Translations under genes and position numbers: made by a program | Shown here: positions 1 to 64,000 of the stretch, one piece after another | How positions within the stretch are numbered: position 1 is the stretch's first letter | Layout of the letters: each line of letters starts with the position of its first letter | The notes under the pieces: generated by a model | Databases searched by the model: none | Told to the model about the DNA's origin: nothing | What the model saw: the letters and a program-made list of their open reading frames with translations, nothing else | NCBI GenBank assembly: GCA_963770895.1 | Contig: CAVYRF010000002.1 | Span: forward strand, 64,001 to 128,000 | Length of the DNA stretch: 64,000 bases | Direction: 5' to 3' | Origin: an uncultured Acidobacteriota bacterium | Lineage (GTDB): Bacteria > Acidobacteriota > Thermoanaerobaculia > Multivoradales > UBA5704

Positions 1-82
1 TCCAGCGGTGCATCGTCTGGCAGGTGTCGGCCCAGTCGGCGTACACCAGCTGGGGCCACGCCTGGGCTTGCTCCGTGGGCAT
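1..82 (-). CDS. N-terminus of DUF5996-like protein (partial, runs off window)
   Basis: Manual translation MPTEQAQAWPQLVYADWADTCQTMHRW with upstream GGAGGAG RBS; resembles the WPxLxxxxWxDTxxTLHxW start of DUF5996 proteins. Confidence 0.55.
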   Translation of the reverse strand, partial: MPTEQAQAWPQLVYADWADTCQTMHRW

Positions 83-206
83 CGCGTTCTCCTCCGGCCG
101 GTCGCGTGCCCGCGGGCGCATGGGGGCGCACCCGCGGGCTTGGCGGCGGCGCGGTTCCGGGCCGCCGCCGCCAGCCGCCATCATAGCCTGGGGGCCGACG
201 CCAAAC

Positions 207-905
207 TCAGCGGGAGCCGCTGAGCGCCACCGGCGTGTCGCGATACATCTCGGGATAGACGTGCTTGAGGGCGGTGATCTTGGGCAGGTCGTTGACCACG
301 ATGTAGGGGTACGTGGGGTTGTGGATCAGGAAGTCCTGGTGGTAGCCCTCCGCCTCGTAGAAGCCTTTCATCGGCTCGATCTTGGTGACGATCGGCCCGC
401 TGAACACCTTGTCCTTGCCCAGCTGGTCGACGTAGGCGCGGGCGACGCGCTCCTGCGTCGGCGTGGTGAAGAAGATCTCGGAGCGGTAGCTGGTGCCGGA
501 GTCGGGACCCTGCCGGTTCAGCTCGGTCGGATCGTGGGCGACGGCAAAGTAGAGCCGCAGCAGCTGGCCGTAAGAGATCTTCTTGGGGTCGAAGGTGATC
601 TCCACCGACTCGGCGTGGCCGGTCGTCTCGGTGCCGACCATCTCGTAGTGCGCCGTCGCCTTGCTGCCGCCCGCATAGCCGGCGACGACCTTGGTGACGC
701 CCTGCACGTGCTCGAACATGCCCTGCAGACCCCAGAAGCAGCCGCCGGCGAGCACCGCCGTCTGCGGACCGGTCGCCTCGGCGGCGGGGGTATCCATCGC
801 CGGCGGCGGAATCACTTTGTTGATGGCGTCGGCCCGCATCTGGCAGGCGGCGCCGCAGATCGCGATCGCCAGGATCGCGGCGACGGATCGGAAGTTGGCT
901 TGCAT
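207..905 (-). CDS. msrA: Peptide methionine sulfoxide reductase MsrA with N-terminal export signal
   Basis: GGCFWG active site, TGHAESV, HDPT, AEGYHQDF motifs; start placed at MQANFRS after GGAG. Confidence 0.95.
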   Translation of the reverse strand: MQANFRSVAAILAIAICGAACQMRADAINKVIPPPAMDTPAAEATGPQTAVLAGGCFWGLQGMFEHVQGVTKVVAGYAGGSKATAHYEMVGTETTGHAESVEITFDPKKISYGQLLRLYFAVAHDPTELNRQGPDSGTSYRSEIFFTTPTQERVARAYVDQLGKDKVFSGPIVTKIEPMKGFYEAEGYHQDFLIHNPTYPYIVVNDLPKITALKHVYPEMYRDTPVALSGSR

Positions 906-1120
906 CGTGGTCTCCCTTCGCGGTGAGGGTAGGAGCGCGGTCGCGCCCACCACTTCCTTTTACGGGTCAGCGCCAGCGGCGGATTCGCGCCCGGCCCTGG
1001 GGTCGAGCCCGACGCGGCGATTTGACACCGCGGGAGGGGTGCCGTATGGTTCAAAGCCGCTTGCACCAGCTGTCTTTCGACCAACTTTCACTCCGGGACG
1101 TGTCCCGGAAGGACAGGCAC

Positions 1121-2383
1121 ATGAGCGACGATCAGGCGGAGGATCGGGTATCGCGGCGTGGGTTCCTGGGGATGGGGTCGGCGGCGCTGGCCGCGGCGGG
1201 CATGCTGTCGGCGGCGCAGGCCGCGGCCCAGGAGGAGGGGCCCAAGCCCTACCCGGTGCGCGGCGACCGCAGCTCCAGCGCTCCCGGTCCGTCCAACACG
1301 GAGATCGACGCGCAAAACCCTGATTCCTTCCTGCCGCCGCAGACCGACGCCGGCGGCGTCCAGACGTTCAAATATCCTTTCGGGATCTCGCACAAGAGGA
1401 TGCAGGTGGGCGGCTGGTCGCGCGAGGTCACGGTGCGCGAGCTGCCGGTCTCCAAGTCCATCGCCGGCGTCGACATGCGCCTGACCGCCGGCGGCGTGCG
1501 CGAGCTGCACTGGCACACCGCGGCCGAATGGGCCTTCATGCTGTACGGCACGGCGCGCATCACGGCGATCGACCTGGAAGGCAAGAGCTTCGTCGCCGAC
1601 GTGGGAGAAGGCGACCTGTGGTATTTCCCGCCCGGCATCCCGCATTCGATCCAGGGTCTCAATCCGGACGGCGCGGAGTTTCTCCTGGTGTTCGACGACG
1701 GCAACTTCTCGGAATATGAGACGGTGCTGCTCACCGACTGGATGGCGCACACGCCGCACGACGTGCTGGCGCACAACTTCGGCGTCAGCGAGCAGGCGAT
1801 CGCCAAGATGGTGCGCAAGGAAAAGTTCATCTTCCAGGCCGAGGTGCCCGGTCCGCTGGCCCAGGACCAGAAGGTCGCCGCCGGCGCGCTCGGCCCGTCG
1901 CCGCTGGACTTCGCGTTTCGCACCACCCAGCAGGCGATGGTGAAGCGCAGCCGCGGCGGCGAGGTGCGGATCATCGACGCGCGCCATTTCAAGGTTTCGA
2001 CGACTATCGCCGCGGCGGTGGTCACCGTGCATCCCGGCGGCATCCGCGAGCTGCATTGGCATCCCAATGCCGACGAATGGATGTACTTCATCGCCGGCGC
2101 CGGCAGGATGACGGTCTTCGCCACCGGCGGCCGCGCGCGCACCATGGATTTCCAGGCCGGCGACGTCGGCTACATCCAGAAGACGCTGCCGCACTACGTG
2201 CAGAACACCGGCAGCACCGATCTCAAGTTCCTGGAGATGTTCAAGGCCAGCTCCTACCAGGACCTGGCGCTCTCCGAATGGCTGACCCACACCCCGCCCG
2301 AGCTGGTGCTGGCCCACCTCGGCATCGACAAGGAGACGCTGAACGCGATGCCCAAGGACGAGCCGGTGGTGATGCCCAGGTAG
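1121..2383 (+). CDS. oxdC: Oxalate decarboxylase-family bicupin with Tat signal
   Basis: Two RELHWH cupin motifs, GGWSREVT, FDDGNFSE lid region; N-terminal SRRGFL twin-arginine motif. Confidence 0.9.
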   Translation: MSDDQAEDRVSRRGFLGMGSAALAAAGMLSAAQAAAQEEGPKPYPVRGDRSSSAPGPSNTEIDAQNPDSFLPPQTDAGGVQTFKYPFGISHKRMQVGGWSREVTVRELPVSKSIAGVDMRLTAGGVRELHWHTAAEWAFMLYGTARITAIDLEGKSFVADVGEGDLWYFPPGIPHSIQGLNPDGAEFLLVFDDGNFSEYETVLLTDWMAHTPHDVLAHNFGVSEQAIAKMVRKEKFIFQAEVPGPLAQDQKVAAGALGPSPLDFAFRTTQQAMVKRSRGGEVRIIDARHFKVSTTIAAAVVTVHPGGIRELHWHPNADEWMYFIAGAGRMTVFATGGRARTMDFQAGDVGYIQKTLPHYVQNTGSTDLKFLEMFKASSYQDLALSEWLTHTPPELVLAHLGIDKETLNAMPKDEPVVMPR

Positions 2384-2416
2384 CCCTGCTTCCTCCTGGC
2401 GGCGGGCGGAGCGGCG

Positions 2417-4765
2417 CTACCGCGCGCGATCCCAGCGCCGCAGCAGCAGCGGAAAAAGCGCCAGCGTACAGGCGTACGACACCAGCATCGCCAGCGCCAG
2501 CAGCAGGCCCAGGCTGGCGCTGGGCTTGATCGCCGAAAAGCCCAGGACGGCGATCCCCAGCGACAGCACCACGGCGTTCCAGCGCAAGCCGCGGCCGGTG
2601 GTCCCGAGCGTCGCGGCGACGGCCGCCGCGTGCGCCAGGCCGGCGCGGCGCTCGCGGCGGTAGGCAAAGGCGTACTGCACGGCGAAGTCGACGCCGGCGC
2701 CCAGGTTGAGCGCCGCAAACATGCTGGTGGCGATGCCCAGCGGCACGCCGGCGGCGCCCAGGCCGCCGAACAGCAGCAGCGTCGCGGCGACGACCGGCGC
2801 CAGCACCACCGCGGTCCGGCGGGCGCTGCGCAGGGCGGCCAGCAGCATCGCCGCGATCAGCAGCGCGGTCCAGGCGATCGAGCGCAGCTGGTTGGCGACG
2901 ATCGCCCCCACCACCGCCAGCGCTTCCGGCACCTCGCCCGAAGCGTGCACGTCGACCGGCCGGCCCGCCGCCAGGAGCGGCTGCTCGGCGGCGAAGGCGG
3001 CCGCCAGCCGCCGCGCCTTGCCGTAGTCGGCGTCCTTGACCAGCAGGCGGACGCGCAGCCGGCCGCCGTCGAGCGCCAGCAGCTCGCGCAAGCCCAGGCG
3101 GATACGCAGGATCTCGACCAGCATGCCGACGCGGCGCATCGCCGCCGCCGGCAGCGCCGCGAGCGGCGGCGGCAGATCCAGCACCCTGGCGCCGCCGACA
3201 AAAGCCGGCAGGATGCTGACCACACCGCCGACGTGCGGCGCCCGCTCGGCCCAGGCATCCACCTGCGCCAGCAGGGCCGCCCCCGCCGGCGTCCAGAAGT
3301 AACCCGCCGGCCCGCTGCACACGACGTCGAACCGGTAGCTGCCCCAGAATTCCGCGTCGAACGTCCGCGCCGCCGTCACCAGCGGCGCCCGCGGATCGAA
3401 GTTGTCGATCCAGGAATCCTCGACCCGCAAGCGCAGGACCCCCGGCACCGCCAACACCAGGAGCCCCAACGTGACCAGCGCCACCGCCCGCGGCCGCCGC
3501 ACCGTCAGCCGCTCGAAACCCGCCAGCTCGCCCTCCCCCGCCGCCGCTCCCGCCGCGCCGCGCCGCCGTTCCAACCAACGCGGCGGCAGCGTCACCACCA
3601 GCGCCGGCGCCAGCGTGAAGGTGAACAGCATCCCCAGCAGCAGGCCGATGCCGGTGAACAGCCCCAGGTGGCGCACCGGCGCCATGCCGGCATCCAGGAA
3701 CGACAAGAATCCCGCCGCCGTCGCCAGCGAGATCAGCACCAGAGGCGTAGCCAGGTCCACGAATGTCAGATCCGCCGCCCGCCGCACTCGCTCGCGCGCC
3801 GCTGCCGCGGGCGACCCCGCGGCCGCCTGCGCGCCGTCGGCACCGCCAGGCGCGCCGGCGTTGGAGGCGGCGAGGTGATCGCGCAGGCGCTCCAGCAGGT
3901 AGATCTCGTCGGTCATCGCCATCGCCATCAGCAGCACCGGCAGCACGGTGGTGACCAACGTGACCGGCACGCCCGCCCAGCCCATCAGCCCCAGCGTCCA
4001 GACCAGGGTCGCCACCACCTGCGCCAGCGGGATGAGCACGCCGCCGGCGGTGCGCAGGGTCAGCGCCAGCAGCAGCGCCACCGCCGCCATCATCAGCGGC
4101 ACCAGGCGCGCCAGGTCGGCCAGCACGGCATCGCCCAGGTCGGCCTCGGCGGCGACCGGCCCGGTCAGCCGCAGGCGGAACGGTGCCGCGCGCCGCGGCG
4201 TCAGGTATCGCCGCAGGTCGGCCAGCAGCTCGCCGCGCCCCACCCGCCGGCCCACCGGCAGGTAGAACGCCGCCGCCGTGCCGTCCGCGGACAGGTACAG
4301 CCCGCTCGCCATCGGCTCCCGCCGCAGGCGCGCCAGCACGTCGTCAAACGGGGCTTCGCCGCGGCTCCACTCCTCGAAGAACGTATGGATCAGAAGCGGC
4401 CGCAGCACCCGCGGCGGATCGAGAAACGTCACGATCGAGCGCACGCCGCCCGGCTCGACGCCTGGGAAGCGCCCCAGCGCCGCTTGCAGCCGGCTGAGAA
4501 AGGCGAAGCCCTGCGGCGTGTCGAGGCGCGGGCCGCCCGGCCGCGCCGTCGCCAGCAGCAGGATCAGGTCGGGATCGTGGAAGGCCTCCCGGTCGCCCTG
4601 CGTCCGCTGCACCACCGGGTCGCCCTGGGGATGGATGGCGGCGCCGTCGGTCCACAGCTCCAGCCGAAACAGCCCCTTTGCCGCCACCGCGGTGCCCACC
4701 GCCAGCAGCGCCAGGATCAGCAGCGGGCGGGCCAGGGCGGCGCGAGCCAGGGGCAGCAGCAGCAT
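2417..4765 (-). CDS. MMPL/RND-family membrane transporter
   Basis: 782 aa with duplicated TM/periplasmic architecture; AMTDEIY and GAGVDFAVQY motifs. Confidence 0.8.
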   Translation of the reverse strand: MLLLPLARAALARPLLILALLAVGTAVAAKGLFRLELWTDGAAIHPQGDPVVQRTQGDREAFHDPDLILLLATARPGGPRLDTPQGFAFLSRLQAALGRFPGVEPGGVRSIVTFLDPPRVLRPLLIHTFFEEWSRGEAPFDDVLARLRREPMASGLYLSADGTAAAFYLPVGRRVGRGELLADLRRYLTPRRAAPFRLRLTGPVAAEADLGDAVLADLARLVPLMMAAVALLLALTLRTAGGVLIPLAQVVATLVWTLGLMGWAGVPVTLVTTVLPVLLMAMAMTDEIYLLERLRDHLAASNAGAPGGADGAQAAAGSPAAAARERVRRAADLTFVDLATPLVLISLATAAGFLSFLDAGMAPVRHLGLFTGIGLLLGMLFTFTLAPALVVTLPPRWLERRRGAAGAAAGEGELAGFERLTVRRPRAVALVTLGLLVLAVPGVLRLRVEDSWIDNFDPRAPLVTAARTFDAEFWGSYRFDVVCSGPAGYFWTPAGAALLAQVDAWAERAPHVGGVVSILPAFVGGARVLDLPPPLAALPAAAMRRVGMLVEILRIRLGLRELLALDGGRLRVRLLVKDADYGKARRLAAAFAAEQPLLAAGRPVDVHASGEVPEALAVVGAIVANQLRSIAWTALLIAAMLLAALRSARRTAVVLAPVVAATLLLFGGLGAAGVPLGIATSMFAALNLGAGVDFAVQYAFAYRRERRAGLAHAAAVAATLGTTGRGLRWNAVVLSLGIAVLGFSAIKPSASLGLLLALAMLVSYACTLALFPLLLRRWDRAR

Positions 4766-4768
4766 GCG

Positions 4769-4933
4769 CTAGTGCCCCGCGCGGTTCATTCGCATGGTAG
4801 TCGCGCCGCAATCCGGTCCTCTGGCAAGGCACGCCGACGCAGGCATAGTTGAACTTATGTCGAGGAGGCGTAACGTCGCCAGGGGGCCGGAGGGCAAGCG
4901 AATGCCATGCGAATGAACCGTGCGGGGCACTAG
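4769..4933. mobile_element. 165-bp palindromic MITE/REP-like element bounded by CTAG
   Basis: 36-bp terminal inverted repeats (4769-4804 and 4898-4933, 3 mismatches), further internal inverted segments, CTAG at both ends. Confidence 0.7.
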
Positions 4934-5373
4934 AGCAGGGTCTCCGGGACGGCGTACGGCCGCAGCGCCGCGCGCAAGGATTCCGGCAGCGGCGTCGGCA
5001 CGCTGGCGCCGCCGTCGCCCTCGCGGCGCATGAAGGCGATCTGCTGCTCGCCGCGCGCCACCAGCTCTTCGCCGGCAGCCGCCTGCCGCCAGTATTCGAA
5101 GCCCAGGGTGACGCGGTTTTGCGCCACCGCCGCCAGGCGCATGCGGATGACCACCTGGTCGCTGGCCTGGAGCTCGGCCAGGTAGTCGCAGGAGCAGCGC
5201 ACGGTGGCCAGCGACAGACCGCGGCCGATCTCGGCGATCACCTGCGGCGCGTGGTCGGCCAGAAACGCCTCCCGGCACCGCCCCTGCCAGCGCAGGAAGT
5301 GGGCAAAGTACACCGTGCCGACCAGACTGGTCTCTTCGAACCCGACCCGATGACGATATTCGTAGTGCCGCAA
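4930..5373 (-). CDS. Hotdog-fold thioesterase, enediyne PKS thioesterase (CalE7/DynE7/SgcE10)-like
   Basis: YEYRHRVGFEETSLVGTVYFAHFLRWQGRCRE and LVARGEQQIAFMR motifs. Confidence 0.8.
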   Translation of the reverse strand: MRHYEYRHRVGFEETSLVGTVYFAHFLRWQGRCREAFLADHAPQVIAEIGRGLSLATVRCSCDYLAELQASDQVVIRMRLAAVAQNRVTLGFEYWRQAAAGEELVARGEQQIAFMRREGDGGASVPTPLPESLRAALRPYAVPETLL

Positions 5374-5467
5374 GTGCTCGCTCCCAGGGCAACCTTATCG
5401 CACGACCGCTGCCACCGCGGTCTCTCTCTGCGGTCTCTATCTAAGGTGCGCGCAGGCCCCGCTGGAG

Positions 5468-7597
5468 TTACGCCGCCGCGGGCGGCTCGACGCCGTGTTG
5501 GGCGAGCAGGGCCAGGAAGCCCGCTTCGTCGAGGATCGTCAGCCCCAGGGCGCGGGCCTTGTCGGCCTTGGAGCCGGCGTCCTCGCCGACCACCACGTAG
5601 TCGGTCGACTTGCTGACCGACCCGGTGGCGCGGCCGCCCAGCTCTTCGATCAAGGCCTGGGCGTCGGGGCGCGACAGGCGCTCCATGCTGCCGGTGAAGA
5701 CAAACTTGCGGCCCGCGAGCGGCAGGGCCGCCGCCGCATCCGCCGCGCCTGCTTCGCCGGCCTCGCCGCCGGCCGCCGCGGCGGCGGCCGGGCGAGGCGG
5801 CCCCTCCGCCAGGTGTACCTTTGCCAGCAGGGCGTCCAGGATCTCGCCGTTGCGCGGATCGCCAAAGAAAGCCACGATCTGCTCCGCCATGCGCGGGCCG
5901 ACCCCGGCCACCTCCTGGAGCGCCGCGTCGCCCGCGGCGCGCAGCGCGGCAAAGGCGCCGAAGTGCCGCGCCAGGTCGCGCGCCACCGCCGAGCCGACCT
6001 CGGGGATGCCCAGGCCGTACAGGAAGCGCGCCAGCTCGACGTGCGAGGCGCGCTCGATCGCCTCGACCAGCTTTTGCGCCGACTTGGCGGCGAACCCTTC
6101 CAGCGGCAGCAGCTGCTCGGCGCGCAGGCCGAAGATGTCGGGCAGCTGGCGCACCAGGCCCTGGGCGACGAACAGCTTGGCGCTCTCATCGCCCAGGCCC
6201 TCGATGTCCAGGGCGCCGCGCGAAGCGAAGTGGACCAGGCGGCCGGCCAGCTGCGCCGGACACAGAAAGGCGTTGGGGCAGACGGTGAACGGACCGCGCT
6301 CGACCAGCGGCGTGCCGCACGATGGACACGCTTCCGGCATGCGCCACTCCGGCGCACGCTCGCGCTCGGGCTCGTCGATCCGCTCCACCACCCGCGGGAT
6401 GACGTCGCCGGCGCGCTCGATGCGCACCCGGTCGCCCTCGCGCACGTCCTTGCGCGCCACCTCTTCGCGGTTGTGCAGCGTCGCCCGCGCCACCGTGACG
6501 CCGCCGATCTCGACCGGCAGCATGAGCGCCACCGGCGTCACCACGCCGGTGCGTCCCACCGACGGCAGGATCGACAGGATGCGCGTCACCTCCTTGCGCG
6601 GCGGGAACTTGAAGGCGAACGCCCAGCGCGGATGGCGGGCCGTCCAGCCGGCCGCGTCGCGCGCCTCCAGGTCGTCCAGCTTGATCACCACGCCGTCGAT
6701 TTCATAGCCGAGGTCGTCGCGCTGCGCCTCGATGTCGCGGTGGTAGGCCAGCACGTCGTCCAGGGTGGCGCCGCGACGCACCAGGTTGCTCACCCGCAGC
6801 CCCCAATCGGCCAGCGCTGCCAGCACCTCCCACTGCGTCGCGACCGGCTGCGGCTCATCGCCCCACGACAGCACGTCGTAGGCGTACAGGTCAAGCGGAC
6901 GCGAGGCGGTGATGCGCGCATCCAGCTGGCGCAGCGCGCCGGCAGCGGCGTTGCGCGGATTGGCGAACGGTTCCTTGCCGGCGGCCAGCAGCGATTCGTT
7001 CAGCTTGTCGAAGGCGACCGAGCTCATGATCACCTCGCCGCGCACGGCGAGCAGAGCGGGCCACGGCAGCCGCCCCTCGCGCAGGCGCAGCGGCACCGCC
7101 GGAATGGTGCGCACGTTCTGCGTCACGCCCTCGCCGTGGCGGCCGTCGCCGCGCGTCGCGGCGCGCACCAGCACGCCGTGCTCGTAGACCAGCTCGAGCG
7201 ACGCGCCGTCCAGCTTCGGCTCCAGGCAGTAGGCCACCGGCACGTCCGGCCGCCGCTCGGCGAGCACCCGCCGCAGCCGCTCGTCGAAGCGCCGCAACGC
7301 CTCCGCATCCTGGTCGGACTCCAGCGACAGCATCGGGGCGGTGTGCTCGATGGTCGGAAAGCTCCCCGCCGGCGTGCCGGCGACGCGCTGGGTGGGCGAA
7401 TCGGCGGTGAGCAGGGCGGGGAAGCGCTCTTCGAGCGCCACCAGCTCGCGGTACAAGGAGTCGTAGCGTTCGTCGGAGACTTCGGGCGCGTCGCGCACGT
7501 AGTACAGATAGTCGTGGTGGCGCACCTGGCGGCGCAGCTCCGCGACGCGCTCCGCCGCCTGCCGCTCCGGCGCCAAACCCGGCGTTGGGGAGGTCAT
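5468..7597 (-). CDS. ligA: NAD+-dependent DNA ligase
   Basis: EPKLDG adenylation motif, ANPRNAAAG, Zn-finger CPSC...CPN...C, C-terminal BRCT domain. Confidence 0.97.
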   Translation of the reverse strand: MTSPTPGLAPERQAAERVAELRRQVRHHDYLYYVRDAPEVSDERYDSLYRELVALEERFPALLTADSPTQRVAGTPAGSFPTIEHTAPMLSLESDQDAEALRRFDERLRRVLAERRPDVPVAYCLEPKLDGASLELVYEHGVLVRAATRGDGRHGEGVTQNVRTIPAVPLRLREGRLPWPALLAVRGEVIMSSVAFDKLNESLLAAGKEPFANPRNAAAGALRQLDARITASRPLDLYAYDVLSWGDEPQPVATQWEVLAALADWGLRVSNLVRRGATLDDVLAYHRDIEAQRDDLGYEIDGVVIKLDDLEARDAAGWTARHPRWAFAFKFPPRKEVTRILSILPSVGRTGVVTPVALMLPVEIGGVTVARATLHNREEVARKDVREGDRVRIERAGDVIPRVVERIDEPERERAPEWRMPEACPSCGTPLVERGPFTVCPNAFLCPAQLAGRLVHFASRGALDIEGLGDESAKLFVAQGLVRQLPDIFGLRAEQLLPLEGFAAKSAQKLVEAIERASHVELARFLYGLGIPEVGSAVARDLARHFGAFAALRAAGDAALQEVAGVGPRMAEQIVAFFGDPRNGEILDALLAKVHLAEGPPRPAAAAAAGGEAGEAGAADAAAALPLAGRKFVFTGSMERLSRPDAQALIEELGGRATGSVSKSTDYVVVGEDAGSKADKARALGLTILDEAGFLALLAQHGVEPPAAA

Positions 7598-7640
7598 GCG
7601 GCCAACTTTACCATCCGCATCGACCTGCTATCCTGGGGCG

Positions 7641-8582
7641 GTGAGGGACCTCGCGCGGGACGAGCTGTGGCGCCGGGGCGGCCTCAGCTGGGGGCAGCTG
7701 GCGACGCGGGTGTGGCGGCAGTTCTGGGCCAACCAGATGCCGGGGCGTTGCGCGGAACTTGCCTATTACTTCCTGTTCGCCGTCTTTCCGCTGCTGCTCT
7801 TTCTGAGCACCATGCTCAGCTACACGACCACCGCCAATTCGCACCTGCGCAAGCTCCTGTTCGCCTACGTGGCGCGCGTGGCGCCCAGCGCCGACGTCAC
7901 GACGCTGCTGCACAACACCCTGGACCAGATCACCCGCGAACGGCGCGGCGGCCAGCTGTCGCTGTCGCTCATCGCCACCGTGTGGGTGGCCTCCAACGCC
8001 ATCGTCGCCGTGGTGCGCACCCTCAACACCGCCTGCGGCCTCCAGGAGACGCGGCCGTGGTGGCACCGGAGGCTGATCGCCATCGCGCTCACGCTCGGCT
8101 TTGCCGTGCTGATCGTTTCGGCCCTGATGCTGCTGCTCTACGGTCACGAGATCGGCGAAACCCTTGCCGACCAGTTCGGCATGGGAGTGGCCTTCTTCAC
8201 CGCCTGGCACCTGCTGCACTGGCCGCTGGTCCTGGGCTTCGCCCTGCTGTCGTTCGAAGCCATTTACAACTACGCGCCCTGTCGCGAAGCCGGCGCGCCG
8301 CGTCCCTGGGGGACCCCCGGCGCCGTCGTCGGCGTCCTCCTGTGGGTGGGAGCCTCGCTGGGCCTGCGCCTCTACCTGGGCAACGTCCAGTCCTACGCCG
8401 CCAGCACCTACGGCTCGCTCGGCGCGGTGATCGTCCTGCTGCTCTGGTTCTACCTGACCGCGCTCGCCCTGGTGGTCGGCGGCGACGTCAACGCCGAGAT
8501 CTCCCGCCACCCCTCGCCGGCAAGCCGCCGCCGCGCCGCCGGCCGGACCTGGCCGCCGCGCCGCCGCGCCGCCCGCCGCTGA
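7641..8582 (+). CDS. YihY/BrkB-family inner membrane protein
   Basis: ELAYYFLFAVFPLL and YGSLGAVIVLLLWFY motifs; GTG start chosen. Confidence 0.88.
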   Translation: MRDLARDELWRRGGLSWGQLATRVWRQFWANQMPGRCAELAYYFLFAVFPLLLFLSTMLSYTTTANSHLRKLLFAYVARVAPSADVTTLLHNTLDQITRERRGGQLSLSLIATVWVASNAIVAVVRTLNTACGLQETRPWWHRRLIAIALTLGFAVLIVSALMLLLYGHEIGETLADQFGMGVAFFTAWHLLHWPLVLGFALLSFEAIYNYAPCREAGAPRPWGTPGAVVGVLLWVGASLGLRLYLGNVQSYAASTYGSLGAVIVLLLWFYLTALALVVGGDVNAEISRHPSPASRRRAAGRTWPPRRRAARR

Positions 8583-8657
8583 GCGGCGCGCCAGCCGCGG
8601 GAGCGGGCGTGGGAAGCGCCGCTCACCGGCACTGGCGGCGGTCGCGGCGGTCGACGT

Positions 8658-9794
8658 TCAGCCGCGGCGCGAATCCGGCTGCTGCGTCTCGCCGCCGGCG
8701 GCGGCGCGGGCGAGCTTGCCCAGCCGCTCCAGCTCCTGCGGTTCGCTGTCCTTCACCTCGGGCCACTCCACGGTGCGCTTGGCCATCGCGGCGGCCAGGC
8801 GCTCCCACAGCTCGCGGTTCATCACCGCGCCGCCCTCCTTGGTCTTCCAGCCGCGCTGGCGCCATCCCGGCAGCCACCGGCTGGCGCCGTGCCGCAGGTA
8901 GTCCGACCCGGTGTGCACGGCAACGTGCGCGCCAGCCGGCAACGATTCCAGCACCGCCGCCGCGGCCAGCAGATCCACCGCGTTGGCGGACACCGTAACG
9001 CCGGCCGGCAGGCTGCCGCTCACCACGCGCTCTTCGCCCTGCGGCGCCGCGACCGCCGCACCACCTGCCGCATCACCGCCAGCGCCGCCGGCCTCGCCGG
9101 TAACAGCACCCGGTCCATCGCCGGCGGCGCCGCTAGCGGCGCCGCCCGCAACACCACCAACATTTGCCGGCTGGCGCCGCCGCACCAGCGCCGCCCAGCC
9201 GGCGCCCTGGCGCGAGCGCGAGATCCGCAGAAAGACGTCGACGTCCGGCGGCGGCGCCGGTGGCGCGGCGCCGGGGCCGGTACCGGTACCGGCCCCGGCG
9301 GCGCGTTCCAGCCGCAGGGCGGCGCGCTGTTCGACGATGGCGGCCGACGCCAGCTGGTCGGCGCGCTCGTTGCGCGCGTGCCCGGCGTGGCCTTTGATCC
9401 AGTGCCAGGTCACCTCGTGGCGCGCCGTCACCGCCGCCAGGCGCCGCCACAGGTCCTCGTTTTGCAGCTCGCCCGTCTTGCGCCGCCAGCCGCGCGCGAT
9501 CCACCCCGGCAGCCACTCCGTGACGCCCCGCCGCAGATACTGCGAATCCGTGTAGAGCGCCACCCGGCAGCGCAGCTTGAGAGCATCCAGCGCCACCAGC
9601 GCCGCCGTCAGCTCCATGCGGTTGTTGGTGGTGCGCGGCTCGCCCCCCCGCATCTCCTCCGTCCGGCCGCTCGCCGGGTGTACCAGCACCACCCCCCACC
9701 CCCCCGGCCCCGGATTCGGGTCCGCCCCGCCATCGGTGTAGACCATCACCTCCGCCACCCGCGGCCCCTCCGACACGCCCACGCCGTCACCCAT
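8658..9794 (-). CDS. rnhA: Ribonuclease HI with a second, degenerate RNase H domain
   Basis: VYTDGG, TTNNRMEL, YTDSQY, IKGHAGHARNERAD motifs; C-terminal repeat HTGSDYL...WRQRGWKT...NRELW. Lies in the 3' part of the 971-aa track ORF. Confidence 0.9.
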   Translation of the reverse strand: MGDGVGVSEGPRVAEVMVYTDGGADPNPGPGGWGVVLVHPASGRTEEMRGGEPRTTNNRMELTAALVALDALKLRCRVALYTDSQYLRRGVTEWLPGWIARGWRRKTGELQNEDLWRRLAAVTARHEVTWHWIKGHAGHARNERADQLASAAIVEQRAALRLERAAGAGTGTGPGAAPPAPPPDVDVFLRISRSRQGAGWAALVRRRQPANVGGVAGGAASGAAGDGPGAVTGEAGGAGGDAAGGAAVAAPQGEERVVSGSLPAGVTVSANAVDLLAAAAVLESLPAGAHVAVHTGSDYLRHGASRWLPGWRQRGWKTKEGGAVMNRELWERLAAAMAKRTVEWPEVKDSEPQELERLGKLARAAAGGETQQPDSRRG

Positions 9795-9890
9795 GTTCTT
9801 CCTCCCTCCGCAATCCCATCCCTCAACCGGCCGTGCCATCCGACCGAACGCTCCTTGCAGAGCAAGGGAAAGTAGCCTATACCTGCGCCC

Positions 9891-11639
9891 TTGGACAACG
9901 TCGAGATCGCTCGCGCGCTGGCGGAGGTGGCGGACGTCCTGGAGATCCAGGGGGCGGACTCGTTCCGCATCCGCGCCTACCGCAATGCGGTGCGCACGAT
10001 CGAGGTGCAGACGCGGGCGCTGGCGCCGATGGCGGAGCAGGGGGTGGCGGCGTTGACGGCGCTGCCGGGGATCGGCAAGGAGATGGCGGGGCACATCCGC
10101 GAGCTGGTGGCGACCGGCACGCTGGCCCTGCGTGACCGGTTGCTGGCCGAGGTGCCGCGGTCGCTGCTCGACCTCACGCGCCTGGCCGGCGTGGGACCCA
10201 GAAAGGCGCGGCGGCTGTGGGACGAGCTGCACGTCGCCACGCTCGACGACCTGGAAGCGGCGGCACGCGACGGGCGGCTGGCGGCCCTGGCCGGTTTCGG
10301 CGACACCAGCCAGCAGAAGATCCTGGCCGCCATCGCCCTGCAGCGCGAGCACTCCCAGCGCTTCCTGCTGGCCGACGTCGAGCGCCACGTCGAGGCGCTG
10401 CTGGCCTACCTTGCCACTGGACCCGGCGTCGACCGCCTGGAGGTCGCGGGCAGCTACCGGCGCCGCCGTGAGACCGTCGGCGACATCGACGTGCTGGCCA
10501 CCGCCGCCCTGCCGCAGCCGCTGATGGATTGGTTTCTGGCCTATCCGCAGATCGACAAGGCGCAGATGGCCGGCGGCACGCGCGCCTCCATCACGCTGCG
10601 CAGCGGTCTGCAGATCGACCTGCGGGTGGTGGCGCCCGACTGCTTCGGCGCCGCGCTGGTCTATTTCACCGGCTCCAAGGAGCACAACGTCAAGCTGCGG
10701 CGGCGCGGCGTCGAGCGCGGCCTGCGCATCTCGGAATACGGCGTCTTCGCCACCGCGGCCGGCGGCGGCGAAGGCGCCTGGATCGCCGGCCGCGAAGAGG
10801 CCGACGTGTACGCGGCGGTGGGCCTGGCCTGGGTGCCGCCCGAGCTGCGCGAAGACCACGGCGAGATCGAAGCCGCCGCCGCCGGCCCCCTGCCGCGGCT
10901 GGTCGAGGTGGCGGACCTGCGCGGCGATCTGCAGATGCACTCCACCTGGTCGGACGGCCGCAATACCCTGGCGGAGATGGTCGCCGCCTGCGCCGCGATC
11001 GGCTACGAATACATGGCGATCACCGACCACAGCAAGGCGCTCGCCATGGTCAACGGCCTGGACGCCCGGCGCCTGCGGCTGCAATGGCGGGAGATCGACG
11101 CCATCCGCGCCCGCCACCCCGAGATCCGCCTGCTGCGCTCGATGGAGATCGACATCCTGGCCGACGGCAGCCTGGACCTGGAAGACGACCTGATCGCCGG
11201 CCTGGACCTGGTGGTGGTGTCGATTCACTCGCGCTTCGAGCTGCCGCGGAAGGAGCAGACGGCGCGCGTGCTGCGCGCCCTCGACCACCCGCGGGTCGAC
11301 ATCCTGGCCCACCCCACCGGCCGCCTGATCAACCGCCGCAAGCCCATCGACCTGGACATGGAGGCGGTGCTGCGCCACGCCGCCCTGCGCGGCGTCGCCG
11401 TCGAGCTCAACGCCCAGCCCGACCGGCTCGACCTCAAGGACACCCACCTCATGCTGGCGCGCGAGCTGGGCTGCGGCATCGTCATCAGCACCGACGCCCA
11501 CCGCATCGGCGACCTGGCGCGGATGCGCCACGGCATCGAGCAGGCGCGGCGAGCCGGCCTGGAAGCGCGCCACGTCCTCAACACCCTGGGCTTCGCCGAC
11601 TTTCAGCAGGCGCTTCGCCGCCGTTCAGGCGACCTGTAA
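9891..11639 (+). CDS. polX: DNA polymerase X with PHP domain
   Basis: GSYRR..ETVGDIDV, QIDLRVV, YFTGSKEHN; PHP motifs DLQMHST, ITDHS, STDAH; TTG start. Confidence 0.95.
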   Translation: MDNVEIARALAEVADVLEIQGADSFRIRAYRNAVRTIEVQTRALAPMAEQGVAALTALPGIGKEMAGHIRELVATGTLALRDRLLAEVPRSLLDLTRLAGVGPRKARRLWDELHVATLDDLEAAARDGRLAALAGFGDTSQQKILAAIALQREHSQRFLLADVERHVEALLAYLATGPGVDRLEVAGSYRRRRETVGDIDVLATAALPQPLMDWFLAYPQIDKAQMAGGTRASITLRSGLQIDLRVVAPDCFGAALVYFTGSKEHNVKLRRRGVERGLRISEYGVFATAAGGGEGAWIAGREEADVYAAVGLAWVPPELREDHGEIEAAAAGPLPRLVEVADLRGDLQMHSTWSDGRNTLAEMVAACAAIGYEYMAITDHSKALAMVNGLDARRLRLQWREIDAIRARHPEIRLLRSMEIDILADGSLDLEDDLIAGLDLVVVSIHSRFELPRKEQTARVLRALDHPRVDILAHPTGRLINRRKPIDLDMEAVLRHAALRGVAVELNAQPDRLDLKDTHLMLARELGCGIVISTDAHRIGDLARMRHGIEQARRAGLEARHVLNTLGFADFQQALRRRSGDL

Positions 11640-11786
11640 CCGCCGCCCCATCGAAGCCGTCTGATGGTGTGAGGCGGCAAACCAAGGCGGCGACCCCCGC
11701 AGCCTGGCAGGCAGCCAAAAACGGAGACGCCAAACCAAGACGCAACTCCGGTCTTCCCGGAGCGTTCTGACAAATAAGGAGACGTT

Positions 11787-12272
11787 ATGCGACTGAGGAG
11801 AGAGACATTCACCACCGCCATCGCCGTCCTGGCCGTCATGGCCATGGTCGCCGGCCCGCTCGCGGCCCAGGCTGACCAGGCGGCGGCCGCCACCACCCCC
11901 ACGCCGCACCAGGGGATGATGCTGCAGCGGTTGACCACCAAGCTCAGCCTCTCCGAGGAACAGCAGGCTTCGGCGAAGTCGCTCTTCGCGGAGATGCAGA
12001 CCAAGCTGCAGCCGCTCCAGGCCGCCCAGAAGCAGCTGCACACGCAGTTGAAGGCCGCCCTCGGCGCCGCCACTCCGGACGCCGCCACGGTTGGCCAGGC
12101 CGTCATCTCGATGCACCAGAACCGGGCCCAGATCAAGCCCATCATGCAGTCGTATCACCAGCAGTTTGAAGCGTTGCTCAACGCCGATCAGCTTGCGACC
12201 TACAAGCAGATGCTGGCGGCTCATTCCCACCTCAGGCACGCTCGGGTCCCGGCCAATACCCAGACCCAGTAG
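11787..12272 (+). CDS. Spy/CpxP-like periplasmic helical protein
   Basis: Signal peptide, LSLSEEQ and LLNADQ (LTxxQ-like) motifs, Gln-rich helices; AGGAG RBS. Confidence 0.75.
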   Translation: MRLRRETFTTAIAVLAVMAMVAGPLAAQADQAAAATTPTPHQGMMLQRLTTKLSLSEEQQASAKSLFAEMQTKLQPLQAAQKQLHTQLKAALGAATPDAATVGQAVISMHQNRAQIKPIMQSYHQQFEALLNADQLATYKQMLAAHSHLRHARVPANTQTQ

Positions 12273-12573
12273 CTGGCCTCCCATCCCCTATCCGCACTCG
12301 AACCCCCCGCTCCCCCAGGTCCGATCCAGTCGCGATCGTGCCAGGAGGAGTAGGGGGGTTCCCCGCCTTTCTGCCCCGCTCGCTCCAACCGGTACTCCGC
12401 TCCGGCCCCCAGGCCACCCCCAGCGCGACAGCCCCGCCGATTCCTCCCGGCCCGCACCAGGCCATGGCGCCCGGCGCACGGCGTGCCGCCGGTAGCCGGA
12501 AACCCGGCGCCCGGACCCGGATATTCGTCAGGGAACCGGCCGGCGCCGCTCGCGGCACCGAGGAGGAGCAGCA

Positions 12574-14994
12574 GTGGAAACCCTTTGGCAAGACGTCCGC
12601 TTCGCCGTGCGCGACCTGCGCAAGACCCCGGCGTTCACCGCCGTCGCCCTGCTGGCGCTGGCGCTGGGCATCGGCGCCAACGCCGCGATCTTCAGCGTCG
12701 TGCGCGGCGTGCTGCTCAAGCCGCTCCCCTACGGCGAGCCGGACCGCCTGATCGCGGTGATGGAATCCAATCCCGCGATCGGCCTGCCGCGCTTCAACGT
12801 CTCGCTGCCCAACTTCGCCGACTGGCGGCAGGACAACCACGTCTTCGCGACGCTGGTCGCCGCCCGCACCGCCGGCTTCAGCCTGACCGCGCCGGGCCGC
12901 GAGCCCGAGCGCCTGCGCGGCGCCAAGGTGACGGCCGGCTTCCAGGACCTGCTGCGCACCCCGATGCTGCTCGGCCGCGCCTTCACCCCCGGCGAGGAAA
13001 AGCCCGGCGCCGAGCCCGTGGCCATCGTCTCGGAAACCCTGTGGCGGCGGGTCTGGAGCGGCGACCCGAAGATCCTGGGCCGCGCCGTCGTGCTGGACGG
13101 CCAGCCTTACACGGTGGTCGGCGTGCTGCCGCGCGACCTGGCGCTCCCCGCCGCAGCCGACGTCTGGGTGCCGCTGCCGATGCAGGTCGAGGAATCGGAG
13201 CGCGGCGCGCACCGCTTCCTGGCCTGGGGCCGTCTGGCGCCCGGCGTCACCCTGGCGCAGGCGCAGGGGGAGATGAGCGGCATCGCCGCGCGCCTGGCGC
13301 GTGCCCACCCGGTCCATAACGACGGCTGGGGGGTCCTCCTGCAGCCGCTGACCGACCAGGTGGTCGAGGACGTCCGCCCGGCCCTGCGGGTGCTGATGGG
13401 CACCGTCGTCCTGGTGCTGCTCATCGCCTGCGCCAACGTCGCCAACCTGCTGCTGGCGCGCATGGCGCGGCGCGAGCGCGAAGTGGCGTTGCGCGGCGCG
13501 CTGGGGGCCAGCCGCGGCCGCCTGCTGCGCCAGCTGCTCACCGAAAGCATGCTGCTGTCGGGCGCCGGCGGCGCCGCCGGCCTGCTGCTCGCCGCCTGGG
13601 GCACGCACGCCCTGCTGGCGCTCGCGGGCAGCAGGATCCCGCGCGCCGGGAGCATCCACCTGGACGCCGCCGCGCTGGTGTTCACCTTCACCCTGTCGCT
13701 GGTGACCGGGTTGGTCTTCGGCCTGCTCCCCGCCCTCCAGGCGTCCAACCACGACCTGCAGGGGGCGCTCAAGGCCGGCGGCAGGTCGTCGACCGGCGGC
13801 ACCCGCGCGCGCCTGGCACGCAGCGCCTTGGTCTTCGTAGAGGTGGCGCTGGCGCTCGTGCTGCTCGCCGGCTCGGGCCTCCTGCTGCGCAGCTACCGCG
13901 GCGTGTCGCGCCTCGACCCCGGCTTCGACCCGCACGGCCTGCTCACCCTGAGGGTCGGCCTGCCGCACTCGCGCTACGCCCAGGACGCGCAGCAGATCGC
14001 CTTCTTCGACGGCCTGCTGCGCCGCGTCCAGGCACTGCCGGGAGTGCTCTCGGCCGCCGCCGCCACGCCGCTGCCGCTGTCCGGCGAGGTCTTCAACCTC
14101 ACCTATGCCGTCGCGGGCCGGCCGCCGGTGCGCCCCCAGGACGACCCGAACGCCAACATCCGCCTGGTCACGCCCGACTACCTGCGCACCCTGCGCGTGC
14201 CGCAGCTCCGCGGCAGGGGCCTGCTGCCGTCGGACGACGCCAAGGCGCCGGCCGTGGCGCTCATCAACCAGGCGATGGCGCGGCGCCTGTTCCCACGCGA
14301 AGACCCGCTCGGCAAGCGTTTTACCTTCGACACCCCGGCCCGCGCCGGCGCCCTCTGGCGGACGATCGTGGGCATCGTCGGCAACGTGCGCCACGCCAAG
14401 CTCACCGCCCTGCCCGACTCGGAGATCTACCTGCCGATGGCGCAGTGGGCGGCCGACAACGCCACCGTGGTGGTGCGCGCCGCCGGCGATCCGGGCCAGC
14501 TCGCCGGCCCGCTGCGCGCGGCGCTCCACGATCAGGACCCCGAGCTGGCGGCGTGGCGGACCCAGTCGATGGACGAGGTGGTCGCCGACTCGATCGGCGG
14601 CCAGCGCTTCAACACCTTGCTGCTGGCCCTCTTCGCCGCCATCGCCCTGGTGCTGGCGGCGGTCGGCGTCTACGGCGTGATCAGCTACTCGGTCACCCAG
14701 CGCACCCCCGAGATCGGCGTCCGGCTGGCCCTGGGCGCCTCCCCGGCCGGCGTCCTGCGCCTGGTGATCGTCCAGGGAATGCAGCCGGTCCTCCTGGGCA
14801 TCGCCGCCGGCCTCGCCGGCACCCTGGTCACCGGCCGCCTGCTCGATACCCTCCTCTACGGCGTCACCGCCCGCGATCCCCTCACCCTGGCGGCGGTGCC
14901 AACCCTCCTGGGCGCCATCGCCCTGCTCGCCACCTGGCTGCCCGGCCGCCGCGCCACGCGCGTCAATCCCGTCGTGGCGCTGCGGCACCAGTAG
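12574..14994 (+). CDS. ADOP-type duplicated MacB/FtsX ABC permease (orphan)
   Basis: QDVRFAVR, LGIGANAAIFS, IACANVANLLLAR, TQRTPEIGVRLALGA, C-terminal RRATRVNPVVALR; no ATPase gene adjacent. Confidence 0.92.
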   Translation: METLWQDVRFAVRDLRKTPAFTAVALLALALGIGANAAIFSVVRGVLLKPLPYGEPDRLIAVMESNPAIGLPRFNVSLPNFADWRQDNHVFATLVAARTAGFSLTAPGREPERLRGAKVTAGFQDLLRTPMLLGRAFTPGEEKPGAEPVAIVSETLWRRVWSGDPKILGRAVVLDGQPYTVVGVLPRDLALPAAADVWVPLPMQVEESERGAHRFLAWGRLAPGVTLAQAQGEMSGIAARLARAHPVHNDGWGVLLQPLTDQVVEDVRPALRVLMGTVVLVLLIACANVANLLLARMARREREVALRGALGASRGRLLRQLLTESMLLSGAGGAAGLLLAAWGTHALLALAGSRIPRAGSIHLDAAALVFTFTLSLVTGLVFGLLPALQASNHDLQGALKAGGRSSTGGTRARLARSALVFVEVALALVLLAGSGLLLRSYRGVSRLDPGFDPHGLLTLRVGLPHSRYAQDAQQIAFFDGLLRRVQALPGVLSAAAATPLPLSGEVFNLTYAVAGRPPVRPQDDPNANIRLVTPDYLRTLRVPQLRGRGLLPSDDAKAPAVALINQAMARRLFPREDPLGKRFTFDTPARAGALWRTIVGIVGNVRHAKLTALPDSEIYLPMAQWAADNATVVVRAAGDPGQLAGPLRAALHDQDPELAAWRTQSMDEVVADSIGGQRFNTLLLALFAAIALVLAAVGVYGVISYSVTQRTPEIGVRLALGASPAGVLRLVIVQGMQPVLLGIAAGLAGTLVTGRLLDTLLYGVTARDPLTLAAVPTLLGAIALLATWLPGRRATRVNPVVALRHQ

Positions 14995-15377
14995 CAAATT
15001 CATGACTCAGCGCACTGGATTTAGATAAGGAATGAAGTTGGTAATCCTGCTGCCGCGCTCGGGATCGTCCCTGGGCGATCGGCAGTACCCCTTTTCAAAA
15101 CGAGGAGACATGCCATGCGGATGAGCGGCAAGAGCAAGAAGCTGCGCCTCAGCAGCGAGACGTTGTGCCACCTGGCCAACCCGACGCTCGGACAGGCGGT
15201 GGGTGGGACGGCCACCAATGGCGCCGGCTGCACCAACGCGACGCTCTGTTACAGCGGCTGTAACAACACCTGCCTGCCAGGCTGCTACCAGAGCCAGGGC
15301 GACTGCGGCAGCCGCCTCTGCTAGCTGCCAGCTGTCTGTGAGGCGCGCGTGCATCGATCCCGTCGTGGCGCTGCGGC
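14966..15377 (+). repeat. 21-bp exact direct repeat ATCCCGTCGTGGCGCTGCGGC (14966-14986 and 15357-15377) duplicating the ADOP 3' end
   Basis: Direct comparison; second copy translates as RRACIDPVVALRR. Confidence 0.85.
15115..15324 (+). CDS. RiPP-like (lanthipeptide-type) precursor with double-Gly leader and Cys/Thr/Ser-rich core
   Basis: GAGGAG RBS; leader KKLRLSSETL...LGQAVGG; 7-Cys core TATNGAGCTNATLCYSGCNNTCLPGCYQSQGDCGSRLC. Confidence 0.72.
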   Translation: MRMSGKSKKLRLSSETLCHLANPTLGQAVGGTATNGAGCTNATLCYSGCNNTCLPGCYQSQGDCGSRLC

Positions 15378-15493
15378 GCCGGCAGGCAGGTGCTGCCGCC
15401 GCGGCGCGCGGCTGTATCGATTTTGCCAAAGTGCGACACAACTCCTTTTGATACCCTGGCCATCTCGGCCATTGGGGGGAGAAAGGAGCCTGG

Positions 15494-15868
15494 ATGAAGA
15501 TCAGAGCTGCTTTGCTGTGCGTCCTCGCATTGACGCTTCTGGGGTCGATCGCCACGGCGGCGGAGCCCGCACCGGCCGCCAGCACGCCCGCCGCTGCCTT
15601 GCCGGCCGCGCCGGCGGTCGCCTGGCCGGCGAGCATCACCCCCGTGGTACCCTCGGGCTGCGGCGCTGCCACCTTCTCTCTGCCCAAGGTGACCAACTTC
15701 ACCCCGGCGGCCGGCGCGGCCTCCACCCAGGTCTGCGGTTCCTGCAGCCCCCTCCCCTGTCAGGGGCACTTCGTGAACGGCTCCTGCGGCAAGGGGCTGA
15801 CCTGCTTCAACTACAACAACTGCTCGGACAACTCCATCTGGTGCGTCTGCGGCAGCTATAACCCTTAG
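15494..15868 (+). CDS. Secreted Cys-rich small protein
   Basis: AAGGAG RBS, signal peptide, Ala/Pro linker, 8-Cys C-terminal module ending WCVC. Confidence 0.78.
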   Translation: MKIRAALLCVLALTLLGSIATAAEPAPAASTPAAALPAAPAVAWPASITPVVPSGCGAATFSLPKVTNFTPAAGAASTQVCGSCSPLPCQGHFVNGSCGKGLTCFNYNNCSDNSIWCVCGSYNP

Positions 15869-16096
15869 CGGCCCCTGGAGTCCCCTGGAGTCTCTCGGAA
15901 TCCAGTTGGGTACCTGACCGACCGGGTGTGGCCGCGGCGCCGGGACCCCGCGGTTCGGTCGGCCGATCGCCTAGCGAGGCCGGGGGCCGGGCGCGAAGTC
16001 GGGTTGCTGGTAGGTTAGACTGTCTGCCGCGGTCCGGCTGGCACCGATCGGCGCCAGCCGGCCGGGCCGGCTGCCGGCGACGCCACGCACCGATCC

Positions 16097-17782
16097 ATGC
16101 TCCCACCCTCCCCGCACCGCACCGCAGGCGCCAACTCGACCAAGCCCAAAGGCAGGAACCGCCTGCCGGTGGCTGCCCGTCTGCCGCTGCCGCTGGCCCT
16201 GGCGCGGACTGTGGCGCTGGCGGCGGTGGTGACGGCGCTGCTGGCGCCGCCGGCGGCGGCGCAGGATCTCAAGTCGTACGAGGCGCGCACGACGGTGCAC
16301 GTGCTGGCCAACGGCTGGACGTTTATCCTGGTCGAGCGGCCGATGGCGCCGGTGTTTTCGTTCTGCACCGTGGCCGCCGTCGGCTCGTCCCAGGAGGTGC
16401 CGGGGATCACCGGCCTGGCCCACATGTTCGAGCACATGGCGTTCAAGGGCACAGATCGCATCGGCACCCGCGACCCGGCGACGGAAAAGGTCGCGATGGA
16501 CGCCGAAGAGGCCGCCTACCAGGAGTACCAGCGCCAGCGCCTGGCGCCGCACGCCGACGCGGCGCGGGTGGCGGCGCTATTTGCCGACTTCAAGCAGCGT
16601 GAGGCCGCGGCCGAAAAGCTGGTGGTCAAGAACGAGCTGGACGACATCCTGTCGCGTGCCGGTGCCGTGGGCGTCAACGCCGACACCAGCGTCGACCAGA
16701 CGGAATACTTCTATTCGCTCCCCGCCAACGAGATCGAGCTGTTCGCCTACATCGAGTCGGAGCGCTTCTGGCACCCGGTGTTCCGCGAGTTCTACGAGGA
16801 GCGCGACGTGGTGCAGGAAGAGCGCCGCATGCGCATCGACGGCGACCCCAACGGCCGCCTGTACGACCAGCTGGTGGCGACCGCGTTCGTGGCCCATCCT
16901 TACCACCAGCCGACGATCGGCTACATGAGCGATCTCGAATCGATCACCCGCACCGACGCCGAAGCGTTCTTCCGCTCCCACTACGTGCCGGCCGCCATGG
17001 TCACCGCGATCGTCGGCGACATCCACCCGCAGACCCTGGTGCCGCTGCTCGACAAGTACTTTGGCCGCATCCCGGCGCGCCCGCCGGCGCCGCCCCTGCG
17101 CACCGTCGAGCCGCCGCAGACCGCCGCCAAGACCGTGCGCATGCCGGACCCGGCGCAGCCACAGGTGCTGGTGGCCTACCACCGCCCCGCGGTGACCGAC
17201 CGCGACGACGCGGTGTACGACGCGCTGGACGACGTGCTGACCGGCGGCCGCACCTCGCGCCTGTACCGCTCCCTGGTGCGCGACCAGAAAACGGCGGTCG
17301 AAGTCGAGTCGTTCTCCGGCCTGCCCGGCGATCGCTACCCCAACCTGTGGACGGTGGCGATGGTGCCGGCTGCGGGCGTAGGCGGCGACGAGCTGGTCGC
17401 CGGGCTCGACGCCGAGCTGAGCCGCCTGCAGAGCGAAGACGTGACCGACGCCGAGCTGGCCAAGTTCAGGGCGCGGGCTCGCGCCACGGTGCTGCGTTCG
17501 GTGGGCAGCAACCTGGGGCTGGCCACGGCGCTGGCGCACTACCAGACCCTGTTCGGCGATTGGCGCGAGCTGTTCCACGACCTCGACCGCATCGACCGCG
17601 TGACCCAGGCGGACATCCGGCGCGTCGCCGCGTCGCTGGCGCCGGCCAGCCGCACCGCGGCGATGATCGTTACCCAGGGCAACGACGAGCCGGGCACCCA
17701 GGCGGTGCCGGCCGGCGCCAACGCGTCCGCGGCGACACCGACGCCGACACCGACATCGCGCCAGACGGCGGATCGCCCATGA
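16097..17782 (+). CDS. M16 (pitrilysin-family) zinc peptidase, catalytic subunit, exported
   Basis: Inverzincin HMFEH motif, ERDVVQEERR, HPYHQPTIG; true start may be GTG 16169. Confidence 0.9.
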   Translation: MLPPSPHRTAGANSTKPKGRNRLPVAARLPLPLALARTVALAAVVTALLAPPAAAQDLKSYEARTTVHVLANGWTFILVERPMAPVFSFCTVAAVGSSQEVPGITGLAHMFEHMAFKGTDRIGTRDPATEKVAMDAEEAAYQEYQRQRLAPHADAARVAALFADFKQREAAAEKLVVKNELDDILSRAGAVGVNADTSVDQTEYFYSLPANEIELFAYIESERFWHPVFREFYEERDVVQEERRMRIDGDPNGRLYDQLVATAFVAHPYHQPTIGYMSDLESITRTDAEAFFRSHYVPAAMVTAIVGDIHPQTLVPLLDKYFGRIPARPPAPPLRTVEPPQTAAKTVRMPDPAQPQVLVAYHRPAVTDRDDAVYDALDDVLTGGRTSRLYRSLVRDQKTAVEVESFSGLPGDRYPNLWTVAMVPAAGVGGDELVAGLDAELSRLQSEDVTDAELAKFRARARATVLRSVGSNLGLATALAHYQTLFGDWRELFHDLDRIDRVTQADIRRVAASLAPASRTAAMIVTQGNDEPGTQAVPAGANASAATPTPTPTSRQTADRP

Positions 17783-19350
17783 CGCGCGCCGCCCGCCGCC
17801 CGCCGCTGCCGTCGCTCGCCGCTGCTGTCGCGCCCCTCGCGCTCATCGCCATCATCGCGGCCGGCGCCACCGCCGGTGCCGCCCAGGCGCAGGTCGCCAC
17901 CGTGCAGGAGCTGCACTACCCGCCGGCACCGCATTTCACCGCCCCGCAGCCGCAGCGGGTGGTGCTCGACAACGGCATGGTGGTCATGCTGCTCGAAGAT
18001 CACGAGCTGCCGCTGATCACCGTCTCCGCGCTGCTGCGGGCGGGCTCCCGCCTGGATCCGCCCGGCAAGCTGGGATTGGCGTCGCTCACCGGCGACCTGC
18101 TGCGCAGCAGCGGCGTCACGCGGCTGGCCGGCGGCGGCCACGGCGACCCGGCAAACCGCGACGGACTGAGCGGCGACGAGCTGGACGACCGCCTGGAAGC
18201 CAATGCCGCCACGGTGGACGTGGACGTCGGCGAAGACTCCGCCGCCGCCACGCTGTCGACGCCGCGCGCCGCCTTTGCCGAGCTCCTGCCGGTGTTCGCC
18301 GCCATGTTGCGCGAGCCGGCCTTCGGCGACGACAAGCTGGACCTGGCCAAGAACTTCACCAAGGCGCGCCTGGCGCGCCAGAACGACGACGTGGACGATC
18401 TGGCCGCGCGCGAGATCGCGCGCCTGATCTACGGCGCCGATTCCGTCTATGGGCGCACTCCGACCATCTCCACGGTCGAGGCCGTCACGCTGCAGGACGT
18501 CGTCAACTGGCACCGCACCTACATGCATCCCGAGAGCATCGTGCTCGGCCTGGTCGGCGACTTCCAGACCGCCGACGCGCTGCGCGCCGTGCGCGCCGTC
18601 TTCGGCGACTGGCCGCGCGGCGCCGCCGCCACGGCCGCTCCTATCGCCGCTCCCGCCGCCGCCGCGCCGCCCGCTGCCCAGGCGAGCTTCCCCTACGCCC
18701 GCCAGCCGAACCCCGGCCTCTTCGTGATGGACAAGAACGACCTCTCCCAATCGAGCGTCCTCATGGGGCACCTGGGAGTGGTGCGCAGCGATCCCGACTA
18801 CTGCGCCCTGCAGGTGCTCGACGAGGTGATCGGCGGCTCCTTCACGTCGCGGCTGGTCGCCCACATCCGCACCGAAAAGGGGCTCGCCTACGACGTGGAA
18901 GGCTCGGTCGGCGCCGAATGGGATCATCCAGGGCTGGCGCTGCTCAGCATGTCGACCCAGGCCCGCACCACCGCCGGCGGCCTCGCGGCGCTGCTCGCCG
19001 AAGCGCGCGACCTGACCGCCGTGCCGCCCACCGACGACGAGGTGGCGCGCGCCCGCCAGAGCATCCTGGCGTCCTTCATCTTTCGCTCCGACTCGCCGGC
19101 AAAGGTGCTCGACCAGCAGCTGACGCTGGAGCTGTACGGCTACCCGCTGGACTGGCAGGAGCGCTATCGCGCGGGAGTCCAGGCGGTGACCGCCGAAGCC
19201 GTGCGCCAGGCGGCTGCCCGCCACATCCATCCCGACCAGTTCACCATCCTGGTCATCGGCCCGGAACAGACCCGCGACCCCGCGCTCGCCAACTTCGGCA
19301 AGGTCACCGCCCTGCCGCTGCCCGACCCAGCCGGGCAAGCCCGGCGGTAA
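17779..19350 (+). CDS. M16 peptidase non-catalytic partner subunit, exported
   Basis: LDNGMVV..EDHELP, SRL..IRTEKGLAY; no HxxEH; ATGA overlap with the previous gene. Confidence 0.88.
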   Translation: MTRAARRPPLPSLAAAVAPLALIAIIAAGATAGAAQAQVATVQELHYPPAPHFTAPQPQRVVLDNGMVVMLLEDHELPLITVSALLRAGSRLDPPGKLGLASLTGDLLRSSGVTRLAGGGHGDPANRDGLSGDELDDRLEANAATVDVDVGEDSAAATLSTPRAAFAELLPVFAAMLREPAFGDDKLDLAKNFTKARLARQNDDVDDLAAREIARLIYGADSVYGRTPTISTVEAVTLQDVVNWHRTYMHPESIVLGLVGDFQTADALRAVRAVFGDWPRGAAATAAPIAAPAAAAPPAAQASFPYARQPNPGLFVMDKNDLSQSSVLMGHLGVVRSDPDYCALQVLDEVIGGSFTSRLVAHIRTEKGLAYDVEGSVGAEWDHPGLALLSMSTQARTTAGGLAALLAEARDLTAVPPTDDEVARARQSILASFIFRSDSPAKVLDQQLTLELYGYPLDWQERYRAGVQAVTAEAVRQAAARHIHPDQFTILVIGPEQTRDPALANFGKVTALPLPDPAGQARR

Positions 19351-19480
19351 ATGCTACACGCCGGTCTCCCGTAGGATCGACCGCCTGCCGGTCGATCGGC
19401 GGCCGCCGGCAGCCACCCGCGGCGTCACCGGGAGGCCGGGCTCGACCCTACCCGGCCGGGATCTGCCGGTGCCTGGCGCG

Positions 19481-19496
19481 TGGCACGAGACATGCA
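19481..19496 (+). promoter_or_regulatory. Putative sigma54 -24/-12 promoter
   Basis: TGGCACGAGACATGCA fits GG-N10-GC, upstream of the kinase-like/NtrC pair. Confidence 0.55.
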
Positions 19497-19512
19497 CAAA
19501 TTGCCACCAGAC

Positions 19513-20799
19513 ATGACGACCACTCGACCCGGCCCAATGCCCGCGGCTGGCTCCCCGACCGTCCTGGGGGGCTCCTTGCTGCCGGGAACCCTGCTGCTCG
19601 ACGCCGCGGGCAAGCCCGCCAGCGCCGATGCGCGGGCGCTGGCGCTTTTGGGCTGCGGCGACGTTGCGGCCCTCGCCTGCCGCTGGGCCGACGTCGCGCC
19701 GCTGCTGGCGACGGCGGGATTGCGCTTGCAACCGCATGGCGCCGGCGCCGCCCGGCCCGAGCGGCAGGGGCCGCCCGCTGACCAGGCCGGCTGGCCGCAC
19801 GCGGACGATGGAACTTCCTGCGTCGTCGAGCTGCCGCCCGCCGCTGCCGCGGCGCCGCCGGGAGCCGCGCAGCGCTTGCGCGCGTCGCTGGTCCAGCTGT
19901 GTCCGGCCAACGGCAGCGCCGGCCCGGCGGCGACGCTGCTGCTGCTGGCCGACGCCGACCGCGGCGCCGCGGTCGAAAGCGACCTGCGCGCCGCCTCGCA
20001 GATGCGGTCGCTGGCGCAGATCGCGCCGTCCGTGGCGCACGACTTGCGGGCGCCGATCAATGCCATGTCGCTCAACCTGGAGCTGCTCAAGGAGACGCTC
20101 GACGCCGCCACCGGCCCCGCCGGCGTGCCGGCGAGCGTCGCGGCGCGCGATCCCGGCGCGCGGCGCCAGCGTTACGTCGGCGTGGTGCGCGACGAGCTGG
20201 CGCGGCTGCACCAGTCGCTGGAGCTCTACATCGCCCACATCGCCGCCGGCAGCGATCGCCTCGAAGTGCTCGACCTGCGCGACGCGGCGCGCGACATGGC
20301 GGCGCTGCTGCGCCCGCCCGCCCGCAAGCAGATCGTCGGCGTCGAGCTGCTGGCGCCGGACGCGCCGGTGCCGGTCCTGGCGCAGCGCTCGATGCTGCGC
20401 CAGGCCCTGCTGCACTTAGGCCTTGCCGTGCTGGCGTCGGCGCAGCGCCAGGGGGTCGTCGAGATCCGCCTGGAGCGGCCGCTGCCCGGCCGCGCGCACC
20501 TGGTCATCGCCGCCGCGCCGCTGCCCGGAGGGGGTGCCAGCGCCGCCGCCGATGCGCGTGCCGGGGCGCCGCTGACGGCGCCCCCGGCGCTATCGTTTTC
20601 GGCCGGCGGCACCGAAGCCAGGATGGCCGTGGCGCAAGCCGCGCTGGCCTCCTTCGGCGCCAGCGTGCAGTGGGTTCGCGGTGATGCCGCCGGCGGTCCG
20701 GCGGCGGCGGTCGACCGGCCGCTGGAGGGACACGGCACCGCCGGCCCCGACGCCGCCGCGGTCGTTGAGATAGACTGGCCCCTATCCGAAGCCAACTGA
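19513..20799 (+). CDS. Histidine-kinase-like protein with degenerate ATPase domain
   Basis: H-box VAHDLRAPIN; N box replaced by QALLHLGLAV; no recognisable DxGxG/GxGLG. Start uncertain (19480, 19513 or 19537). Confidence 0.7.
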   Translation: MTTTRPGPMPAAGSPTVLGGSLLPGTLLLDAAGKPASADARALALLGCGDVAALACRWADVAPLLATAGLRLQPHGAGAARPERQGPPADQAGWPHADDGTSCVVELPPAAAAAPPGAAQRLRASLVQLCPANGSAGPAATLLLLADADRGAAVESDLRAASQMRSLAQIAPSVAHDLRAPINAMSLNLELLKETLDAATGPAGVPASVAARDPGARRQRYVGVVRDELARLHQSLELYIAHIAAGSDRLEVLDLRDAARDMAALLRPPARKQIVGVELLAPDAPVPVLAQRSMLRQALLHLGLAVLASAQRQGVVEIRLERPLPGRAHLVIAAAPLPGGGASAAADARAGAPLTAPPALSFSAGGTEARMAVAQAALASFGASVQWVRGDAAGGPAAAVDRPLEGHGTAGPDAAAVVEIDWPLSEAN

Positions 20800-20806
20800 G
20801 GAACCG

Positions 20807-22222
20807 ATGCCACACGCGCTCGCGGTAGACGACGATCCCAATTTTCTCTCGGCCTTGGTCGATATCATCGAGGGACAGGGGTTTACCACCAATACCGCCT
20901 GCAACTTGCGCGATGCCAGGGCGCAGGTCAGCCATCGCGCGCCGGACGTCGCGCTGGTCGACCTCTATCTGCCCGACGGCAGCGGCATCGATCTGCTCAA
21001 GGACCTCGAAGGCGGCCTCTCCACCGAAGTGGTGCTGATGACCGGCCACTCCGACGTCGAAAGCGCGGTGCAGGCGCTGCGCCTGGGCGCCAGCGACTAC
21101 CTCACCAAGCCGCTCGACATCGGCAGGCTGAAAAACATCCTGGCCAACGTGGTCAGCCTGGGGCCGGGGCACACCTCGGCAGGCGCCGCCACCCCCGCGG
21201 CGCGCGCCGCCGCCGGCACGGCAGCCGCCGCCACCGACTCTGACCGCGACCGCGCCGAGCAAGCCGACGAAGCAGCCCGCGCCGGGCGGCTCGGCCTGCT
21301 GCTCGGCACCTCCGAACCGATGCTGTCGCTCTACGAGATGATGCAGCGGGTGGCGCCGACCGAAGCTACCTGCTTCATCATCGGCGAAAGCGGCACCGGC
21401 AAGGACCTGGCGGCGCAGACCCTGCACCACCTCAGCCGCCGCGCCAAGGCGCCGTTCCTGCCGCTCAACTGCGGCGCCATCTCGCCGACCCTCATCGAAA
21501 GCGAGCTGTTCGGTCACGAGCGCGGCAGCTTCACCGGCGCGCAGCGGCGGCACAAGGGCTACTTCGAGCGCGCCCACGGCGGCACGCTGTTCCTGGACGA
21601 AATCACTGAGATGCCGATCGAGCTGCAGGTGAAGCTGCTGCGCGTGCTCGAAACCGGCACCGTGGCGCGCATCGGCGGCGATCAGCAGGTCGACGTGGAC
21701 GTGCGGGTGATCGCCGCCACCAACCGCGATCCACTGCGCGCGGTGAGCGACGGCAAGCTGCGCGAAGACCTCCTCTACCGGCTGCAGGTGTTCCCGTTGC
21801 AGATGCCGCCGCTGCGCGAACGCAGCGGCGACGTCGAGCTGCTGGCCAATTTCTTCCTGGGCCAGCTCAACGAACGGCAGGGCACCGCCAAGCGCTTCTC
21901 GCCCGACGCCGCGGACCGGCTGGGCGGCCACGCCTGGCCGGGCAACGTGCGCGAGCTGAAAAACGTCGTGCACCGCGCCTTCATCATGGCCGACGAAGAG
22001 ATCACGCCGCGCAGCCTGCCGCGCGAAGTGGGCGGCGAGGCGGGGACCGTCCGCAGCCTCCACTTCCGCGTCGGCGCCTCGATCTCGGACGTCGAGCACC
22101 GCCTGATCATGGCCACCCTCGACGCCTACGCCGGCAATAAACGCAAGACTGCGGAAGTCCTTGGGGTGAGCTTGAAGACGTTGTACAATCGCCTCAACAC
22201 ATACCGCGTCGGTGAGGTCTAG
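20807..22222 (+). CDS. Sigma54-dependent NtrC-family response regulator
   Basis: Receiver (VDDD, VDLYLPD), [31 protein letters not shown], Fis-type HTH. Confidence 0.95.
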
Positions 22223-22380
22223 GCGGAAACCAGCCAAAGACGCCCTGACGTGAGCGGAGTTGTTGCCCCCCGGATAGCCGGGTTCCCGGCGTCCGCTACA
22301 CCGGCCCCTTGAGGAGCCGAACGGGAGGTTGTATACTTCGCGCTCGTCCGACGACTTAGGATGTCCTGGACGGGAGACTC

Positions 22381-22396
22381 TGGCACAAAACCTGCT
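22381..22396 (+). promoter_or_regulatory. Putative sigma54 -24/-12 promoter
   Basis: TGGCACAAAACCTGCT upstream of the BON gene. Confidence 0.65.
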
Positions 22397-22472
22397 TTCT
22401 TAGCACCTTGGTGCAAGGTCTTGAGCCGCAGAGCTCAGCCCATCAGGTCAACGCCCTGAGGAGACGGATGCA

Positions 22473-22820
22473 ATGGATGCATGTGGAAGTCAGGAGAGCC
22501 ATAGAAGGATTTTCCATGCGACCGTCCTTTTGCTCCTCGTCTCTGCCAGTTTCGGGGGGGGTCTGCTCGTTGGGTGCAGGACTGCCGAACCGGCGCGCCT
22601 GCAGGCCGACGATGCTTCGATCACTGCCAGGATCAAAGCCCAGCTGGCGACCGATAGCGACATCAACTCGTTCAACCTCGACGTGACCACCAACCGGGGC
22701 GTGGTAACCCTCCAAGGGCGGGTGAAGACCGAGGAAGCCCGCGAGACGGCGGAGCGTTATGCGCGTCAGACGGACGGTGTGCAGCGCGTCGTGAACCTGG
22801 TCAAGGTGGGCGATTCGTAG
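22473..22820 (+). CDS. BON-domain (OsmY-like) lipoprotein
   Basis: LVGC lipobox; DDASITARIKAQL...GVVTLQG...GVQRVVN. Confidence 0.85.
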   Translation: MDACGSQESHRRIFHATVLLLLVSASFGGGLLVGCRTAEPARLQADDASITARIKAQLATDSDINSFNLDVTTNRGVVTLQGRVKTEEARETAERYARQTDGVQRVVNLVKVGDS

Positions 22821-22876
22821 TCCCATCGCCCTTTCATCTTCAATCCAGTCACATGTCAGAAGGGAGACAAATTACC

Positions 22877-23134
22877 ATGAAGAAGTCGCTCGCGTTCCTG
22901 TCGTTGACGTGCTTGCTCGTCGGCATGCTCAGCTTGGTCGGCTGCAAGAAGGAGGAGACCACCGAGGAGACCACGACTCCTGCGACCACCTCCGCCCCCG
23001 CCACTGAGACCACCACCACCAGCGACGCCATGGGCACTGGTACCACCACCACGACCACCATGGGTACCGACAACATGGGCACGGCGACCGCCGGCGGCAC
23101 CATGGGTACCGACAACATGGGCACTGGTCACTAA
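22877..23134 (+). CDS. Small Thr-rich disordered lipoprotein
   Basis: MKK...LVGCKKEE lipobox; TMGTDNMGT repeated twice. Confidence 0.75.
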   Translation: MKKSLAFLSLTCLLVGMLSLVGCKKEETTEETTTPATTSAPATETTTTSDAMGTGTTTTTTMGTDNMGTATAGGTMGTDNMGTGH

Positions 23135-23202
23135 GAAACAGGCATCAGCCACCCAGCAACGCCGGTTTCAGTCCGCGGACTGTTGCTCAAAGCAGGACTC
23201 TG

Positions 23203-23241
23203 AAGGGGCGCACCCACGCGGGGCGCCCCTTTTTGTATTTT
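23203..23241 (+). terminator. Intrinsic terminator
   Basis: AAGGGGCGC...GCGCCCCTT stem followed by TTTGTATTTT. Confidence 0.8.
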
Positions 23242-23274
23242 GGATTGGGCCCCTGCCCGGCGCGGCGGGCGCGC

Positions 23275-23928
23275 TCAGGCCACCGGGCGGCGGATGTCCA
23301 GGAGAAACCGGGCAACCGCGGCGCGGAACGGGTCGGTCCATTCGTGGCCGCCCTCGAAGATCACCGGCTGGATGTCGATGCCCTTCTGGCGCAGCAGCTC
23401 GACGTCGTGCTCCATCTTGGCCGCGTCGTACCACTCCTCGCTGCGGCCGCGGCCGAGCAGCACCGGCGGGAAGTCTGCCAGATCGCGATCCTCCAGCTCG
23501 GGCGGCACGTCGCCGCCGAGCACCACCAGGCCGTGGCAGGGATGGCCGCAGCCGGCGGCGGCGCGATACGCCATGGCGGCACCCTGTGAAAAACCCAGGT
23601 ACACCAGGCAGGCGTCCGGCGGCAGCTCTTCGCGCAGGGCGGCGATGACCCCCGCGACATAGGCGACGTTGTCGGCGATCGCCTGCTCGCGATTGAAACG
23701 GGTCATCCAGCTGGCGATGACTTCTCCCTGGCGGTTGTAGAACGGGTGCAGCGCCTGCACCGCGCAGAGCGCCCACCTGGCGGCGCCGGGGATGCGCCGC
23801 AGCTGAGCCAGGTGATGTTCGGCGTTCTCGCCGTAGCCGTGGAAACCGATCAGGCATCCGGTCGGCTCGGGCGGCACCTCGAGCAGGTAGTGCCCGTGCA
23901 CACGAGTCGCGATCTGGCGGATTTCCAC
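23275..23928 (-). CDS. Alpha/beta-hydrolase (phospholipase/carboxylesterase family)
   Basis: FHGYG, GFSQG nucleophile elbow, GGHEW. Confidence 0.85.
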   Translation of the reverse strand: MEIRQIATRVHGHYLLEVPPEPTGCLIGFHGYGENAEHHLAQLRRIPGAARWALCAVQALHPFYNRQGEVIASWMTRFNREQAIADNVAYVAGVIAALREELPPDACLVYLGFSQGAAMAYRAAAGCGHPCHGLVVLGGDVPPELEDRDLADFPPVLLGRGRSEEWYDAAKMEHDVELLRQKGIDIQPVIFEGGHEWTDPFRAAVARFLLDIRRPVA

Positions 23929-24068
23929 CGGCAGAGCCTCCTTGCCATCAAGCGGATCGGGGTGCCGGACACGCGTCCGGCGTCACAAGCGAAGTAACCG
24001 GCGGCGCCAGCCGGCCATTCCCTGCGGCCCGTCGCGCCTGCTCCGCTCAGCCGGCGCGGCCAATCACG

Positions 24069-24919
24069 TCAGCTGGCTCTGCCGGCTCCCAGGCCGCGCC
24101 ACGTGCCGCCGCCGGACGAGCCGCGGCCGTGCAGCGGCGCTGCCAGGTCGCGGATGCGCTCTTCGAGCAGCTGCGGCAGCCTGGGATCGCTCCCCTTCTG
24201 CTCCACCAGCCGCACCAGGGCGCTGCCCACCACCACGGCGTCGGCCACATCGCCGATCGCCGCCACCTGCGCCGGGCTGGAGATGCCGAAGCCGACCGCC
24301 AGGGGGAGGTGAACGCGCCGGCGCAGGCGTTTGACGTCGCGCAGCAGGTCGTCCGGCAGGCTGTCGCGCTCGCCGGTGACGCCGGTGCGCGAGACGTAGT
24401 ACAGGAAGCCCGAGGCGGCCTCCTCCGCCGCGGCCACACGCTCCCGCGTGCTGGTCGGGGCCAGCAGAAACACCGTGTCCACACCGCGCTCGCGCAGCTC
24501 GGGTACCAGCTCGCGCCGCGCCTCCTCGGGCGGCAGGTCGACGCAGAGCACACCGTCGACGCCCGAAGCCGCCGCCTGCTCGGCGAAGCGATCGATGCCG
24601 CGCGCGTACAGTGGGTTGTAGTAGCTGAACAGCACGATCGGCACTCCCAGCCGGTCGCGGTGCCGCGCCACAACCTCCAGAATGCCGCCGAGGGTGACGC
24701 CGGCGGCCAGAGCGCGCGCCGCCGCCCGCTGGTTGACCGGCCCGTCGGCGATGGGATCGCTCCAGGGGACGCCCAGCTCGACGATGTCGGCGCCGCCGGC
24801 AGCCATCGCCTGCAGCTGGTCGGCGGTCGAGCGCAGGTCGGGATCGCCGGCCATCACGAAGGGCACAAAGGCGGCGCGCCGCTCGGCGGCGCAGCGCGCG
24901 AAGACGTCGGCGATCGCGC

Positions 24920-24923
<4 letters not shown>
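24069..24923 (-). CDS. trpA: Tryptophan synthase alpha chain
   Basis: [32 protein letters not shown]. Confidence 0.97.
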
Positions 24924-26630
<1,707 letters not shown>

Positions 26631-26656
<26 letters not shown>

Positions 26657-27290
26657 TGCTTATCTCCTCAAAAAGCTGCCGCAGCAGCTGCGGGTCCTTT
26701 TTGCCGGGAGCCGATTCCACGCGGGAGCATACGTCAACCGCGTACGGCCGGAGCGTCGCGACCGCCTGCCGCACGTTGTGCGGCCCCAGCCCGCCTGCCA
26801 GAAATACGCGCCTGCCGGCTTCGCCGGCCAACACCGCCGCCAGCCGCCCGTAGTCCCACGCCCGGCCGCTGCCGCCGTAGACCGGCGCGCCGCCGCCGAT
26901 CGCGGGGGCGTCGAACAGCACCCCCCAGCAGGATGCGAACGCCGGCGGGACGGCGGCGGGCGATCGCAGCGCCTTGATGGAGCGCCCGGCGTGGGGCGCC
27001 ACCAGAGCCGCCGGCTCGTCGCCGCTGAACTGCAGCAGGTCCAGGTCGGCGGCGTCCTGTGCGGCCTCCAGCTGGGCGGCGGTGGGATGCACGAAGACGC
27101 CGACCACCATGATGCGCGGCGACACCGCGCGCGCCGCGGCGGCAATCTGGCGCGCGCGGGCGGCGTCGACGCAGCGCGGGCTGCCGGGCCAGAAGTTGAG
27201 ACCCAGAAAGCCCGCCCCCAATTCCGCGGCCAGCGCCGCCGACGCCGCATCGGCGACGCCGCAGATCTTGACCGCGACCGGCGGCGTCAT
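26631..27290 (-). CDS. trpF: Phosphoribosylanthranilate isomerase
   Basis: [27 protein letters not shown]. Confidence 0.93.
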
Positions 27291-28225
27291 CGCGCCGTCA
27301 CCCCGTCGCGCTGCCCACCGGCGCCGGCGCCGCCACCGCAAAGCGCGGCCAGAGCGGCGGCGGGATCGGCGGCCAGCAGCAGCGATTCGCCGACCAGCAG
27401 CGCGTCGAAGCCGCTGTCGGCGAGCAGCGCCACGTCCAGGGCATCGCGGATGCCGCTTTCGGCCACCTTGACCGCACCCGGCGGCAGCGCCGGCAGCAGC
27501 GCGATCGAGCGCTCCAGGTCGACCGAGAAATCCCGCAGGTCGCGACTGTTGATGCCGACCAGCTCCCAGGGCTCGCCGGCCAGCTTCGCCACGTCCGCCG
27601 CGTCGTGCGTCTCGACCAGCGGCACCAGGCCCAGCGCGCGCGCCTGGCCGGCCAGCCGCGCCAGGTCGTCGGGTTCGAGCAGCGCCGCGATCAGCAGCAC
27701 GGCGGCGGCGCCGGCGCGCTGCGCCCACAGCAGTTGCAGCGGGTCGACCACAAAATCCTTGGCGACCGCCGGCAGCCCGGCGGCCTCTGCGCAGGCGGTC
27801 AGCAGCTCGTAGCTGCCGTGAAAAAAGTCGGGCTCCACCACCACCGACAGCGCCGCGGCGCCGCCGGCCCCGTAGAGCCGCGCCTGCGCCAGCGGTTCGA
27901 CCCGGCCGTGCAGGGAACCCAGACGCGGCGAGCCCATCTTCACCTCGGCGATGATCGCCGGAAGCGCCGGGGTCGCCGGGAGCTCCAGGGTCTCCGACTC
28001 CTCCAGGAGCGTCGAGGGCAGCGGCGCCGCCGGGGCACCCCTCGAGCCGGCGGCCAGCGCCGCCAGGAAGGTATTGTCGCGCGCCGACACCGGCGGGCCC
28101 TGGCCCAGCCCATCGGCCGCCGCGGCGTCATCGGGCCGGTCGCGCCGCGCCTCCCGCAGGCGCTCGCGGCGGCGCAGGGCGATGCGCCGCAGGATGTCGG
28201 GCACGGCGGCGTCGCCGGCGCTCAC
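27287..28225 (-). CDS. trpC: Indole-3-glycerol-phosphate synthase
   Basis: IIAEVKMGSP, KDFVVD, GINSRDL, AESGI, LVGESL; GTG start. Confidence 0.94.
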   Translation of the reverse strand: MSAGDAAVPDILRRIALRRRERLREARRDRPDDAAAADGLGQGPPVSARDNTFLAALAAGSRGAPAAPLPSTLLEESETLELPATPALPAIIAEVKMGSPRLGSLHGRVEPLAQARLYGAGGAAALSVVVEPDFFHGSYELLTACAEAAGLPAVAKDFVVDPLQLLWAQRAGAAAVLLIAALLEPDDLARLAGQARALGLVPLVETHDAADVAKLAGEPWELVGINSRDLRDFSVDLERSIALLPALPPGAVKVAESGIRDALDVALLADSGFDALLVGESLLLAADPAAALAALCGGGAGAGGQRDGVTAR

Positions 28226-29328
28226 GCCAGGAATCTCACCAGCTGGAAGAGCTTGTCGGCCGCCTCGCCGGACGTCAGCGCCTCGCGTGCCCGCTCGACG
28301 CCCGCGGCCAGGTCGGGGACCAGGCCGGCGACGTAGAGCGCGGCGCCGGCGTTGAACACCGTCACGTCGGCCAACGCCCCGGTGCCGCTCGCCAGCAGCT
28401 CGCGCATCAGGGCGGCGTTGTGGTCGGGGCCGCCGCCGGTCAGCTCGGCCAGGGTGGCGCGCCGCAGGCCGAAAGTTTCGGGCTCCAGGGTGTAGCAGCG
28501 GACCTCCCCCTGGCGCACCTCGCACACTTGGGTCGTGCCGGTGGTGGTGATTTCGTCCAGGCCGTCGTGCCCATGCACCACCAGGGCGTGCTCGCTCCCC
28601 AGCTCGGCCAGCACCCGGCCGATCGGCTCGACCAGCGCCGCGGCGTAGACGCCCATCAGCTGGCGGCGGGCGCCCGCGGGGTTGGTCAGCGGCCCCAGGA
28701 CGTTGAACACGGTGCGCAGCGCCAGCTCGCGCCGCACCGGCATCACCTCGCGCATGCCGGGGTGGAAGTAGGGGGCGAACAGGAAGCAGATCCCCACCTG
28801 TTCCAGGGCGCGGCCGGCGTTGGCCGGGTCCTCGTCGAGCCGCACGCCGAGCGCCGCCAGCACGTCGGCGCTGCCCGAGCGGCTGGACACCGACCGGTTG
28901 CCGTGCTTGGCGACCGGCGCGCCGGCGGCGGCGGCGACCAGCGCCGCGGCGGTCGAAATGTTGAACGTGCCGGCGCCGTCGCCGCCGGTGCCGCAGGTGT
29001 CGACGACCCCCGCGCGGACATGGGGGATGGGCGTCGCGCGCTGCCGCATCGCCGCCGCGGCGCCGGCGATCTCGGAGACCGATTCGCCCTTCATGCGCAG
29101 CGCCACCAGCAGCGCGGCCTTCATCGTGTCGCTCAGCTCGCCGTCGATCATGCGGCCGAACAGCAGCTCGGCTTCCTGGCGGTCCAGGCTCTGCCCCAGG
29201 GTGATGCGGCGCAGCGCATCGCGGGGCTCCTGCTGCGGCGGCACCGGGGAGGGCGCGGCGACCGCGGCGGGAGACGCGGGCTCAGCGGGCCGGGCAGCAG
29301 CGGCGGACGGGTCGGGGTTGTCGGCCAT
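28222..29328 (-). CDS. trpD: Anthranilate phosphoribosyltransferase
   Basis: DTCGTGGDG, NISTA, KHGNRSVSS, GLDE. Confidence 0.96.
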   Translation of the reverse strand: MADNPDPSAAAARPAEPASPAAVAAPSPVPPQQEPRDALRRITLGQSLDRQEAELLFGRMIDGELSDTMKAALLVALRMKGESVSEIAGAAAAMRQRATPIPHVRAGVVDTCGTGGDGAGTFNISTAAALVAAAAGAPVAKHGNRSVSSRSGSADVLAALGVRLDEDPANAGRALEQVGICFLFAPYFHPGMREVMPVRRELALRTVFNVLGPLTNPAGARRQLMGVYAAALVEPIGRVLAELGSEHALVVHGHDGLDEITTTGTTQVCEVRQGEVRCYTLEPETFGLRRATLAELTGGGPDHNAALMRELLASGTGALADVTVFNAGAALYVAGLVPDLAAGVERAREALTSGEAADKLFQLVRFLA

Positions 29329-29332
29329 GGTG

Positions 29333-29525
29333 GGGGTCTCAGGGTCTCGGGGTCTCGGGGTCTCAGGGTCTCAGGGTCTCGGGGTCTCAGGGCCTCAGGG
29401 TCTCAGGGTCTCGGGGTCTCAGGGTCTCGGGGTCTCAGGGTCTCGGGGTCTCGGGGTCTCAGGGTCTCGGGGTCTCAGGGGCTCGCTGGTCTCAGGGGCT
29501 CGGAGGCACAGGGTCGATGGGTCTC
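29333..29525 (+). repeat. Tandem 8-bp (A/G)GGGTCTC repeat: 18 near-perfect units (29333-29476) plus about 5 degenerate
   Basis: Direct reading; fills the whole trpG-trpD intergenic gap. Confidence 0.95.
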
Positions 29526-30096
29526 AGGCGCGGCAGATCGCCAGGAAGTTGGCGATCAGGCCGGGACCGGCGCCGGTCAGGATCGATTCGGGGTGGAACT
29601 GCAAACCGAAGTGAGGCAGCTCGCGATGGCGCAGGCCCATCACCTCGCCGTCGTCCTCGCTCCAGGCGGTGGCCGCCAGCTGCGGCGGCAGCGAATCCTG
29701 GCGCACCGCCAGGCTGTGGTAGCGCGTCGCCTCGAAGGGCTGCGGCAGGCCGGCGAAGATCCCTTCGCCGTCATGCCGCACCATCGAGGTCTTGCCGTGC
29801 ATCGGGCGGGCGGCGCGCTCGACCGTGGCACCGCACGCAACCGCCAGCGCCTGGTGGCCCAGGCAGACGCCCAGCAGCGGCAGCGGCGGCGCGCGGCGGA
29901 TCAGCTGGACGCACAGGCCCGCCGCCTCGGGGCGGCCGGGGCCCGGCGACACCACGATGCCGCGCGGCCGGCGCGCCAGCAGGTCGTCGACCGCCAGCGC
30001 GTCGTTGCGCACCACCTCCACCTGCTCGCCGGCGCCGGCCAGCATCTGCACCAGGTTGAAGGTGAACGAATCGTAGTTGTCGATCACCAGGATCAT
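29524..30096 (-). CDS. trpG: Anthranilate synthase component II (glutamine amidotransferase)
   Basis: IDNYDSFTFN, SPGPG, GVCLGHQ, QFHPES. Confidence 0.95.
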   Translation of the reverse strand: MILVIDNYDSFTFNLVQMLAGAGEQVEVVRNDALAVDDLLARRPRGIVVSPGPGRPEAAGLCVQLIRRAPPLPLLGVCLGHQALAVACGATVERAARPMHGKTSMVRHDGEGIFAGLPQPFEATRYHSLAVRQDSLPPQLAATAWSEDDGEVMGLRHRELPHFGLQFHPESILTGAGPGLIANFLAICRA

Positions 30097-31544
30097 TGCC
30101 GCTCTCCGCGCTCTTCCAGGGCATCGGCCAGCGCCACCGCCGCCAGCATCGCCGCCGCCTTGCTCTCCGTTTCGCGCTCCTCGGCGGCGGGGTCGGAGTC
30201 GGCGACGATGCCGGCGCCGGCGGTGACCGAGGTCTCAGCCGCACCCACCGTCAGGGTGCGGATGGCGATGCAGGTATCGACGTCGCCGGAATACGAAAGA
30301 TAGCCGATCGCGCCGGCATACGGGCCGCGCGCCTCGGGCTCCAGCGCATCGATGATCTGCATGGCGCGGATCTTCGGCGCTCCCGACACGGTACCCGCCG
30401 GAAAGCACGACAGCAGCACGTCCAGCCCGTCGCGATCGCCGGCCAGGTCCGCCTCGACGCCCGAAACCAGGTGCATGACATGGCTGTAGCGCTCCACCTC
30501 CATGAAGGTGGGCACCCGCACGCTGCCCGGCGCCGCCACCCGCCCCAGGTCGTTGCGCCCCAGGTCCACCAGCATCACGTGCTCGGCGCGCTCCTTGGCG
30601 TCGGCCAGCAGGTCCGCCGCCAGCCGCTGGTCCCCCGCCTCGTCGGCGCCGCGCGGCCGGGTGCCGGCGATCGGACGCGCCGTGAGATGCCGGCCCGTCT
30701 TGCGCACCAGCATCTCGGGCGAGGCGCCGACCAGCGCCACCTCCGGCGCCTCCAGCAGCACCATGTACGGGCTCGGGTTGACCCGCCGCAGCGCCCGGTA
30801 CAGCGGCAGCGGCGCCACCCGCCGCGGCACGCGAAAGCGCCGCGCCAGCACCACCTGGAAGATGTCGCCGGCCGCGATGTGCTCCTTGGCGGTGCCGACC
30901 GCGCGGCGGTAGGCGGCGCCGTCCAGGCCGGCGATCTCGAACTCCGGCGGCCCCGGCGCGGCGGCCGGCATGGCGACGCCGCCGCCGGCGCCGGCCGCGG
31001 TCAGCAGCCGCTCCAGCCGCTCCAGCTCGCGCTCGGCGGCGACGGCGCTGACCTGGTCTTCGATTTCGTTGGCGATCGCCAGCACGCGCTGGTACGCATG
31101 GTCGAAGATCACCAGGTTGTCGAAGCGCGCCAGCAGGGCGATCGGCCAGCCGAACGGATCGGCCGGGCGATCCGGCAAGCGCTCCAGCAGGCGCACCATG
31201 TCGTAGCCGAAATAGCCCACCAGCCCGCCGGTGAACGGCACCGGTCCGGGCGCCGCGGAGACCTCCGCCAGCACCGCGCGCAGCGCCGCCAGCGGCTCGC
31301 CTGCCAGCCGCCGCCGGCGGCCGTCGCGCTCGGCCTCCAGGCGGTCCGGGTACAGCCGCAGCACCTCGCTCGGCCCGGCGCCCAGGAAGCTGAAGCGGGA
31401 CACGCGCTGGCCGCCCGTCACGCTCTCGAACAGAAACCGGCAGCCCGGCGTCTCCGCCGCCAGCCGCCGGTAGGCCGAGAGCGGCGTCAAACTGTCCGCC
31501 AGCAGCTCGCGTACGTGCGGCGTCGCCCGCCGCGGACCGCTCAT
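30093..31544 (-). CDS. trpE: Anthranilate synthase component I
   Basis: FLFES, GDIFQVV, NPSPY, KERAEHVMLVDLGRND, GAPKIRAM. Confidence 0.95.
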   Translation of the reverse strand: MSGPRRATPHVRELLADSLTPLSAYRRLAAETPGCRFLFESVTGGQRVSRFSFLGAGPSEVLRLYPDRLEAERDGRRRRLAGEPLAALRAVLAEVSAAPGPVPFTGGLVGYFGYDMVRLLERLPDRPADPFGWPIALLARFDNLVIFDHAYQRVLAIANEIEDQVSAVAAERELERLERLLTAAGAGGGVAMPAAAPGPPEFEIAGLDGAAYRRAVGTAKEHIAAGDIFQVVLARRFRVPRRVAPLPLYRALRRVNPSPYMVLLEAPEVALVGASPEMLVRKTGRHLTARPIAGTRPRGADEAGDQRLAADLLADAKERAEHVMLVDLGRNDLGRVAAPGSVRVPTFMEVERYSHVMHLVSGVEADLAGDRDGLDVLLSCFPAGTVSGAPKIRAMQIIDALEPEARGPYAGAIGYLSYSGDVDTCIAIRTLTVGAAETSVTAGAGIVADSDPAAEERETESKAAAMLAAVALADALEERGERQ

Positions 31545-32335
31545 CGCCCAGGCCTCGCCGCCGCCGGCGCCGGCTGGCTGTCGCCCGCCGCTGCGGCGGG
31601 CGACGAATCATGGCCGTCCGGCGCGGCGCCGGGGGCGGCGCCGAAGTGCCGGCGGGCCAGCTCCGCCGCCAGCTGCGCCGGCTCGACGCCGCTGGCGGCC
31701 AGCAGCACCAGCAGGTGGAACAGCAGATCGCTGCCCTCGGCGACCAGCTCGCCGCGGCGTTCGGGCGCGGCGGCCGCCGCGAGCGCCGCCACCACCACCT
31801 CGACCGCCTCCTCGCCCACCTTTTGCGCCATCCTGTCGGTGCCGGCGGCGAACAGACGCGCCGTGTAGCTCTGCTCCGGATCGGCATGCCGCCGGGCGCC
31901 GATCACCTCCGCCAGCCAGCCCAGCTCCAGCGCCGCGGCGTTCGGCTCGAAGCAGCTGCGGCTGCCGCGGTGGCAGGTCGGCCCGGCGGGACGCGCGCGC
32001 ACCAGCAGGGAATCCTGATCGCAATCGGCGATCACCTCGACGACCGCCAGCGTATGTCCGGAAGTCTCCCCCTTGCGCCACAGCCGCCCGCGCGAACGGC
32101 TCCAGAAGTGCGCCTGGCCGGTCGAGATCGTCAGCTCCACCGCCTGCCGGTCGGCAAAGGCCAGCATCAACACGGCGCCCGTCGCCACGTCCTGCACCAC
32201 CACCGGAATCAACCCGCGATCGTCGTAGCGCAGCGCGGCGGCGTCCACCGCGCCCGGCACGGCGGCAGGGGTAGGGGTAGGGGTAGGCGTAGGCGTAGGG
32301 TCAGAGGCAGGGGCGGGCACGGAAGCAGGACTCAT
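31541..32335 (-). CDS. hisIE: Bifunctional PR-AMP cyclohydrolase / PR-ATP pyrophosphatase
   Basis: WSRSR..LWRKGETSG, DCDQD, CHRG..SCF, KVGEE. Confidence 0.95.
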   Translation of the reverse strand: MSPASVPAPASDPTPTPTPTPTPAAVPGAVDAAALRYDDRGLIPVVVQDVATGAVLMLAFADRQAVELTISTGQAHFWSRSRGRLWRKGETSGHTLAVVEVIADCDQDSLLVRARPAGPTCHRGSRSCFEPNAAALELGWLAEVIGARRHADPEQSYTARLFAAGTDRMAQKVGEEAVEVVVAALAAAAAPERRGELVAEGSDLLFHLLVLLAASGVEPAQLAAELARRHFGAAPGAAPDGHDSSPAAAAGDSQPAPAAARPGR

Positions 32336-33123
32336 GGCGTGGCCTCGCGGACGGGGAAGCCGGCGGCGGCCAGGGCGCGCTTCACCTCGCCGACGGTGTG
32401 GGTGCCCTGGTGAAAGATGGACGCGGCCAGCACGGCGGCCGCGCCGGCGGCAAGGGCGGCGGCCAGGTGGGCCGGCTCGCCGGCGCCGCCGGAGGCGATC
32501 AGCGGCACGGGACAGACGGCGGCGGCGGCAGCCAGCAGCTCCAGGTCGTAGCCGCCGCGCGTGCCGTCGTGGTCGATGCTGGTCAGGAGCACCTCGCCGG
32601 CGCCGGCGGCAAGGCCCGAGCGCAGCCAGTCCAGGGCCTCCAGGTCGGTCGGCGTGCGGCCGCCGGACACCACCACCTGCCAACCGCCGCCGGCCCGGCG
32701 CCGCGCGTCGATCGACAGCACCACGCACTGGCTGCCAAATCGGTGTGCCAGCTCGCCGATCAGGGCGGGCCGGCGGACCGCCGCGGTGTTGACCGCCACC
32801 TTGTCGGCGCCGGCCCCCAGCAGCCGTGCCGCATCCGCGACGGAGCGCACGCCACCGCCGACGGTGAGCGGAATGAACACCTGCTCGGCGGTGCGCTCGA
32901 CCCAGGCGATGTCGTTGTCGCGACCTTCCGGCGAGGCGCTGATATCGAGGAAGACGATCTCGTCGGCCCCCTGCGCGGCATAGCGCGCGGCGGCCTGGGC
33001 CGGGTCTCCCTGGTCCACCAGGTCGCGAAAGCGCAGCCCCTTGACCACGCGCCCGTCCGCCACGTCCAGGCAGGGGATGACGCGCCGGGTGAGCCCGGTG
33101 GGGCCGGGCGTCGCGGCCTTCAT
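32332..33123 (-). CDS. hisF: Imidazole glycerol phosphate synthase cyclase subunit
   Basis: RVIPCLDV, VVKG, LTVGGG, DGT, IASGGAG. Confidence 0.96.
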   Translation of the reverse strand: MKAATPGPTGLTRRVIPCLDVADGRVVKGLRFRDLVDQGDPAQAAARYAAQGADEIVFLDISASPEGRDNDIAWVERTAEQVFIPLTVGGGVRSVADAARLLGAGADKVAVNTAAVRRPALIGELAHRFGSQCVVLSIDARRRAGGGWQVVVSGGRTPTDLEALDWLRSGLAAGAGEVLLTSIDHDGTRGGYDLELLAAAAAVCPVPLIASGGAGEPAHLAAALAAGAAAVLAASIFHQGTHTVGEVKRALAAAGFPVREATP

Positions 33124-33926
33124 CCTGGTCCGGCCCCCGCCGGGGTGGAATTGGCGTTGGGTTTGGCGTCGGCGGTGGTGTCGGTGCCGGCGTTGCCGGC
33201 GCAGGCGGCAAGGGCCGCGGCCAGGTCGATTTCGTGCTCGTACAGGGCGCGGCCCAGGATCACGCCGGCCAGGTCGGGGCAGGCCGCCGCGGCGAGCAGG
33301 TCGGCAACGTTGCGCACGCCCCCCGACAGCAGGGCGGGCAGGCCGGTCGCCGCGGCCACATCGCGGGCCAGGGCCAGGTTGGGACCGCCCAGCATGCCGT
33401 CGCGCTCGATGTCGGTGACCAGCACCGCCGGGCAGGGCAGCCCGCGCAAGTGCCCGCAGACGTCGGCCAGCACGCGGTCGGAGGGGCGGGTCCAGCCCGC
33501 GACGCGCACCTCGCCACCAGCCGTCTCCACCGCCGGCACCAGCCGCCCGGGCAACGCCAGCGCCAGCTCGGCAAAGCGTTCCGGCTCGCGCGCCGGCATC
33601 GACCCCAACACCACCCGCTCGCATCCCGCCGCCAGCGCCCATTCGACCGCTGCACGGTCGCGCAACCCACCGCCCAGCTGCACCCCCGCGCGGCCGCCAT
33701 CGCCCTGGCCCACCGCCGCCAGGATCCGCAACAGCAGGTCGCGCTGGGGCGGCTCGCCAAACGCGGCGTCCAGGTCCACGATGTGGATGCGGCGGGCGCC
33801 GGCGCGCACAAAGCCGGCGGCGACGGCCGCCGGATCGCCGGGGTACAGCGTCGAGCGCAAGGCGTCGCCCTGCCGCAGGCGGGCGACGCGCCCCTGACGC
33901 AGATCAATCGCCGGCAGCAGGTCCAC
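33120..33926 (-). CDS. hisA: ProFAR isomerase
   Basis: LLPAIDL, HIVDLD, QLGGGLR, TDIERDG, GRALY; GTG start. Confidence 0.94.
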   Translation of the reverse strand: MDLLPAIDLRQGRVARLRQGDALRSTLYPGDPAAVAAGFVRAGARRIHIVDLDAAFGEPPQRDLLLRILAAVGQGDGGRAGVQLGGGLRDRAAVEWALAAGCERVVLGSMPAREPERFAELALALPGRLVPAVETAGGEVRVAGWTRPSDRVLADVCGHLRGLPCPAVLVTDIERDGMLGGPNLALARDVAAATGLPALLSGGVRNVADLLAAAACPDLAGVILGRALYEHEIDLAAALAACAGNAGTDTTADAKPNANSTPAGAGPG

Positions 33927-34614
33927 TCGCCATCTCCAAGTAGTTGTCCAGCAGCCGCAATCCGGCGCTGCCGCTGCGCTCGGGATGAAACTGCGTCCCC
34001 AGCACCCGCCCTCGCCCCGCCACCGCCACAAACGTCCGCCCATGCGTCGCGCGCGCCAGGCACGTTTCGTCGGCCGCCTCGTCAGGGGCATAGCTGTGCA
34101 CAAAGTAGACGTAGCACCCCTGGCCCGGCCCCCCGGCTGCCCCGCCGTGCGAGCCGAGGCCGGCGAGCAGGGGGTGGTCCGCCAAGTCGTGCAGCCGGTT
34201 CCAGCCGATGTGCGGCACCGGCACGCAGCCGGGCAGGCGGGTGACACGCCCCGGCAGCAGGGCCAGGCCGTCGGTGATCCCGAACTCCTCGCCGGCCTCG
34301 AACAGCAGCTGAAAGCCGACGCAGATCCCCAGCAGCCAGGCGCCTTCCGCCAGCGCCGCGCGCAGCGCCGCCTCCAGCCCCCCACGCAGGGCGTCCCGCG
34401 GCGGCGCGAACGCCCCCACTCCCGGCAGCACCAAACAGCGCGCCGCGGCCACCCGCGCCGGATCGCGCGTCACCGTCACACCGGCGCCCAGGTGGGCCAG
34501 AGCCCGCGCCAGGTTGCCCAGATTGCCGACGCCGGCATCGATCACCGTCACCCGCCGCGCCGCAGCCGCGGCGGCGGCGGCGCCCGGCGAGTCACTCTGG
34601 CCGGCCGCGCTCAT
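33904..34614 (-). CDS. hisH: IGP synthase glutaminase subunit
   Basis: LPGVG, GICVG, PHIGWN, YFVHSY, QFHPE. Confidence 0.95.
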   Translation of the reverse strand: MSAAGQSDSPGAAAAAAAARRVTVIDAGVGNLGNLARALAHLGAGVTVTRDPARVAAARCLVLPGVGAFAPPRDALRGGLEAALRAALAEGAWLLGICVGFQLLFEAGEEFGITDGLALLPGRVTRLPGCVPVPHIGWNRLHDLADHPLLAGLGSHGGAAGGPGQGCYVYFVHSYAPDEAADETCLARATHGRTFVAVAGRGRVLGTQFHPERSGSAGLRLLDNYLEMASGPAAGD

Positions 34615-36554
34615 GCGGTCAGCGTCCCCTTCGTGCTCGGCACGTCGGCGCCTGGCGTGGCACCCGCCGCCGCCGGCCGCAGCGCCACGGCCTGGCGCAG
34701 GGCCAGCGCGACGGCCTTGAAGGCGGCTTCCGCCGCGTGATGGCCGTTGCGCGCGGCCAGGATCTCCAGGTGCAACGTGAGGCGGCCACGGTCGGCGAAC
34801 GCCTGAAAGAAATCCGCTACCAATGTCAGCGGAAACTCCGCCGTCACCCACGCCGCGGCCATGTCGCGCGGCGCGCTGTAGTGGAAAAAACCTCGCCCCG
34901 AAAGGTCCACCACCGCGCGCGCCAACGCTTCGTCCAGCGGCGCATAGGCGGTGCCGAAACGCACCAGCCCGCGGCGGCCGCCCAGCGCACCGTCCAACGC
35001 CTGCCCCAACGCGATGCCGACGTCTTCGACCGTGTGATGCAGATCGACGTGCAGGTCGCCCTGGGCCTCCACCTCCAGCCCCAGGCCGCCATGCGTCGCC
35101 AGCGCCTGCAACATGTGACCGAAGAACCCGTTCGCCGCCGCGATCCGGCGCGGCCCCCCGTCCAACTTCAACACCAGCCGCACCCGCGTTTCACCCGTAG
35201 CGCGCTCCACCGTCCCCTGTCGCGCCGCCGGCGCTCCCGCCGTCGCAGCGGCGGCTTCCGCCGGCGCGGGATGAACGGGGCCAGCACTCTGGCCTACTCC
35301 CATTTGCCCGCCGATCGGGCTCTCCACCGTTCCGGGCAGCGCCGCCGCCCCCCCGCCACCGCCGACCATCCCTACACTTTTGCCGGCAGCCTCGCGGCCA
35401 GCTCCGTAGGCGACCACGGCCTGCCCTTCACCACCTTGGCCAGATACCGCGACCGGTTCGGCGCCCGCGCCCCCCGCCGGCAGCAGCTCGGCGAGGGCTT
35501 GGCGGGTGGCGCGCAGGGCGGCGCCGCTGCCGATCGAGATGCGCAGGGCGCCGTCCAGGCCGGGATTGGCACCCACGTCGCGCACGCGGATGCCGCGCGC
35601 CGCCAGGCCGTCGCGCAGGGCTGCCGCGGCGGCGGCGCTGCCGCACCGCACCAGCAGGAAGTTGGCTTCGGATGGCAGCACCTGCAAGCCGGCGGCTTGC
35701 AGCATGAACTGCCATTGGGCGCGGCGGGCGACCACCAGGGAGATGCGCCGCCGGGCGGCTGGCGCCGCGGCCAGCACGGCTCTGCCGGCGAGCACCGCCG
35801 GGACGCCCACGTTGTAGGGCAGCTTGACCTTCAGCAGCTCGGCCACCAGCCGCGGATCGGCCAGCAGGTAGCCCAGCCGCAGGCCGGCCAGCGCCCACGC
35901 CTTCGAGAAGGTGCGCAGCAGGATCAGGTGCGGATGGCGCGCCAGCAGCGGCCGGTAGTCGAAGCGGCAGAACTCGCCGTAGGCGTTGTCGAGCAGGAAC
36001 GGCCCCTCCTGCCGCGCCGCCAGCGCGTCGATCGCTTCCGGCGGCGGCGCGTCGCCGGTCGGATTGTTGGGCGCGCACAGCAGGAGCGGCCGGCGCGGGT
36101 CGCGCGCCACCTCGGCCTCCAGCTCCGCCAGCGGCAGGCGCAGCCCCGCCGCCGGCGGCAGGAAGCGCGGCACGCCGCCCGCCTTCAGCACCAGCATGCG
36201 GTACAGGGCGAAGCTCGGCTCGTAGCCCACCACCTCGCTGCCGGGCGCCACCAGCGCCGACAGGCAGACGTCCAGCAGCTCGTTGGAGCCGTTCCCCACC
36301 AGCACTCCCGCCGCCGGCCAGCCGTGCAGCTCCCCCAGGTCGCGGCGCAGCGCCTCGGCGTGAAAATCGGGATACCGCGCCCAGGCAGCGGCGCGCAGCG
36401 CGTCCGCCACCCGCCGCTTGAGGCCCGGCGGCGGCTCGAACGGCGCTTCGTTCTGGTCGAGCTTGTGGCGGCACGGGGACAGGTCCAGCGAGTAGGCGCG
36501 CAGCTGGCGCAGCTCGCCGCGCACCAGGCTTGCGGGATCGGCGCCCGCCTTCAT
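34611..36554 (-). CDS. hisC: Fused histidinol-phosphate aminotransferase (HisC) and imidazoleglycerol-phosphate dehydratase (HisB)
   Basis: GNGSNE, PNNPTG, RTFSKA..AGLRLG, then a Gly/Ala linker, then GFFGHML, DLHHTVED, NGHHAAEAAFKA, PSTKG; no stop between domains. Confidence 0.9.
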   Translation of the reverse strand: MKAGADPASLVRGELRQLRAYSLDLSPCRHKLDQNEAPFEPPPGLKRRVADALRAAAWARYPDFHAEALRRDLGELHGWPAAGVLVGNGSNELLDVCLSALVAPGSEVVGYEPSFALYRMLVLKAGGVPRFLPPAAGLRLPLAELEAEVARDPRRPLLLCAPNNPTGDAPPPEAIDALAARQEGPFLLDNAYGEFCRFDYRPLLARHPHLILLRTFSKAWALAGLRLGYLLADPRLVAELLKVKLPYNVGVPAVLAGRAVLAAAPAARRRISLVVARRAQWQFMLQAAGLQVLPSEANFLLVRCGSAAAAAALRDGLAARGIRVRDVGANPGLDGALRISIGSGAALRATRQALAELLPAGGAGAEPVAVSGQGGEGQAVVAYGAGREAAGKSVGMVGGGGGAAALPGTVESPIGGQMGVGQSAGPVHPAPAEAAAATAGAPAARQGTVERATGETRVRLVLKLDGGPRRIAAANGFFGHMLQALATHGGLGLEVEAQGDLHVDLHHTVEDVGIALGQALDGALGGRRGLVRFGTAYAPLDEALARAVVDLSGRGFFHYSAPRDMAAAWVTAEFPLTLVADFFQAFADRGRLTLHLEILAARNGHHAAEAAFKAVALALRQAVALRPAAAGATPGADVPSTKGTLTA

Positions 36555-37873
36555 CCGAGCCTCCGGCGGGCCGCCGCGGCATGCGCCGGCAGCCCCTCCG
36601 CGTCGGCAAGGCAGGCCGCCGCCTCGGCCCAGCGCGCCGCGGCCGCCGGCGAGAAACGCACGGCATGGCTGCGGCGCAGAAAATCCTCCACGCCCAGCGC
36701 CGACGCGAACCGGGCGCTGCCGCCGGTGGGCAGCACGTGGCTGGGTCCCGCCACGTAGTCGCCGAACACCTCGGACGTGGCCGCCCCCAGGAAGATCGCG
36801 CCGGCCGACCGCACCCGCCCGGCCAGCGCCTCGGCGCCGGCACCCACCAGCTGCAGATGCTCGGGCGCGATCTGCTCGACCAGCGCCAGCGCCTCGTCCC
36901 AGCCGGCGACCACCAGGGCGCAGCCCATGCCGGCCAGCGCCGCCCGCGCCGTGGCGGCGGTCGGCAGCGCCGCCAGCTGCGTCGCGACCGCGGCGGCGAC
37001 AAGCCGCGCCAGCTCGCGCTCCGGGGTGATCAGCACCGCCGCGGCCAGCGGATCGTGCTCCGCCTGCGCCAGCAGGTCGGCGGCGATCAGCGCCGGATCG
37101 GCGCCGGCGTCGGCCACAACCACCACCTCGCTGGGGCCGGCCAGGCCGTCGATCGCGACGTCGCCGGCCACCAGCCGCTTGGCGGCGGTCACCCAGGCGT
37201 TGCCCGGACCGACGATCTTGTCCACCCGCGGCAGCGACGCCGTGCCGTAGGCCAGCGCCGCCACCGCGTGGGCGCCGCCGATCCCCCACACCTCCTCGAC
37301 CTCCAGACGCGCCAAGGTGTACCGCAGCGCCGGGCTCGCCGCAAAACCCGCCGGCGGCGTCGCCACCACAATCTGAGCGACGCCTGCCAATCGCGCCGGC
37401 ACCACGGTCATCACCACCGTCGACGGATAGTTCGCCCGGCCGCCGGGGACGTAGATGCCGACCCGCCCGAGCGGCGTCACGCGCTCCTCCAGCTCCACGC
37501 CGTCGTCGCCGCCCGCCGGGCCCCCCGCCAGCCGGTAGCCCTGCCGCACCTGCGGCGCATGAAAGCGCTCGACCGCCGCGATCGCCCGCTCCAGCGCCTC
37601 GGCAAAGCCGGGCGGCAGCTGCCCGCGCACCGTTGCCGCCGCCGGTACGCTCAGCCGCAGCTCCGCTGCCCCCACCGCCGTCGCGCCGTCGAGCCGCCGC
37701 GCCAGGGCGAGCAGCGCCCGGTCGCCGCCGCCGCGCACCTTGTCGACGATCAGCGCCGCCTGGCGCAGCGTGCGCGCGTCGAGCACGCTGGCGCCGCGGC
37801 CGGCGATGGCCGCGATGCGCCGCCGGCCCGCCCGCGAGCCGGCCGCCACCACCTGTAGAGGTCCACGGCTCAT
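36551..37873 (-). CDS. hisD: Histidinol dehydrogenase
   Basis: YVPGG, KIVGPGN, AGPSE, QAEH, APEHL, GDYVAGPSHVLPT. Confidence 0.96.
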   Translation of the reverse strand: MSRGPLQVVAAGSRAGRRRIAAIAGRGASVLDARTLRQAALIVDKVRGGGDRALLALARRLDGATAVGAAELRLSVPAAATVRGQLPPGFAEALERAIAAVERFHAPQVRQGYRLAGGPAGGDDGVELEERVTPLGRVGIYVPGGRANYPSTVVMTVVPARLAGVAQIVVATPPAGFAASPALRYTLARLEVEEVWGIGGAHAVAALAYGTASLPRVDKIVGPGNAWVTAAKRLVAGDVAIDGLAGPSEVVVVADAGADPALIAADLLAQAEHDPLAAAVLITPERELARLVAAAVATQLAALPTAATARAALAGMGCALVVAGWDEALALVEQIAPEHLQLVGAGAEALAGRVRSAGAIFLGAATSEVFGDYVAGPSHVLPTGGSARFASALGVEDFLRRSHAVRFSPAAAARWAEAAACLADAEGLPAHAAAARRRLG

Positions 37874-38496
37874 GCCACCGCTCCCGCCGCCTCCAGGCGG
37901 TCCAACCAACCGTTGAGGCGCGCCCGGTGGCGCTGGAACGCCGCCCGGTTCACCACCAGGCAGGGCGTCACCGGCGCCACCGCCTCGATCTCCACCAGAC
38001 CATTGGCCGCCAGCGTGCCGCCGGTCTGCACGATGTCCAGCGCCAGGTCCGCCAGCTGCAGCACCGGCGCCAGCTCCACCGCGCCGGACAGGCGCACGAT
38101 CTCCGCCCCCCAGGCCCGCTCCGCCACCAGCCGCCGCGCCGTCAGCGGATACTTGGTGGCCAGCCGCACCTGCTCGCCGGCGCCCGGCAACGCCCTGGCG
38201 CGCCCGATCAAGGCAAAGCGGCTGCCACCGGCCGCCAACCGCGCCGGCACCAGCAGGTCGCGCCCCAGCTCGTCCAGTACGTCGCTGCCCACGATGCCGC
38301 AGTCGGCAATCCCATGCTCGACGTACAGCGGCAGGTCCCAATCCTTGAGCGCCAGCACCTCGACCTCGTCGTCTGGCAGCATCGTGCGCAGGCTGCGGCC
38401 GCTTTCCTCCAGACCGACCAGGCCCAGTCCCGCGGCGCGCAACGCCGCCACCGCCGTGTCCAGGTTGCGCCCCTTGGGCAGCGCCAGCCGAATCAT
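37870..38496 (-). CDS. hisG: ATP phosphoribosyltransferase, short form
   Basis: LALPKGR, ATKYP, GAVELAP, DIVQTGGTL; 208 aa. Confidence 0.95.
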   Translation of the reverse strand: MIRLALPKGRNLDTAVAALRAAGLGLVGLEESGRSLRTMLPDDEVEVLALKDWDLPLYVEHGIADCGIVGSDVLDELGRDLLVPARLAAGGSRFALIGRARALPGAGEQVRLATKYPLTARRLVAERAWGAEIVRLSGAVELAPVLQLADLALDIVQTGGTLAANGLVEIEAVAPVTPCLVVNRAAFQRHRARLNGWLDRLEAAGAVA

Positions 38497-38606
38497 CGGC
38501 CCACCTCCCCGCCGCCGCCGGCAACGGCGCCCACCGCGGCAGAAACGGCTGTTGCCACAGAGGCGGGAGCCGGCTTACGCCCCTTGGGCAATGCCGGCTG
38601 GATCAT
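38493..38606 (-). CDS. 37-aa chimeric HisG-N/HisZ-C bridge ORF created by a 110-bp duplication
   Basis: Manual translation MIQPALPKGRKPAPASVATAVSAAVGAVAGGGGEVGR; ATGA overlaps with the hisZ stop and the hisG start. Confidence 0.7.
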   Translation of the reverse strand: MIQPALPKGRKPAPASVATAVSAAVGAVAGGGGEVGR

Positions 38607-40144
38607 CGGCCCACCTCCTCGCCGCCGGCGGCAACGGCGCCCGCGGCGGTAGCGACGGTGGTGGCTGAGGTAGGAGGTGAAGGGCTGGCGGCGGAGGCTT
38701 CGGCAACCAGGACGCCGCAGCCGGCCTCCAGCAGCCCGTCCAGGTTGAGCGAAAATCCCACCGCGTCGATGTCGGCGCCCAGCGCCCGGAACAACCCGCC
38801 ATAACGGCCGCCGCCGCCCACCGGCACCGCCGCGGCGCCGGCGTAGGCATGAAACACCAGGCCGTCGTAATACGCCCGCGCGCCTGCTTCGCCAACCTCC
38901 CAGCTCACGCCGGCAAACTCCGCCAGGTCGACCCGCAGCGCCACCCGCGGAGCCAGCGCCGCCATTTCGTCCCGCAGCGCCAGCAGCCCCCGCAGCCGCG
39001 CCGCCGCCTCGGCTCCCAGGTCCTCCGGCCGCGCCGGCAGTCCGGTCTCCACCACCGGCAGCAGCACCGGGCAGGCCCGCCGCACGACGCTGCGCTCCCG
39101 CCGCGCCACCGCCGCGGCCACCGTCGCCGGCGACTCGCCCACCGCCGCCAGCAGCGCCGCATCCAGACAGCCCGCGAGTCCCATCACCACCTCCTTGGGC
39201 CCCGACGTGGCTTCCAGCGCGGCCAAAAACAGCGCCAGCACCTCGCGCTCGGCCTCGGCAACCGCCTGCCGGCCAGCGTCTCCCGGCACGCCACCGCCGG
39301 TGTCCGCATTGCTGGCCGCTCCCGCATCACCGCCAGCCCCCGCACCGCTTCCGGCGCTCACATCCCCAGCAGCCCTTGCAGCGCCAGCAGCACTTGGAGC
39401 GCCAGCGGCCCTTGCATCGCCAGCAGCCCTTGCATCGCCAGCAGCCCTTGCATCGCCAGCAGCACTTGCATCGCCAGCAGTCCTTGCATCGCCAGCAGCC
39501 CTTGCATCGCCAGCAGCCCTTGCATCGCCAGCAGCACTTGCATCGCCAGCAGCACTTGGAGCGCCAGCAGCACTTGGAGCGCCAGCAGCCCTTGCAGCGC
39601 CAATACGACCTGCATCGCTCGCAGACCTTGCGTCATGCGCAGCTATCACATCGCGTGCGGCACTCGCATCGCTGCCAGCCCTTGCATCACCCGCGCCGCC
39701 CGCTGGATCGCCCGCGCCCGCGGGGGTCGCCGCTGACAGGCGCTCGACGCCCAGCTGGTAGAGCTCCCGCCGCCAGCCGTTCGCCTCGCCGCGGCGCTCG
39801 CGATAGCGCACCACGTCGCCGCGGTACGACAACCGCAACGGCAGCGGCGGCCCCCCCGGCCCCCCCAGGCGCGGCGCGAGCAGGCGCGCCAGCATCGGCG
39901 TGAAGTCCGCGCGCAGCGCCAGCTGCTCACCGTCGCGGTCGATGAAGCGATACAACTCGTCGCGGCTCGCCGGCGTCAGCAACGCCTCGTAGGGCTCCAG
40001 GTAGTCCAGGATGGGCAGGATCGCCTCGGCGTAGCCGTGGCGTTCAACCAGCTCTGCCAGGTGCTGCTCCAAAGCGCGCCGCGCCCGCGCGCTCTCGAAA
40101 AGCAGCGCCACCACCCCGGTCGGCAGGGCAGCCGAAACCCTCAT
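38603..40144 (-). CDS. hisZ: ATP phosphoribosyltransferase regulatory subunit with internal repeat insertion
   Basis: LPTGV, LALRADFT, RELYQLGVE, YYDGLVF, GGGRY, AVGFS; precedes short hisG. Confidence 0.9.
   Translation of the reverse strand: MRVSAALPTGVVALLFESARARRALEQHLAELVERHGYAEAILPILDYLEPYEALLTPASRDELYRFIDRDGEQLALRADFTPMLARLLAPRLGGPGGPPLPLRLSYRGDVVRYRERRGEANGWRRELYQLGVERLSAATPAGAGDPAGGAGDARAGSDASAARDVIAAHDARSASDAGRIGAARAAGAPSAAGAPSAAGDASAAGDARAAGDARAAGDARTAGDASAAGDARAAGDARAAGDARAAGAPSAAGAARAAGDVSAGSGAGAGGDAGAASNADTGGGVPGDAGRQAVAEAEREVLALFLAALEATSGPKEVVMGLAGCLDAALLAAVGESPATVAAAVARRERSVVRRACPVLLPVVETGLPARPEDLGAEAAARLRGLLALRDEMAALAPRVALRVDLAEFAGVSWEVGEAGARAYYDGLVFHAYAGAAAVPVGGGGRYGGLFRALGADIDAVGFSLNLDGLLEAGCGVLVAEASAASPSPPTSATTVATAAGAVAAGGEEVGR
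39366..39599 (-). repeat. 13 x 18-bp in-frame tandem repeat encoding (AAGDAR/AAGAPS)n in hisZ
   Basis: Plus-strand unit CCAGCAGC(C/A)CTTG(C/G)A(T/G)CG. Confidence 0.95.
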
Positions 40145-40216
40145 GCCAACCCCATATCCAAGGGCCGCAACGATGGCTGTATCACCACCTGCAATATTGG
40201 ACGCAGAACAGGCTGC

Positions 40217-40253
40217 AAAAAGCAAAACCTCCTTCCGGGTCCCGGAAAGAGGT
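40217..40253 (-). terminator. Attenuator terminator hairpin upstream of hisZ
   Basis: RNA ACCUCUUUCCGG-GAC-CCGGAAGGAGGU followed by UUUGCUUUUU. Confidence 0.85.
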
Positions 40254-40309
40254 GGCGATGGGCTGCGGCGATCCTCGTCCCGGGGCGATTGCCGGGGCGA
40301 GAGCCCCGA

Positions 40310-40426
40310 TCAGCCGTGCGGCGGATGGACGTCGTGACGCCAAGTGCCAGCTTCCGCGGCGACCACGGACAGCGACAGCGAACCGCAAGCGGCCGCTGGG
40401 CACATGGACTTCACGGTCAGGCTCAT
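40310..40426 (-). CDS. Putative his-trp operon leader peptide
   Basis: MSLTVKSMCPAAACGSLSLSVVAAEAGTWRHDVHPPHG; one Trp and three His codons just before the stop. Alternative starts GTG 40435 and ATG 40405. Confidence 0.7.
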   Translation of the reverse strand: MSLTVKSMCPAAACGSLSLSVVAAEAGTWRHDVHPPHG

Positions 40427-40442
40427 CGTCGTCACGTTATCG

Positions 40443-40471
40443 ATCATAGCGACCCCAACGCAACGCGTCAA
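40443..40471 (-). promoter_or_regulatory. Sigma70 promoter of the his-trp operon
   Basis: TTGACG-17 nt-TATGAT. Confidence 0.82.
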
Positions 40472-40979
40472 ACCGGGGGGTGGTGTCCCAAAACTGTGTT
40501 GGCGCAAGGACACTATCCGCGGGTGCCGGTGGCGGTCGCCAGCGAGGCGCGACTCGGTGACAGGTGCCCATCGTCGCCGCAATGCCTTTGGGGGTGCTGC
40601 AGGGTGATGAGGGGATGCCGATACTCGCCGCCTGCCGAGCCTTCCAGACCGCTCATCGGCGGTCTCCGCGACAGGAGCGGCAGGTAGGGACTTGCCCCCG
40701 AGGCGTTCTCGGGCGCCCGTCACCGGCCAGCGGTCAAGGGTGCGACTTCACCGGCGCCCGCCACCGACCTGGGGAGAACGGCTCGGCAGGCGAAGCTCCC
40801 CCGGCCACCGGCCAGGACCGGCAGGCGGGTTTCGTCTCACATTTCGCCGCTGGTGCACGCCAGCCAACCGAGGCTTTCTTCTGGAAACGCAAGGCGGCAA
40901 TAGGTTAAAATCTATAAAACGCAAATCGGCGTTCGCTGCCAGGGACGCCAACAACGAATCGAGAAAAGGAGACGACTGC

Positions 40980-41240
40980 ATGAACCGCTCACGAAACCTC
41001 TTGCTGGGCGCGATGCTGGCCCTGATGGCGCTGGCGGGTTGGGCCCAAGTGCAAGCTCAGGGGTGTAGTTTGGTGTGCACCTGTGTGAAGCTATGTGGCT
41101 TCGACTACGCAAGTTGCGAAAGCGCTTGCAAGGGCGAAAAGACCTGTCTGGCCACCTGCGCCGCCAACCACGATGCTTGCGTGAGCAACTGCCAAAATGA
41201 CATCGAGGTAGCGAAATTGCCTACTGGCAAAACCAGATGA
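40980..41240 (+). CDS. Secreted 10-Cys small protein with CX3C repeats
   Basis: AAAGGAG RBS, signal peptide ending in AQVQA, mature CSLVCTCVKLC...CESAC...CLATC...CVSNC. Confidence 0.78.
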   Translation: MNRSRNLLLGAMLALMALAGWAQVQAQGCSLVCTCVKLCGFDYASCESACKGEKTCLATCAANHDACVSNCQNDIEVAKLPTGKTR

Positions 41241-41672
41241 CTTAAAAGAGACGAGTTACCGAATAACGGGATTTCTCGCAGGCCAGCGCTCGTGAAGGTG
41301 AGGTGCGCCTGTTCTCAGCCACGCCGCGGAGCTGCATTGAACGCTGTCCAGGTCGTGCGAGCGCTGCTGGTCGAGGAAATGAGCAGCTCCCACCCCAGTG
41401 GCCTGCCCGGTGAGCTCGCTTGCCATCCGCTCGCCCTCTGGCCCCCTGGCGGCGTTGCGACCTGCCGGAAGTGCCGGGACAGGCGACAGCCCCGGCCGCC
41501 TCCTCGACATATCCCTGCCATGCCTGCGCGCACCGCCGCCTGCAGCCTGTGCGCCGTCCCAGCCGGAGCTTCTTTAGGGCGCCCGGCGGGTAGTGGCGGT
41601 CACGTCTTGGCGACCTGGCGACACGAGAACTCGTGTACGCAGGAAAACGAAACCTACCCCAGGGAGTGCCAC

Positions 41673-41933
41673 ATGTCTCGATTCGCCTCTCTCCAGTCAC
41701 GTATTGCGCTTCTCCTCATTCTTGTCGCCGTCATCGCGGCGCTGGTGCTTCTCCCGGCGGCTCCAGCCGCGGCCTCTTCCCAATGCCCCAGCCGCTCCTG
41801 CCTGGTAACCGGCGCCATATACTTCAACGACGCCAACCACGATCAGGAGGTAGGCCAGTGCAGCTGCCAGCACTGTACAGGGGAGCAAACCGCCTACTGG
41901 CAGTCGGTCCCGGCCTGCTGCCCCTGCACGTAG
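41673..41933 (+). CDS. Secreted Cys-rich small protein, DUF6289-like
   Basis: GGGAG RBS, signal peptide, YFNDANHDQEVG..C...CTGEQTAY motif. Confidence 0.72.
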   Translation: MSRFASLQSRIALLLILVAVIAALVLLPAAPAAASSQCPSRSCLVTGAIYFNDANHDQEVGQCSCQHCTGEQTAYWQSVPACCPCT

Positions 41934-42094
41934 CACGACAGTTTACTGACGGGGGTCGGGCTCGGCTCACCGGTCGTGTCCTGGTATGAAACGACCGCCG
42001 CTCGCCGTCGAGGCCGCGACGGCCCAGCCGCCCTCGTCCTGCTTGGCTGCGGTAGCGTCCTGTTGGGACAGCACCCAAGACGTGGTGCTGTCCT

Positions 42095-42229
42095 AAATCA
42101 CGTCCCGCTCGCACCAGCTCCACCAGCTGGCGGCGAAACTCCGCGGCGCACGGCGCTCGGTGTCTCTGTGGCATCGTGGACTCCTCTCTCCCAAATCATG
42201 GGGTTGTCCACGAAACCGGGGTAACTCCA
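42095..42229 (-). mobile_element. IS3-family left-end remnant
   Basis: IRL-like TGGAGTTACCCCGGTTTCGTGGACA, GAGGAG RBS, truncated OrfA MPQRHRAPCAAEFRRQLVELVRAGR; inner boundary approximate. Confidence 0.72.
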
Positions 42230-42328
42230 CATCTGGCGCGGGATGATCTCCGCCCCACCAGCCATCCTCGTCGGTGATTGAACCCTGTCGCTACGTCTTG
42301 TAGTATTCTCGCCAGGAGGTATTTAAAA

Positions 42329-42688
42329 ATGCGCAAATACCATTTGGCTGTGGTGCTTGCAGGGCTCTGTGGGCTCGCCGGGGCGTTCGGCGGTGCCGCC
42401 CACGCCGCGAGCGGTCCCATGTCGCCGGCACCGGCGCCGACCGCGGACACGCTGGCCCCGTGGCTTCATCCAGCCCTGAATATGACTCAGTCTTGCCAGC
42501 AGATTCCCAATCTGCCCGCGCCAACGCGGCTGATCTGCGGCACCACCAGCGTGCCCACCTCCTGCGTCGGCAAGGTCATCTACAACGCCATCTGCGGCAT
42601 CGGCGCCGGCGGTTACTGCCTTTATTGCTGGCAGGGCGACGGGCCGCCCGACGACTTCGGCAATTATCCCTGCGACTGCCGCAACTAG
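42329..42688 (+). CDS. Secreted Cys-rich small protein, probable paralogue of 15494-15868
   Basis: AGGAGG RBS, signal peptide, Pro linker, CG..S.P..C.G...N..CG.G...C...CxC. Confidence 0.78.
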   Translation: MRKYHLAVVLAGLCGLAGAFGGAAHAASGPMSPAPAPTADTLAPWLHPALNMTQSCQQIPNLPAPTRLICGTTSVPTSCVGKVIYNAICGIGAGGYCLYCWQGDGPPDDFGNYPCDCRN

Positions 42689-42936
42689 CACCGCGGCAAG
42701 ATCGGGTCTGGAAGGGCGGCGCCGCCCTCGCGTCCCTGGCGCAGGGCGGCGGAGCCGCAGGCCCGGCCACCGCCCTGCTCGTCACGCTCAGGGACCTGGC
42801 GGCCCCTGCATCCGCTCCAACCGCTGTTCGCGCCACCCGACCCAGGAAGAGCGGCACCGGCGGCGGTCAGGCGCGATCGACACATGATTGCGCACATTGT
42901 TTATTTATGAATGCAGCTATCTGAAAAGGAGAGGAT

Positions 42937-43428
42937 ATGCGTCGCTTTGCCCTGCTTGTTGTGGCCCTCGCCCTCGTCGCCGCCGGTCCCGCCGCCGCGG
43001 TCAACGTCTACTGGACCTCGGTCGGGTCGGCGGGCACCGTCGATCCCACCAGCGTCGTGCCGTTCTACAACGGCGCCGCCATCGAATACCCCACCACTTC
43101 CGCGGCGGAGCAGCCGATCATCGTCCGCTACAACGTCACCGATACCAACCTGAACAACGATCCGGGCTGGACCACCCTGGAAGTCGGCACCGCCGGTATC
43201 GCCGCCACGGACACCGTGCAGGTCACCCTCTTCGCGGTCGGCATGTGCAGCGAAACCCTCACCGCGCTCTGCTCGGTCACCATCACCGGTGGGCCCATCT
43301 GCCCGGCCGAATGCCAGTTCAGCTCGTCCGCCTTCGACTTCAGCAGCCACGCCTACTTCATCGAGGCCGTGCTGAGCCGTACCAGCACCTCGGTCAACCC
43401 GCAGCTGTTCTACCTGAGCATCCACTAA
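42937..43428 (+). CDS. Secreted beta-rich hypothetical protein (4 Cys)
   Basis: AGGAGAGG RBS, signal peptide, genome-typical codon usage. Confidence 0.8.
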   Translation: MRRFALLVVALALVAAGPAAAVNVYWTSVGSAGTVDPTSVVPFYNGAAIEYPTTSAAEQPIIVRYNVTDTNLNNDPGWTTLEVGTAGIAATDTVQVTLFAVGMCSETLTALCSVTITGGPICPAECQFSSSAFDFSSHAYFIEAVLSRTSTSVNPQLFYLSIH

Positions 43429-43433
43429 ATGCG

Positions 43434-43465
43434 CTCGGGCCCCGGCCGGCAAGCCGGGGCCCGAG
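43434..43465. terminator. 13-bp GC hairpin just after the stop (no U tract)
   Basis: CTCGGGCCCCGGC / GCCGGGGCCCGAG. Confidence 0.5.
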
Positions 43466-43599
43466 AGTGTTCCTGCCTGCCGAACAAGGTCACCGATGCT
43501 CCACTGGCGCCGGGTCAAGCCGGCCCGCCATCGCCGGGGTCACGACCCCATGGCCGACATAGCCGTTTCGGAGTCGATCGCGCTTGACCGGAAGCACCT

Positions 43600-43701
43600 T
43601 TATGGAAAGGGTATCCCGATCCAGATAGCAGCAACAGCAAAGGTCATTGCCAAAGCAGCGATTGAACCGGGCATTGAAATCTTCTTTGTTGGTCTATTCA
43701 C
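43600..43701 (-). pseudogene. Lower-GC 33-aa ORF that is essentially only a signal peptide
   Basis: GTG-start translation MNRPTKKISMPGSIAALAMTFAVAAIWIGIPFP. Confidence 0.3.
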
Positions 43702-43893
43702 TCGACCCACCGCTCTAGAAGGGTTCTTCCCATCATCGAGACTGACAAGGGTTTATGCTTCGCGCCACCGGGGGGCCGCGGCGGCCCAAAGGGCGGACGG
43801 GAGGCTCGTCGGGGAGGAGGTGGGGGGAGACGGGGCCGCCCCACAGCAGGCGCAGGGCGGCGGTTGCCTCCGAAGCTTTTCGGCAGGAGCTGA

Positions 43894-44157
43894 TCAGTTG
43901 CAGCTGATCTTAACAACCGTGTCGTAATCGGTGATGTCACCGGTGCAGGTCCACGTCTGGCAGCAGCCGTGGTGACACGAGCCCACCACGGTCTGATGGC
44001 TGGCGTTGTTGTAGTAGGTGATCGTAACGATATTAAAATCGTCGCAGACGGCGGCTGCCGACCTCTGCTGGGGGCCGACCATGGCCACGGCAAACACCGC
44101 CAACACGATCGCCAGCAGGCTCAGACGTCGCAGCGTGGAGGTCCTCGATCCCACCAT
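43894..44157 (-). CDS. Secreted Cys-rich small protein, DUF6289-like
   Basis: GAGGAG RBS, signal peptide, TYYNNASHQTVVGSC...CTGDITDY...C. Confidence 0.78.
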   Translation of the reverse strand: MVGSRTSTLRRLSLLAIVLAVFAVAMVGPQQRSAAAVCDDFNIVTITYYNNASHQTVVGSCHHGCCQTWTCTGDITDYDTVVKISCN

Positions 44158-44387
44158 TTTCTTCTCCTCTTGTAAGAGCCTTTGATTGTAACATACCAGG
44201 TAGCATGGACTCCACCTAGAGGACCGCCAAGCCAAGAACACCGCCCTCAACATGTCCCTGCCAACGAGCTACTACGACCGGCTGGGAGTATCCAGGCCTG
44301 CCTCGTAGCCAGCGGGATGGGTCGACCGGCCGCGGTGCTGCTCCACCCCACCCCGCTGGTAACGCTCGTCGCTCAGCGCCGTCCGGC

Positions 44388-47362
44388 CGGCGCCTCTGGC
44401 CCCCGACGCACCCGTCGCGGCGTCAGGGCTTGCCGACCAGCTGCACCGCGGCGATCTCGTTCCAGCCCTGGCTCAGCGCCGAGACCGGATCGATCCGCGT
44501 TGCGCGGGACGCGGCAACCGCGATCACCGCGAAGGCAAGGCCGACGACTGTGCCCAGGCTCAGGCACTAGAGCCGCACTGCAATGCAGACGCCCACGGCC
44601 GGCTGGCCGCGAGCGCTACGGCGCCCCCTGGAGCGCCGCCAGCGTGCTCACCAGCTGCCCGATATTGGCGATCGGATAGGTGTCGTTCCGCGCCTGGACC
44701 GCGGCGCCGTAGCTGCCGAACTGGGCGAAGTTCGCGGTGGACGCGTACGCGGCGGGGACCTCCCCGCCGAGCCCCGTCCCCAGATAGCTCAGCAGAGCCA
44801 TCCACTCCTTCAGCTCCTGGACGCCCCCGCTGCCGGGAGCGGCGTCGATGCGATTGGCCAGCAGACCGGGCAGATCGGCTCCCGTCAGCACCGCGCCGCC
44901 GGTGGCGGAGGCGTACGGCGTGATGGCGATGCCGAACTCGCTCTCGACGGCGCCGAGCAGCAGCAGCGCGTAAAGATCCACCGCCACCCGCACCCTTACC
45001 GCTTCGGTGAGGGCGGAGGCGGCGCCGGTATTGGTGAGATCGTTGGGGGCGAAACCGTACACGGTGTCGATGGCGGCGACGGCCTTGGACACCACCAGCG
45101 CGCTCAGCGTGGTCGTGCCGGCGGCGCTGTCCGCCGCCGCGGCCGCGGCCACGACTCCCAGCGCGCCGAGGTTGACGGCGATCTCTTGGTTGTTCGGCGC
45201 TACGTCATTCAGCGCCACCATGGCGGCGGCGTACGGATTACCGCCGGCGTAAGCCGCCAGCAGCGCCGCGCCGCTGTCGGTCCCCAGGCTGGCCAGGGCG
45301 CCCAGGGCTTGCAGCGCCACCGGCGAACCGGCGCCAGCTTTCTGGCTCGTCACCTGGAGCACGCCCGCCGCGGTGGCGTACTTGAAGTAGTCGTATGACT
45401 CCGCGTCCTTGAGGACGTAGCGAAGGCCGGAAAGATTCAGATAAAACTGAGACGATACGAGATTGCTCTGCGCCACCAGCTGGAGGGCGCACACCTTCTG
45501 GATGTCGCCGAGACCGAGGTACGCCGAGATCGCCGGGTAGCCCACCGGCAGCGCCTGGGTGGGATCCGGCGAGATCCCGAGCGGCAGAACGTTGTAGACG
45601 TCGGCGAAGCTCAGGGGAACGCCGGCGCGCAGCTTGCCGCGCAGAACGCCCGTCGCCACCACCGCGGTTTGGAACGGCGTGAAGTCGTAGCCGGGGAGGT
45701 TGCTGGGCGTCTGCGCGATGATGGCGTTGGGAACGTTGCGCAACGCGTCCGCGGCGAGGTCGCCGAGGCCGTTGGGCGACAACACCGGATTCGTCTCGTT
45801 CGACACCATGTCCTGCGCCGCGGTGCCCACCGGATGATAGATACCGGTGGCGAGGTTCGCCGGATCGTAGTCGGCGAAAGTCTGGCTGAAGAAAGCGGCC
45901 AGCGCTGCGTTGAGCTGTAGATCCGCGGACCTGACGAGCGCCGCGACTCCCGGATCGGGCTTCAACGTCCGGTGAATGCCGACGCGGATCGCGGCAAGGC
46001 TGGCGTCGGTCATGATCAGATTGCTGGAAGCGTCGGCGGTGGTCGATTGGGTGGCCGCGTGATACGTCAGATCGATGCGGGCGACGTTGGTGCCGAAGGC
46101 GCCGGCGTCGATGATCTGGGTGTTCCAGCTGCCGTTGGGCACCGCGTGCGCGGAAGCCAGCGGCGTGTGAGTGTGGCCGGACGCGATCACGTCGATGCCG
46201 GTCACGTGCCGGGCCAGGTCCACGTCCTCGCCGTTGAGGCCGGCGGCGTCGGTGCCGGAGTGGGAGAGGGCGATGACGATTTGCACGCCCGACCTCTGCC
46301 GCAGACCGTCCACCAGAGCCTGGATGGCGGCGTAGTCGATCGTGAAGCTCACCGGCGCCGAACCGGGCGCATCCAGTGCCGCCTCCTTGCCCATGAGCCC
46401 GATGTAGCCCACCTTGAGGCCGTTCGACAGCTGCTCGACGCGCGTGCTCTGGATGGCCTTGCCGTCGCCGACAAAGGGCGCGAGATCGGTATTGCCGCCG
46501 AGATTCATGTTGGACGCCACGATCGGGGTGCGAAACGAGAACCCGCCCGCCGCCGCGCCGAGCATCCGCGCCAGCCCCTTGGGCGTGTAATCGAACTCGT
46601 GGTTGCCGAGCGTCACGCAGTCGTACTGCATGACCTTGAGGAACTTGAGCGCCAGCGGCCGCGAGCCCAGCGTCAGGTCGTAGAGGGTGCCCATCGTCCA
46701 ATCGCCGGAGTCCACCAGGACCACCGGATGACCCGCGCTGGCGCGGACGAAGCTCACGTAGGAGGCGATTCGCGCATAGGCGCCGGTGACGCTCCTGCCG
46801 GACGCCGGATCGACGTCCAGGCCGACATGATCGGACCCGTTGGCGTGATCGTGCAGATCGGTGGTCTGCAGGATGGTGATCTGGGAGTCGCCGACAGGAT
46901 GACGCTTGCCGGCGTCGCCCAGCCCCGCGGCGCCCTGCGCGCACAATCCTGCCGGCAGCGACAGCACGACGAGCACGCAGATTGCAGCGGCCAATCCGAG
47001 CTTTCTGGACCTCACGGTTCTCCTCCTTCGCCTTGGTTCGGCAACCGGCGCACGCACGCGGTGCGGCGTGGTGGGCCAAGGCAAGTCTTCTCTACGGCGG
47101 ATGGCAGCAGCTTACCATGCGCGGGATCGGCGCTCGATCGCGGCGCCGGCAATGTGAAGGGTCGACTTCGCGCCCGGTGACATGCCTCAACTGCTTGCCT
47201 GCACGGCCGTTCTGTTGCCCCGGCCGCGGCGCGCCTGACGGCGCGACCGTGCTCGGGCCGGGAGCCGGAGGCGCCGGCCGGGCGGCGCCTCCGGCCCCCG
47301 CCGCACCCGTGCGGCGTCAGGGCTTGCCGACCAGCTGCACGGCGTCGATCTCGTTCCAGCCC
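44388..47362. repeat. About 80-bp imperfect direct repeat (44388-44468 and 47283-47362) bracketing the nucleotidase gene
   Basis: Copies encode GWNEIAAVQLVGKP* and GWNEIDAVQLVGKP* plus shared 3' flank. Confidence 0.9.
44616..47015 (-). CDS. Exported 5'-nucleotidase-family metallophosphoesterase
   Basis: TDLH, VDSGD, LGNHEFD, LSHSG, SGHTH; GTG start after AGGAGGAG. Confidence 0.87.
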   Translation of the reverse strand: MRSRKLGLAAAICVLVVLSLPAGLCAQGAAGLGDAGKRHPVGDSQITILQTTDLHDHANGSDHVGLDVDPASGRSVTGAYARIASYVSFVRASAGHPVVLVDSGDWTMGTLYDLTLGSRPLALKFLKVMQYDCVTLGNHEFDYTPKGLARMLGAAAGGFSFRTPIVASNMNLGGNTDLAPFVGDGKAIQSTRVEQLSNGLKVGYIGLMGKEAALDAPGSAPVSFTIDYAAIQALVDGLRQRSGVQIVIALSHSGTDAAGLNGEDVDLARHVTGIDVIASGHTHTPLASAHAVPNGSWNTQIIDAGAFGTNVARIDLTYHAATQSTTADASSNLIMTDASLAAIRVGIHRTLKPDPGVAALVRSADLQLNAALAAFFSQTFADYDPANLATGIYHPVGTAAQDMVSNETNPVLSPNGLGDLAADALRNVPNAIIAQTPSNLPGYDFTPFQTAVVATGVLRGKLRAGVPLSFADVYNVLPLGISPDPTQALPVGYPAISAYLGLGDIQKVCALQLVAQSNLVSSQFYLNLSGLRYVLKDAESYDYFKYATAAGVLQVTSQKAGAGSPVALQALGALASLGTDSGAALLAAYAGGNPYAAAMVALNDVAPNNQEIAVNLGALGVVAAAAAADSAAGTTTLSALVVSKAVAAIDTVYGFAPNDLTNTGAASALTEAVRVRVAVDLYALLLLGAVESEFGIAITPYASATGGAVLTGADLPGLLANRIDAAPGSGGVQELKEWMALLSYLGTGLGGEVPAAYASTANFAQFGSYGAAVQARNDTYPIANIGQLVSTLAALQGAP

Positions 47363-48174
47363 GGCACGGCGTTGGTGGCGAGGGTCACCTTGACGCGGTT
47401 CACCTTGTAGGAGGTCACCGGGAACTTGAGCAGCAGGTAGTTGAGCTCCTTCGTCGGGTCGTCGCCGGTCCAGATGCGGTGCGCCACCCCGGCGTCGTCG
47501 ATCAGCTCCACCTTCACCACCGCTCCCGATCCCTGCGACTCGCGGACGCGCACCTCGGTGGCGTGCACCGGCTTGGCGTACTTGAGGTCCAGCCACTCGA
47601 TGCCGCCGTCCTGGGTGCTCGGCGCCCACGCCTTGCCGTTGTCGCTATACGATTCGACGTTGGGCACACCGGTCGCCTGCATGGGGGAAAAGGTATCGTT
47701 GCCCAGATGGTTGGTGTAGCTCGAAGAGGCGGTCGCCGAGGTCGCCCACTGGCCGTCGGGATCGTTCTTGATGTCGTCCTGGTGCAGCGACCACTGCGCC
47801 GCGGCCTTGCGGGACGGGGCCTCTTCCGCTCCCGCCTTGATCGTCGGCGAGCCGGTCGTCGCCGAAGCCTCGGCGACGGTGTCGGTCGACTGTCCCGTGA
47901 TGGGCGCGGCGGCGGTTCCGGAGCTCATCGCCCCGGCGTCCGAGCTCATCGGCGGCGCCGCCTCGGCGGTCGTTGCGGGGGTCGTCGCGGGAGCCGCCGC
48001 TGGCGCCGCGGCCGGAGCCGGTTCGGGCGCCGGGGCGGCGGCGGGCGCGCTCGCCGCCGTGTTGTCGCCCTCCTCCTGCTTCTTGTGGCATCCGGTCGTC
48101 ACCACCGGCAGCAGCCCGCAGAGGGCGAGCGCCAGGCAGCTTGAACCGAGACTGAGACGAGGCTTGGCATCCAT
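47317..48174 (-). CDS. Lipoprotein with Ala/Pro linker and discoidin/galactose-binding-like domain
   Basis: TTGCHKK lipobox; QWATSATASSSY, AWAP, EWLDL, NEIDAVQL. Confidence 0.7.
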   Translation of the reverse strand: MDAKPRLSLGSSCLALALCGLLPVVTTGCHKKQEEGDNTAASAPAAAPAPEPAPAAAPAAAPATTPATTAEAAPPMSSDAGAMSSGTAAAPITGQSTDTVAEASATTGSPTIKAGAEEAPSRKAAAQWSLHQDDIKNDPDGQWATSATASSSYTNHLGNDTFSPMQATGVPNVESYSDNGKAWAPSTQDGGIEWLDLKYAKPVHATEVRVRESQGSGAVVKVELIDDAGVAHRIWTGDDPTKELNYLLLKFPVTSYKVNRVKVTLATNAVPGWNEIDAVQLVGKP

Positions 48175-48416
48175 GGCAATTCTCCTCGGAGACCCTGGAA
48201 ATGGCGTGGGCTGCCCCCATCATATCGAGAAAGAGCAATGCCGGTGGGCCTGAGAACATGCGAGCCGCGCCCCAAACTACAACCCTACCCCCGGGGCCGG
48301 CCCGCCGAGAAAACGCCCTGATAGATTGGGCGCGCGGGCGCTCATACGCTTCGCCTCCGTAGACGGACAGGATGGGCCGCTTTCCGCGCCGCCGGCTCCG
48401 TCTACAATCGCGCTCC

Positions 48417-49784
48417 ATGACCGACGACAGTGCGTTGGAGGAGGCCCGCCGGCCGCGACGGTGGCTGGCCGCGGTGCTGCTGGTTCGCCAGGTGTGGCTG
48501 GCAGTGGGGCTGACGCTGCTGCTGCTGGCGGTTGCCGAGGCCGGCGCGCGCCTGGTGCTGCTGGCGCGCCCGCCGGCGGTCGATCCGCGGGTGCATGCCG
48601 ACGCCTACGCGGGGGCGCCGTGGGTGGCCGGGCTCTACGCCGAGATCGCCCAGGTCGGGCGGATGCGCTGGGAGCCATACGTCTATTGGCGGCGGGTGGC
48701 ATTTGCCGGCCGCTTCGTCAACGTCGACGAGCGCGGGCTACGGCGGACCTGGCAGCCGCCCGAGGCCGCGGCGCTCGCGGGAGCGGCGAGGCCGGGGGCA
48801 GCGGCGGCGGTGTCGGGGGCGGAGGCGGGGGCGGGGGCGGCGGTCAAGCCGAAGGGAACGGTGACGGGGGGCGCCGCACCGGCGGCGCTGCCGCGTCTGT
48901 TTTTTTTGGGCGGCTCGGCGGCGTGGGGCAGCGGCGTGCGCGACGACCACACCATCGCCTCGGAGCTGGCGCGCTGGCTCGCCGCCCACGGCGCGCCGGC
49001 GCTGGTGACCAACTACGGCGAGTCGGGTTACGTCTCCACCCAGGCGCTGCTGGTCCTGGTGCGCGAGCTGCAGCGCGGCGCGGTGCCCGACACCGTGGTG
49101 CTCTACGGCGGCGCCCTGGACGTGTCGAGCGCGACCGCGGCGGTGGGGCGGGTCGGGGTGCCGCTCAACGAGGGGAACCGCGAGCGCGAGTTCGATCTGC
49201 TGCGCCATGCGCGGCGCCTGGTGCCGGCGGCGCTGCGGGTGGTGGCGGCACGCTCGGCGCTGGTCAAGCTTGCCGGCTTCCATCTGCAACAGCCGCCGGC
49301 GGCGCCGGCGCCGCCGCTCACCCCAGCGCTCGCCGACGCGGTGGCTGGCGAGCTCGCCGCCAATCGCCGCATCCTCGCGGTGCTGGCGGCGAGCTACGGC
49401 TTCCGGCTGATCTGGGTCTGGGAGCCGTCGATCCTGGAGAAGCCGCAACTGACCGCGTATGAGCGATCCTATTGCAATCGCCTACCCACGCCGCTGCGCG
49501 GCTGGCAGCCCATGGTGGTGAGCCGGCTGCGGCGCGAATGGAGCACCAGCGGCGGCGGCGGCGCCAGCGGTGACGCCGCGTGCGAGGTCCTGTTCCTGGA
49601 TGACCTGTTCGCGCCAATCGCGGCGCCGCGCTTCATCGACCAGAGCCACACCAGCGAAACCGCGAACGCCGAGGTGGCGGCGGCGATCGGCGGGCGCCTG
49701 CTGGCTGCAGGGTGCGGCGGCCTCAGGCGCCGCCCCGCCACCGACTCCACCGTCAGAAACTCCTGCCCGTCCTGGTCCAGCTAG
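48417..49784 (+). CDS. Membrane-anchored SGNH/GDSL-hydrolase-like protein
   Basis: N-terminal TM helix, FLGGSAAWG block I, NYGESGY, FIDQSH. Confidence 0.7.
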   Translation: MTDDSALEEARRPRRWLAAVLLVRQVWLAVGLTLLLLAVAEAGARLVLLARPPAVDPRVHADAYAGAPWVAGLYAEIAQVGRMRWEPYVYWRRVAFAGRFVNVDERGLRRTWQPPEAAALAGAARPGAAAAVSGAEAGAGAAVKPKGTVTGGAAPAALPRLFFLGGSAAWGSGVRDDHTIASELARWLAAHGAPALVTNYGESGYVSTQALLVLVRELQRGAVPDTVVLYGGALDVSSATAAVGRVGVPLNEGNREREFDLLRHARRLVPAALRVVAARSALVKLAGFHLQQPPAAPAPPLTPALADAVAGELAANRRILAVLAASYGFRLIWVWEPSILEKPQLTAYERSYCNRLPTPLRGWQPMVVSRLRREWSTSGGGGASGDAACEVLFLDDLFAPIAAPRFIDQSHTSETANAEVAAAIGGRLLAAGCGGLRRRPATDSTVRNSCPSWSS

Positions 49785-49851
49785 GCACCGGTGGGCCCCG
49801 CCGCCGGCGGCAGGGCGCCGCCGGCTGGCGAAGCGATGTGCGCGCGCTGCC

Positions 49852-50673
49852 TTACGGGCAGGTCGCGAACGCCGAGGTGTCCTGAATCGGCTGGAACTCG
49901 GTGTTGGCCGGGTTTGTGTACGTCTTGGTGGCGTTGGTCTGCAGGTCGGTCACCGTGATGACCGTGTTGACGTTGGTGAGACCGCCGGCGAAGACCCAGT
50001 ACGCATTGTCGACCGGGCAGCCGTCGAGCACCTTGATCACCGCTTCGACGTTGGTCGAGGAGAAAAACCACAGGTAGCCGGTATCCGACGTCAGCTGCAC
50101 GGCATTGGCGTTGCCCGAGCCGCTGGCGCCGGCGTTAAAGGTGGCGCGCACCTGGAAGCGCCCGTTGCTCAGGCAGAGAGTGTTGGGGTCGTTGGGGCAG
50201 TTCGTGGTCGTGCTGCCGCAGGTGAACTTGAAGGTGTAGTTGCCCGACTGGCTGGCGGAGGTGTTAGTCACCGCCCAGGTCCAGTTGCCCGCCGCGTTGA
50301 GCGAAGAAGGCACCGTGACCGTGCCGGGCCCCTGGAAGTCGGACGAAGAGGTGAGCACGTCGCCCGAAGGGTTGAGCAGCTCCAGGACGGGATCGAACTC
50401 CGTGCTGGTCAGGGTGCCGGTCACCGATTCGGAAACCGTGCCGGCGAACTGGTAGTACTGCACCGGCGTGCCGTCCGGCAGGGTGCAACCCCCGGATGCG
50501 AGAGTGCCGTTGACCGTGGAACCGCAGGTGATCGCCTGCGGGGTACACGCTGCTGTCGCCCTGACTTCGGCCAGTCGCTGCGCGACCGCGCCGTCCTTTG
50601 CGGATGCCTGGGCCAGACCAAGAGTGGGGGTGACGAGGGCGGCGCAGAGTGCGGTGAGCAAAACGTATCGCAT
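49852..50673 (-). CDS. Secreted protein: PPC-like domain plus LCLxxGRF C-terminal domain
   Basis: Signal peptide; STEFDPVLEL; LCLSNGRFQV...GYLWFFSSTNVEAVIKVLDGC...WVFAGGLTNV. Confidence 0.8.
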   Translation of the reverse strand: MRYVLLTALCAALVTPTLGLAQASAKDGAVAQRLAEVRATAACTPQAITCGSTVNGTLASGGCTLPDGTPVQYYQFAGTVSESVTGTLTSTEFDPVLELLNPSGDVLTSSSDFQGPGTVTVPSSLNAAGNWTWAVTNTSASQSGNYTFKFTCGSTTTNCPNDPNTLCLSNGRFQVRATFNAGASGSGNANAVQLTSDTGYLWFFSSTNVEAVIKVLDGCPVDNAYWVFAGGLTNVNTVITVTDLQTNATKTYTNPANTEFQPIQDTSAFATCP

Positions 50674-50898
50674 ATAGGAAATCTCCTCGCGGATAGCACC
50701 CGGCTTGGAGGTAGCCCGACGACCCTTTGCTCCGGCCTGTCCTGTTGAACCGTCGGTCGTGCTCCCATGGGCGCCAGGGGATGGCGGCCGGACTTCGCCA
50801 CTATAGCCGAACCTGCCACCCGCGGCCAGGGCCGAGGGTGAGGGGGGGCTTGCGCCACCCCCTTCGGCGGGCGCCCGGAGCCGCCAGGCGGCGGGGCT

Positions 50899-51020
50899 TT
50901 ACGCGGTGCAGTTTTCGCAGGTCAGCGCGCAGGTGGGATAGCACCCGGACTGCGGGTCACAGACCGTCGGCGTGGAGCGCACCAGGCCGCCGGCAGCCAG
51001 CGCCAGGCCCTTGGTCTCCG
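50899..51020 (-). pseudogene. Start-less RiPP-precursor remnant directly after hisS
   Basis: ETKGLALAAGG-LVRSTPTVCDPQSGCYPTCALTCENCTA*; no in-frame ATG/GTG/TTG in the preceding codons I checked. Confidence 0.6.
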
Positions 51021-52484
51021 CTACGCCGGCGCTCCCGGCGCCGGCACAGGCGTCGGCGGCAAGGCCGACCCCGCCAGCATTTCGCGCACTCCGGCCACCA
51101 GGTCCGCCCGCGGCACCGCCCGCTGGCCCGGCCGCTCGGCCAGCCACTCCAGGCGAGCGCCGACTTTCTTGGCCCGCTCGCGGCCGGCCTCCATATCCTT
51201 GAGCGTGACGATGCCGTTTTCCTTTTCGGTCGAGCCGTACAACAACACGATCGGCACGCCGGTCGCGTCGCCGTATTTGATCTGCTTGCCGACGCCCTTT
51301 TCGACCCCCAGGTAGAGCTCGGCCGGAATGCCGGCGCGGCGCAGCTCCCACGTCATCGCCACGCACTCCCCTTCGAGCGCCGGATCGATGCGCGCCACCA
51401 GCACCTGCGCCGTCGCCTTGCGCCCGCCCGCCCGCCCCAGGTGCTGCAGCGCCGCCAGCAACCGGTCGACGCCCACCGAAGCCCCGGTCGCAGGCAGCCG
51501 CTCGCCCAGGAAGCGCATCACCAGGTCGTCGTAGCGGCCGCCGCTCGCCACCGATCCGAACTGCGGCGCGTCCAGCAGCACCGCCTCGAACACCGGTCCG
51601 GTGTAGTACGCCAGGCCGCGGGCGATGCTCACGTCCAGCGCCACCTGGTCGCCGCCGTAGCCCAGACCGTCCAGCTGGCCCGAGATCCGCTCCACCTGGT
51701 CGATCTCGGGTCCCGCCGCCGCCTGCGCGGCGAAGAACGCCCGCAGCTGCGCGATCACCTGCCCGCGGTCGCCGCTCTGGATGGCCAGGAACTCCTCGAT
51801 GCGCGCCACCTGCTCCGCCGCCAGACCGACGCCGCGGATGAAGTCCCCGGATTCGTCGTGGTAGCCGGTCGTCAGCTCTTTCTTGACCTTCTGGATGCCG
51901 ATCTTTTCCAGCTTGTCCAGCACCCGCAGCACGTCCGCGCCGCCCGCGACCGCCACACCGATCGACCCCAGCAGCGCGTTGAGGATGCCGCGGCTGGAAT
52001 AGCGCACCCGAAAGGCGCCCACCTGGAGCGCCGTCAGCGTGTCGCACAACCCGGCGATGATCTCGACGTCCGCCAGCTCGGACTCCACCCCCACCGAGTC
52101 GATGTCGAACTGGATGAACTCGCGGTACCGCCCCTTGTCCGGCTTGTCCGCCCGCCACACCGGCGACACCTGGTACCGCCGGAACGGCCGCGGCAGGTCG
52201 TTGTACTGCGCCACCACCCGGGCCAGCGGCACCGTCAGGTCGAACCGCAGCCCCAGCGCCTCCCCCTCGGGACTTGCCACGGTGAAGATCGACTGCTGCG
52301 CCTCCTGCCCCGCCGACCCCGTCAGCACGTCCATGTACTCGATCGCCGGCGTCACCAGCGGCGTGAACCCATACAGCTCGTACACCCCCCGGATCGTATC
52401 GATCAGCCCCTGGCGGGCCAGCATCGCCTCGCTCCGCAAATCGCGCAACCCACGCGACAGCCGCGGCTCAACAGCTCCCTTCAT
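51021..52484 (-). CDS. hisS: Histidine--tRNA ligase, alphaproteobacterial/eukaryote-like type
   Basis: RGLRD, LRFDLTVPLAR, VWRADKPDKGRYREFIQFDID, DESGDF, RGLAYYTG, SGGRYD. Confidence 0.95.
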   Translation of the reverse strand: MKGAVEPRLSRGLRDLRSEAMLARQGLIDTIRGVYELYGFTPLVTPAIEYMDVLTGSAGQEAQQSIFTVASPEGEALGLRFDLTVPLARVVAQYNDLPRPFRRYQVSPVWRADKPDKGRYREFIQFDIDSVGVESELADVEIIAGLCDTLTALQVGAFRVRYSSRGILNALLGSIGVAVAGGADVLRVLDKLEKIGIQKVKKELTTGYHDESGDFIRGVGLAAEQVARIEEFLAIQSGDRGQVIAQLRAFFAAQAAAGPEIDQVERISGQLDGLGYGGDQVALDVSIARGLAYYTGPVFEAVLLDAPQFGSVASGGRYDDLVMRFLGERLPATGASVGVDRLLAALQHLGRAGGRKATAQVLVARIDPALEGECVAMTWELRRAGIPAELYLGVEKGVGKQIKYGDATGVPIVLLYGSTEKENGIVTLKDMEAGRERAKKVGARLEWLAERPGQRAVPRADLVAGVREMLAGSALPPTPVPAPGAPA

Positions 52485-52521
52485 CGCTGATTTTCCTTAC
52501 ACCGCCCCAACCCAACGCGAC

Positions 52522-53536
52522 GGCCCGGCCGCGGGGGGACAACAAGCGGGCGACGAGCCTACAAGACCGCCCCACAACGCGCAAGCAAACCGCCGCGCGC
52601 CCCGGCGAACCTGCGAAAATAGGAGGCAGCAGCGCATCCACCGCCGTCCACCCTCGCCCTTTCCCAGGAGGACCGCCCCATGAGCACGAGCAAAACGTTC
52701 GACCTGGCCGGCATCGTGAAGGCCCTGATCGCCGCGACGGACTGGGTCCACGGAGACCTCCGGGGATGGCAACCTGTCCCGCAGGCGGACAAGACCGACC
52801 GGCAGCTCGAGCTGCTGCGCCGGCTGGAGGCGATCAGCTTCGATCTGCCCCGGATTCCGGAGCTCAAGGCCTGGGCTGCGATGAGCGCCGACGAAATCAA
52901 CGCCATCCTCAAGCGCGAGGGCTTCGAGATCAAGCTCTTGCCGTGGCCGATCGACGGACGGAACTTCGGCGTGGTGGCCATCCTGGACGTCACCGTGGAG
53001 TGGATCGAGGCCGGCGACGGCGCCAAGGAGATCCGCCGCCGAACGGCCGACGGCCAATACGACCACACCACACCCGCCTATCCCGCCTTCGAGCTCTCCG
53101 CCCACCAGAACCGCCTGGAGTGCCTCACCGTGTCCGGGAGCGACCAGCCGCTGGTCCGCATCCCGACCAAGTCCGGTGACGTGGTCTGCATTCACGTAAC
53201 CCCGGACGCGGGACTCGACACCTTCGGCCTGTACGACGCCGTGGCCAGGATCTCGGCGGCAGCCAGGCCGGACCCCGACACCTACGCCAAAGTCCTGGAC
53301 GTGACCATCCCAAAGGTGAAGCTCCGCCAGCAGGTGGACATCTCCTGGATGGAGGGCATGCACATCGGCCGCACCGACCCCCAAGGCGACCCGGACCACT
53401 TCGATCTCCAGCGAGTCCTGCAGGGCCTCGACAACGTGTAGCGCCCGCAGCCGACAAGCGGCCACGAACGGGAGCAAGGCCCGGCCGCGGGGACACGACA
53501 AGCGGGCGGCCAGCCTGCAAGACCGCTCAACAACGC
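52522..53536. repeat. About 59-bp imperfect direct repeat (52522-52580 and 53478-53536) bracketing one gene
   Basis: GGCCCGGCCGCGGGG...ACAAGCGGGCG...AGCCT.CAAGACCGC...ACAACGC in both copies. Confidence 0.85.
52680..53441 (+). CDS. Hypothetical protein, possibly a C-terminally truncated serpin-like protein
   Basis: AGGAGG RBS and coding-like codon use; VTIPKVKLRQQVDISW recalls the serpin V.LPKF motif. Weak assignment. Confidence 0.6.
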   Translation: MSTSKTFDLAGIVKALIAATDWVHGDLRGWQPVPQADKTDRQLELLRRLEAISFDLPRIPELKAWAAMSADEINAILKREGFEIKLLPWPIDGRNFGVVAILDVTVEWIEAGDGAKEIRRRTADGQYDHTTPAYPAFELSAHQNRLECLTVSGSDQPLVRIPTKSGDVVCIHVTPDAGLDTFGLYDAVARISAAARPDPDTYAKVLDVTIPKVKLRQQVDISWMEGMHIGRTDPQGDPDHFDLQRVLQGLDNV

Positions 53537-53618
53537 AACAAGGCGTAAGCAAGCCGCCCGAGCGCCCCAGCCCGCAGCCGTCCAGCCGCGGAGCGCGCTC
53601 GAGCCGAAGCACCGGCGC

Positions 53619-54014
53619 TCAGGGCTGCTCTTCGGCGCCACCCTGCAGCAGGAACTCTCGCAGCGCCACGGCATTGTTGCGCTCCGTGTCGCGCGCCGCG
53701 AACACCAGCGTCAGCGTCCGCCCTGCCGCCGCGGCCCGCAGCTGGGCCAAAGCCGCCCTGGCTTCGTCGTGCGTGCGTAGCTCGTCGAAGTAGCGACGCC
53801 GCATCTCTTCCCACAGCTCCGGCCGATGGTGATACCACTCCCGGAGCGCCGTGCTCGGCGCCAGATCGCGCAGCCACAGATCCAGCCGCGCCGCCTCCTT
53901 GGAAACCCCGCGCGGCCACAGCCGGTCCACCAGCACCCGGCACCCATCCTCGGCCGCCGGCGCCTCATAAGCCCGCTTCAGCCGGATCTCGCGAATCTTG
54001 TGCAGGCGCGCCAT
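53619..54014 (-). CDS. DUF488 (YeaO-like) protein
   Basis: KRAYE...DG.RVLVDRLWPRGVSK, APSTALREWY, NNAVAL. Confidence 0.92.
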   Translation of the reverse strand: MARLHKIREIRLKRAYEAPAAEDGCRVLVDRLWPRGVSKEAARLDLWLRDLAPSTALREWYHHRPELWEEMRRRYFDELRTHDEARAALAQLRAAAAGRTLTLVFAARDTERNNAVALREFLLQGGAEEQP

Positions 54015-54118
54015 AGAACGCTAATTCCTTATGCGAGACGATCGGCGCAAGGTTTGCGCCAGGTCTTTCCACCAATGGTGATCCGACCGCTGCGCTTGGA
54101 GAGCTCCTTGACAGGCCG

Positions 54119-55123
54119 CTAGCTGTTGCGCGCGTCGTGGGAAATAAAGCGATGGTGATAGCCTGACCAATAGGCATCAAAGATTTCAGGGTTTTTCGCT
54201 TTCGATACGATGAAACATGGGCGCGCGCGATTCTCGGGTTGATATCCATTGGGTGTTAGAACCAGAAAAGCCACTCGGTCGTCCTCGGGGTCTACGAATG
54301 TGACCGAGAACGGGACGAAGGTGACTCGCCTGATGGTGAGCTGATCGGGGCCGAAGCCGGCCGCATTGGCCCAGCTATCCAGGGTTTTGAAAAACTGTGT
54401 TGCCACCTTGAGATCCTCTTTGTAGGCACTCTCGCCTGCTACATACGCCCACGTCCTGACCGCGTGCTCATCGGCAAGATTGCATAACATGATATCCACC
54501 CGACGACAACGATCGGGCATCAGGAAGTCGAAAAGAGCGGTCCGCAACTGCTCCTGACGCGCAGGTGTCTCAGTCAGAAAGAAGTGATTCTGCGCAGCGA
54601 CGAAGATATGCCTTCGTGCCCGCGAGAACAAATCAAAGAATGTGTATGGCGTGTCGGCGACTCGCCTGGCAGCAAGCGCCAACGAAGTACGCTCATGATG
54701 ATCTGTTCCAACGAGGTCTTCTGGATGCGCAGCGGACTCGGGAAAACTATTAATCCAACTTGTCAATTTCTTACCGAGCGTATTAGGTAAATCGCTTTTA
54801 TTGTATACGATCGTTCGCTGATCCTTGACATCGAAGAAGAGGTGCGACGGCGACTGTGCCAATGTGATAATCGGCTTCCCCAAGGCTTGAGCGTAGCCGA
54901 CCTCCAATGCCACATTGGGATTCTGCCCGGTTACATCGGCTATGCAGACTGTCGCTTTCCTTACTTCAGCCATCATTTGCTCAGTAATCTGGCCGGCTTT
55001 CGTGATCTCGTCGGCCCAAATACAGTCTGCTTTAGCAACTTTCGCGCGTTTGACAGCCTTTCGGATTGCTTCACGTATTTCTACAAATTCAGACTTGAAG
55101 GGCATTATTACGAAGATGTACAC
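54119..55123 (-). CDS. Low-GC nucleoside-2-deoxyribosyltransferase/TIR-like domain fused to a PLD-like (DUF5919-like) domain
   Basis: FVIMPF...IADVTGQNPNVALEVGYAQALGKP...FDV; GTG start after AGAGGA; markedly AT-richer than the flanks. Confidence 0.72.
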   Translation of the reverse strand: MYIFVIMPFKSEFVEIREAIRKAVKRAKVAKADCIWADEITKAGQITEQMMAEVRKATVCIADVTGQNPNVALEVGYAQALGKPIITLAQSPSHLFFDVKDQRTIVYNKSDLPNTLGKKLTSWINSFPESAAHPEDLVGTDHHERTSLALAARRVADTPYTFFDLFSRARRHIFVAAQNHFFLTETPARQEQLRTALFDFLMPDRCRRVDIMLCNLADEHAVRTWAYVAGESAYKEDLKVATQFFKTLDSWANAAGFGPDQLTIRRVTFVPFSVTFVDPEDDRVAFLVLTPNGYQPENRARPCFIVSKAKNPEIFDAYWSGYHHRFISHDARNS

Positions 55124-55552
55124 GTAGACGGTCCTCTTACATATGATTGAGGTGCGATGCGATTTGGGGTGGGTTTCTAATAGTCCGCCTTGGCCCTCGG
55201 CGTGCTCTCGCACATTAGCATATTTTACCGGAAGCCGTGATCGCGGTTCTCTCGGGGAGGTTGCCTACTCCAGCGAGCGCCGTGCCTCAACCGCCGCCAT
55301 TCCATCGCGCCCATCCAGGGCCACGCCAGGACCCGGCCGCGGGCGGACCAGGACGCGCTTCCGAATTCGCCGAGGTGACCACGCGCCGCCCAAAATGGGG
55401 AAGCCGAAGGTGACCGCCCGGCCCTCAGACCTCCGAAATGGGGAGCCGGCCTACGACCGCAAGCGGAAGCACGTAGAATCCCGAACGAGGATCAAGCCGC
55501 ATCCGCGACTGCTGACCGTCGCACTAAATTATTTTGATTCAGACACTTAGAA

Positions 55553-55627
55553 TGGCACCGGTGGTTGGATTTGAACCAACGACCCCCTGATCCACAGTCA
55601 GGTGCTCTCCCCCTGAGCTACACCGGC
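55553..55627 (-). tRNA. tRNA-His(GUG), non-canonical acceptor stem
   Basis: Full cloverleaf: acceptor GCCGGTG/CACCGGT, D-arm GCTC/GAGC, anticodon arm CCTGA-CTGTGGA-TCAGG, T-arm GTTGG-TTCAAAT-CCAAC, G73, encoded CCA. Confidence 0.96.
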
Positions 55628-55642
55628 GTATGGGAGCGGGGA

Positions 55643-55672
55643 ATCCTACAATAGACGCTCGCCGTCAGTCAA
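55643..55672 (-). promoter_or_regulatory. Putative sigma70 promoter of tRNA-His
   Basis: TTGACT-18 nt-TAGGAT, ending 15 nt upstream of G1. Confidence 0.55.
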
Positions 55673-55720
55673 AGCGCCGCGGCGCCGCTGGAGCAGGCAA
55701 GGGCACTGACAGCAAAGAAC

Positions 55721-57220
55721 TTAGCCGAGCTGTGGCAGAACGGGCAGGCCCAGCAGGCGGCGCGCCAGGGGGAGCGGCAGGGTTTGGCCGGTCATCAGGC
55801 GGAACTGGCCCATGGCCTGGCCCAGGAGGACTTCGCGGCCGTCCACGGTGACGGCGCCGAGCGCCGCGGCGGCCACCAGCAGCGGCGTCTGGTCGGCGCC
55901 GTCCCGGCGATAGACCAGGTCGATGACGACCGTGCCGGGCCGCACGGCGGCGACGTCGAAGGGCAGCTCTTCGCCGCGCTCGCCCCGTCCCAGCGGGGTG
56001 GCGTTGACCAGCAGGTCGAAGTCGCACGGCGCCAACTGCGCCAGCGGCAGGCATTCCAGCCCCAGGTGGGCGGCGGCCTGGGCGCCGCGCTCGGGGTCGC
56101 GGTTGAACAGGGTGACGCTGGCGCCGGCGCGGTGCAGGCCGACGGCCGCGGAACGGCCGCCGCCGCCGGCGCCGATCACCGCGGCGGTGCGGCCGGCGAC
56201 GTCGATGCCGCGCTGGCGCAGCGGCTCGACGACGCCCTCGGGGTCGGTGCATTCGGCTTCCCAGACGCCGGCGCGCAGCACCAGGGTGTTGGCGGCGCCG
56301 ATCAGGCCGGCGAGCGGGCTTTCGGCGCCGGCGACGGCCAGGGCGGCGGCCTTGTGGGGGGCGGTGATCGACAGACCCTGGATGGGCAGCCCCAGGGAGT
56401 CCAGGCCGCCCTCCTCGATCACCTCCAGCCAGAAGTCGCCGAAGGCCGGGGCGTCGAAGCCCAGGTAGAGGGCGGGGATGCCCAGTTCCCGGTAGGCGCC
56501 GTTGTGCAGGCGCGGCGACAGCGAATGGGCGACCGGGTGGCCGGCGACGCCGCAGAGCGTGGCGACCGGCGGCAGCGCCGGCAGGCCGTAGTCTTCGCGC
56601 AGCGAGCGGATGGTGGGCTGCCCCGGCGCGACCGGCGCGTCGCCGGCGGCGCCGTAGACGACCGGCGCGCCCAGCCGTGGCGCCAGCAGGCGCGTCCAGG
56701 CGCCCGACGCCCCGGCGGCGAAGGCGATCACGTCCGTACGCTCCAGGCGCTTGAGCAGGGCGAGCGGCGCCAGGTTTTCGCCCGGTTGCCCGGCGGCCGT
56801 GACCAGCTTGTAGAGCGCCGCGTCGGCCTCCGTCAGGCGGCCCAGGCAGGCCTCCAGGGCGTCCACGTCACCGGCCGGGCCGTGCCACGAAATCACCCGC
56901 CGCTCGGGCGGGATGGCTTCCAGGATCTCGGGCCGCAGGTCGCGCGCGCCCTCCAGGTCGAGGCGGTCGTAGCGCGCCGCGGCGTCGAGCAGGCGGCGCT
57001 TGCGGCGTTCGAGCGAGCCCTCGAAGGCGCCCCATTCCGCGCGGCTGCGCAGGGTGTACAGGAGCTTGCCGGGAAACAGGCGGCGCAGCGGCTCGGGATC
57101 GAGGTCGCCGGCCAGGTCGGCGCGCACCTCCAGCCATTGGACCCCTTCCAGGTCAGCCGCCACCGCGGGGGTGAGCGGCGCGCTCAGCGTGGCGACCAGG
57201 GAAGCCTCGGCGGCCGGCAT
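55721..57220 (-). CDS. aroE: Fused type I 3-dehydroquinate dehydratase and shikimate dehydrogenase
   Basis: EVRAD, ISWH, YKLV, APGQ, then HSLSPRLHN, ITAPHK, GAANT, GAGG, VNATPLG. Confidence 0.88.
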   Translation of the reverse strand: MPAAEASLVATLSAPLTPAVAADLEGVQWLEVRADLAGDLDPEPLRRLFPGKLLYTLRSRAEWGAFEGSLERRKRRLLDAAARYDRLDLEGARDLRPEILEAIPPERRVISWHGPAGDVDALEACLGRLTEADAALYKLVTAAGQPGENLAPLALLKRLERTDVIAFAAGASGAWTRLLAPRLGAPVVYGAAGDAPVAPGQPTIRSLREDYGLPALPPVATLCGVAGHPVAHSLSPRLHNGAYRELGIPALYLGFDAPAFGDFWLEVIEEGGLDSLGLPIQGLSITAPHKAAALAVAGAESPLAGLIGAANTLVLRAGVWEAECTDPEGVVEPLRQRGIDVAGRTAAVIGAGGGGRSAAVGLHRAGASVTLFNRDPERGAQAAAHLGLECLPLAQLAPCDFDLLVNATPLGRGERGEELPFDVAAVRPGTVVIDLVYRRDGADQTPLLVAAAALGAVTVDGREVLLGQAMGQFRLMTGQTLPLPLARRLLGLPVLPQLG

Positions 57221-57457
57221 GGCGCAAGGATACCGGAAGCGCCGCCCTTCCCCGTCTTCGTCACACAGCCGGCGCTTCCACTGCACAACGGACCGTGCAA
57301 GAATGATCTTGTAGCCAGGTGACGGGCAGGGGCCCGCCAAAGCGGCGGTGATCCTTGCTTTGCCGAGCCACCGGCGAGTCGCCTTCGACCAGAAACCGAC
57401 AGATCTCGGCGTTTTCGGGATTGCGCTCGATAACTAGCAGCGTTCTTGGCCTTCGCT

Positions 57458-58423
57458 ATGGATGAATGGGTCGCAGAGCTCAGCCGCCACGGATTGGCGT
57501 TCGTGTTCGCCAACGCCGTGGCCGAACGGATCGGCGTGCCGGTGCCGGCGCTGCCGGCGCTGTTCGTCGCCGGCGCGCTCGCGGCAAAGGGCCTGATCGC
57601 GCTCCTGCCGCTGCTGGTCATCGCCGTCGCCACGCCGCTCGCCCTGGACCTGGGGTGGTTCGGGCTGGGCGCCTGGCGCGGCCAGCGGGTGGTGCGCTTC
57701 ATCTGCCGCATCGCGCTGTCTCCCGACGCGTGCGTGCGCCAGACACGGTCGCTGTTCGAACGCCGCGGCCTGGTGTCGCTGCTGTACTCCAAGTTCGTCC
57801 CCGGCTATTCGCTCGTCGTCCTGCCGCTCGCCGGCGCGGCGCGCGTGCCGATCGGCTCGTTCCTGCTGTGGGACGGCCTCGGCAACCTGGTGTGGGCAGG
57901 GTCGGCGGTGGGCTGCGGCTACCTGTTCCACGACGCCGTCGGCCGCGGCCTGGTGCTCCTGCACCGCCTGGGCCTGTGGGCGCTGGTCCTGGCGATCACC
58001 GGGCTGGTCGCGGTGGTGGCGGTCAAGTGGTGGGAGCGGCGCCGCTTCTACCGGCTGCTGCGCCTGGCCCGCATCACCGTCGACGAGCTGCGCCAGCTGA
58101 TCGAAGGCGGCCAGCCGCCGGCCATCGTCGACGTGCGCACCAGCGGCAGCTTCGCCGCCAGCCACATTCCGGGCGCGCTGCGCATGACCCTCGAAGAGAT
58201 CGACCACCGCCTGGCGGCGCTGCCGCGCGAAGGCGAGATCGTCCTGTACTGCACCTGCCCCGACGAAGCTTCCGCCGCCCGCGTCGCCCGCGCCCTCATG
58301 GACCGCGGCTTCACCCGCGTGCGGCCGCTCGCCGGCGGCCTCGATTCATGGCGCGAAGCCGGCCTGGCGCTCGAAGACGAAACCCTGTCGCTGATGCCGC
58401 CGCTGCACCTCAAGATCGGTTGA
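57458..58423 (+). CDS. DedA/VTT domain fused to a rhodanese domain
   Basis: GVPVPA, SKFVPG, VDVR..HIPGA, YCTCPDEASA, LAGGLDSW. Confidence 0.9.
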   Translation: MDEWVAELSRHGLAFVFANAVAERIGVPVPALPALFVAGALAAKGLIALLPLLVIAVATPLALDLGWFGLGAWRGQRVVRFICRIALSPDACVRQTRSLFERRGLVSLLYSKFVPGYSLVVLPLAGAARVPIGSFLLWDGLGNLVWAGSAVGCGYLFHDAVGRGLVLLHRLGLWALVLAITGLVAVVAVKWWERRRFYRLLRLARITVDELRQLIEGGQPPAIVDVRTSGSFAASHIPGALRMTLEEIDHRLAALPREGEIVLYCTCPDEASAARVARALMDRGFTRVRPLAGGLDSWREAGLALEDETLSLMPPLHLKIG

Positions 58424-58441
58424 TCTGCCCAGTTCCCCTAA

Positions 58442-60391
58442 ATGACCGACCAACGCGAGACCCTGGAGATCGACGTGCTGTTCGTGGGCGCCGGGCCGGC
58501 CAGCCTGGCCGGCGCCTACCACCTGGCGCAGCGGCTGCGAGCGCACAACGCGCAGGCGGCCAAGCCGGTGGAGCTCAGCATCGGCGTGCTCGAAAAGGGC
58601 AGCGAGATCGGCAGCCACGCCCTGTCCGGCGCGGTCGTCGACCCGCGCGCCTTCGCCGAGCTGTTCCCCGACGATTGGGCCAGCGCGCCCTTTGAAGCGC
58701 CGGTCGGCAAGGAGCAGGTACTGTTCATGACGCGCACCGGCGCGCATTCGATGCCCATCCCGCCGCCGCTCGACAACCACGGCTGCTACGTGGCTTCGCT
58801 CGGCAAGCTCCTCAAGTGGATGGCGCCGCGCGTCGAAGCGGCCGGCGTCGATATCTTCTGTGAGTTCCCGGCGGTCGCCGCGCTGATCGAAGACGGATGC
58901 GTCGTCGGCGTGCGCACCGGCGACCGCGGCGTCGGCCGGCACGGCGAAAAGAAAGCCAACTTCGAGCCCGGCATCGACATCCACACCCGCTGCGTGGTGC
59001 TGGGGGAGGGACCGCGCGGCACCCTCACCAAGCAGCTCGACACCGCGTTCGGCCTGTCGCGCGACAGCAACCCGCAGCTGTACGCCCTGGGCCTCAAGGA
59101 GGTGTGGGACCTGCCGCCCGGCCGCGTCACGCCAGGGGAAATCATCCACACCCTCAACTGGCCGTTGGGCTTCGACCACTTCGGCGGCGGCTTCCTCTAT
59201 GGCATGCAGAACGACCAGCTCATCGTCGGGCTGGTGGTCGGCCTCGATTACAAGAACCCGCTGTTCGATCCGCACCTGGAATTTCAGCGCTTCAAGACCC
59301 ATCCCGCCGTTGCCCGCCTGCTGGCGGGCGGCAAGATGTCGTTCTACGGCGCCAAGGCGATCCCCGAAGGCGGCTGGTGGTCGCTGCCGCGCCTGGGCGG
59401 CGAGGGCTTCCTGCTCATCGGCGACTCGGCCGGGTTCCTGGACAGCCAGCGCCTCAAGGGCATCCACCTGGGCATGAAGTCCGGCATGCTGGCCGCCGAC
59501 GCGATCTTCGAGCAGCTGGTCGCCGGCGGCGCCGGGCCAAGCCATGCCGCTGCAGCCGTGGCCGACGGCGCCGGGCCAAGCCATGCCGCCGCAGCCGCAG
59601 CCGCAGCCAACGCCGCCGTGCCAGGCCCTGCCGCTGCAGCCCTAGCCGGCGCCGCCGGGCCAAGCCCTGCCGCCGTGGCCGCAGCCGACGGCGCTGCCGC
59701 AGCGGCCGCAGGGCCGCTCGCGCCGCTCGCCGCCGCCTTCAAGGCGAAGGTCGATGCCAGCTGGATCCGCCAGCAGCTCTGGCCGGTGCGCAACTTCCAC
59801 CAGGCGTTCGATCACGGTTTTCTGGCGGCGATGTTCCAGGCCGGAGCCGGCCTGATCAGCGGCGGCCGCGGCTGGGGGTTCGCCAATCGCCTGCCGACCC
59901 ACGCCGGCCACGAGCGCATGGTGCCGCTGACGTCGCCCGCCGGCCGCCGCTTCGAGCCGCCGGAGCCGCTCCCCGCGCGCACCACCGCCGCGGGCGCCGC
60001 CGGCACCTCCAGCTCGTCAGCCGCCGCCGCCCCCGGCGCCGCAGCCGCCGACACCACCCAGCTGGTCTTCGACCGCCTGGCCGACGTGTACATGTCCGGC
60101 ACCGCCCACGACGAAGACCAACCGGTCCACCTGCACGTCGCGGACCCCAACATCTGCGTCACTCGCTGCACCACGGAATACCGCAATCCGTGCGAACGCT
60201 TCTGCCCCGCGGCCGTCTATGAGATCGTTCGCGACGCCGCCGGCCCCCGCCTGCAGATCAACGCCGCCAACTGCGTGCATTGCAAGACCTGCGACATCAT
60301 GGACCCCTACGGCATCATCACCTGGGTCCCCCCGAAGGCGGCGGCGGCCCCAATTACAGCAAGATGTAGCGGGGCACGGCTCGCCTCCTGA
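58442..60391 (+). CDS. Electron-transfer flavoprotein-quinone oxidoreductase (apparent 1-nt frameshift near the end; corrected stop at 60369)
   Basis: VGAGPA, SGAV, GDSAG, KGIHLGMKSG, CERFCPAAVYE, NCVHCKTCDI. Confidence 0.92.
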   Translation: MTDQRETLEIDVLFVGAGPASLAGAYHLAQRLRAHNAQAAKPVELSIGVLEKGSEIGSHALSGAVVDPRAFAELFPDDWASAPFEAPVGKEQVLFMTRTGAHSMPIPPPLDNHGCYVASLGKLLKWMAPRVEAAGVDIFCEFPAVAALIEDGCVVGVRTGDRGVGRHGEKKANFEPGIDIHTRCVVLGEGPRGTLTKQLDTAFGLSRDSNPQLYALGLKEVWDLPPGRVTPGEIIHTLNWPLGFDHFGGGFLYGMQNDQLIVGLVVGLDYKNPLFDPHLEFQRFKTHPAVARLLAGGKMSFYGAKAIPEGGWWSLPRLGGEGFLLIGDSAGFLDSQRLKGIHLGMKSGMLAADAIFEQLVAGGAGPSHAAAAVADGAGPSHAAAAAAAANAAVPGPAAAALAGAAGPSPAAVAAADGAAAAAAGPLAPLAAAFKAKVDASWIRQQLWPVRNFHQAFDHGFLAAMFQAGAGLISGGRGWGFANRLPTHAGHERMVPLTSPAGRRFEPPEPLPARTTAAGAAGTSSSSAAAAPGAAAADTTQLVFDRLADVYMSGTAHDEDQPVHLHVADPNICVTRCTTEYRNPCERFCPAAVYEIVRDAAGPRLQINAANCVHCKTCDIMDPYGIITWVPPKAAAAPITARCSGARLAS

Positions 60392-60460
60392 CAGGACCGC
60401 CGCGCCTTCCGACCGGCGCGGCGCTCGTGGCAGGGGCCGCCAAGGGATTGTTGAGCTGAG

Positions 60461-61711
60461 CTAGTTCCGGCGCGACGAGCTGCCGGCCGGCTCGATCACG
60501 CAGTCGCCGCTGTGGGTCGAGATGTGGATGGCGGTGCGGCCATCGCCGCGGCGGGCGCCGACGATCTTGTCGCGGTGGCCGTTGTGCCGCAGCAGCGCGT
60601 CGGCGTAGGCGACGCGCAGGTCGCCGCTGCCCTGGTCGGCCGTGACGTCGAAGGACGCGGCAGGGCCGGCCGTGACCCGCACGTCGCCGCTGCCGGTCTT
60701 GGCCGTCAGCACGCGGGTGTGGCCGAGCGAGCTGACCACCACGACGTTGCCCGAGCCGGTGTCGGCCAGCAGCTCGTCCATTTCAACTCCCAGGACCCGC
60801 ACTTCGCCGCTGCCGGTGTCGGCCACCAGCTTGCCGGCGGCGCCGTCGTGGACGGTGACGTCGCCCGAGCCGGTGTGCAGCATCAGCCGCCCCACCTCCA
60901 CCTTGTCGATGCGCACGTCCCCCGAGCCGGTGTCGATGTTGGCGTTGCCCACCAGCTGGTGCACCACCACGTCGCCCGAACCGGTGTCGATCGAGGTTTC
61001 GCCGCGGCTCAGGCCCAGCTCCACGTCGCCGCTGCCGGTGCCCAGGCGCAGCTGGCCGGTGAACGCATCCAGGCGGATGTCGCCGTTGCCGGTATCGATC
61101 GTCAGGTCGCCCTGCAAGGCGTTGCCGTGCAGGTTGCCCACCAGGTTGCGCAGCGCCATGCCGGCCAGCGGCGGCACGGCGATGCGCAGGTCGGCGTACA
61201 ACGTCGGCGCCGAAGAGCGCCGGCCGGTGTAGACCCGCACCCGCTCACCGCGGTAGGTCGTCGAGCTGGAGCTGTTGTCGAACAGGCTCCAGAAGCTGGA
61301 TTCGGTCTTGTCGCGCGGCTGGGGATAGAAGAACGACCGGTAGCGCTCGACCGGATAGGCCAGCGCCCACTCGTCGCGCCCCTTGCCGTCCTGGGCGCGC
61401 ACCCACTGCATCCCCTGGACCATCCACTGCGTCTCGCTGGCCCCCGACGCCTCGCCGTGGACAGTGGCGTCGACGACCACCTGGTTGCCGGCGCCCGGCA
61501 CCAGCTCCACCTGCCCGGCCAGGTTGGCCAGCCGCAAGATGCCGCCAGGCGTCATCGGGAAGGTCTGGCGGAAGGTGCGAACCAGCGGTTCCGCCGCCAG
61601 CTGCCCGGCCACCAGGCACAGGCCAAGACCGACCAGCACCAGCGGCCGGCGCGCGGCGCGCATCCGGTCCGTTTGCCGTGCGATGGAAAGAAGCGATGTC
61701 GGTCGAGCCAT
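60461..61711 (-). CDS. DUF4097-type beta-strand repeat exported protein
   Basis: Signal peptide; about nine DTGSGDV-like repeats. Confidence 0.85.
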   Translation of the reverse strand: MARPTSLLSIARQTDRMRAARRPLVLVGLGLCLVAGQLAAEPLVRTFRQTFPMTPGGILRLANLAGQVELVPGAGNQVVVDATVHGEASGASETQWMVQGMQWVRAQDGKGRDEWALAYPVERYRSFFYPQPRDKTESSFWSLFDNSSSSTTYRGERVRVYTGRRSSAPTLYADLRIAVPPLAGMALRNLVGNLHGNALQGDLTIDTGNGDIRLDAFTGQLRLGTGSGDVELGLSRGETSIDTGSGDVVVHQLVGNANIDTGSGDVRIDKVEVGRLMLHTGSGDVTVHDGAAGKLVADTGSGEVRVLGVEMDELLADTGSGNVVVVSSLGHTRVLTAKTGSGDVRVTAGPAASFDVTADQGSGDLRVAYADALLRHNGHRDKIVGARRGDGRTAIHISTHSGDCVIEPAGSSSRRN

Positions 61712-61891
61712 GGTGGAATCCTCCGGTTGCCGTCCGCCCCCCACTACGGCGCCGCTTCGCAGAAGGTTGCAAACACCCCCGTCACGGCACACGGGCGGAG
61801 CGCCCTGGGAATCCGGCGAAACCGGGCAGGCCGCCGCCGCCCGGTACCGGGTACCCCGCCGCCCGGCACCCGGCGGTACCCCGCCGCCGAG

Positions 61892-63208
61892 CTAACTTGC
61901 GGCCGGCGCGCCACCGGCGGGCGCGGGCGAAGCGGGCGCGGCGGGGGCGCCAGGGGCGGCGCCGTGGCGCTTCATGATGAGGGCGCCGTTGGTGCCGCCG
62001 AAGCCGAACGAATTGGTCAGAGCGTAGCCGAGATCGGCCGGCCGCGCCGTGTGCGGCACGAAGTCCAGGTCGCACCCTTCCCCCGGCTGCTCCAGGTTGA
62101 TCGTCGGCGGCAGGATCTGGTGGCGCACGGCGAGCGCCAGGATGCCGCATTCGAGGCCGCCCGCGGCGCCCAGCAGGTGACCGGTGGCAGACTTGGTGGA
62201 CGAAACCGCCAGCTGCCGCGCATGGTCGCCGAAGACACGGTGGATGGCCTTCACCTCCGACAGGTCGCCCAGCTGCGTCGAGGTGCCGTGGGCATTGATG
62301 TAGCCGATCGCCTGCGGCGCCAGCTCCGCGTCGTCGAGCGCCGCCTGCATGCAGCGCACCGCGCCGCGCCCTTCGGGGTCGGGCGCCGCCATGTGGTAGG
62401 CGTCGGCGCTCATGCCGTAGCCGACGATCTCGGCATAGATGGGCGCGCCGCGCCGTTCGGCCGCGCCCATCTCTTCGAGGACCACGATGCCGGCCCCCTC
62501 GCCGATGACGAAGCCGTCGCGCCCGGCGTCCCAGGGGCGCGACGCGCGCTGCGGATCGTCGTTGCGGTGGGAAAGGGCGCGCATGGCGCAGAATCCGGCG
62601 ATGGCGAGCGGCGTGATGACCGATTCGGTGCCGCCGGCGAGCATGGCGTCGGCGTGGCCGTGCTGGATCAGCCGGAAGGCATCGCCCACGGCGTGCAGGC
62701 CGGTGGTGCAGGCGGTGGCGGGCGAGGTGTTGGGACCGCGCGCGCCGTAGTGGATGGACACCAGGCCGGCCGCCATGTTGACGATCAGGCCGGGGATGAA
62801 GAACGGCGATACCCGGCCCGGCCCCTTTTCCAGCAGCACGCTGTGGGTCGCTTCGATCAGCGGCAGGCCGCCGATACCCGACCCGATCACGACGCCGACC
62901 CGATCGCCGTTGCCCTGGTCGATGACCAGCCCCGAGTCGGCCAGCGCAAAGCCAGCCGCCGCCAGCGCGTAATGGATGAAGGTGTCGCTCTTCTTGACGT
63001 CCTTCTTGTCCACGTAGTCCAGGGGGTTGAAGCCCTTGACCTCGCCGGCGATGCGCGACGGGTAGTCGGTGGTGTCGAAACGCGTCACCGGACCGATGCC
63101 GCTGTGACCGGCGAGCAAGCCCTGCCAGGTCGGCTGCGTCCCCACGGCAAGGGGGGACACCAGGCCGACCCCGGTGACGACGACACGGCGGCGCGTGGCG
63201 GAGCTCAA
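61892..63208 (-). CDS. fabF: Beta-ketoacyl-ACP synthase II
   Basis: RRVVVTG, TACTTG, NAHGTST, GHLLGAAG, NSFGFGGTN. Confidence 0.96.
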   Translation of the reverse strand: MSSATRRRVVVTGVGLVSPLAVGTQPTWQGLLAGHSGIGPVTRFDTTDYPSRIAGEVKGFNPLDYVDKKDVKKSDTFIHYALAAAGFALADSGLVIDQGNGDRVGVVIGSGIGGLPLIEATHSVLLEKGPGRVSPFFIPGLIVNMAAGLVSIHYGARGPNTSPATACTTGLHAVGDAFRLIQHGHADAMLAGGTESVITPLAIAGFCAMRALSHRNDDPQRASRPWDAGRDGFVIGEGAGIVVLEEMGAAERRGAPIYAEIVGYGMSADAYHMAAPDPEGRGAVRCMQAALDDAELAPQAIGYINAHGTSTQLGDLSEVKAIHRVFGDHARQLAVSSTKSATGHLLGAAGGLECGILALAVRHQILPPTINLEQPGEGCDLDFVPHTARPADLGYALTNSFGFGGTNGALIMKRHGAAPGAPAAPASPAPAGGAPAAS

Positions 63209-63257
63209 GATCTCTCGATGGGTGTTGACGCTGGCGCTGGAAGGATGATCTGCAGGA

Positions 63258-63500
63258 TCAGTTCTGATCCCCGGCGTTCTGCTCGATGTAGTCCACCGCC
63301 TCTTTGACGTTGCCGATCTTTTCCGCTTCTTCGTCCGGGATCTCGATCCCGAACTCTTCTTCGAAAGCCATCACCAGCTCGACGATGTCGAGGGAGTCGG
63401 CACCAAGGTCGTCGGTGAAGCTCGCTTCCATGGTCACCTCGTCCTCATCCACCCCGAGCTGCTCGACGATGATGCTCTTGACCCTATCCGCTACAGCCAT
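63258..63500 (-). CDS. acpP: Acyl carrier protein
   Basis: [12 protein letters not shown]; AAGGAGG RBS. Confidence 0.97.
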
Positions 63501-63634
63501 CGGTTGCCCTCCTTGAAATGTCCCGCGTCGCGGCACACAGAGCGCGGTTCTAACATAAAGCCCCCCCGCTGGTCCATGGCGCGCAGGGCGCGAGCGGTGT
63601 GACAGAGCCGCCGCGCTTCAGGCTCCGCAGGCGC

Positions 63635-64000
63635 TCAGATGTAGAGACCTCCTGACACGTTGAGCGCCTGGCCGGTCACGTAGCCGGCCTGGTCGCTCGC
63701 CAGATACAGCACGGCGGCCGCCACGTCGGCGACCTGCCCCAGACGTCCCAGCGCGATGCCCCCGGTCAGCTCGGCGCGCGCCGCTTCGGGCAGCGCCGCG
63801 GTCATCGCCGTTTCAATGTAGCCGGGAGCGACCACGTTGACGGTGATGTTGCGGCTGCCCAGCTCGCGGGCGAGCGACTTGCTGAAACCGATCAGCCCCG
63901 CCTTGGCGGCTGCGTAGTTGGCCTGGCCGGCGTTGCCCATCAACCCCACCACCGAGGAGACGCTGATGATCCGCCCCCATCGGCGCCGGATCATACCGCG
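63635..64000 (-). CDS. fabG: 3-oxoacyl-ACP reductase (3' part)
   Basis: GNAGQANYAAAK, VAPGYIET; upstream of acpP-fabF. Confidence 0.93.
   Translation of the reverse strand, partial: RGMIRRRWGRIISVSSVVGLMGNAGQANYAAAKAGLIGFSKSLARELGSRNITVNVVAPGYIETAMTAALPEAARAELTGGIALGRLGQVADVAAAVLYLASDQAGYVTGQALNVSGGLYI

Follow-up and report, generated by a model that had tools for sequence, protein, structure and literature searches.

The stretch of DNA analysed here (the window, 64,000 nt in length) comes from a Thermoanaerobaculia-like acidobacterium and carries a long set of his and trp genes on its minus strand. The genes follow one another on this strand in the order hisZ, hisG, hisD, hisC, hisB, hisH, hisA, hisF and hisIE, and then trpE (start 31544), trpG, trpD, trpC, trpF, trpB and trpA (end 24069). 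The start codon assigned to hisZ (ATG 40144) aligns with the hisZ starts of relatives, and 4-nt start/stop overlaps join trpE to hisIE as well as trpG to trpE. Upstream of hisZ, the same strand carries a promoter-like sequence, a short ORF with Trp and His codons near its end, five RNA segments that can pair in alternative ways and a T tract (Table 1).

Table 1. Features of the leader and of the operon behind it in the window. Helix energies are in kcal/mol, and the medians are those of 30 distinct sequences.
Feature	Position	Strand	Remarks
-35-like hexamer TTGACG	40466..40471	(-)	promoter scan
-10-like hexamer TATGAT	40443..40448	(-)	promoter scan; spacer 17 nt
Leader ORF, 41 codons from GTG 40435	40310..40435	(-)	stop TGA 40312..40310
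Trp codon UGG, codon 32	40340..40342	(-)	aligned Trp codons in 35/36 leaders
His codons CAC 40336..40334, CAU 40327..40325, CAC 40318..40316	40316..40336	(-)	Pro-Pro between second and third
Segment 1	40303..40309	(-)	5' arm of hairpin 1:2; begins 1 nt past stop
Segment 2	40292..40302	(-)	3' arm of 1:2; alternative partner segment 3
Segment 3, CCCGGGACGAGG	40273..40284	(-)	antiterminator segment; partner segment 2 or 4
Segment 4	40241..40252	(-)	terminator 5' arm and antiterminator 3' arm
Segment 5	40227..40239	(-)	terminator 3' arm
T tract TTTGCTTTTT	40217..40226	(-)	
Helix 1:2	40309..40303 with 40298..40292		UCGGGGC/GCCCCGG; -13.1 folded in window; median -10.1
Helix 2:3	40302..40292 with 40283..40273		10 pairs and one C/A mismatch; -15.9 in window; median -16.0
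Helix 3:4	40284..40273 with 40252..40241		11 pairs around one unpaired position; -18.5 in window; median -17.3
Helix 4:5 (terminator)	40253..40227	(-)	12 pairs, loop of 3, then TTTGCTTTTT; -19.7 in window; median -16.8
Controlled genes hisZGDCBHAF-IE then trpEGDCFBA, 16 genes	24069..40144	(-)	Pfam, ORF coordinates

The promoter-like pair TTGACG-17-TATGAT (40471..40443, minus strand) has 10 of 12 matches, and the scan of positions 39500..41500 returned two promoter-like sites, compared to 0.2 +/- 0.5 in shuffled sequences. The leader frame read from GTG 40435 to its TGA is ...GTWRHDVHPPHG, with the C-terminus ...G-T-W-R-H-D-V-H-P-P-H-G before the stop; further in-frame starts within the ORF are the ATG codons at 40426 and 40405, and no Shine-Dalgarno sequence is evident for this ORF. 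In the same 2-kb region, four terminator-like sites were found against 1.4 +/- 1.3 in shuffles. The promoter, ORF tail, hairpin, antiterminator segment and terminator with its T tract, which had been claimed in a preliminary description of this locus, all proved to be correctly placed. The window thus shows three hallmarks of an attenuator, namely an ORF with codons for the pathway products upstream of the operon, an intrinsic terminator in between and an antiterminator whose formation excludes the terminator.

We examined the conservation of the leader by means of a HisG-anchored scan of species-representative genomes, which gave 80 loci. Of these, 43 are from other phyla and 37 are from Acidobacteriota, the latter (HisG 53-81% identical) bearing mostly the labels Thermoanaerobaculia or Candidatus Multivorans. 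A covariance model of the leader, R1, which was built from 12 leaders, matched at full length once in the window and once in each of 35 of the 37 acidobacterial loci (E 3e-31 to 2e-4), the other two (L007 and L022) having too little upstream DNA. There was no full-length match in the 43 non-acidobacterial loci, where the best E was 0.56. In the window and in three relatives (L001, L012 and L013), the leader is intergenic and lies directly before hisZ; in the other relatives, the homologous element, found by a motif search and then by R1, lies about 1.5-1.8 kb upstream of hisZ. A promoter-like pair, TTGACG-18-TATCAT, is also present in L001, the closest relative. Across the family, 91.9% of the cells of the terminator helix are paired, and the T tract is weak or missing in L013, in L015 and in the 'Multivorans' group.

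An arrangement due to chance, or an ordinary terminator that ends a transcript from upstream and lies beside the his promoter, would be in keeping with the richness of high-GC DNA in hairpins and with the fold of the whole leader, which is only mildly unusual (z just -2.04; 8 of 200 shuffles at least as stable). However, the promoter is situated upstream of the terminator and not downstream, and the whole unit is kept in 36 genomes at the same place relative to the operon. It is mainly because of this conservation in relatives that the leader appears to be more than a product of chance, and we give this alternative hardly any credence.

The element was absent from the RNA families of Rfam that we searched: a cmscan of positions 38000..43000 with E up to 1 gave no match to His_leader, Trp_leader or T-box, and the whole window, searched at gathering scores, contained tRNA alone and no known cis-regulatory family. 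A sub-threshold match to radC RNA at 41987..42153 on the plus strand (21.4 bits compared to a gathering score of 40, E = 0.47) is probably due to chance.

The preliminary description had suggested looking at the conservation of the Trp and His codons in homologous leaders. For each of the 36 leaders (the window and 35 loci), we counted the 12 codons preceding the stop that lies beside segment 1. At least two His codons occur in this tail in all 36 leaders, and at least one Trp together with at least two His codons in 35 of the 36, which bears out the expected conservation. Trp (1-3 codons) always comes ahead of His (2-4 codons), and the last regulatory codon usually lies 3-4 codons ahead of the stop, which itself is separated by 1-6 nt from the segment 1 core in every leader. 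There are 24 distinct tails, such as GWRGHAHHHSVN, VWAWRGVHHHHGLT, TWWAWLHHLHGE and SWWAHGHGKG, in which the residues in between differ, and His is encoded by CAC 51 times and by CAT 23 times in the 26 distinct DNA tails. Given the background in the proteins of the operon itself (W 0.64%, H 1.8%), the chance of such a Trp and His tail is about 0.0014 for one independent sequence. The RNAalifold consensus leaves every base of the Trp and His codons unpaired and contains no conserved 'segment 0' that would pair with them, and hence the conservation of these codons is best explained by their decoding. The number of Trp codons and their spacing shift while the neighbouring residues turn over, which points towards a selection for the Trp codons themselves. 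The regulatory content of the window leader, with one Trp and three scattered His codons, is weak.

The single exception to the combined tail is L061 (Candidatus Multivorans azotirespirans, 7289..7413), where the promoter region runs straight into the stretch of the leader that holds the His codons. Segments 1-5 are intact there, but the 5' part of the ORF, with its start, has been lost together with the Trp codons. This leader reflects either a deletion in nature or an artefact of the assembly.

Three further properties of the leader peptide were considered. It had been proposed that the Pro-Pro pair could add a dependence on EF-P; Pro-Pro occurs in 1 of the 36 leaders, that of the window, and this was rejected as a feature of the family. 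Tyr and Phe were likewise rejected as additional inputs of the family, as Tyr is present in 2 of the 36 tails and Phe in none. In the two leaders concerned, Tyr codons stand amid the Trp and His codons (L011, 7419..7558, ...TWWYGVHHYVQD; L017, 7040..7178, ...WWHGRVHHYGH), which hints that a third aromatic input may be read in some lineages. As to a leaderless start of translation, also raised earlier, the GTG of the window lies 7 nt past the -10 hexamer and the ATG of L001 lies 6 nt past its own, which fits leaderless translation and makes it plausible in these two; the other leaders with a clearly found promoter have a 5' UTR of 20-47 nt, and the proposal does not extend to them. The automatic finding of promoters is noisy, the result being clear in the window, L001, L008, L017 and the 'Multivorans' group only, and the assignment of the start codon in the window, a GTG at about +1 that lacks a Shine-Dalgarno sequence, is uncertain.

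We then compared the organization of the controlled genes. In all 30 of the acidobacterial loci that are long enough, trpE follows hisIE, compared to none of the 43 non-acidobacterial loci. The gap between hisIE and trpE is at most 71 nt in 25 of the 30 loci and equals -4 in 12 of those, the estimates for the remaining five being unreliable owing to frame or assembly problems. A second attenuator ahead of trpE was considered and rejected, since there is no second R1 match ahead of trpE in the window or in the 35 loci and no room for one between hisIE and trpE. In 32 of the 36 loci, a fused aroD-aroE gene stands between the leader and hisZ; in the window, aroDE is found at 55733..57211 (minus strand), about 15 kb from the leader.

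These observations bear on the question of whether the attenuator could respond to His alone, in which case the Trp codons would simply have been inherited or would have some other role, and regulation of the trp genes would take place elsewhere, for instance by an internal promoter or by feedback only. His codons do outnumber Trp codons in many leaders (for example, four to one in L002, L012 and L013), the window has a single Trp codon, and internal promoters are possible as far as the sequence goes. Against this stand the occurrence of Trp in 35 of the 36 leaders despite its rarity in the proteins of the operon, the variation in Trp number and spacing amid residue turnover at bases that RNAalifold leaves unpaired, and the overlap or short distance between hisIE and trpE in most loci together with the lack of any second leader found there. 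We therefore consider a His-only attenuator to be unlikely. The comparison instead supports the earlier proposal that a fused his-trp operon is served by one leader peptide in which regulatory codons for Trp and for His are combined.

Pairing among the five segments can give rise to four helices that overlap one another (1:2, 2:3, 3:4 and 4:5), all of which are conserved. The elements listed in the preliminary description were right, but helix 2:3, formed by the 3' arm of hairpin 1:2 and the 5' arm of the antiterminator, had been overlooked. On a model-guided alignment of 30 distinct rows (A5), many of them from one clade, the state 1:2+3:4 has 92.7% of its cells paired and the state 2:3+4:5 has 94.6%, and when the partners were slid by 1-3 columns as a control, pairing dropped to 36-66%; the antiterminator helix 3:4 taken by itself is paired in 92.4% over the 30 distinct sequences. 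Compensatory changes were seen at 3 of 18 pairs (13 cells) for 1:2+3:4, for example G-C to A-U at the base of 1:2, and at 5 of 18 pairs (8 cells) for 2:3+4:5, where, for instance, U-A is replaced by C-G in 2:3, and C-G by U-A in 4:5. As most pairs are invariant and the sequences are related, this covariation is supportive and not decisive. Although A5 was fitted to 1:2+4:5, the consensus that RNAalifold itself derives from it is 2:3+4:5, which is independent backing for helix 2:3. This helix would be the one that ties the position of the ribosome to the terminator.

From these parts we infer translation of the ORF, a kinetic order of folding and a response to starvation. When amino acids are plentiful, the ribosome that reaches the stop codon would cover segment 1 and so free segment 2 for segment 3; with 2:3 formed, segment 4 would be left to segment 5, the terminator would form and transcription would end at the T tract. 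When Trp or His is short, the ribosome would be held more than about three codons upstream of the stop and hairpin 1:2 would stay; with 1:2 intact, segment 3 would take segment 4 once this is made, the terminator would not form, and the polymerase would be expected to read through from hisZ to trpA. A ribosome is taken to cover about 12-13 nt past the first base of the A-site codon. With this value, Trp-32, His-34 and His-37 of the window fit the geometry of such a stall, and His-40 is too near to the stop, as a ribosome there overlaps part of segment 1. As one Trp and three His codons lie near the end of the peptide, a shortage of either charged tRNA should raise read-through, in the manner of an OR gate.

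The folding of the alternative structures, which had been put forward as a check, confirmed that the helices are present, but the equilibrium fold is insensitive to the position of the ribosome. When ribosome footprints were masked, terminator pairing in the window was 0.90-0.91 at all 17 positions; in relatives, it was 0.98 in L001 and 1.00 in L012, and in L013 the terminator was weak everywhere (0.00-0.24). In transcripts ending before segment 5, the antiterminator was the lowest-energy fold at nearly every position, the stop codon included. Equilibrium folding thus neither shows nor contradicts a switch and is useful as a map of the helices. Since it reveals no dependence on the ribosome, a switch would have to operate through co-transcriptional kinetics, which we assume. 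As 1:2 is less stable than 2:3, displacement of segment 1 by segment 3 might occur even without a ribosome.

This insensitivity to the ribosome could also point to a terminator/antiterminator switch run by a factor acting in trans. This factor could be a protein that binds RNA, a small molecule or, as in T-box leaders, uncharged tRNA, and the ORF would then be incidental; the RNA segments are indeed far more conserved than most of the peptide. However, the Rfam search between 38000 and 43000 returned no known family, T-box included, even at E up to 1, the ORF ends immediately ahead of segment 1 in all 36 leaders with Trp and His enriched in that frame only, and the His codons vary synonymously, so that we regard a trans-acting factor as very unlikely. 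The geometry of the five segments raises a further alternative: as any stall more than about three codons ahead of the stop would keep 1:2, the position of the stall would not be critical, and the leader might be a general sensor of translation rate, in which any slowing of the leader ribosome, by amino-acid shortage or stringent conditions, gives read-through with no weighting of Trp and His. The specific and conserved enrichment of precisely the two product amino acids of the operon argues against such a sensor, which we hold to be highly improbable.

In our judgement, the best explanation is a ribosome-dependent (leader-peptide) transcription attenuator with Trp-or-His input ahead of the 16-gene his-trp operon, for which we estimate a probability of about three in four. 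A fuller version, in which a two-input Trp/His OR gate acts across a class on an (aroDE-)his-trp super-operon of 16-17 genes, the terminating ribosome triggers termination and the regulatory codons lie outside the helices, is put forward tentatively, its probability being a little short of even. According to this OR-gate version, a stalled ribosome, or no ribosome at all, would keep the antiterminator path open.

Leader-peptide attenuation is a textbook mechanism, described mostly in Proteobacteria, in Actinobacteria and in a few Firmicutes. The his leader of Salmonella and E. coli forms helices A:B, C:D and E:F or, alternatively, B:C and D:E, and we take segments 1-5 to correspond to its segments B-F. 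Like hisL, the acidobacterial leader combines a short ORF containing His codons with an intrinsic terminator, and its helices overlap in a chain of which every second member would form; here too, a ribosome reaching the stop would favour the terminator. It differs from hisL, which contains a run of seven His codons, in having 2-4 His codons with Trp codons added, in belonging to another phylum and in the lack of an Rfam match. It also lacks, in the RNAalifold consensus, a conserved segment A over the regulatory codons, and hence a stalled ribosome would exert its effect by stopping short of segment 1 and not by masking, whereas stalling in the classical his and trp leaders hides a segment of the RNA beneath the ribosome. 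With trpL of E. coli, the leader shares 1-3 Trp codons near the end of a short peptide, which are often followed by Arg, as in trpL itself, and the choice between terminator and antiterminator. Unlike trpL, it has five segments instead of four, contains His codons too and has no match in Rfam, and it controls the his genes first, the trp genes forming the distal half of the operon.

Attenuators that respond to several amino acids are known from E. coli, namely the thr leader (Thr and Ile) and the ilvGMEDA and ilvBN leaders (Ile, Leu and Val codons). As in these, several pools of charged tRNA would be read by one leader peptide; but while the thr and ilv leaders serve connected pathways, Trp and His come from separate pathways, which both use PRPP and are linked here by the fusion of their operons only. 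A common leader for the two pathways would thus follow from their genes lying in a common operon. The aromatic supraoperon of Bacillus subtilis (aroFBH-trpEDCFBA-hisC-tyrA-aroE) resembles the acidobacterial unit in the physical linkage of aro, trp and his genes, the latter unit opening with aroD-aroE in the 32 loci mentioned. The two differ in that the supraoperon contains one his gene instead of all of them and in that the Bacillus trp genes are under the TRAP protein and not a leader peptide. His leader peptides ahead of hisZ/hisS paralogues have been described in bacilli (PMC2965389), and these too have a leader ORF with His codons before hisZ, outside the Proteobacteria; unlike the leader described here, they are reported as His-only, belong to Firmicutes and have no trp genes in the unit. 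According to that work, almost no acidobacterial attenuators have an assigned function (PMC2965389), and in a second paper, Acidobacteria figure in the statistics of leader-gene spacing only (PMC4833913).

A search of full-text literature, a scope that leaves aside older attenuator surveys in subscription journals, returned neither a combined His and Trp leader nor this acidobacterial operon. We regard the leader as a real, conserved and hitherto uncatalogued attenuator family with a combined Trp and His input, which presumably works by the mechanism outlined above. It adds a conserved RNA family that Rfam lacks, from a class whose members are little studied and for the most part uncultured, and it is a natural case of regulation tracking gene order, in which fused operons are preceded by one leader with the codons for both end products. 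If this is correct, starvation for His or for Trp alone should derepress both pathways. Such joint derepression would be a cost that the organism seems to accept, which bears on the evolution of super-operons, and the leader would represent a ready-made design for a two-input sensor.

Some further features were observed at these loci. In L013, the 3' arm of the terminator abuts the start codon of hisZ directly (9000..9024) and is accompanied by a poor T tract, and L015 has no T tract (1690..1710); in these two, the hairpin may act on translation initiation or may require other factors. In the window, about 100 nt separate the aroD-aroE gene from a tRNA-His(GUG) gene downstream of it (55553..55627, minus strand), and tRNA-His genes are also found near the operon in L013 (5251..5328) and in L002 (2922..2998), a placement that may reflect conserved synteny or a tRNA-associated insertion which separated aroDE from the his genes. 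Just past the trp genes of the window, a sigma-54-dependent response regulator (receiver, AAA+ and Fis-type HTH) is encoded on the plus strand (20807..22222). Lastly, the hisZ gene of the window contains an in-frame 18-bp tandem repeat (39361..39631, minus strand; 13.4 copies, 91% matching), which encodes a low-complexity insert of some 160 residues, rich in Ala, Gly, Asp and Arg, that separates the conserved N-terminal part from the conserved C-terminal one; in the hisZ of relatives, these two parts almost adjoin each other.

Follow-up and report, generated by a model that had tools for sequence, protein, structure and literature searches.

G-1 on tRNA-His is one of the most conserved tRNA identity marks. 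In the standard bacterial system, exemplified by E. coli, an encoded G-1 faces C73, and the partner histidyl-tRNA synthetase (HisRS) carries an R-P-Q motif-2 loop whose Gln reads G-1:C73. In eukaryotes, tRNA-His has A73 and an unencoded G-1 (PMC3245924) that is added by Thg1, although G-1-independent HisRS are found in Trypanosoma and Acanthamoeba (PMC4338351, PMC3561963). The papers we consulted describe the loss of G-1 in bacteria as confined to one alphaproteobacterial clade, or to "some groups of alpha-Proteobacteria" (PMC9976931), and the trait has been used as a phylogenetic marker, for example in placing SAR11. This clade comprises the RRCH alphaproteobacteria (Rhodobacterales, Rhizobiales, Caulobacterales, Hyphomonadaceae). 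The system was characterized in Caulobacter crescentus, whose HisRS charges G-1-less tRNA: U72C costs 91-fold, anticodon changes cost 91-1000-fold, A73C costs only 3-fold, and an added G-1 lowers charging 5-fold (PMC3064791).

Here, we describe a pair of this type in a soil bacterium that is not an alphaproteobacterium and is, by the names of its nearest homologs (Thermoanaerobaculia/Acidobacteriota MAGs), probably an acidobacterium. A literature search, in which most subscription journals were not represented, found no paper reporting G-1-less tRNA-His or this HisRS type in Acidobacteriota, Planctomycetota, or Hydrogenedentota. The presence of the pair in a different phylum, as a physically linked tRNA-synthetase unit and with sister species of one genus using the old and the new system, weakens the trait as a clade marker. 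The fresh scars in these genomes provide a natural, datable series for asking how an essential, orthogonal synthetase/tRNA pair can replace the resident one, and the locus offers new orthogonal HisRS/tRNA-His pairs, including a G73, short-D-loop variant, for genetic-code engineering.

The synthetase and its tRNA

The window analysed is a stretch of 64,000 nucleotides. Its hisS gene (51021-52484, minus strand) starts with ATG, encodes 487 aa, and matches Pfam tRNA-synt_His (PF13393; 2.4e-45), HGTP_anticodon (PF03129; 2.5e-10), and NCBIfam TIGR00442 (338.7 bits against a cut-off of 286.75), with motif 3 (GGRYD) intact, as for a functional synthetase rather than a HisZ paralog. It is the only hisS in the genome (hereafter G000): no other gene exceeded the TIGR00442 cut-off, and a search with a relative's standard HisRS found only this gene, at about 30% identity. 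The first-pass annotation had reported the motifs SPVWRADKPDKGRYREFIQFDIDSVG and ADVLRVLDKLEKIGIQKVKKELTTGYHDESGDFIRGVGL and an aberrant tRNA-His 3 kb away, and this observation was confirmed. The E. coli-type motif-2 string with which it contrasted the enzyme, FRHERPQKGRYRQF, was verified on E. coli K-12 hisS. ARAGORN found a single tRNA in the window, a tRNA-His(GTG) at 55553-55627 (minus strand; Rfam tRNA, 69.2 bits), 3,068 nt upstream of the hisS start and on the same strand. This tRNA has a G1.U72 wobble pair, G73, an encoded CCA, a 7-nt D-loop, and C rather than G at -1. It is the only match of the tRNA-His pattern in the genome, which has no C72/C73 tRNA-His, although a second, irregular GTG tRNA-like gene exists elsewhere; the supplements of PMC5389517 and Figure S1 of PMC3937112 may bear on the irregular-tRNA and motif-2 statements.

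Three features are shared by the enzyme with HisRS of Cereibacter, Ruegeria, Sinorhizobium, and Methylobacterium, and are absent from E. coli, three standard relatives, Parabacteroides, Vescimonas, and a haloarchaeon. The motif-2 loop has K-P-[G/D] in place of R-P-Q: E. coli has ERPQKGR, the alphaproteobacteria have EKPGPGR (Gly123 in PMC3937112), relatives G018 and G012 have DKPGPGR, and G000 and relative G024 have DKPDKGR, lacking Gln but with Asp instead of Gly. The second feature is a 12-aa DESGDF segment, and the third is an insert in the anticodon-binding domain, RAKKVGARLEWLAERPGQR; such an insert is named in PMC3064791 and PMC3245924 as the likely anticodon reader. This insert of about 19 aa is present in G000, three relatives, the four alphaproteobacteria, and the aligned rows P0121, P0124, P0126, and P0129; P0122 has a shorter form, and the seven outgroup rows lack it. 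The best named tblastn hits were Rhodobacterales at 42-45% and Rhizobiales at 38% identity, compared to 23.5% for E. coli. With the standard bacterial type (E. coli and the same-genus relatives G002 and G009; 23.5-30% identity), the enzyme shares the class II HisRS fold with motifs 2 and 3 and an HGTP anticodon domain, and the tRNA has the same GUG anticodon.

Grouping with standard bacterial HisRS had been named in advance as one result that would overturn this assignment. The enzyme instead fell with Rhodobacterales and Rhizobiales HisRS in a 29-row clade with 100/100 support that excludes the E. coli-type, Bacteroidota, Clostridia, and archaeal enzymes, and in a 57-row clade with support of 99 in FastTree. 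It is a sister lineage, not nested within the alphaproteobacteria. The trees left out relative G005, whose hisS is split over two frames, a truncated Stenotrophomonas plasmid copy, and representatives outside 410-560 aa (15 of 150).

In a PDB sequence search, the best matches were HisRS of Nostoc (3NET, 4e-58) and 6NHI (2e-57), both over nearly the full length and both lacking the DESGDF segment in the alignments, followed by human cytoplasmic HisRS (1e-54) and the T. cruzi and T. brucei enzymes (1e-36 to 1e-39); E. coli and T. thermophilus scored about 1e-23 to 1e-24. No structure of the G-1-independent bacterial type was found in this search, and PMC3064791 states that none was available in 2010; neither the enzyme nor its tRNA contacts were modeled here. 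Like the eukaryotic tRNA-His, the window tRNA has a purine discriminator; the eukaryotic enzymes were not placed in our trees, nor were the bacterial-clade indels examined in them. The greater similarity to human than to E. coli HisRS could suggest a eukaryote-like, G-1-dependent enzyme with G-1 added after transcription opposite R73, but we consider this very improbable. Thg1 and Thg1C domains (PF04446 and PF14413) gave no match in G000, which is 94.95% complete, while the control genome Methanosarcina matched. In addition, the motif-2 loop lacks the Arg/Gln of G-1:C73 readers, and the nearest characterized relative is G-1-independent.

Compared to the Caulobacter pair, the window tRNA shares the absence of an encoded G-1, the G1.U72 pair, a purine at 73, and A38, and in both cases hisS is a single copy without Thg1. 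However, G000 departs from the Caulobacter rules in having G73 instead of A73, a 7-nt D-loop without U20a (alphaproteobacterial genes always have 9 nt according to PMC3064791), and Asp at the Gly position of motif 2. Among the relatives, 8 of 17 have A73, with 9-11-nt loops, and in Caulobacter these two tRNA elements cost only 3-fold and 2-fold. Since the enzyme is only 38-45% identical to the alphaproteobacterial ones, functional equivalence rests on shared indels and on covariation. Linkage of the tRNA to hisS also differs, as it was seen in none of the 60-odd alphaproteobacterial loci examined.

Covariation and linkage among relatives

HisRS type and tRNA-His type covaried without exception in 28 of 28 relatives in which both were scored. 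G1.U72, R73, and a variable -1 base occurred in 17 of 17 relatives that carry this HisRS and in which a tRNA-His was found (none was found in three further such genomes, 85-88% complete), whereas encoded G-1, C72, and C73 occurred in 11 of 11 relatives with standard HisRS. In a sample of 201 genomes of the class, 46 carry this HisRS, and the same 46 match the U72/R73 pattern, plus one non-tRNA-like chance hit; the C72/C73 pattern was matched by 132 others and by none of the 46. BLAST with the window tRNA found only tRNAs of the same type, hitting tRNA-Thr, tRNA-Pro, and others in genomes with the standard HisRS. A covariance model built from 15 G-1-less tRNA-His genes behaved as a general tRNA model, its top hits in 10 genomes being Thr, Asn, Phe, and others with no His, and an IUPAC pattern was used in its place.

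Synteny of tRNA-His and hisS in relatives, a check proposed at the outset, showed that the two form one unit. In 36 of the 46 class genomes the tRNA lies directly upstream of hisS, within about 400 nt; in most relatives it sits 14-382 nt upstream on the same strand, with a spacer of 24-64 nt in most. In genomes of this order the unit lies between an aroD-aroE fusion (dehydroquinase/shikimate dehydrogenase; 55721-57340, minus strand, in the window) and a hisZ-like HisRS paralog (38603-40225, minus strand; 540 aa, below family cut-offs). The aroDE gene is next to tRNA-His in relatives G004, G005, G007, G012, and G028, and the hisZ-like gene lies 1.5-5.5 kb downstream of hisS in G001, G003, G007, G008, G012, G015, and G028.

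The first-pass interpretation, of a Caulobacter/Rhizobiales-type HisRS forming a co-adapted and possibly co-transferred pair with its tRNA that was later separated by small inserted genes, is supported in each part, with the refinements that the enzyme is a sister lineage, that the covariation holds in the class sample, and that the gap includes low-GC DNA and a repeat-flanked ORF. Our data demonstrate the sequence type, single copy, covariation, linkage, and deletion scars, while charging without G-1, cleavage at +1, and the direction and number of transfers are inferences. Co-transfer is supported by linkage and by the likeness of the tRNA across phyla but is not proven. We consider it likely that this sole HisRS is of the G-1-independent type and that its substrate is the neighboring tRNA-His, which RNase P would cut at the normal +1 position, leaving no extra 5' guanylate. 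By analogy with the Caulobacter enzyme, recognition would be through the GUG anticodon, probably read by the extra loop in the anticodon-binding domain, together with U72 and the discriminator base. No aminoacylation or 5'-end data exist for this organism, and no RNA run containing the locus was listed.

Alternatively, the mature tRNA may keep its -1 nucleotide, with C-1 pairing with G73 (or U-1 with A73), RNase P cutting one position early as on G-1:C73 precursors, and an 8-bp acceptor stem with a non-G extra base resulting. PMC3064791 and PMC3245924 state that the -1:73 pair drives the shifted cut, and -1 and 73 are Watson-Crick complementary in 19 of 23 genes of this type outside the alphaproteobacteria (C-1 with G73 in 8 of 9, T-1 with A73 in 11 of 14). 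While a retained C-1 is not excluded, this reading is unlikely. The eight C-1/G73 genes all lie in one family and are not independent, G010 has G-1 with G73, and G013, G014, and G015 have G-1 with A73. Five alphaproteobacterial genes have t, g, t, c, and g at -1, all with A73. U at -1 is a general RNase P preference, and added G-1 reduces charging in Caulobacter.

Displacement of the standard pair and its possible history

Both genes of the ancestral system have been deleted from their conserved sites in G000. The cluster Pro(tgg)-Arg(tct)-His-Arg(ccg) is intact in 11 of 11 standard genomes, but His is missing in all 19 atypical genomes where the cluster was located; G012 keeps a decayed full-length pseudogene, and G018 keeps the acceptor-stem halves. 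The flanks of the standard hisS of G009 and G002, which belong to the same genus as G000, map 190 bp apart in G000 with no remnant between them. These scars contradict convergent change of the native HisRS and tRNA-His in place, which PMC5370408 mentions as one reading of the alphaproteobacterial case, since the new genes sit elsewhere. Convergence is also contradicted by the indels shared with other phyla and by the trees, and is very improbable: the enzyme is about 27% identical to the standard one of the same genus, and the tRNA is 63-64% like the same-genus standard tRNA-His but 64-89% like G-1-less tRNA-His of other phyla.

It is about as likely as not that the unit spread sideways several times among related acidobacterial lineages, entering each time at the same aroDE|hisZ junction by recombination through the conserved flanks, with the standard pair lost afterwards. 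The distribution is patchy at every rank: the same genus holds both types, and one family (f14) has the unit in 37 of 48 genomes. With RpoB frames chosen by BLAST, the best RpoB tree needs 7 changes of type, and starred branches force at least 4. The HisRS tree joins G018 to genus g1 at 100/99, and an AU test rejects the RpoB-like grouping (p=0.005), although RpoB alone cannot reject g1+G018 (p=0.094), and the tested group was named after a first tree had been seen. The empty site is pristine, with aroDE abutting the hisZ-like gene, in the standard-type genomes G002, G009, and G020. The nearly full-length tRNA pseudogene in G012, absent from its close relatives G013 and G014, points to separate, recent losses. 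However, HisRS identities fall with taxonomic rank (78-80% in the genus, 70-76% in the family, 64-71% beyond), as vertical descent would also give, and no donor-recipient pair was identified.

A single early acquisition in the class, followed by long coexistence of both orthogonal pairs and loss of one or the other in each lineage, is possible but less favored. The unit occupies the same locus (aroDE - tRNA-His - hisS - ... - hisZ) in different families (G012 and G015 in f1, G028 in f11), both HisRS types roughly track taxonomy, and the two pair types are mutually orthogonal in vitro (PMC3064791), making coexistence feasible. Yet none of 31 relatives and none of 46 class genomes carries both systems, restoring abutting aroDE and hisZ genes would need precise excision in at least three standard lineages, and the HisRS and RpoB trees conflict.

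More broadly, the G-1-less system may not be a one-off synapomorphy of one alphaproteobacterial clade but a portable two-gene identity cassette, with tRNA-His directly upstream of hisS, that moves between phyla and repeatedly displaces the near-universal G-1 system; we regard this as equally likely to be right or wrong. The pair (this HisRS type with a G1.U72/R73 tRNA-His) was seen in the window's class and in Blastocatellia, Hydrogenedentota, and unnamed lineages, and the HisRS type alone was seen in Vicinamibacteria, Planctomycetota, Zixibacteria, and Ca. Lernaella. The scoring of tRNA-His positions -1, 72, and 73 and of linkage did not cover Ca. Uabimicrobium, Phycisphaerales, Zixibacteria, Ca. 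Lernaella, and Vicinamibacteria. The alphaproteobacterial case, which nests among non-alphaproteobacterial sequences in the tree, would then be one old instance that lost the linkage.

DNA separating the tRNA from hisS

In G000, the unit was later split by 3 kb of inserted DNA at the tRNA 3' end; the DNA now separating the tRNA from hisS is 3,068 nt long (52485-55552). Directly 3' of the tRNA is a low-GC (0.50-0.57) ORF of 364 aa (54119-55213, minus strand) with a weak nucleoside 2-deoxyribosyltransferase/TIR-like N-terminal match (PF05014, 1.9e-07; PADLOC TIR effector, 4.3e-09), which was probably acquired and is possibly a defense gene. A search of the window for an att-like second copy of the tRNA 3' half found none. 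The separating DNA also encodes a 131-aa DUF488 protein (53619-54014, minus strand; PF22752, 1.1e-37; PF04343, 3e-33) and, on the opposite strand, an ORF of 253 aa (52680-53441, plus strand) with no family match; PADLOC returned nothing for either. The 253-aa ORF is flanked by 59-nt direct repeats (52522-52580 and 53478-53536) with 86% identity, which are not the ancestral tRNA-hisS spacer and, with only these two copies in the genome, are not a dispersed element.

Type of the histidyl-tRNA synthetase

The first-pass annotation reported a Caulobacter/Rhizobiales-type histidyl-tRNA synthetase (HisRS) gene about 3 kb from an aberrant tRNA-His, and this observation is borne out. The ORF at 51021-52484(-) encodes 487 aa from an ATG start, carries both the motif-2 string and the insertion string on which that annotation relied, and matches Pfam tRNA-synt_His and HGTP_anticodon as well as NCBIfam TIGR00442 hisS (338.7 bits against a cut-off of 286.75). 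The only tRNA in the window, tRNA-His(GTG) at 55553-55627(-), lies 3,068 nt upstream on the same strand (Rfam tRNA, 69.2 bits). Its gene has a G1.U72 wobble pair, G73 and an encoded CCA, and the base at -1 is C, so no G-1 is encoded.

The source genome (G000) is an 8.16-Mb assembly of 3 contigs with a GC content of 0.71 and 94.95% completeness, in which a family search found a single hisS over the cut-off. The other matches were a 697-aa frame, which was not examined, and a hisZ-like paralog of 540 aa at 38603-40225(-), which scores below the family cut-offs and whose match is split in two by about 150 extra residues. No Thg1 domain is present. All 12 of the named sequences among the 120 nearest homologs (70-84% identity) are from Thermoanaerobaculia, Acidobacteriota or Acidobacteria MAGs, and one named Thermoanaerobaculia MAG and one Vicinamibacteria MAG are 70% and 63.5% identical, respectively. 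By this evidence the host is therefore an acidobacterium, not an alphaproteobacterium.

ARAGORN also identified one further GTG tRNA-like gene, at C2:4578857-4578930 (contig 2), with an 8-bp acceptor stem (C-1:G73), a poor anticodon stem and C33, 20 nt from a similar GAU tRNA-like gene (the tandem pair lies at 1059-1129 and 1149-1214 of extracted locus L139). The two score 51.4 and 54.8 bits against Rfam tRNA and resemble the irregular tRNA arrays reported from acidobacteria (PMC5389517), and we do not count the GTG gene as the working tRNA-His. Elsewhere in the genome, ARAGORN called four unusually long tRNAs of 91-98 nt (Pro-tgg, Arg-acg and two Pro-ggg; C2:3259668-3259762, 3741557-3741651, 4152578-4152675 and 5150219-5150309), two undetermined tRNAs and a tRNA-SeC, which may be allo-tRNA-like species.

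The enzyme is much closer to Nostoc 3NET (4e-58), 6NHI (2e-57) and human cytoplasmic HisRS (1e-54) than to the E. coli, T. thermophilus or S. aureus enzymes (1e-23 to 1e-24). Among named records in PLSDB, which include chromids and mislabelled chromosomes, the best hits were Rhodobacterales (42-45% identity over 94-96% of the query) and Rhizobiales (about 38%), followed by Clostridia, Actinomycetota and Bacteroidota (31-36%) and by Bacillus and haloarchaea (27-31%). A 20-row alignment revealed three features shared with Cereibacter, Ruegeria, Sinorhizobium and Methylobacterium but absent from E. coli, three standard-type relatives, Parabacteroides, Vescimonas and a haloarchaeon: an insert of about 19 aa in the anticodon-binding domain (here RAKKVGARLEWLAERPGQR); a 12-aa extra segment in the insertion domain, which reads TGYHDESGDFIR here and GRKDESGDFTKG in the alphaproteobacteria; and a motif-2 loop with K-P-G or K-P-D where standard enzymes have R-P-Q (ERPQKGR in E. 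coli, EKPGPGR in alphaproteobacteria, DKPGPGR in relatives and DKPDKGR in this gene). The citing literature names the first feature as the likely anticodon reader, and the Gln-to-Gly change as the mark of the G-1-less clade (PMC3064791; PMC3245924; PMC3937112).

The first-pass annotation had proposed a HisRS phylogeny as a test of its reading, which grouping with standard bacterial HisRS would have contradicted; our trees instead agree with the assignment. FastTree on 175 rows gave a 57-row clade at 99, and a careful IQ-TREE mixture tree on 44 rows gave a 29-row clade at 100/100 that holds the acidobacterial sequences, the alphaproteobacterial ones and further representatives, while excluding the Bacteroidota, Clostridia, Actinomycetota, archaeal and E. 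coli-type enzymes. Within it the acidobacterial group (96/96 with the representative P0123) and the alphaproteobacterial group are separate, and the alphaproteobacteria nest among sequences named Planctomycetota MAG, Ca. Uabimicrobium, Phycisphaerales and Ca. Lernaella (99/98, 100/99, 96/89, 99/92).

Covariation with tRNA-His and traces of the displaced system

The interpretation offered by the first-pass annotation, that synthetase and tRNA are a co-adapted and possibly co-transferred pair later separated by small inserted genes, is supported. Among 31 genomes of the window's order (G000 plus 30), 20 have this HisRS at 64-100% identity and no standard one, 11 have a standard HisRS (61-100% identical to that of G009, a species of the window's genus) and not this one, and none has both. 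A tRNA-His pattern search combined with ARAGORN gave G1.U72 with G73 (9 genomes) or A73 (8 genomes) in 17 of the 20, with a variable base at -1; in the other 3, which are 85-88% complete, no tRNA-His was found. All 11 standard genomes have an encoded G-1, G1-C72 and C73, and two species of the window's own genus, G002 and G009, are of this standard kind.

The same relationship holds in a sample of 201 genomes of the class, in which 46 have this HisRS (E <= 1e-80). The U72/R73 tRNA-His pattern hits exactly those 46, plus one hit in genome G147 that is not tRNA-like; the C72/C73 pattern hits 132 genomes, none of them among the 46; and 23 match neither pattern. By family of this sample, the HisRS is found in f1 (4/4), f2 (1/1), f4 (2/2), f7 (1/1) and f14 (37/48), but in none of f8 (29 genomes), f16 (27), f17 (28), f19 (19) or f20 (20). 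These tallies include three genomes flagged as unpublished (G195, G199 and G034). Three genomes (G098, G153 and G199) carry two copies of the atypical hisS, the second copy being 58% identical to the query in G098 and G153, and two genomes (G032 and G176) carry two G-1-less tRNA-His genes, in tandem upstream of hisS in G032.

In all 11 standard genomes tRNA-His lies in a cluster Pro(tgg)-Arg(tct)-His-Arg(ccg), whereas His is missing in the 19 atypical genomes where the cluster was located: 18 have Pro-Arg-Arg with a spacer of 23-112 nt, and G015 has Arg(ccg) elsewhere. In G010 the cluster was not found. In G000 it lies at C2:2223834-2224140 with a 23-nt spacer. The spacers still hold remnants: G012 has a full-length but decayed copy of the standard tRNA-His, G018 has the two acceptor-stem halves joined by an internal deletion, and G011 and G000 have a 9-nt match to the 3' end (with one mismatch in G000). 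The standard hisS has also gone, since the two flanks of the G009 and G002 standard hisS map to G000 C2:310867-312345 and C2:312536-313396, 190 bp apart, with no detectable hisS remnant between them. The standard system was therefore there first and was removed.

The tRNA-hisS locus and its history

Synteny in relatives, which had likewise been named in advance as a check, links the two genes. In 36 of the 46 class genomes the tRNA lies on the same strand about 14-382 nt upstream of the hisS match, and in 2 more about 1.6 kb upstream; in 7 relatives from which the spacer was extracted it is 24-64 nt and is not conserved. aroDE lies next to tRNA-His in the relatives G004, G005, G007, G012 and G028, a 273-aa secreted protein follows hisS in four species of the genus, and a hisZ-like gene lies 1.5-5.5 kb downstream of hisS in seven genomes. 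In the standard genomes G002, G009 and G020, aroDE abuts the hisZ-like gene directly. The unit thus occupies a defined site between two conserved genes, and that site is empty in sister species. In Rhodobacterales, hisS is followed by hisZ and hisG.

In the window's genus the tRNA and hisS have been pulled apart, by 3 kb here and 62 kb in G003, and onto different contigs in G004, G005 and G007. The separating DNA in this window holds a 364-aa ORF at 54119-55213(-) directly 3' of the tRNA, a DUF488 gene, and a 253-aa ORF on the other strand flanked by 59-nt direct repeats that occur nowhere else in the genome. The 364-aa ORF has a GC content of 0.50-0.57, a weak nucleoside 2-deoxyribosyltransferase/TIR-like N-terminal match and an unassigned C-terminal part, and it looks like an acquired defence-type gene. 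This arrangement fits insertion at the tRNA 3' end, in keeping with the small inserted genes proposed in the first-pass annotation. Partial matches to the 3' half of the tRNA-His at G004:C191:910-959 and G019:C25:78219-78275, 30 kb and 4.4 kb from hisS, may be att-type remnants of elements integrated at the tRNA.

On an RpoB tree of 26 of the 31 genomes, the five atypical species of the genus form a clade (99/98), with G002 and G009 outside it but inside the genus (100/99); the type needs 7 changes on the best tree, and starred branches force at least 4. The HisRS tree joins G018 to the genus (100/99) and rejects the RpoB-like grouping (AU p=0.005). However, RpoB cannot reject the HisRS-like grouping (p=0.094), and we named the tested group after seeing a first tree, so we cannot decide between two histories. 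One is repeated lateral spread through the conserved flanks, which we favor, though at no better than even confidence. Alternatively, one early gain may have been followed by long coexistence and differential loss, which we regard as rather unlikely; no genome with both systems was seen.

Occurrence in other phyla and inferred charging mechanism

Outside the class, a scan of GTDB species genomes returned at least 80 loci. tRNA-His with G1.U72 and A73 lies directly upstream of hisS in a Thermoanaerobaculia MAG, a Blastocatellia MAG and one other bacterium, whereas no tRNA-His lies within 3 kb of hisS in any of the 60-odd alphaproteobacterial loci. Whole-genome pattern searches found G1.U72/A73 tRNA-His in a Hydrogenedentota MAG, a MAG labelled Luminiphilus and one further MAG; the HisRS of all three matches the window's over the full length at 40-43% identity. 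Two Planctomycetota, two Poribacteria and another MAG have the encoded G-1/C73 type; for four of them the HisRS match stops before the C-terminal insert, and for the last-named MAG it runs further but at 33% identity. A Lutibacter MAG (Bacteroidota; loci L270 and L296) has two tRNA-His genes, one of the standard kind (G-1, C73) and one just downstream of hisS with T at -1 but C73 and an encoded CCA.

The G-1-less tRNAs of G000 and its relative G013 are 64-89% identical to G-1-less tRNAs of other phyla, but only 63-64% identical to the standard tRNA-His of their own genus. This favors import of the tRNA with the enzyme, although shared constraints could contribute and 75 nt carry little signal.

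The kind of system is known, but the papers we consulted confine it to alphaproteobacteria among bacteria (PMC3064791; PMC3245924; PMC3937112; PMC9976931; PMC5370408), and our literature searches, which did not extend to the two founding papers (Wang 2007; Ardell & Andersson 2006) or to supplements, found no report from other bacterial phyla. What appears new is the host phylum, the physical tRNA-hisS linkage, the variant with G73, a short D-loop and an Asp loop, the presence of old and new systems side by side in sister species of one genus, the scars of replacement, and the wider spread over phyla.

While the sequence type, single hisS, covariation, linkage and deletion scars are documented directly, the mode of charging is an inference. 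We infer that RNase P cuts at +1, that the enzyme does not need G-1, that the GUG anticodon and U72 are the main determinants, and that position 73 is a minor one, which would explain why G73 and A73 both occur. Neither charging nor the tRNA 5' end has been measured in this lineage; the support comes from homology to the Caulobacter enzyme (G-1 not needed; U72C 91-fold; anticodon changes 91-1000-fold; A73C 3-fold; loss of U20a 2-fold; PMC3064791), the perfect covariation and the lack of Thg1. One odd point is that the -1 base is complementary to base 73 in 19 of 23 non-alphaproteobacterial genes, for a cause we do not know, and a retained -1 base is therefore not excluded. C goes with G73 in 8 of 9 of these genes and T with A73 in 11 of 14, while G013, G014 and G015 have G at -1 opposite A73, and five alphaproteobacterial genes show no such rule.

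Follow-up and report, generated by a model that had tools for sequence, protein, structure and literature searches.

A sole tRNA-His gene without an encoded G-1 and with a G73 discriminator probably places an Acidobacteriota genome within the deltaG-1 tRNAHis/HisRS system

The window analysed here, a 64-kb stretch of DNA from the genome of an uncultured bacterium of the Acidobacteriota, carries a tRNA-His gene of the G-1-less kind, and this gene is the sole credible tRNA-His of the genome. We consider it very probable that the gene is functional and that it operates within the deltaG-1 tRNAHis/HisRS system, originally reported from Caulobacter and Rhizobiales. A G-1 residue on tRNA-His is taught as being among the most universal identity marks, and textbooks know the deltaG-1 system from alpha-proteobacteria alone. 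The finding is that of a known system in a new phylum, the Acidobacteriota, with G73 as a lineage variant. A preliminary description of the window had proposed a G-1-less tRNA-His outside the Alphaproteobacteria; this was upheld, the gene being the only one of its genome, accompanied by a deltaG-1-type HisRS, without Thg1, and of a type common to relatives. The case is not an isolated one, however, as the same pair was found in loci titled as members of several phyla.

The features of the locus are given in Table 1. The tRNA-His gene is the sole ARAGORN tRNA call in the window, and the Rfam RF00005 model matched it over 55556-55627 with 69.2 bits (E 5.2e-13). Its acceptor stem contains seven pairs (G1.U72, C2-G71, C3-G70, G4-C69, G5-C68, U6-A67 and G7-C66) and its D-loop, AGGGGGA, is 7 nt long. 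An encoded G-1 opposite C73 is absent, position -1 being C and position 73 being G; because U8 and A9 set the register, the G at 55627 is position 1 and cannot be -1. The cloverleaf with C-1, G1.U72, G73 and G37 drawn, with no strand given, in the preliminary description was thus borne out in every particular by ARAGORN, Rfam and the minus-strand reading. The promoter consensus gave one match upstream of the gene versus a mean of 0.0 in 50 shuffles, which implies a putative promoter of its own and a short 5' leader.

Table 1. Coordinates of the tRNA-His gene, of hisS and of the features around them (positions are those of the window)
Feature	Position	Strand	Details
tRNA-His(GUG) gene	55553-55627	minus	75 nt with encoded CCA; ARAGORN and Rfam RF00005
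G1 of tRNA-His	55627	minus	
U72 of tRNA-His	55557	minus	
G73 of tRNA-His	55556	minus	
CCA of tRNA-His	55555-55553	minus	
Anticodon GUG (positions 34-36)	55593-55595	minus	ARAGORN: anticodon at gene position 33
G37 of tRNA-His	55592	minus	anticodon loop C-U-GUG-G-A
Leader base -1 (C)	55628	minus	complementary to G73
Sigma-70-like promoter match	55643-55672	minus	TTGACT, 18-nt spacer, TAGGAT; about 15 nt upstream of G1
Low-GC patch	54000-55400		52-56% versus about 70%; directly 3' of the tRNA-His gene
ORF between hisS and tRNA-His	54119-55213	minus	weak Nuc_deoxyrib_tr match
ORF between hisS and tRNA-His	53619-54014	minus	DUF488
ORF between hisS and tRNA-His	52497-53612	minus	no Pfam match
hisS (P0001, 487 aa), deltaG-1-type HisRS	51021-52484	minus	TIGR00442, 338.7-338.8 bits

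Contigs from other public runs were compared with this region. Those covering 55450-55576 and 55615-55750 showed 0 differences, and one covering 55565-55750 showed a single difference, at 55681, outside the tRNA-His gene. These are DNA contigs; among the public runs containing the locus, none was listed as RNA. Possibly one of these runs is the sample of origin, so the independent support that they lend to the tRNA-His sequence is weak. No sign was seen of an assembly error at 55556 or 55628, which the preliminary description had allowed for, the contigs from public runs being identical within the gene.

The genome searched comprises 8.16 Mb in 3 contigs, with 70.7% G+C and a completeness of 94.95% by marker genes. 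Typing by BLAST with the tRNA as query missed canonical genes and took other tRNAs in 9 of 30 loci; two covariance models were therefore used in its place, R1 representing 35 distinct G-1-less (deltaG-1) tRNA-His genes and R2 representing 11 canonical G-1:C73 tRNA-His genes of the same class. Between 80 and 84 bits, R2 does not separate verified canonical tRNA-His genes (80.5-83.7) from tRNA-Asp (81.6), and typing in this grey zone calls for the sequence itself; the 75-nt R2 matches at 80.6-81.6 bits in the 32 deltaG-1 genomes described below fall inside it. The window gene scored 87.9 bits against R1, the top match in the genome, where other tRNAs reached at most 72.3 bits, and 68.8 bits against R2, versus 80-102 bits for verified canonical genes. 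A canonical tRNA-His was not found in the genome with R2, the best match (77 bits) lying at the coordinates of an ARAGORN tRNA-Asp, and the whole-genome search by ARAGORN, R1 and R2 thus turned up no canonical G-1/C73 copy of the kind that the preliminary description had envisaged elsewhere in the genome. ARAGORN made two His calls in total. The second, at C2:4578857-4578930 (L001 501-574), is not credible as a tRNA-His: it has C33, an anticodon stem that opens with G.A and A.G, and no CCA, and it scored 47.1 bits against R1. It stands in tandem with another tRNA-like sequence carrying an identical T-arm.

The genome also encodes an RNase P RNA of bacterial type A (272 bits). Thg1 (PF04446) was not found in the genome, in a search in which the control, Methanosarcina acetivorans, gave a match. 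This bears on the possibility that a -1 residue is added post-transcriptionally by a Thg1-like 3'-5' polymerase, so that the mature tRNA-His is not G-1-less after all; bacterial Thg1-like proteins do exist and, according to the report on them, act in a templated way (PMC3061083). With no PF04446 match in the genome, and with a HisRS that appears to lack G-1-reading features (see below), we regard such an addition as highly improbable.

The hisS gene of the window is the single match to TIGR00442 over the cut-off in the genome, and lies about 3.07 kb downstream of the tRNA-His gene on the same strand. Its product, P0001, scored 189-201 bits against the HisRS chains of Nostoc and human versus 86-89 bits against those of E. 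coli and Thermus. In structural work, Gln117, Arg115 and a pocket formed by Gly72' and Gly73' are described as contacting the G-1:C73 end, and the HisRS of Caulobacter as having two Asp in place of the Gly-Gly pocket (Tian 2015, PMC4357726). We aligned P0001 and 36 other enzymes that accompany G-1-less tRNA-His with nine from canonical-tRNA genomes of the same class. All nine canonical enzymes have Gln in the motif-2 loop (FRYE-x-x-Q-x-GR), and none of the 37 deltaG-1 enzymes does, Asp (18), Gly (16) or Lys with a two-residue insert (3) standing in its place; the loop of P0001, RADKP-DKGRYREF, has Asp at the lost-Gln position and no Gln. Canonical enzymes have a basic segment, (K/R)(G/K)(G/E)R, followed by LRPE, and in its place the deltaG-1 enzymes have PE(G/E/K)E followed by LRFDLT. 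By sequence alignment and our own residue correspondence, P0001 has P-E-G-E at the G-1 pocket segment, with one Gly kept. P0001 therefore appears to be without the features that read G-1:C73.

Relatives of the enzyme were then sought among named genomes. The closest hisS loci, at 71-76% identity, carry Thermoanaerobaculia, Acidobacteriota and Holophagales titles, which speaks against the alphaproteobacterial host that the preliminary description had kept in view. Loci titled Phycisphaerae and Planctomycetes came next, at 57-62% identity, and those at 43-53% were titled Acidobacteriota, WOR-3, Coatesbacteria, Zixibacteria, Nitrospirota, Ignavibacteriales, Cloacimonadota and others. A tRNA-His gene was found upstream of hisS, on the same strand and about 60 nt to 2.4 kb away, in 25 of the 47 named loci, and not one of these linked genes has G-1 with C73.

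The association was examined further in an evenly sampled set of 151 genomes of the class (which includes G165, G044 and G135, flagged unpublished). A HisRS of the window type (E <= 1e-190, 64-76% identity) was carried by 32 of them, and the same 32 genomes, and no others, have an R1 match of at least 87.8 bits. The 31 genes in 30 loci fetched from these genomes were all G1.U72 with A73 or G73, so that the comparison of positions -1, 72 and 73 suggested in the preliminary description revealed a G-1-less type common to 32 of 151 class genomes. Among the other 119, eight have only an enzyme of 29-32% identity and 111 have no match at 1e-30; among the tRNA-His genes of the class's other families, the 29 fetched were all G-1/G1:C72/C73. 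In a sample of the phylum, the window-type enzyme was found in 13 of 301 genomes at E <= 1e-100.

Closer to the window, the picture is mixed. Four genomes of the window's family (G003, G004, G005 and G007) have the same G73 tRNA-His gene. The enzyme is present, at 78-80% identity, in three genomes of the window's genus (G001, G006 and G008), whose assemblies contain no deltaG-1 tRNA. Two more of the genus, G002 and G009 (94% complete), are without the window-type enzyme and have a canonical-type hisS (TIGR00442 456 and 472 bits, respectively, versus 337 for G003) as well as a canonical tRNA-His. The single-contig genome G016 likewise has a canonical-type hisS (484 bits) and a canonical tRNA-His, and G017, G019 and G022 have a canonical tRNA-His and no window-type enzyme.

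In the canonical relatives, G002 and G009 among them, tRNA-His lies within a cluster of the order Pro(TGG)-Arg(TCT)-His-Arg(CCG). The genome of the window (G000) has this cluster site at C2:2223834-2224140, with nearly identical flanking tRNAs; the two Arg genes are separated by only 23 nt, and the alignment shows a clean gap in place of the His gene. The canonical tRNA-His has thus been cleanly deleted from the cluster. Since the site is assembled but empty, and no canonical hisS is present, the lineage has lost both and lives on the deltaG-1 pair. These observations also weigh on the reading of the window gene as a relic or an accessory gene, with histidine decoding done by a canonical tRNA-His missing from the assembly. 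A second tRNA-His could be unassembled in a genome of 3 contigs and 94.95% completeness, and tRNAs can go missing, as in the three same-genus genomes that have the enzyme and no assembled deltaG-1 tRNA. Against this, the assembly includes the ancestral site of the canonical gene and shows it to be empty, the genome has no canonical-type hisS that could charge such a tRNA, and the window gene forms a perfect cloverleaf, is 81-88% identical to the genes of relatives and is of a type that accompanies the enzyme in 32 of 32 genomes; we give this reading hardly any credence. For annotation, the window gene is to be taken as a working tRNA-His, not a pseudogene.

The distance between the tRNA-His gene and hisS in the window differs from that in most relatives, where tRNA-His lies 14-300 nt upstream of hisS. 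The low-GC patch beside the tRNA-His gene (Table 1) may be DNA whose insertion separated the tRNA-His gene from hisS. An att-like repeat was not found, the 20-nt stretch of the tRNA 3' end occurring once in the window.

The HisRS tree was built from 68 sequences (IQ-TREE quick search, LG+C20) and rooted on five canonical enzymes; it holds bacterial enzymes only, so that an older claim of a eukaryotic origin lies outside its scope, and the tool flags long branches and uneven composition. All 45 enzymes accompanying G-1-less tRNAs form one clade in this 68-row tree (SH-aLRT 98). Nine rows of the clade, with the GPGR loop and a DDD segment, come from an alphaproteobacterial-class sample, their alphaproteobacterial status being inferred from one record title and the motifs. 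That sample was centred on G182, the genome of a Pelagibacterales-titled locus, which is flagged unpublished, and the counts for it include G182 and G222, both so flagged. Eight of the 80 other genomes in it have a HisRS 45-48% identical to that of G182, and all eight enzymes have the GPGR loop and a DDD or DDE segment, which are published hallmarks. In one of these eight genomes (locus L248), a G-1-less tRNA-His adjoins hisS. Probing the named genomes with the Pelagibacterales HisRS returned the multi-phylum set again and no further alphaproteobacteria. A MAG titled Rhizobium (L231/G181, 1.4 Mb) has a canonical-type hisS (458 bits) and was left out as a reference. The sister of the deltaG-1 clade consists of Gln-bearing enzymes from the alphaproteobacterial-class sample. 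Within the clade, the alphaproteobacterial-class deltaG-1 rows and two rows of other phyla form a subclade (support 99); P0001 lies outside it, in a separate subclade of 26 Acidobacteriota and Planctomycetota rows (support 100). P0001 thus probably shares ancestry with the alphaproteobacterial deltaG-1 enzymes.

To place the discriminator in this framework, 94 distinct tRNA-His genes were typed, 26 as canonical and 68 as non-canonical. The latter comprise 60 with G1.U72 and eight with G1:C72, and have A73 (55) or G73 (13) and in no case C73. Five genera of the window's family carry G73 genes, as does one WOR-3 locus. In the tree of the enzymes, rows with G73 fall into a group of seven (support 84), one row among A73 rows, and the WOR-3 row; this scatter indicates that G73 arose at least twice. 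G73 is, on the evidence of these sequences, a lineage variant of the usual A73. Furthermore, close relatives differ in having G73 or A73, and the eight rows with G73 and the 12 with A73 in the class cannot be told apart by any column of the HisRS alignment. In the assays of Yuan 2011 (PMC3064791), the Caulobacter HisRS lost 91-fold with U72C, 3-fold with A73C and 5-fold on addition of G-1, and anticodon mutants lost 91- to 1000-fold. The lack of a tracking enzyme column and the 3-fold loss seen with A73C in Caulobacter suggest by analogy that a purine at position 73 contributes weakly to identity here. The preliminary description had put forward G73 as part of a new identity set; given the small A73C effect, the alternation of G73 with A73 and the absence of a corresponding enzyme column, it is probably not a major element.

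The second option raised in the preliminary description was an inverted extra pair, C-1:G73. In its full form, RNase P would cut between -2 and -1, the leader C would be retained, and the C-1:G73 pair at the end of an 8-bp stem would serve as the identity mark. The C at -1 is indeed complementary to G73, and the -1 base among the 13 distinct G73 tRNA-His genes is C in 10, G in two and T in one; in addition, E. coli tRNA-His is described as a case in which a stable G-C pair at -1:73 favours miscleavage by RNase P (Yuan 2011, PMC3064791; Aquifex RNase P paper). However, this context does not single out tRNA-His. C-1 occurs in 15 of the 42 CCA-encoding tRNAs of the genome and in 8 of its 11 G73 tRNAs (Trp, Asp, Sec, Gln, three Ser and His), where it is the usual context. 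A pairable -1:73 combination is present in 27 of the 42 versus 16.4 expected, a value reached in 0 of 20,000 shuffles, and it persists without His and Sec (25 of 40 versus 15.4, p = 0.0001). The -1:73 pair is therefore not specific to tRNA-His, nor is it conserved, as shown by the G-1/G73 and T-1/G73 relatives; among the A73 relatives, -1 is unpairable in 18 of 55 (G in 11, C in six, A in one). By alignment, the region of the G-1 pocket in P0001 appears acidic rather than Gly-Gly, and an added G-1 lowered charging in the Caulobacter enzyme assayed, by the 5-fold noted above. Retention of the leader C is, in our estimation, quite unlikely, and the inverted pair, given its occurrence genome-wide and the two G73 relatives with G-1, is not supported.

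The best-known counterpart of the system is that of the alphaproteobacterial deltaG-1 group, whose tRNA-His is described as having no G-1, G1-U72, A73 and a 9-nt D-loop (Yuan 2011, PMC3064791). The group, named the RRCH clade, is given as Caulobacter crescentus, Rhizobiales, Rhodobacterales and most SAR11 (PMC3064791; Amrine 2014, PMC3937112), and the trait has been called unique and probably of single origin (Amrine 2014, PMC3937112). Like the RRCH pair, the pair of the window has no encoded G-1:C73, has G1.U72, C3-G70, the GUG anticodon and G37, and consists of a tRNA with a single HisRS without the motif-2 Gln, in a genome without Thg1; the enzymes fall in one clade (SH-aLRT 98), and at least one alphaproteobacterial-class genome (L248) has the tRNA gene beside hisS. 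Unlike the RRCH tRNA-His, which has A73 and a 9-nt D-loop with U20a, the window tRNA has G73 and a 7-nt D-loop with no U20a. A 9-nt D-loop was found in other families of the window's class. The enzymes differ as well: where the RRCH HisRS has Gly123, said to be unique to RRCH, P0001 has Asp at the lost-Gln position, and Gly (GPGR) occupies that position in 16 of the 37 related enzymes and in all eight alphaproteobacterial-class rows. In place of the Asp-Asp pocket of the Caulobacter HisRS, P0001 has Glu-Gly, with one of the two Gly replaced. Finally, the RRCH hosts are alphaproteobacteria and the host of the window belongs to the Acidobacteriota.

Compared with the canonical bacterial system of E. 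coli and T. thermophilus, the pair of the window shares the GUG anticodon, the cloverleaf, the encoded CCA and a class IIa HisRS (TIGR00442), but the tRNA has C and not G at -1, U and not C at 72, and G and not C at 73, and P0001 is without the Gln and the Gly-Gly; same-genus relatives keep the canonical pair. G-1-independent HisRS enzymes with G-1-less tRNA-His have been described in Acanthamoeba and Trypanosoma (PMC3561963, PMC4338351), and a G-1-less tRNA-His in C. elegans mitochondria (review PMC9976931). These protist and mitochondrial systems resemble that of the window in having no G-1 and no Thg1, and the anticodon is there described as the main identity element; in contrast to it, they belong to eukaryotic lineages, and the tree presented here is one of bacterial HisRS. 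Phages of alphaproteobacteria have been reported to encode (8/4) tRNA-His without G-1 and with A73 or U73 (Mukai 2017, PMC5389517). As in the window gene, the discriminator of these G-1-less tRNAs is other than C, so that position 73 can, by that account, vary in tRNAs of this kind; unlike them, the window gene is a standard 7/5 tRNA and chromosomal.

Taken together, the data lead us to infer where the mature tRNA begins, which identity elements it carries and how little position 73 contributes, as follows. Transcription of tRNA-His would start from a promoter belonging to the gene itself and yield a short leader, and RNase P would cut at the ordinary +1, giving a mature tRNA whose first residue is G1, with an acceptor stem of 7 bp and a genome-encoded CCA end. 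It would be charged by the HisRS encoded 3 kb downstream, which, by analogy with the Caulobacter enzyme, may rely on the GUG anticodon and the G1.U72 wobble, with the discriminator (G here, A in most relatives) as a minor element. The canonical tRNA-His and canonical hisS kept by close relatives are gone from this genome.

A broader proposal, to which we assign about an even chance, is that deltaG-1 tRNA-His and hisS together form a self-sufficient module of two genes that is orthogonal to the canonical pair and has displaced it repeatedly, even between species of one genus, either through lateral transfer as a linked cassette or by way of a passing state in which both pairs were present and one was then lost. 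Histidine identity would then be polymorphic and swappable across phyla, not the product of a single alphaproteobacterial event, and position 73 would drift freely between A and G once the reading of G-1:C73 was lost.

Our full-text search of the literature retrieved no report of a G-1-less bacterial tRNA-His outside the alpha-proteobacteria and their phages, and a 2023 identity review, where it deals with G-1-less tRNA-His, names alpha-proteobacteria only (PMC9976931). The same enzyme clade and tRNA type are now seen in Acidobacteriota, and also in loci titled Planctomycetota, Nitrospirota, Zixibacteria, WOR-3, Coatesbacteria and Ignavibacteriales. DeltaG-1 tRNA-His and hisS are usually linked, and species of one genus differ in the system that they use; this difference within a genus and the linkage of the genes make the replacement of an essential identity rule testable. 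The natural G73 and C72 variants provide material for mapping what a deltaG-1 HisRS reads, and the pairs described here may serve as candidate orthogonal HisRS/tRNA pairs beyond that of Caulobacter.

Among the 42 CCA-encoding tRNA genes of the genome that holds the window, the leader base at position -1 and the discriminator are complementary at a rate far above that expected by chance. Such a pair can form in 27 of them, the tRNA-His gene of the window included, compared to 16.4 expected, and this count was reached by 0 of 20,000 shuffles. Broken down by discriminator, pairable bases were found in all seven of the U73 tRNAs and in 8/11 of the G73 tRNAs. The site choice of RNase P is thought to be disturbed by -1:73 pairs.

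The low-GC patch beside the tRNA-His gene is probably acquired DNA. A search of the window for an att-like repeat of the tRNA-His gene end found none. Elsewhere in the genome, outside the window, solitary CCA-terminated 3' halves resembling tRNA-Thr(CGU), tRNA-Arg(ACG) and tRNA-Phe(GAA) were observed, which look like attachment-site duplicates from elements integrated at tRNA genes.

A tandem of two tRNA-like sequences, the T-arms of which are identical, was also localized in this genome, where no further copies were found. In the first member, the acceptor stem comprises 8 bp and its ends are C-1:G73-like, a GTG triplet sits within an aberrant anticodon arm, and CCA is lacking; the second possesses an anticodon loop with GAU and a truncated acceptor stem. 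The tandem is similar to the 'polycistrons of irregular tRNAs' from acidobacterial metagenomes that Mukai 2017 (PMC5389517) reports.

Features in the window, in its genome (contigs C1 and C2) and in two genomes of the same class (G162 and G107)
Feature	Location	Remark
Low-GC patch	window 54000-55400	52-56% GC vs 70% for the genome; directly 3' of the tRNA-His gene
ORF under the low-GC patch	window 54119-55213	weak nucleoside 2-deoxyribosyltransferase match
Isolated tRNA-like 3' halves	C2:2957862-2957927; C2:1987234-1987301; C2:5219962-5220030; C1:1439207-1439259	
Tandem pair of tRNA-like sequences	C2:4578857-4579014 (fetched locus L001:501-657)	outside the window
Second ΔG-1-type HisRS copy	G162:C5:17607-19010	
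Second ΔG-1-type HisRS copy	G107:C44:38446-39825	

In two same-class genomes (genus g64), an extra ΔG-1-type HisRS, with 58% identity to the window's enzyme, was identified besides the copy adjoining the tRNA gene. Several tRNA-His genes of the G-1-less type (G1.U72, A73) do encode a G at position -1, namely those at loci L017, L019, L022, L024 and L011, from genera g5-g7 of the window's family, and at L268 and L248; judged by gene sequence, this G-1/A73 arrangement would be eukaryote-like on paper.

For Caulobacter, Yuan 2011 (PMC3064791) places the major determinant of the acceptor at position 72. Within a sub-group of G-1-less tRNA-His genes from Phycisphaerae/Planctomycetes MAGs (loci L051, L054, L056 and L057), G1:C72 replaces G1.U72 while A73 is kept. 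The HisRS sequences of L051, L054 and L057, the three aligned, contain a motif-2 loop with a two-residue insert, CDNPYEKRGR. From these sequences, it looks as if position 72 and the motif-2 loop of HisRS co-vary in the G1:C72 sub-group.
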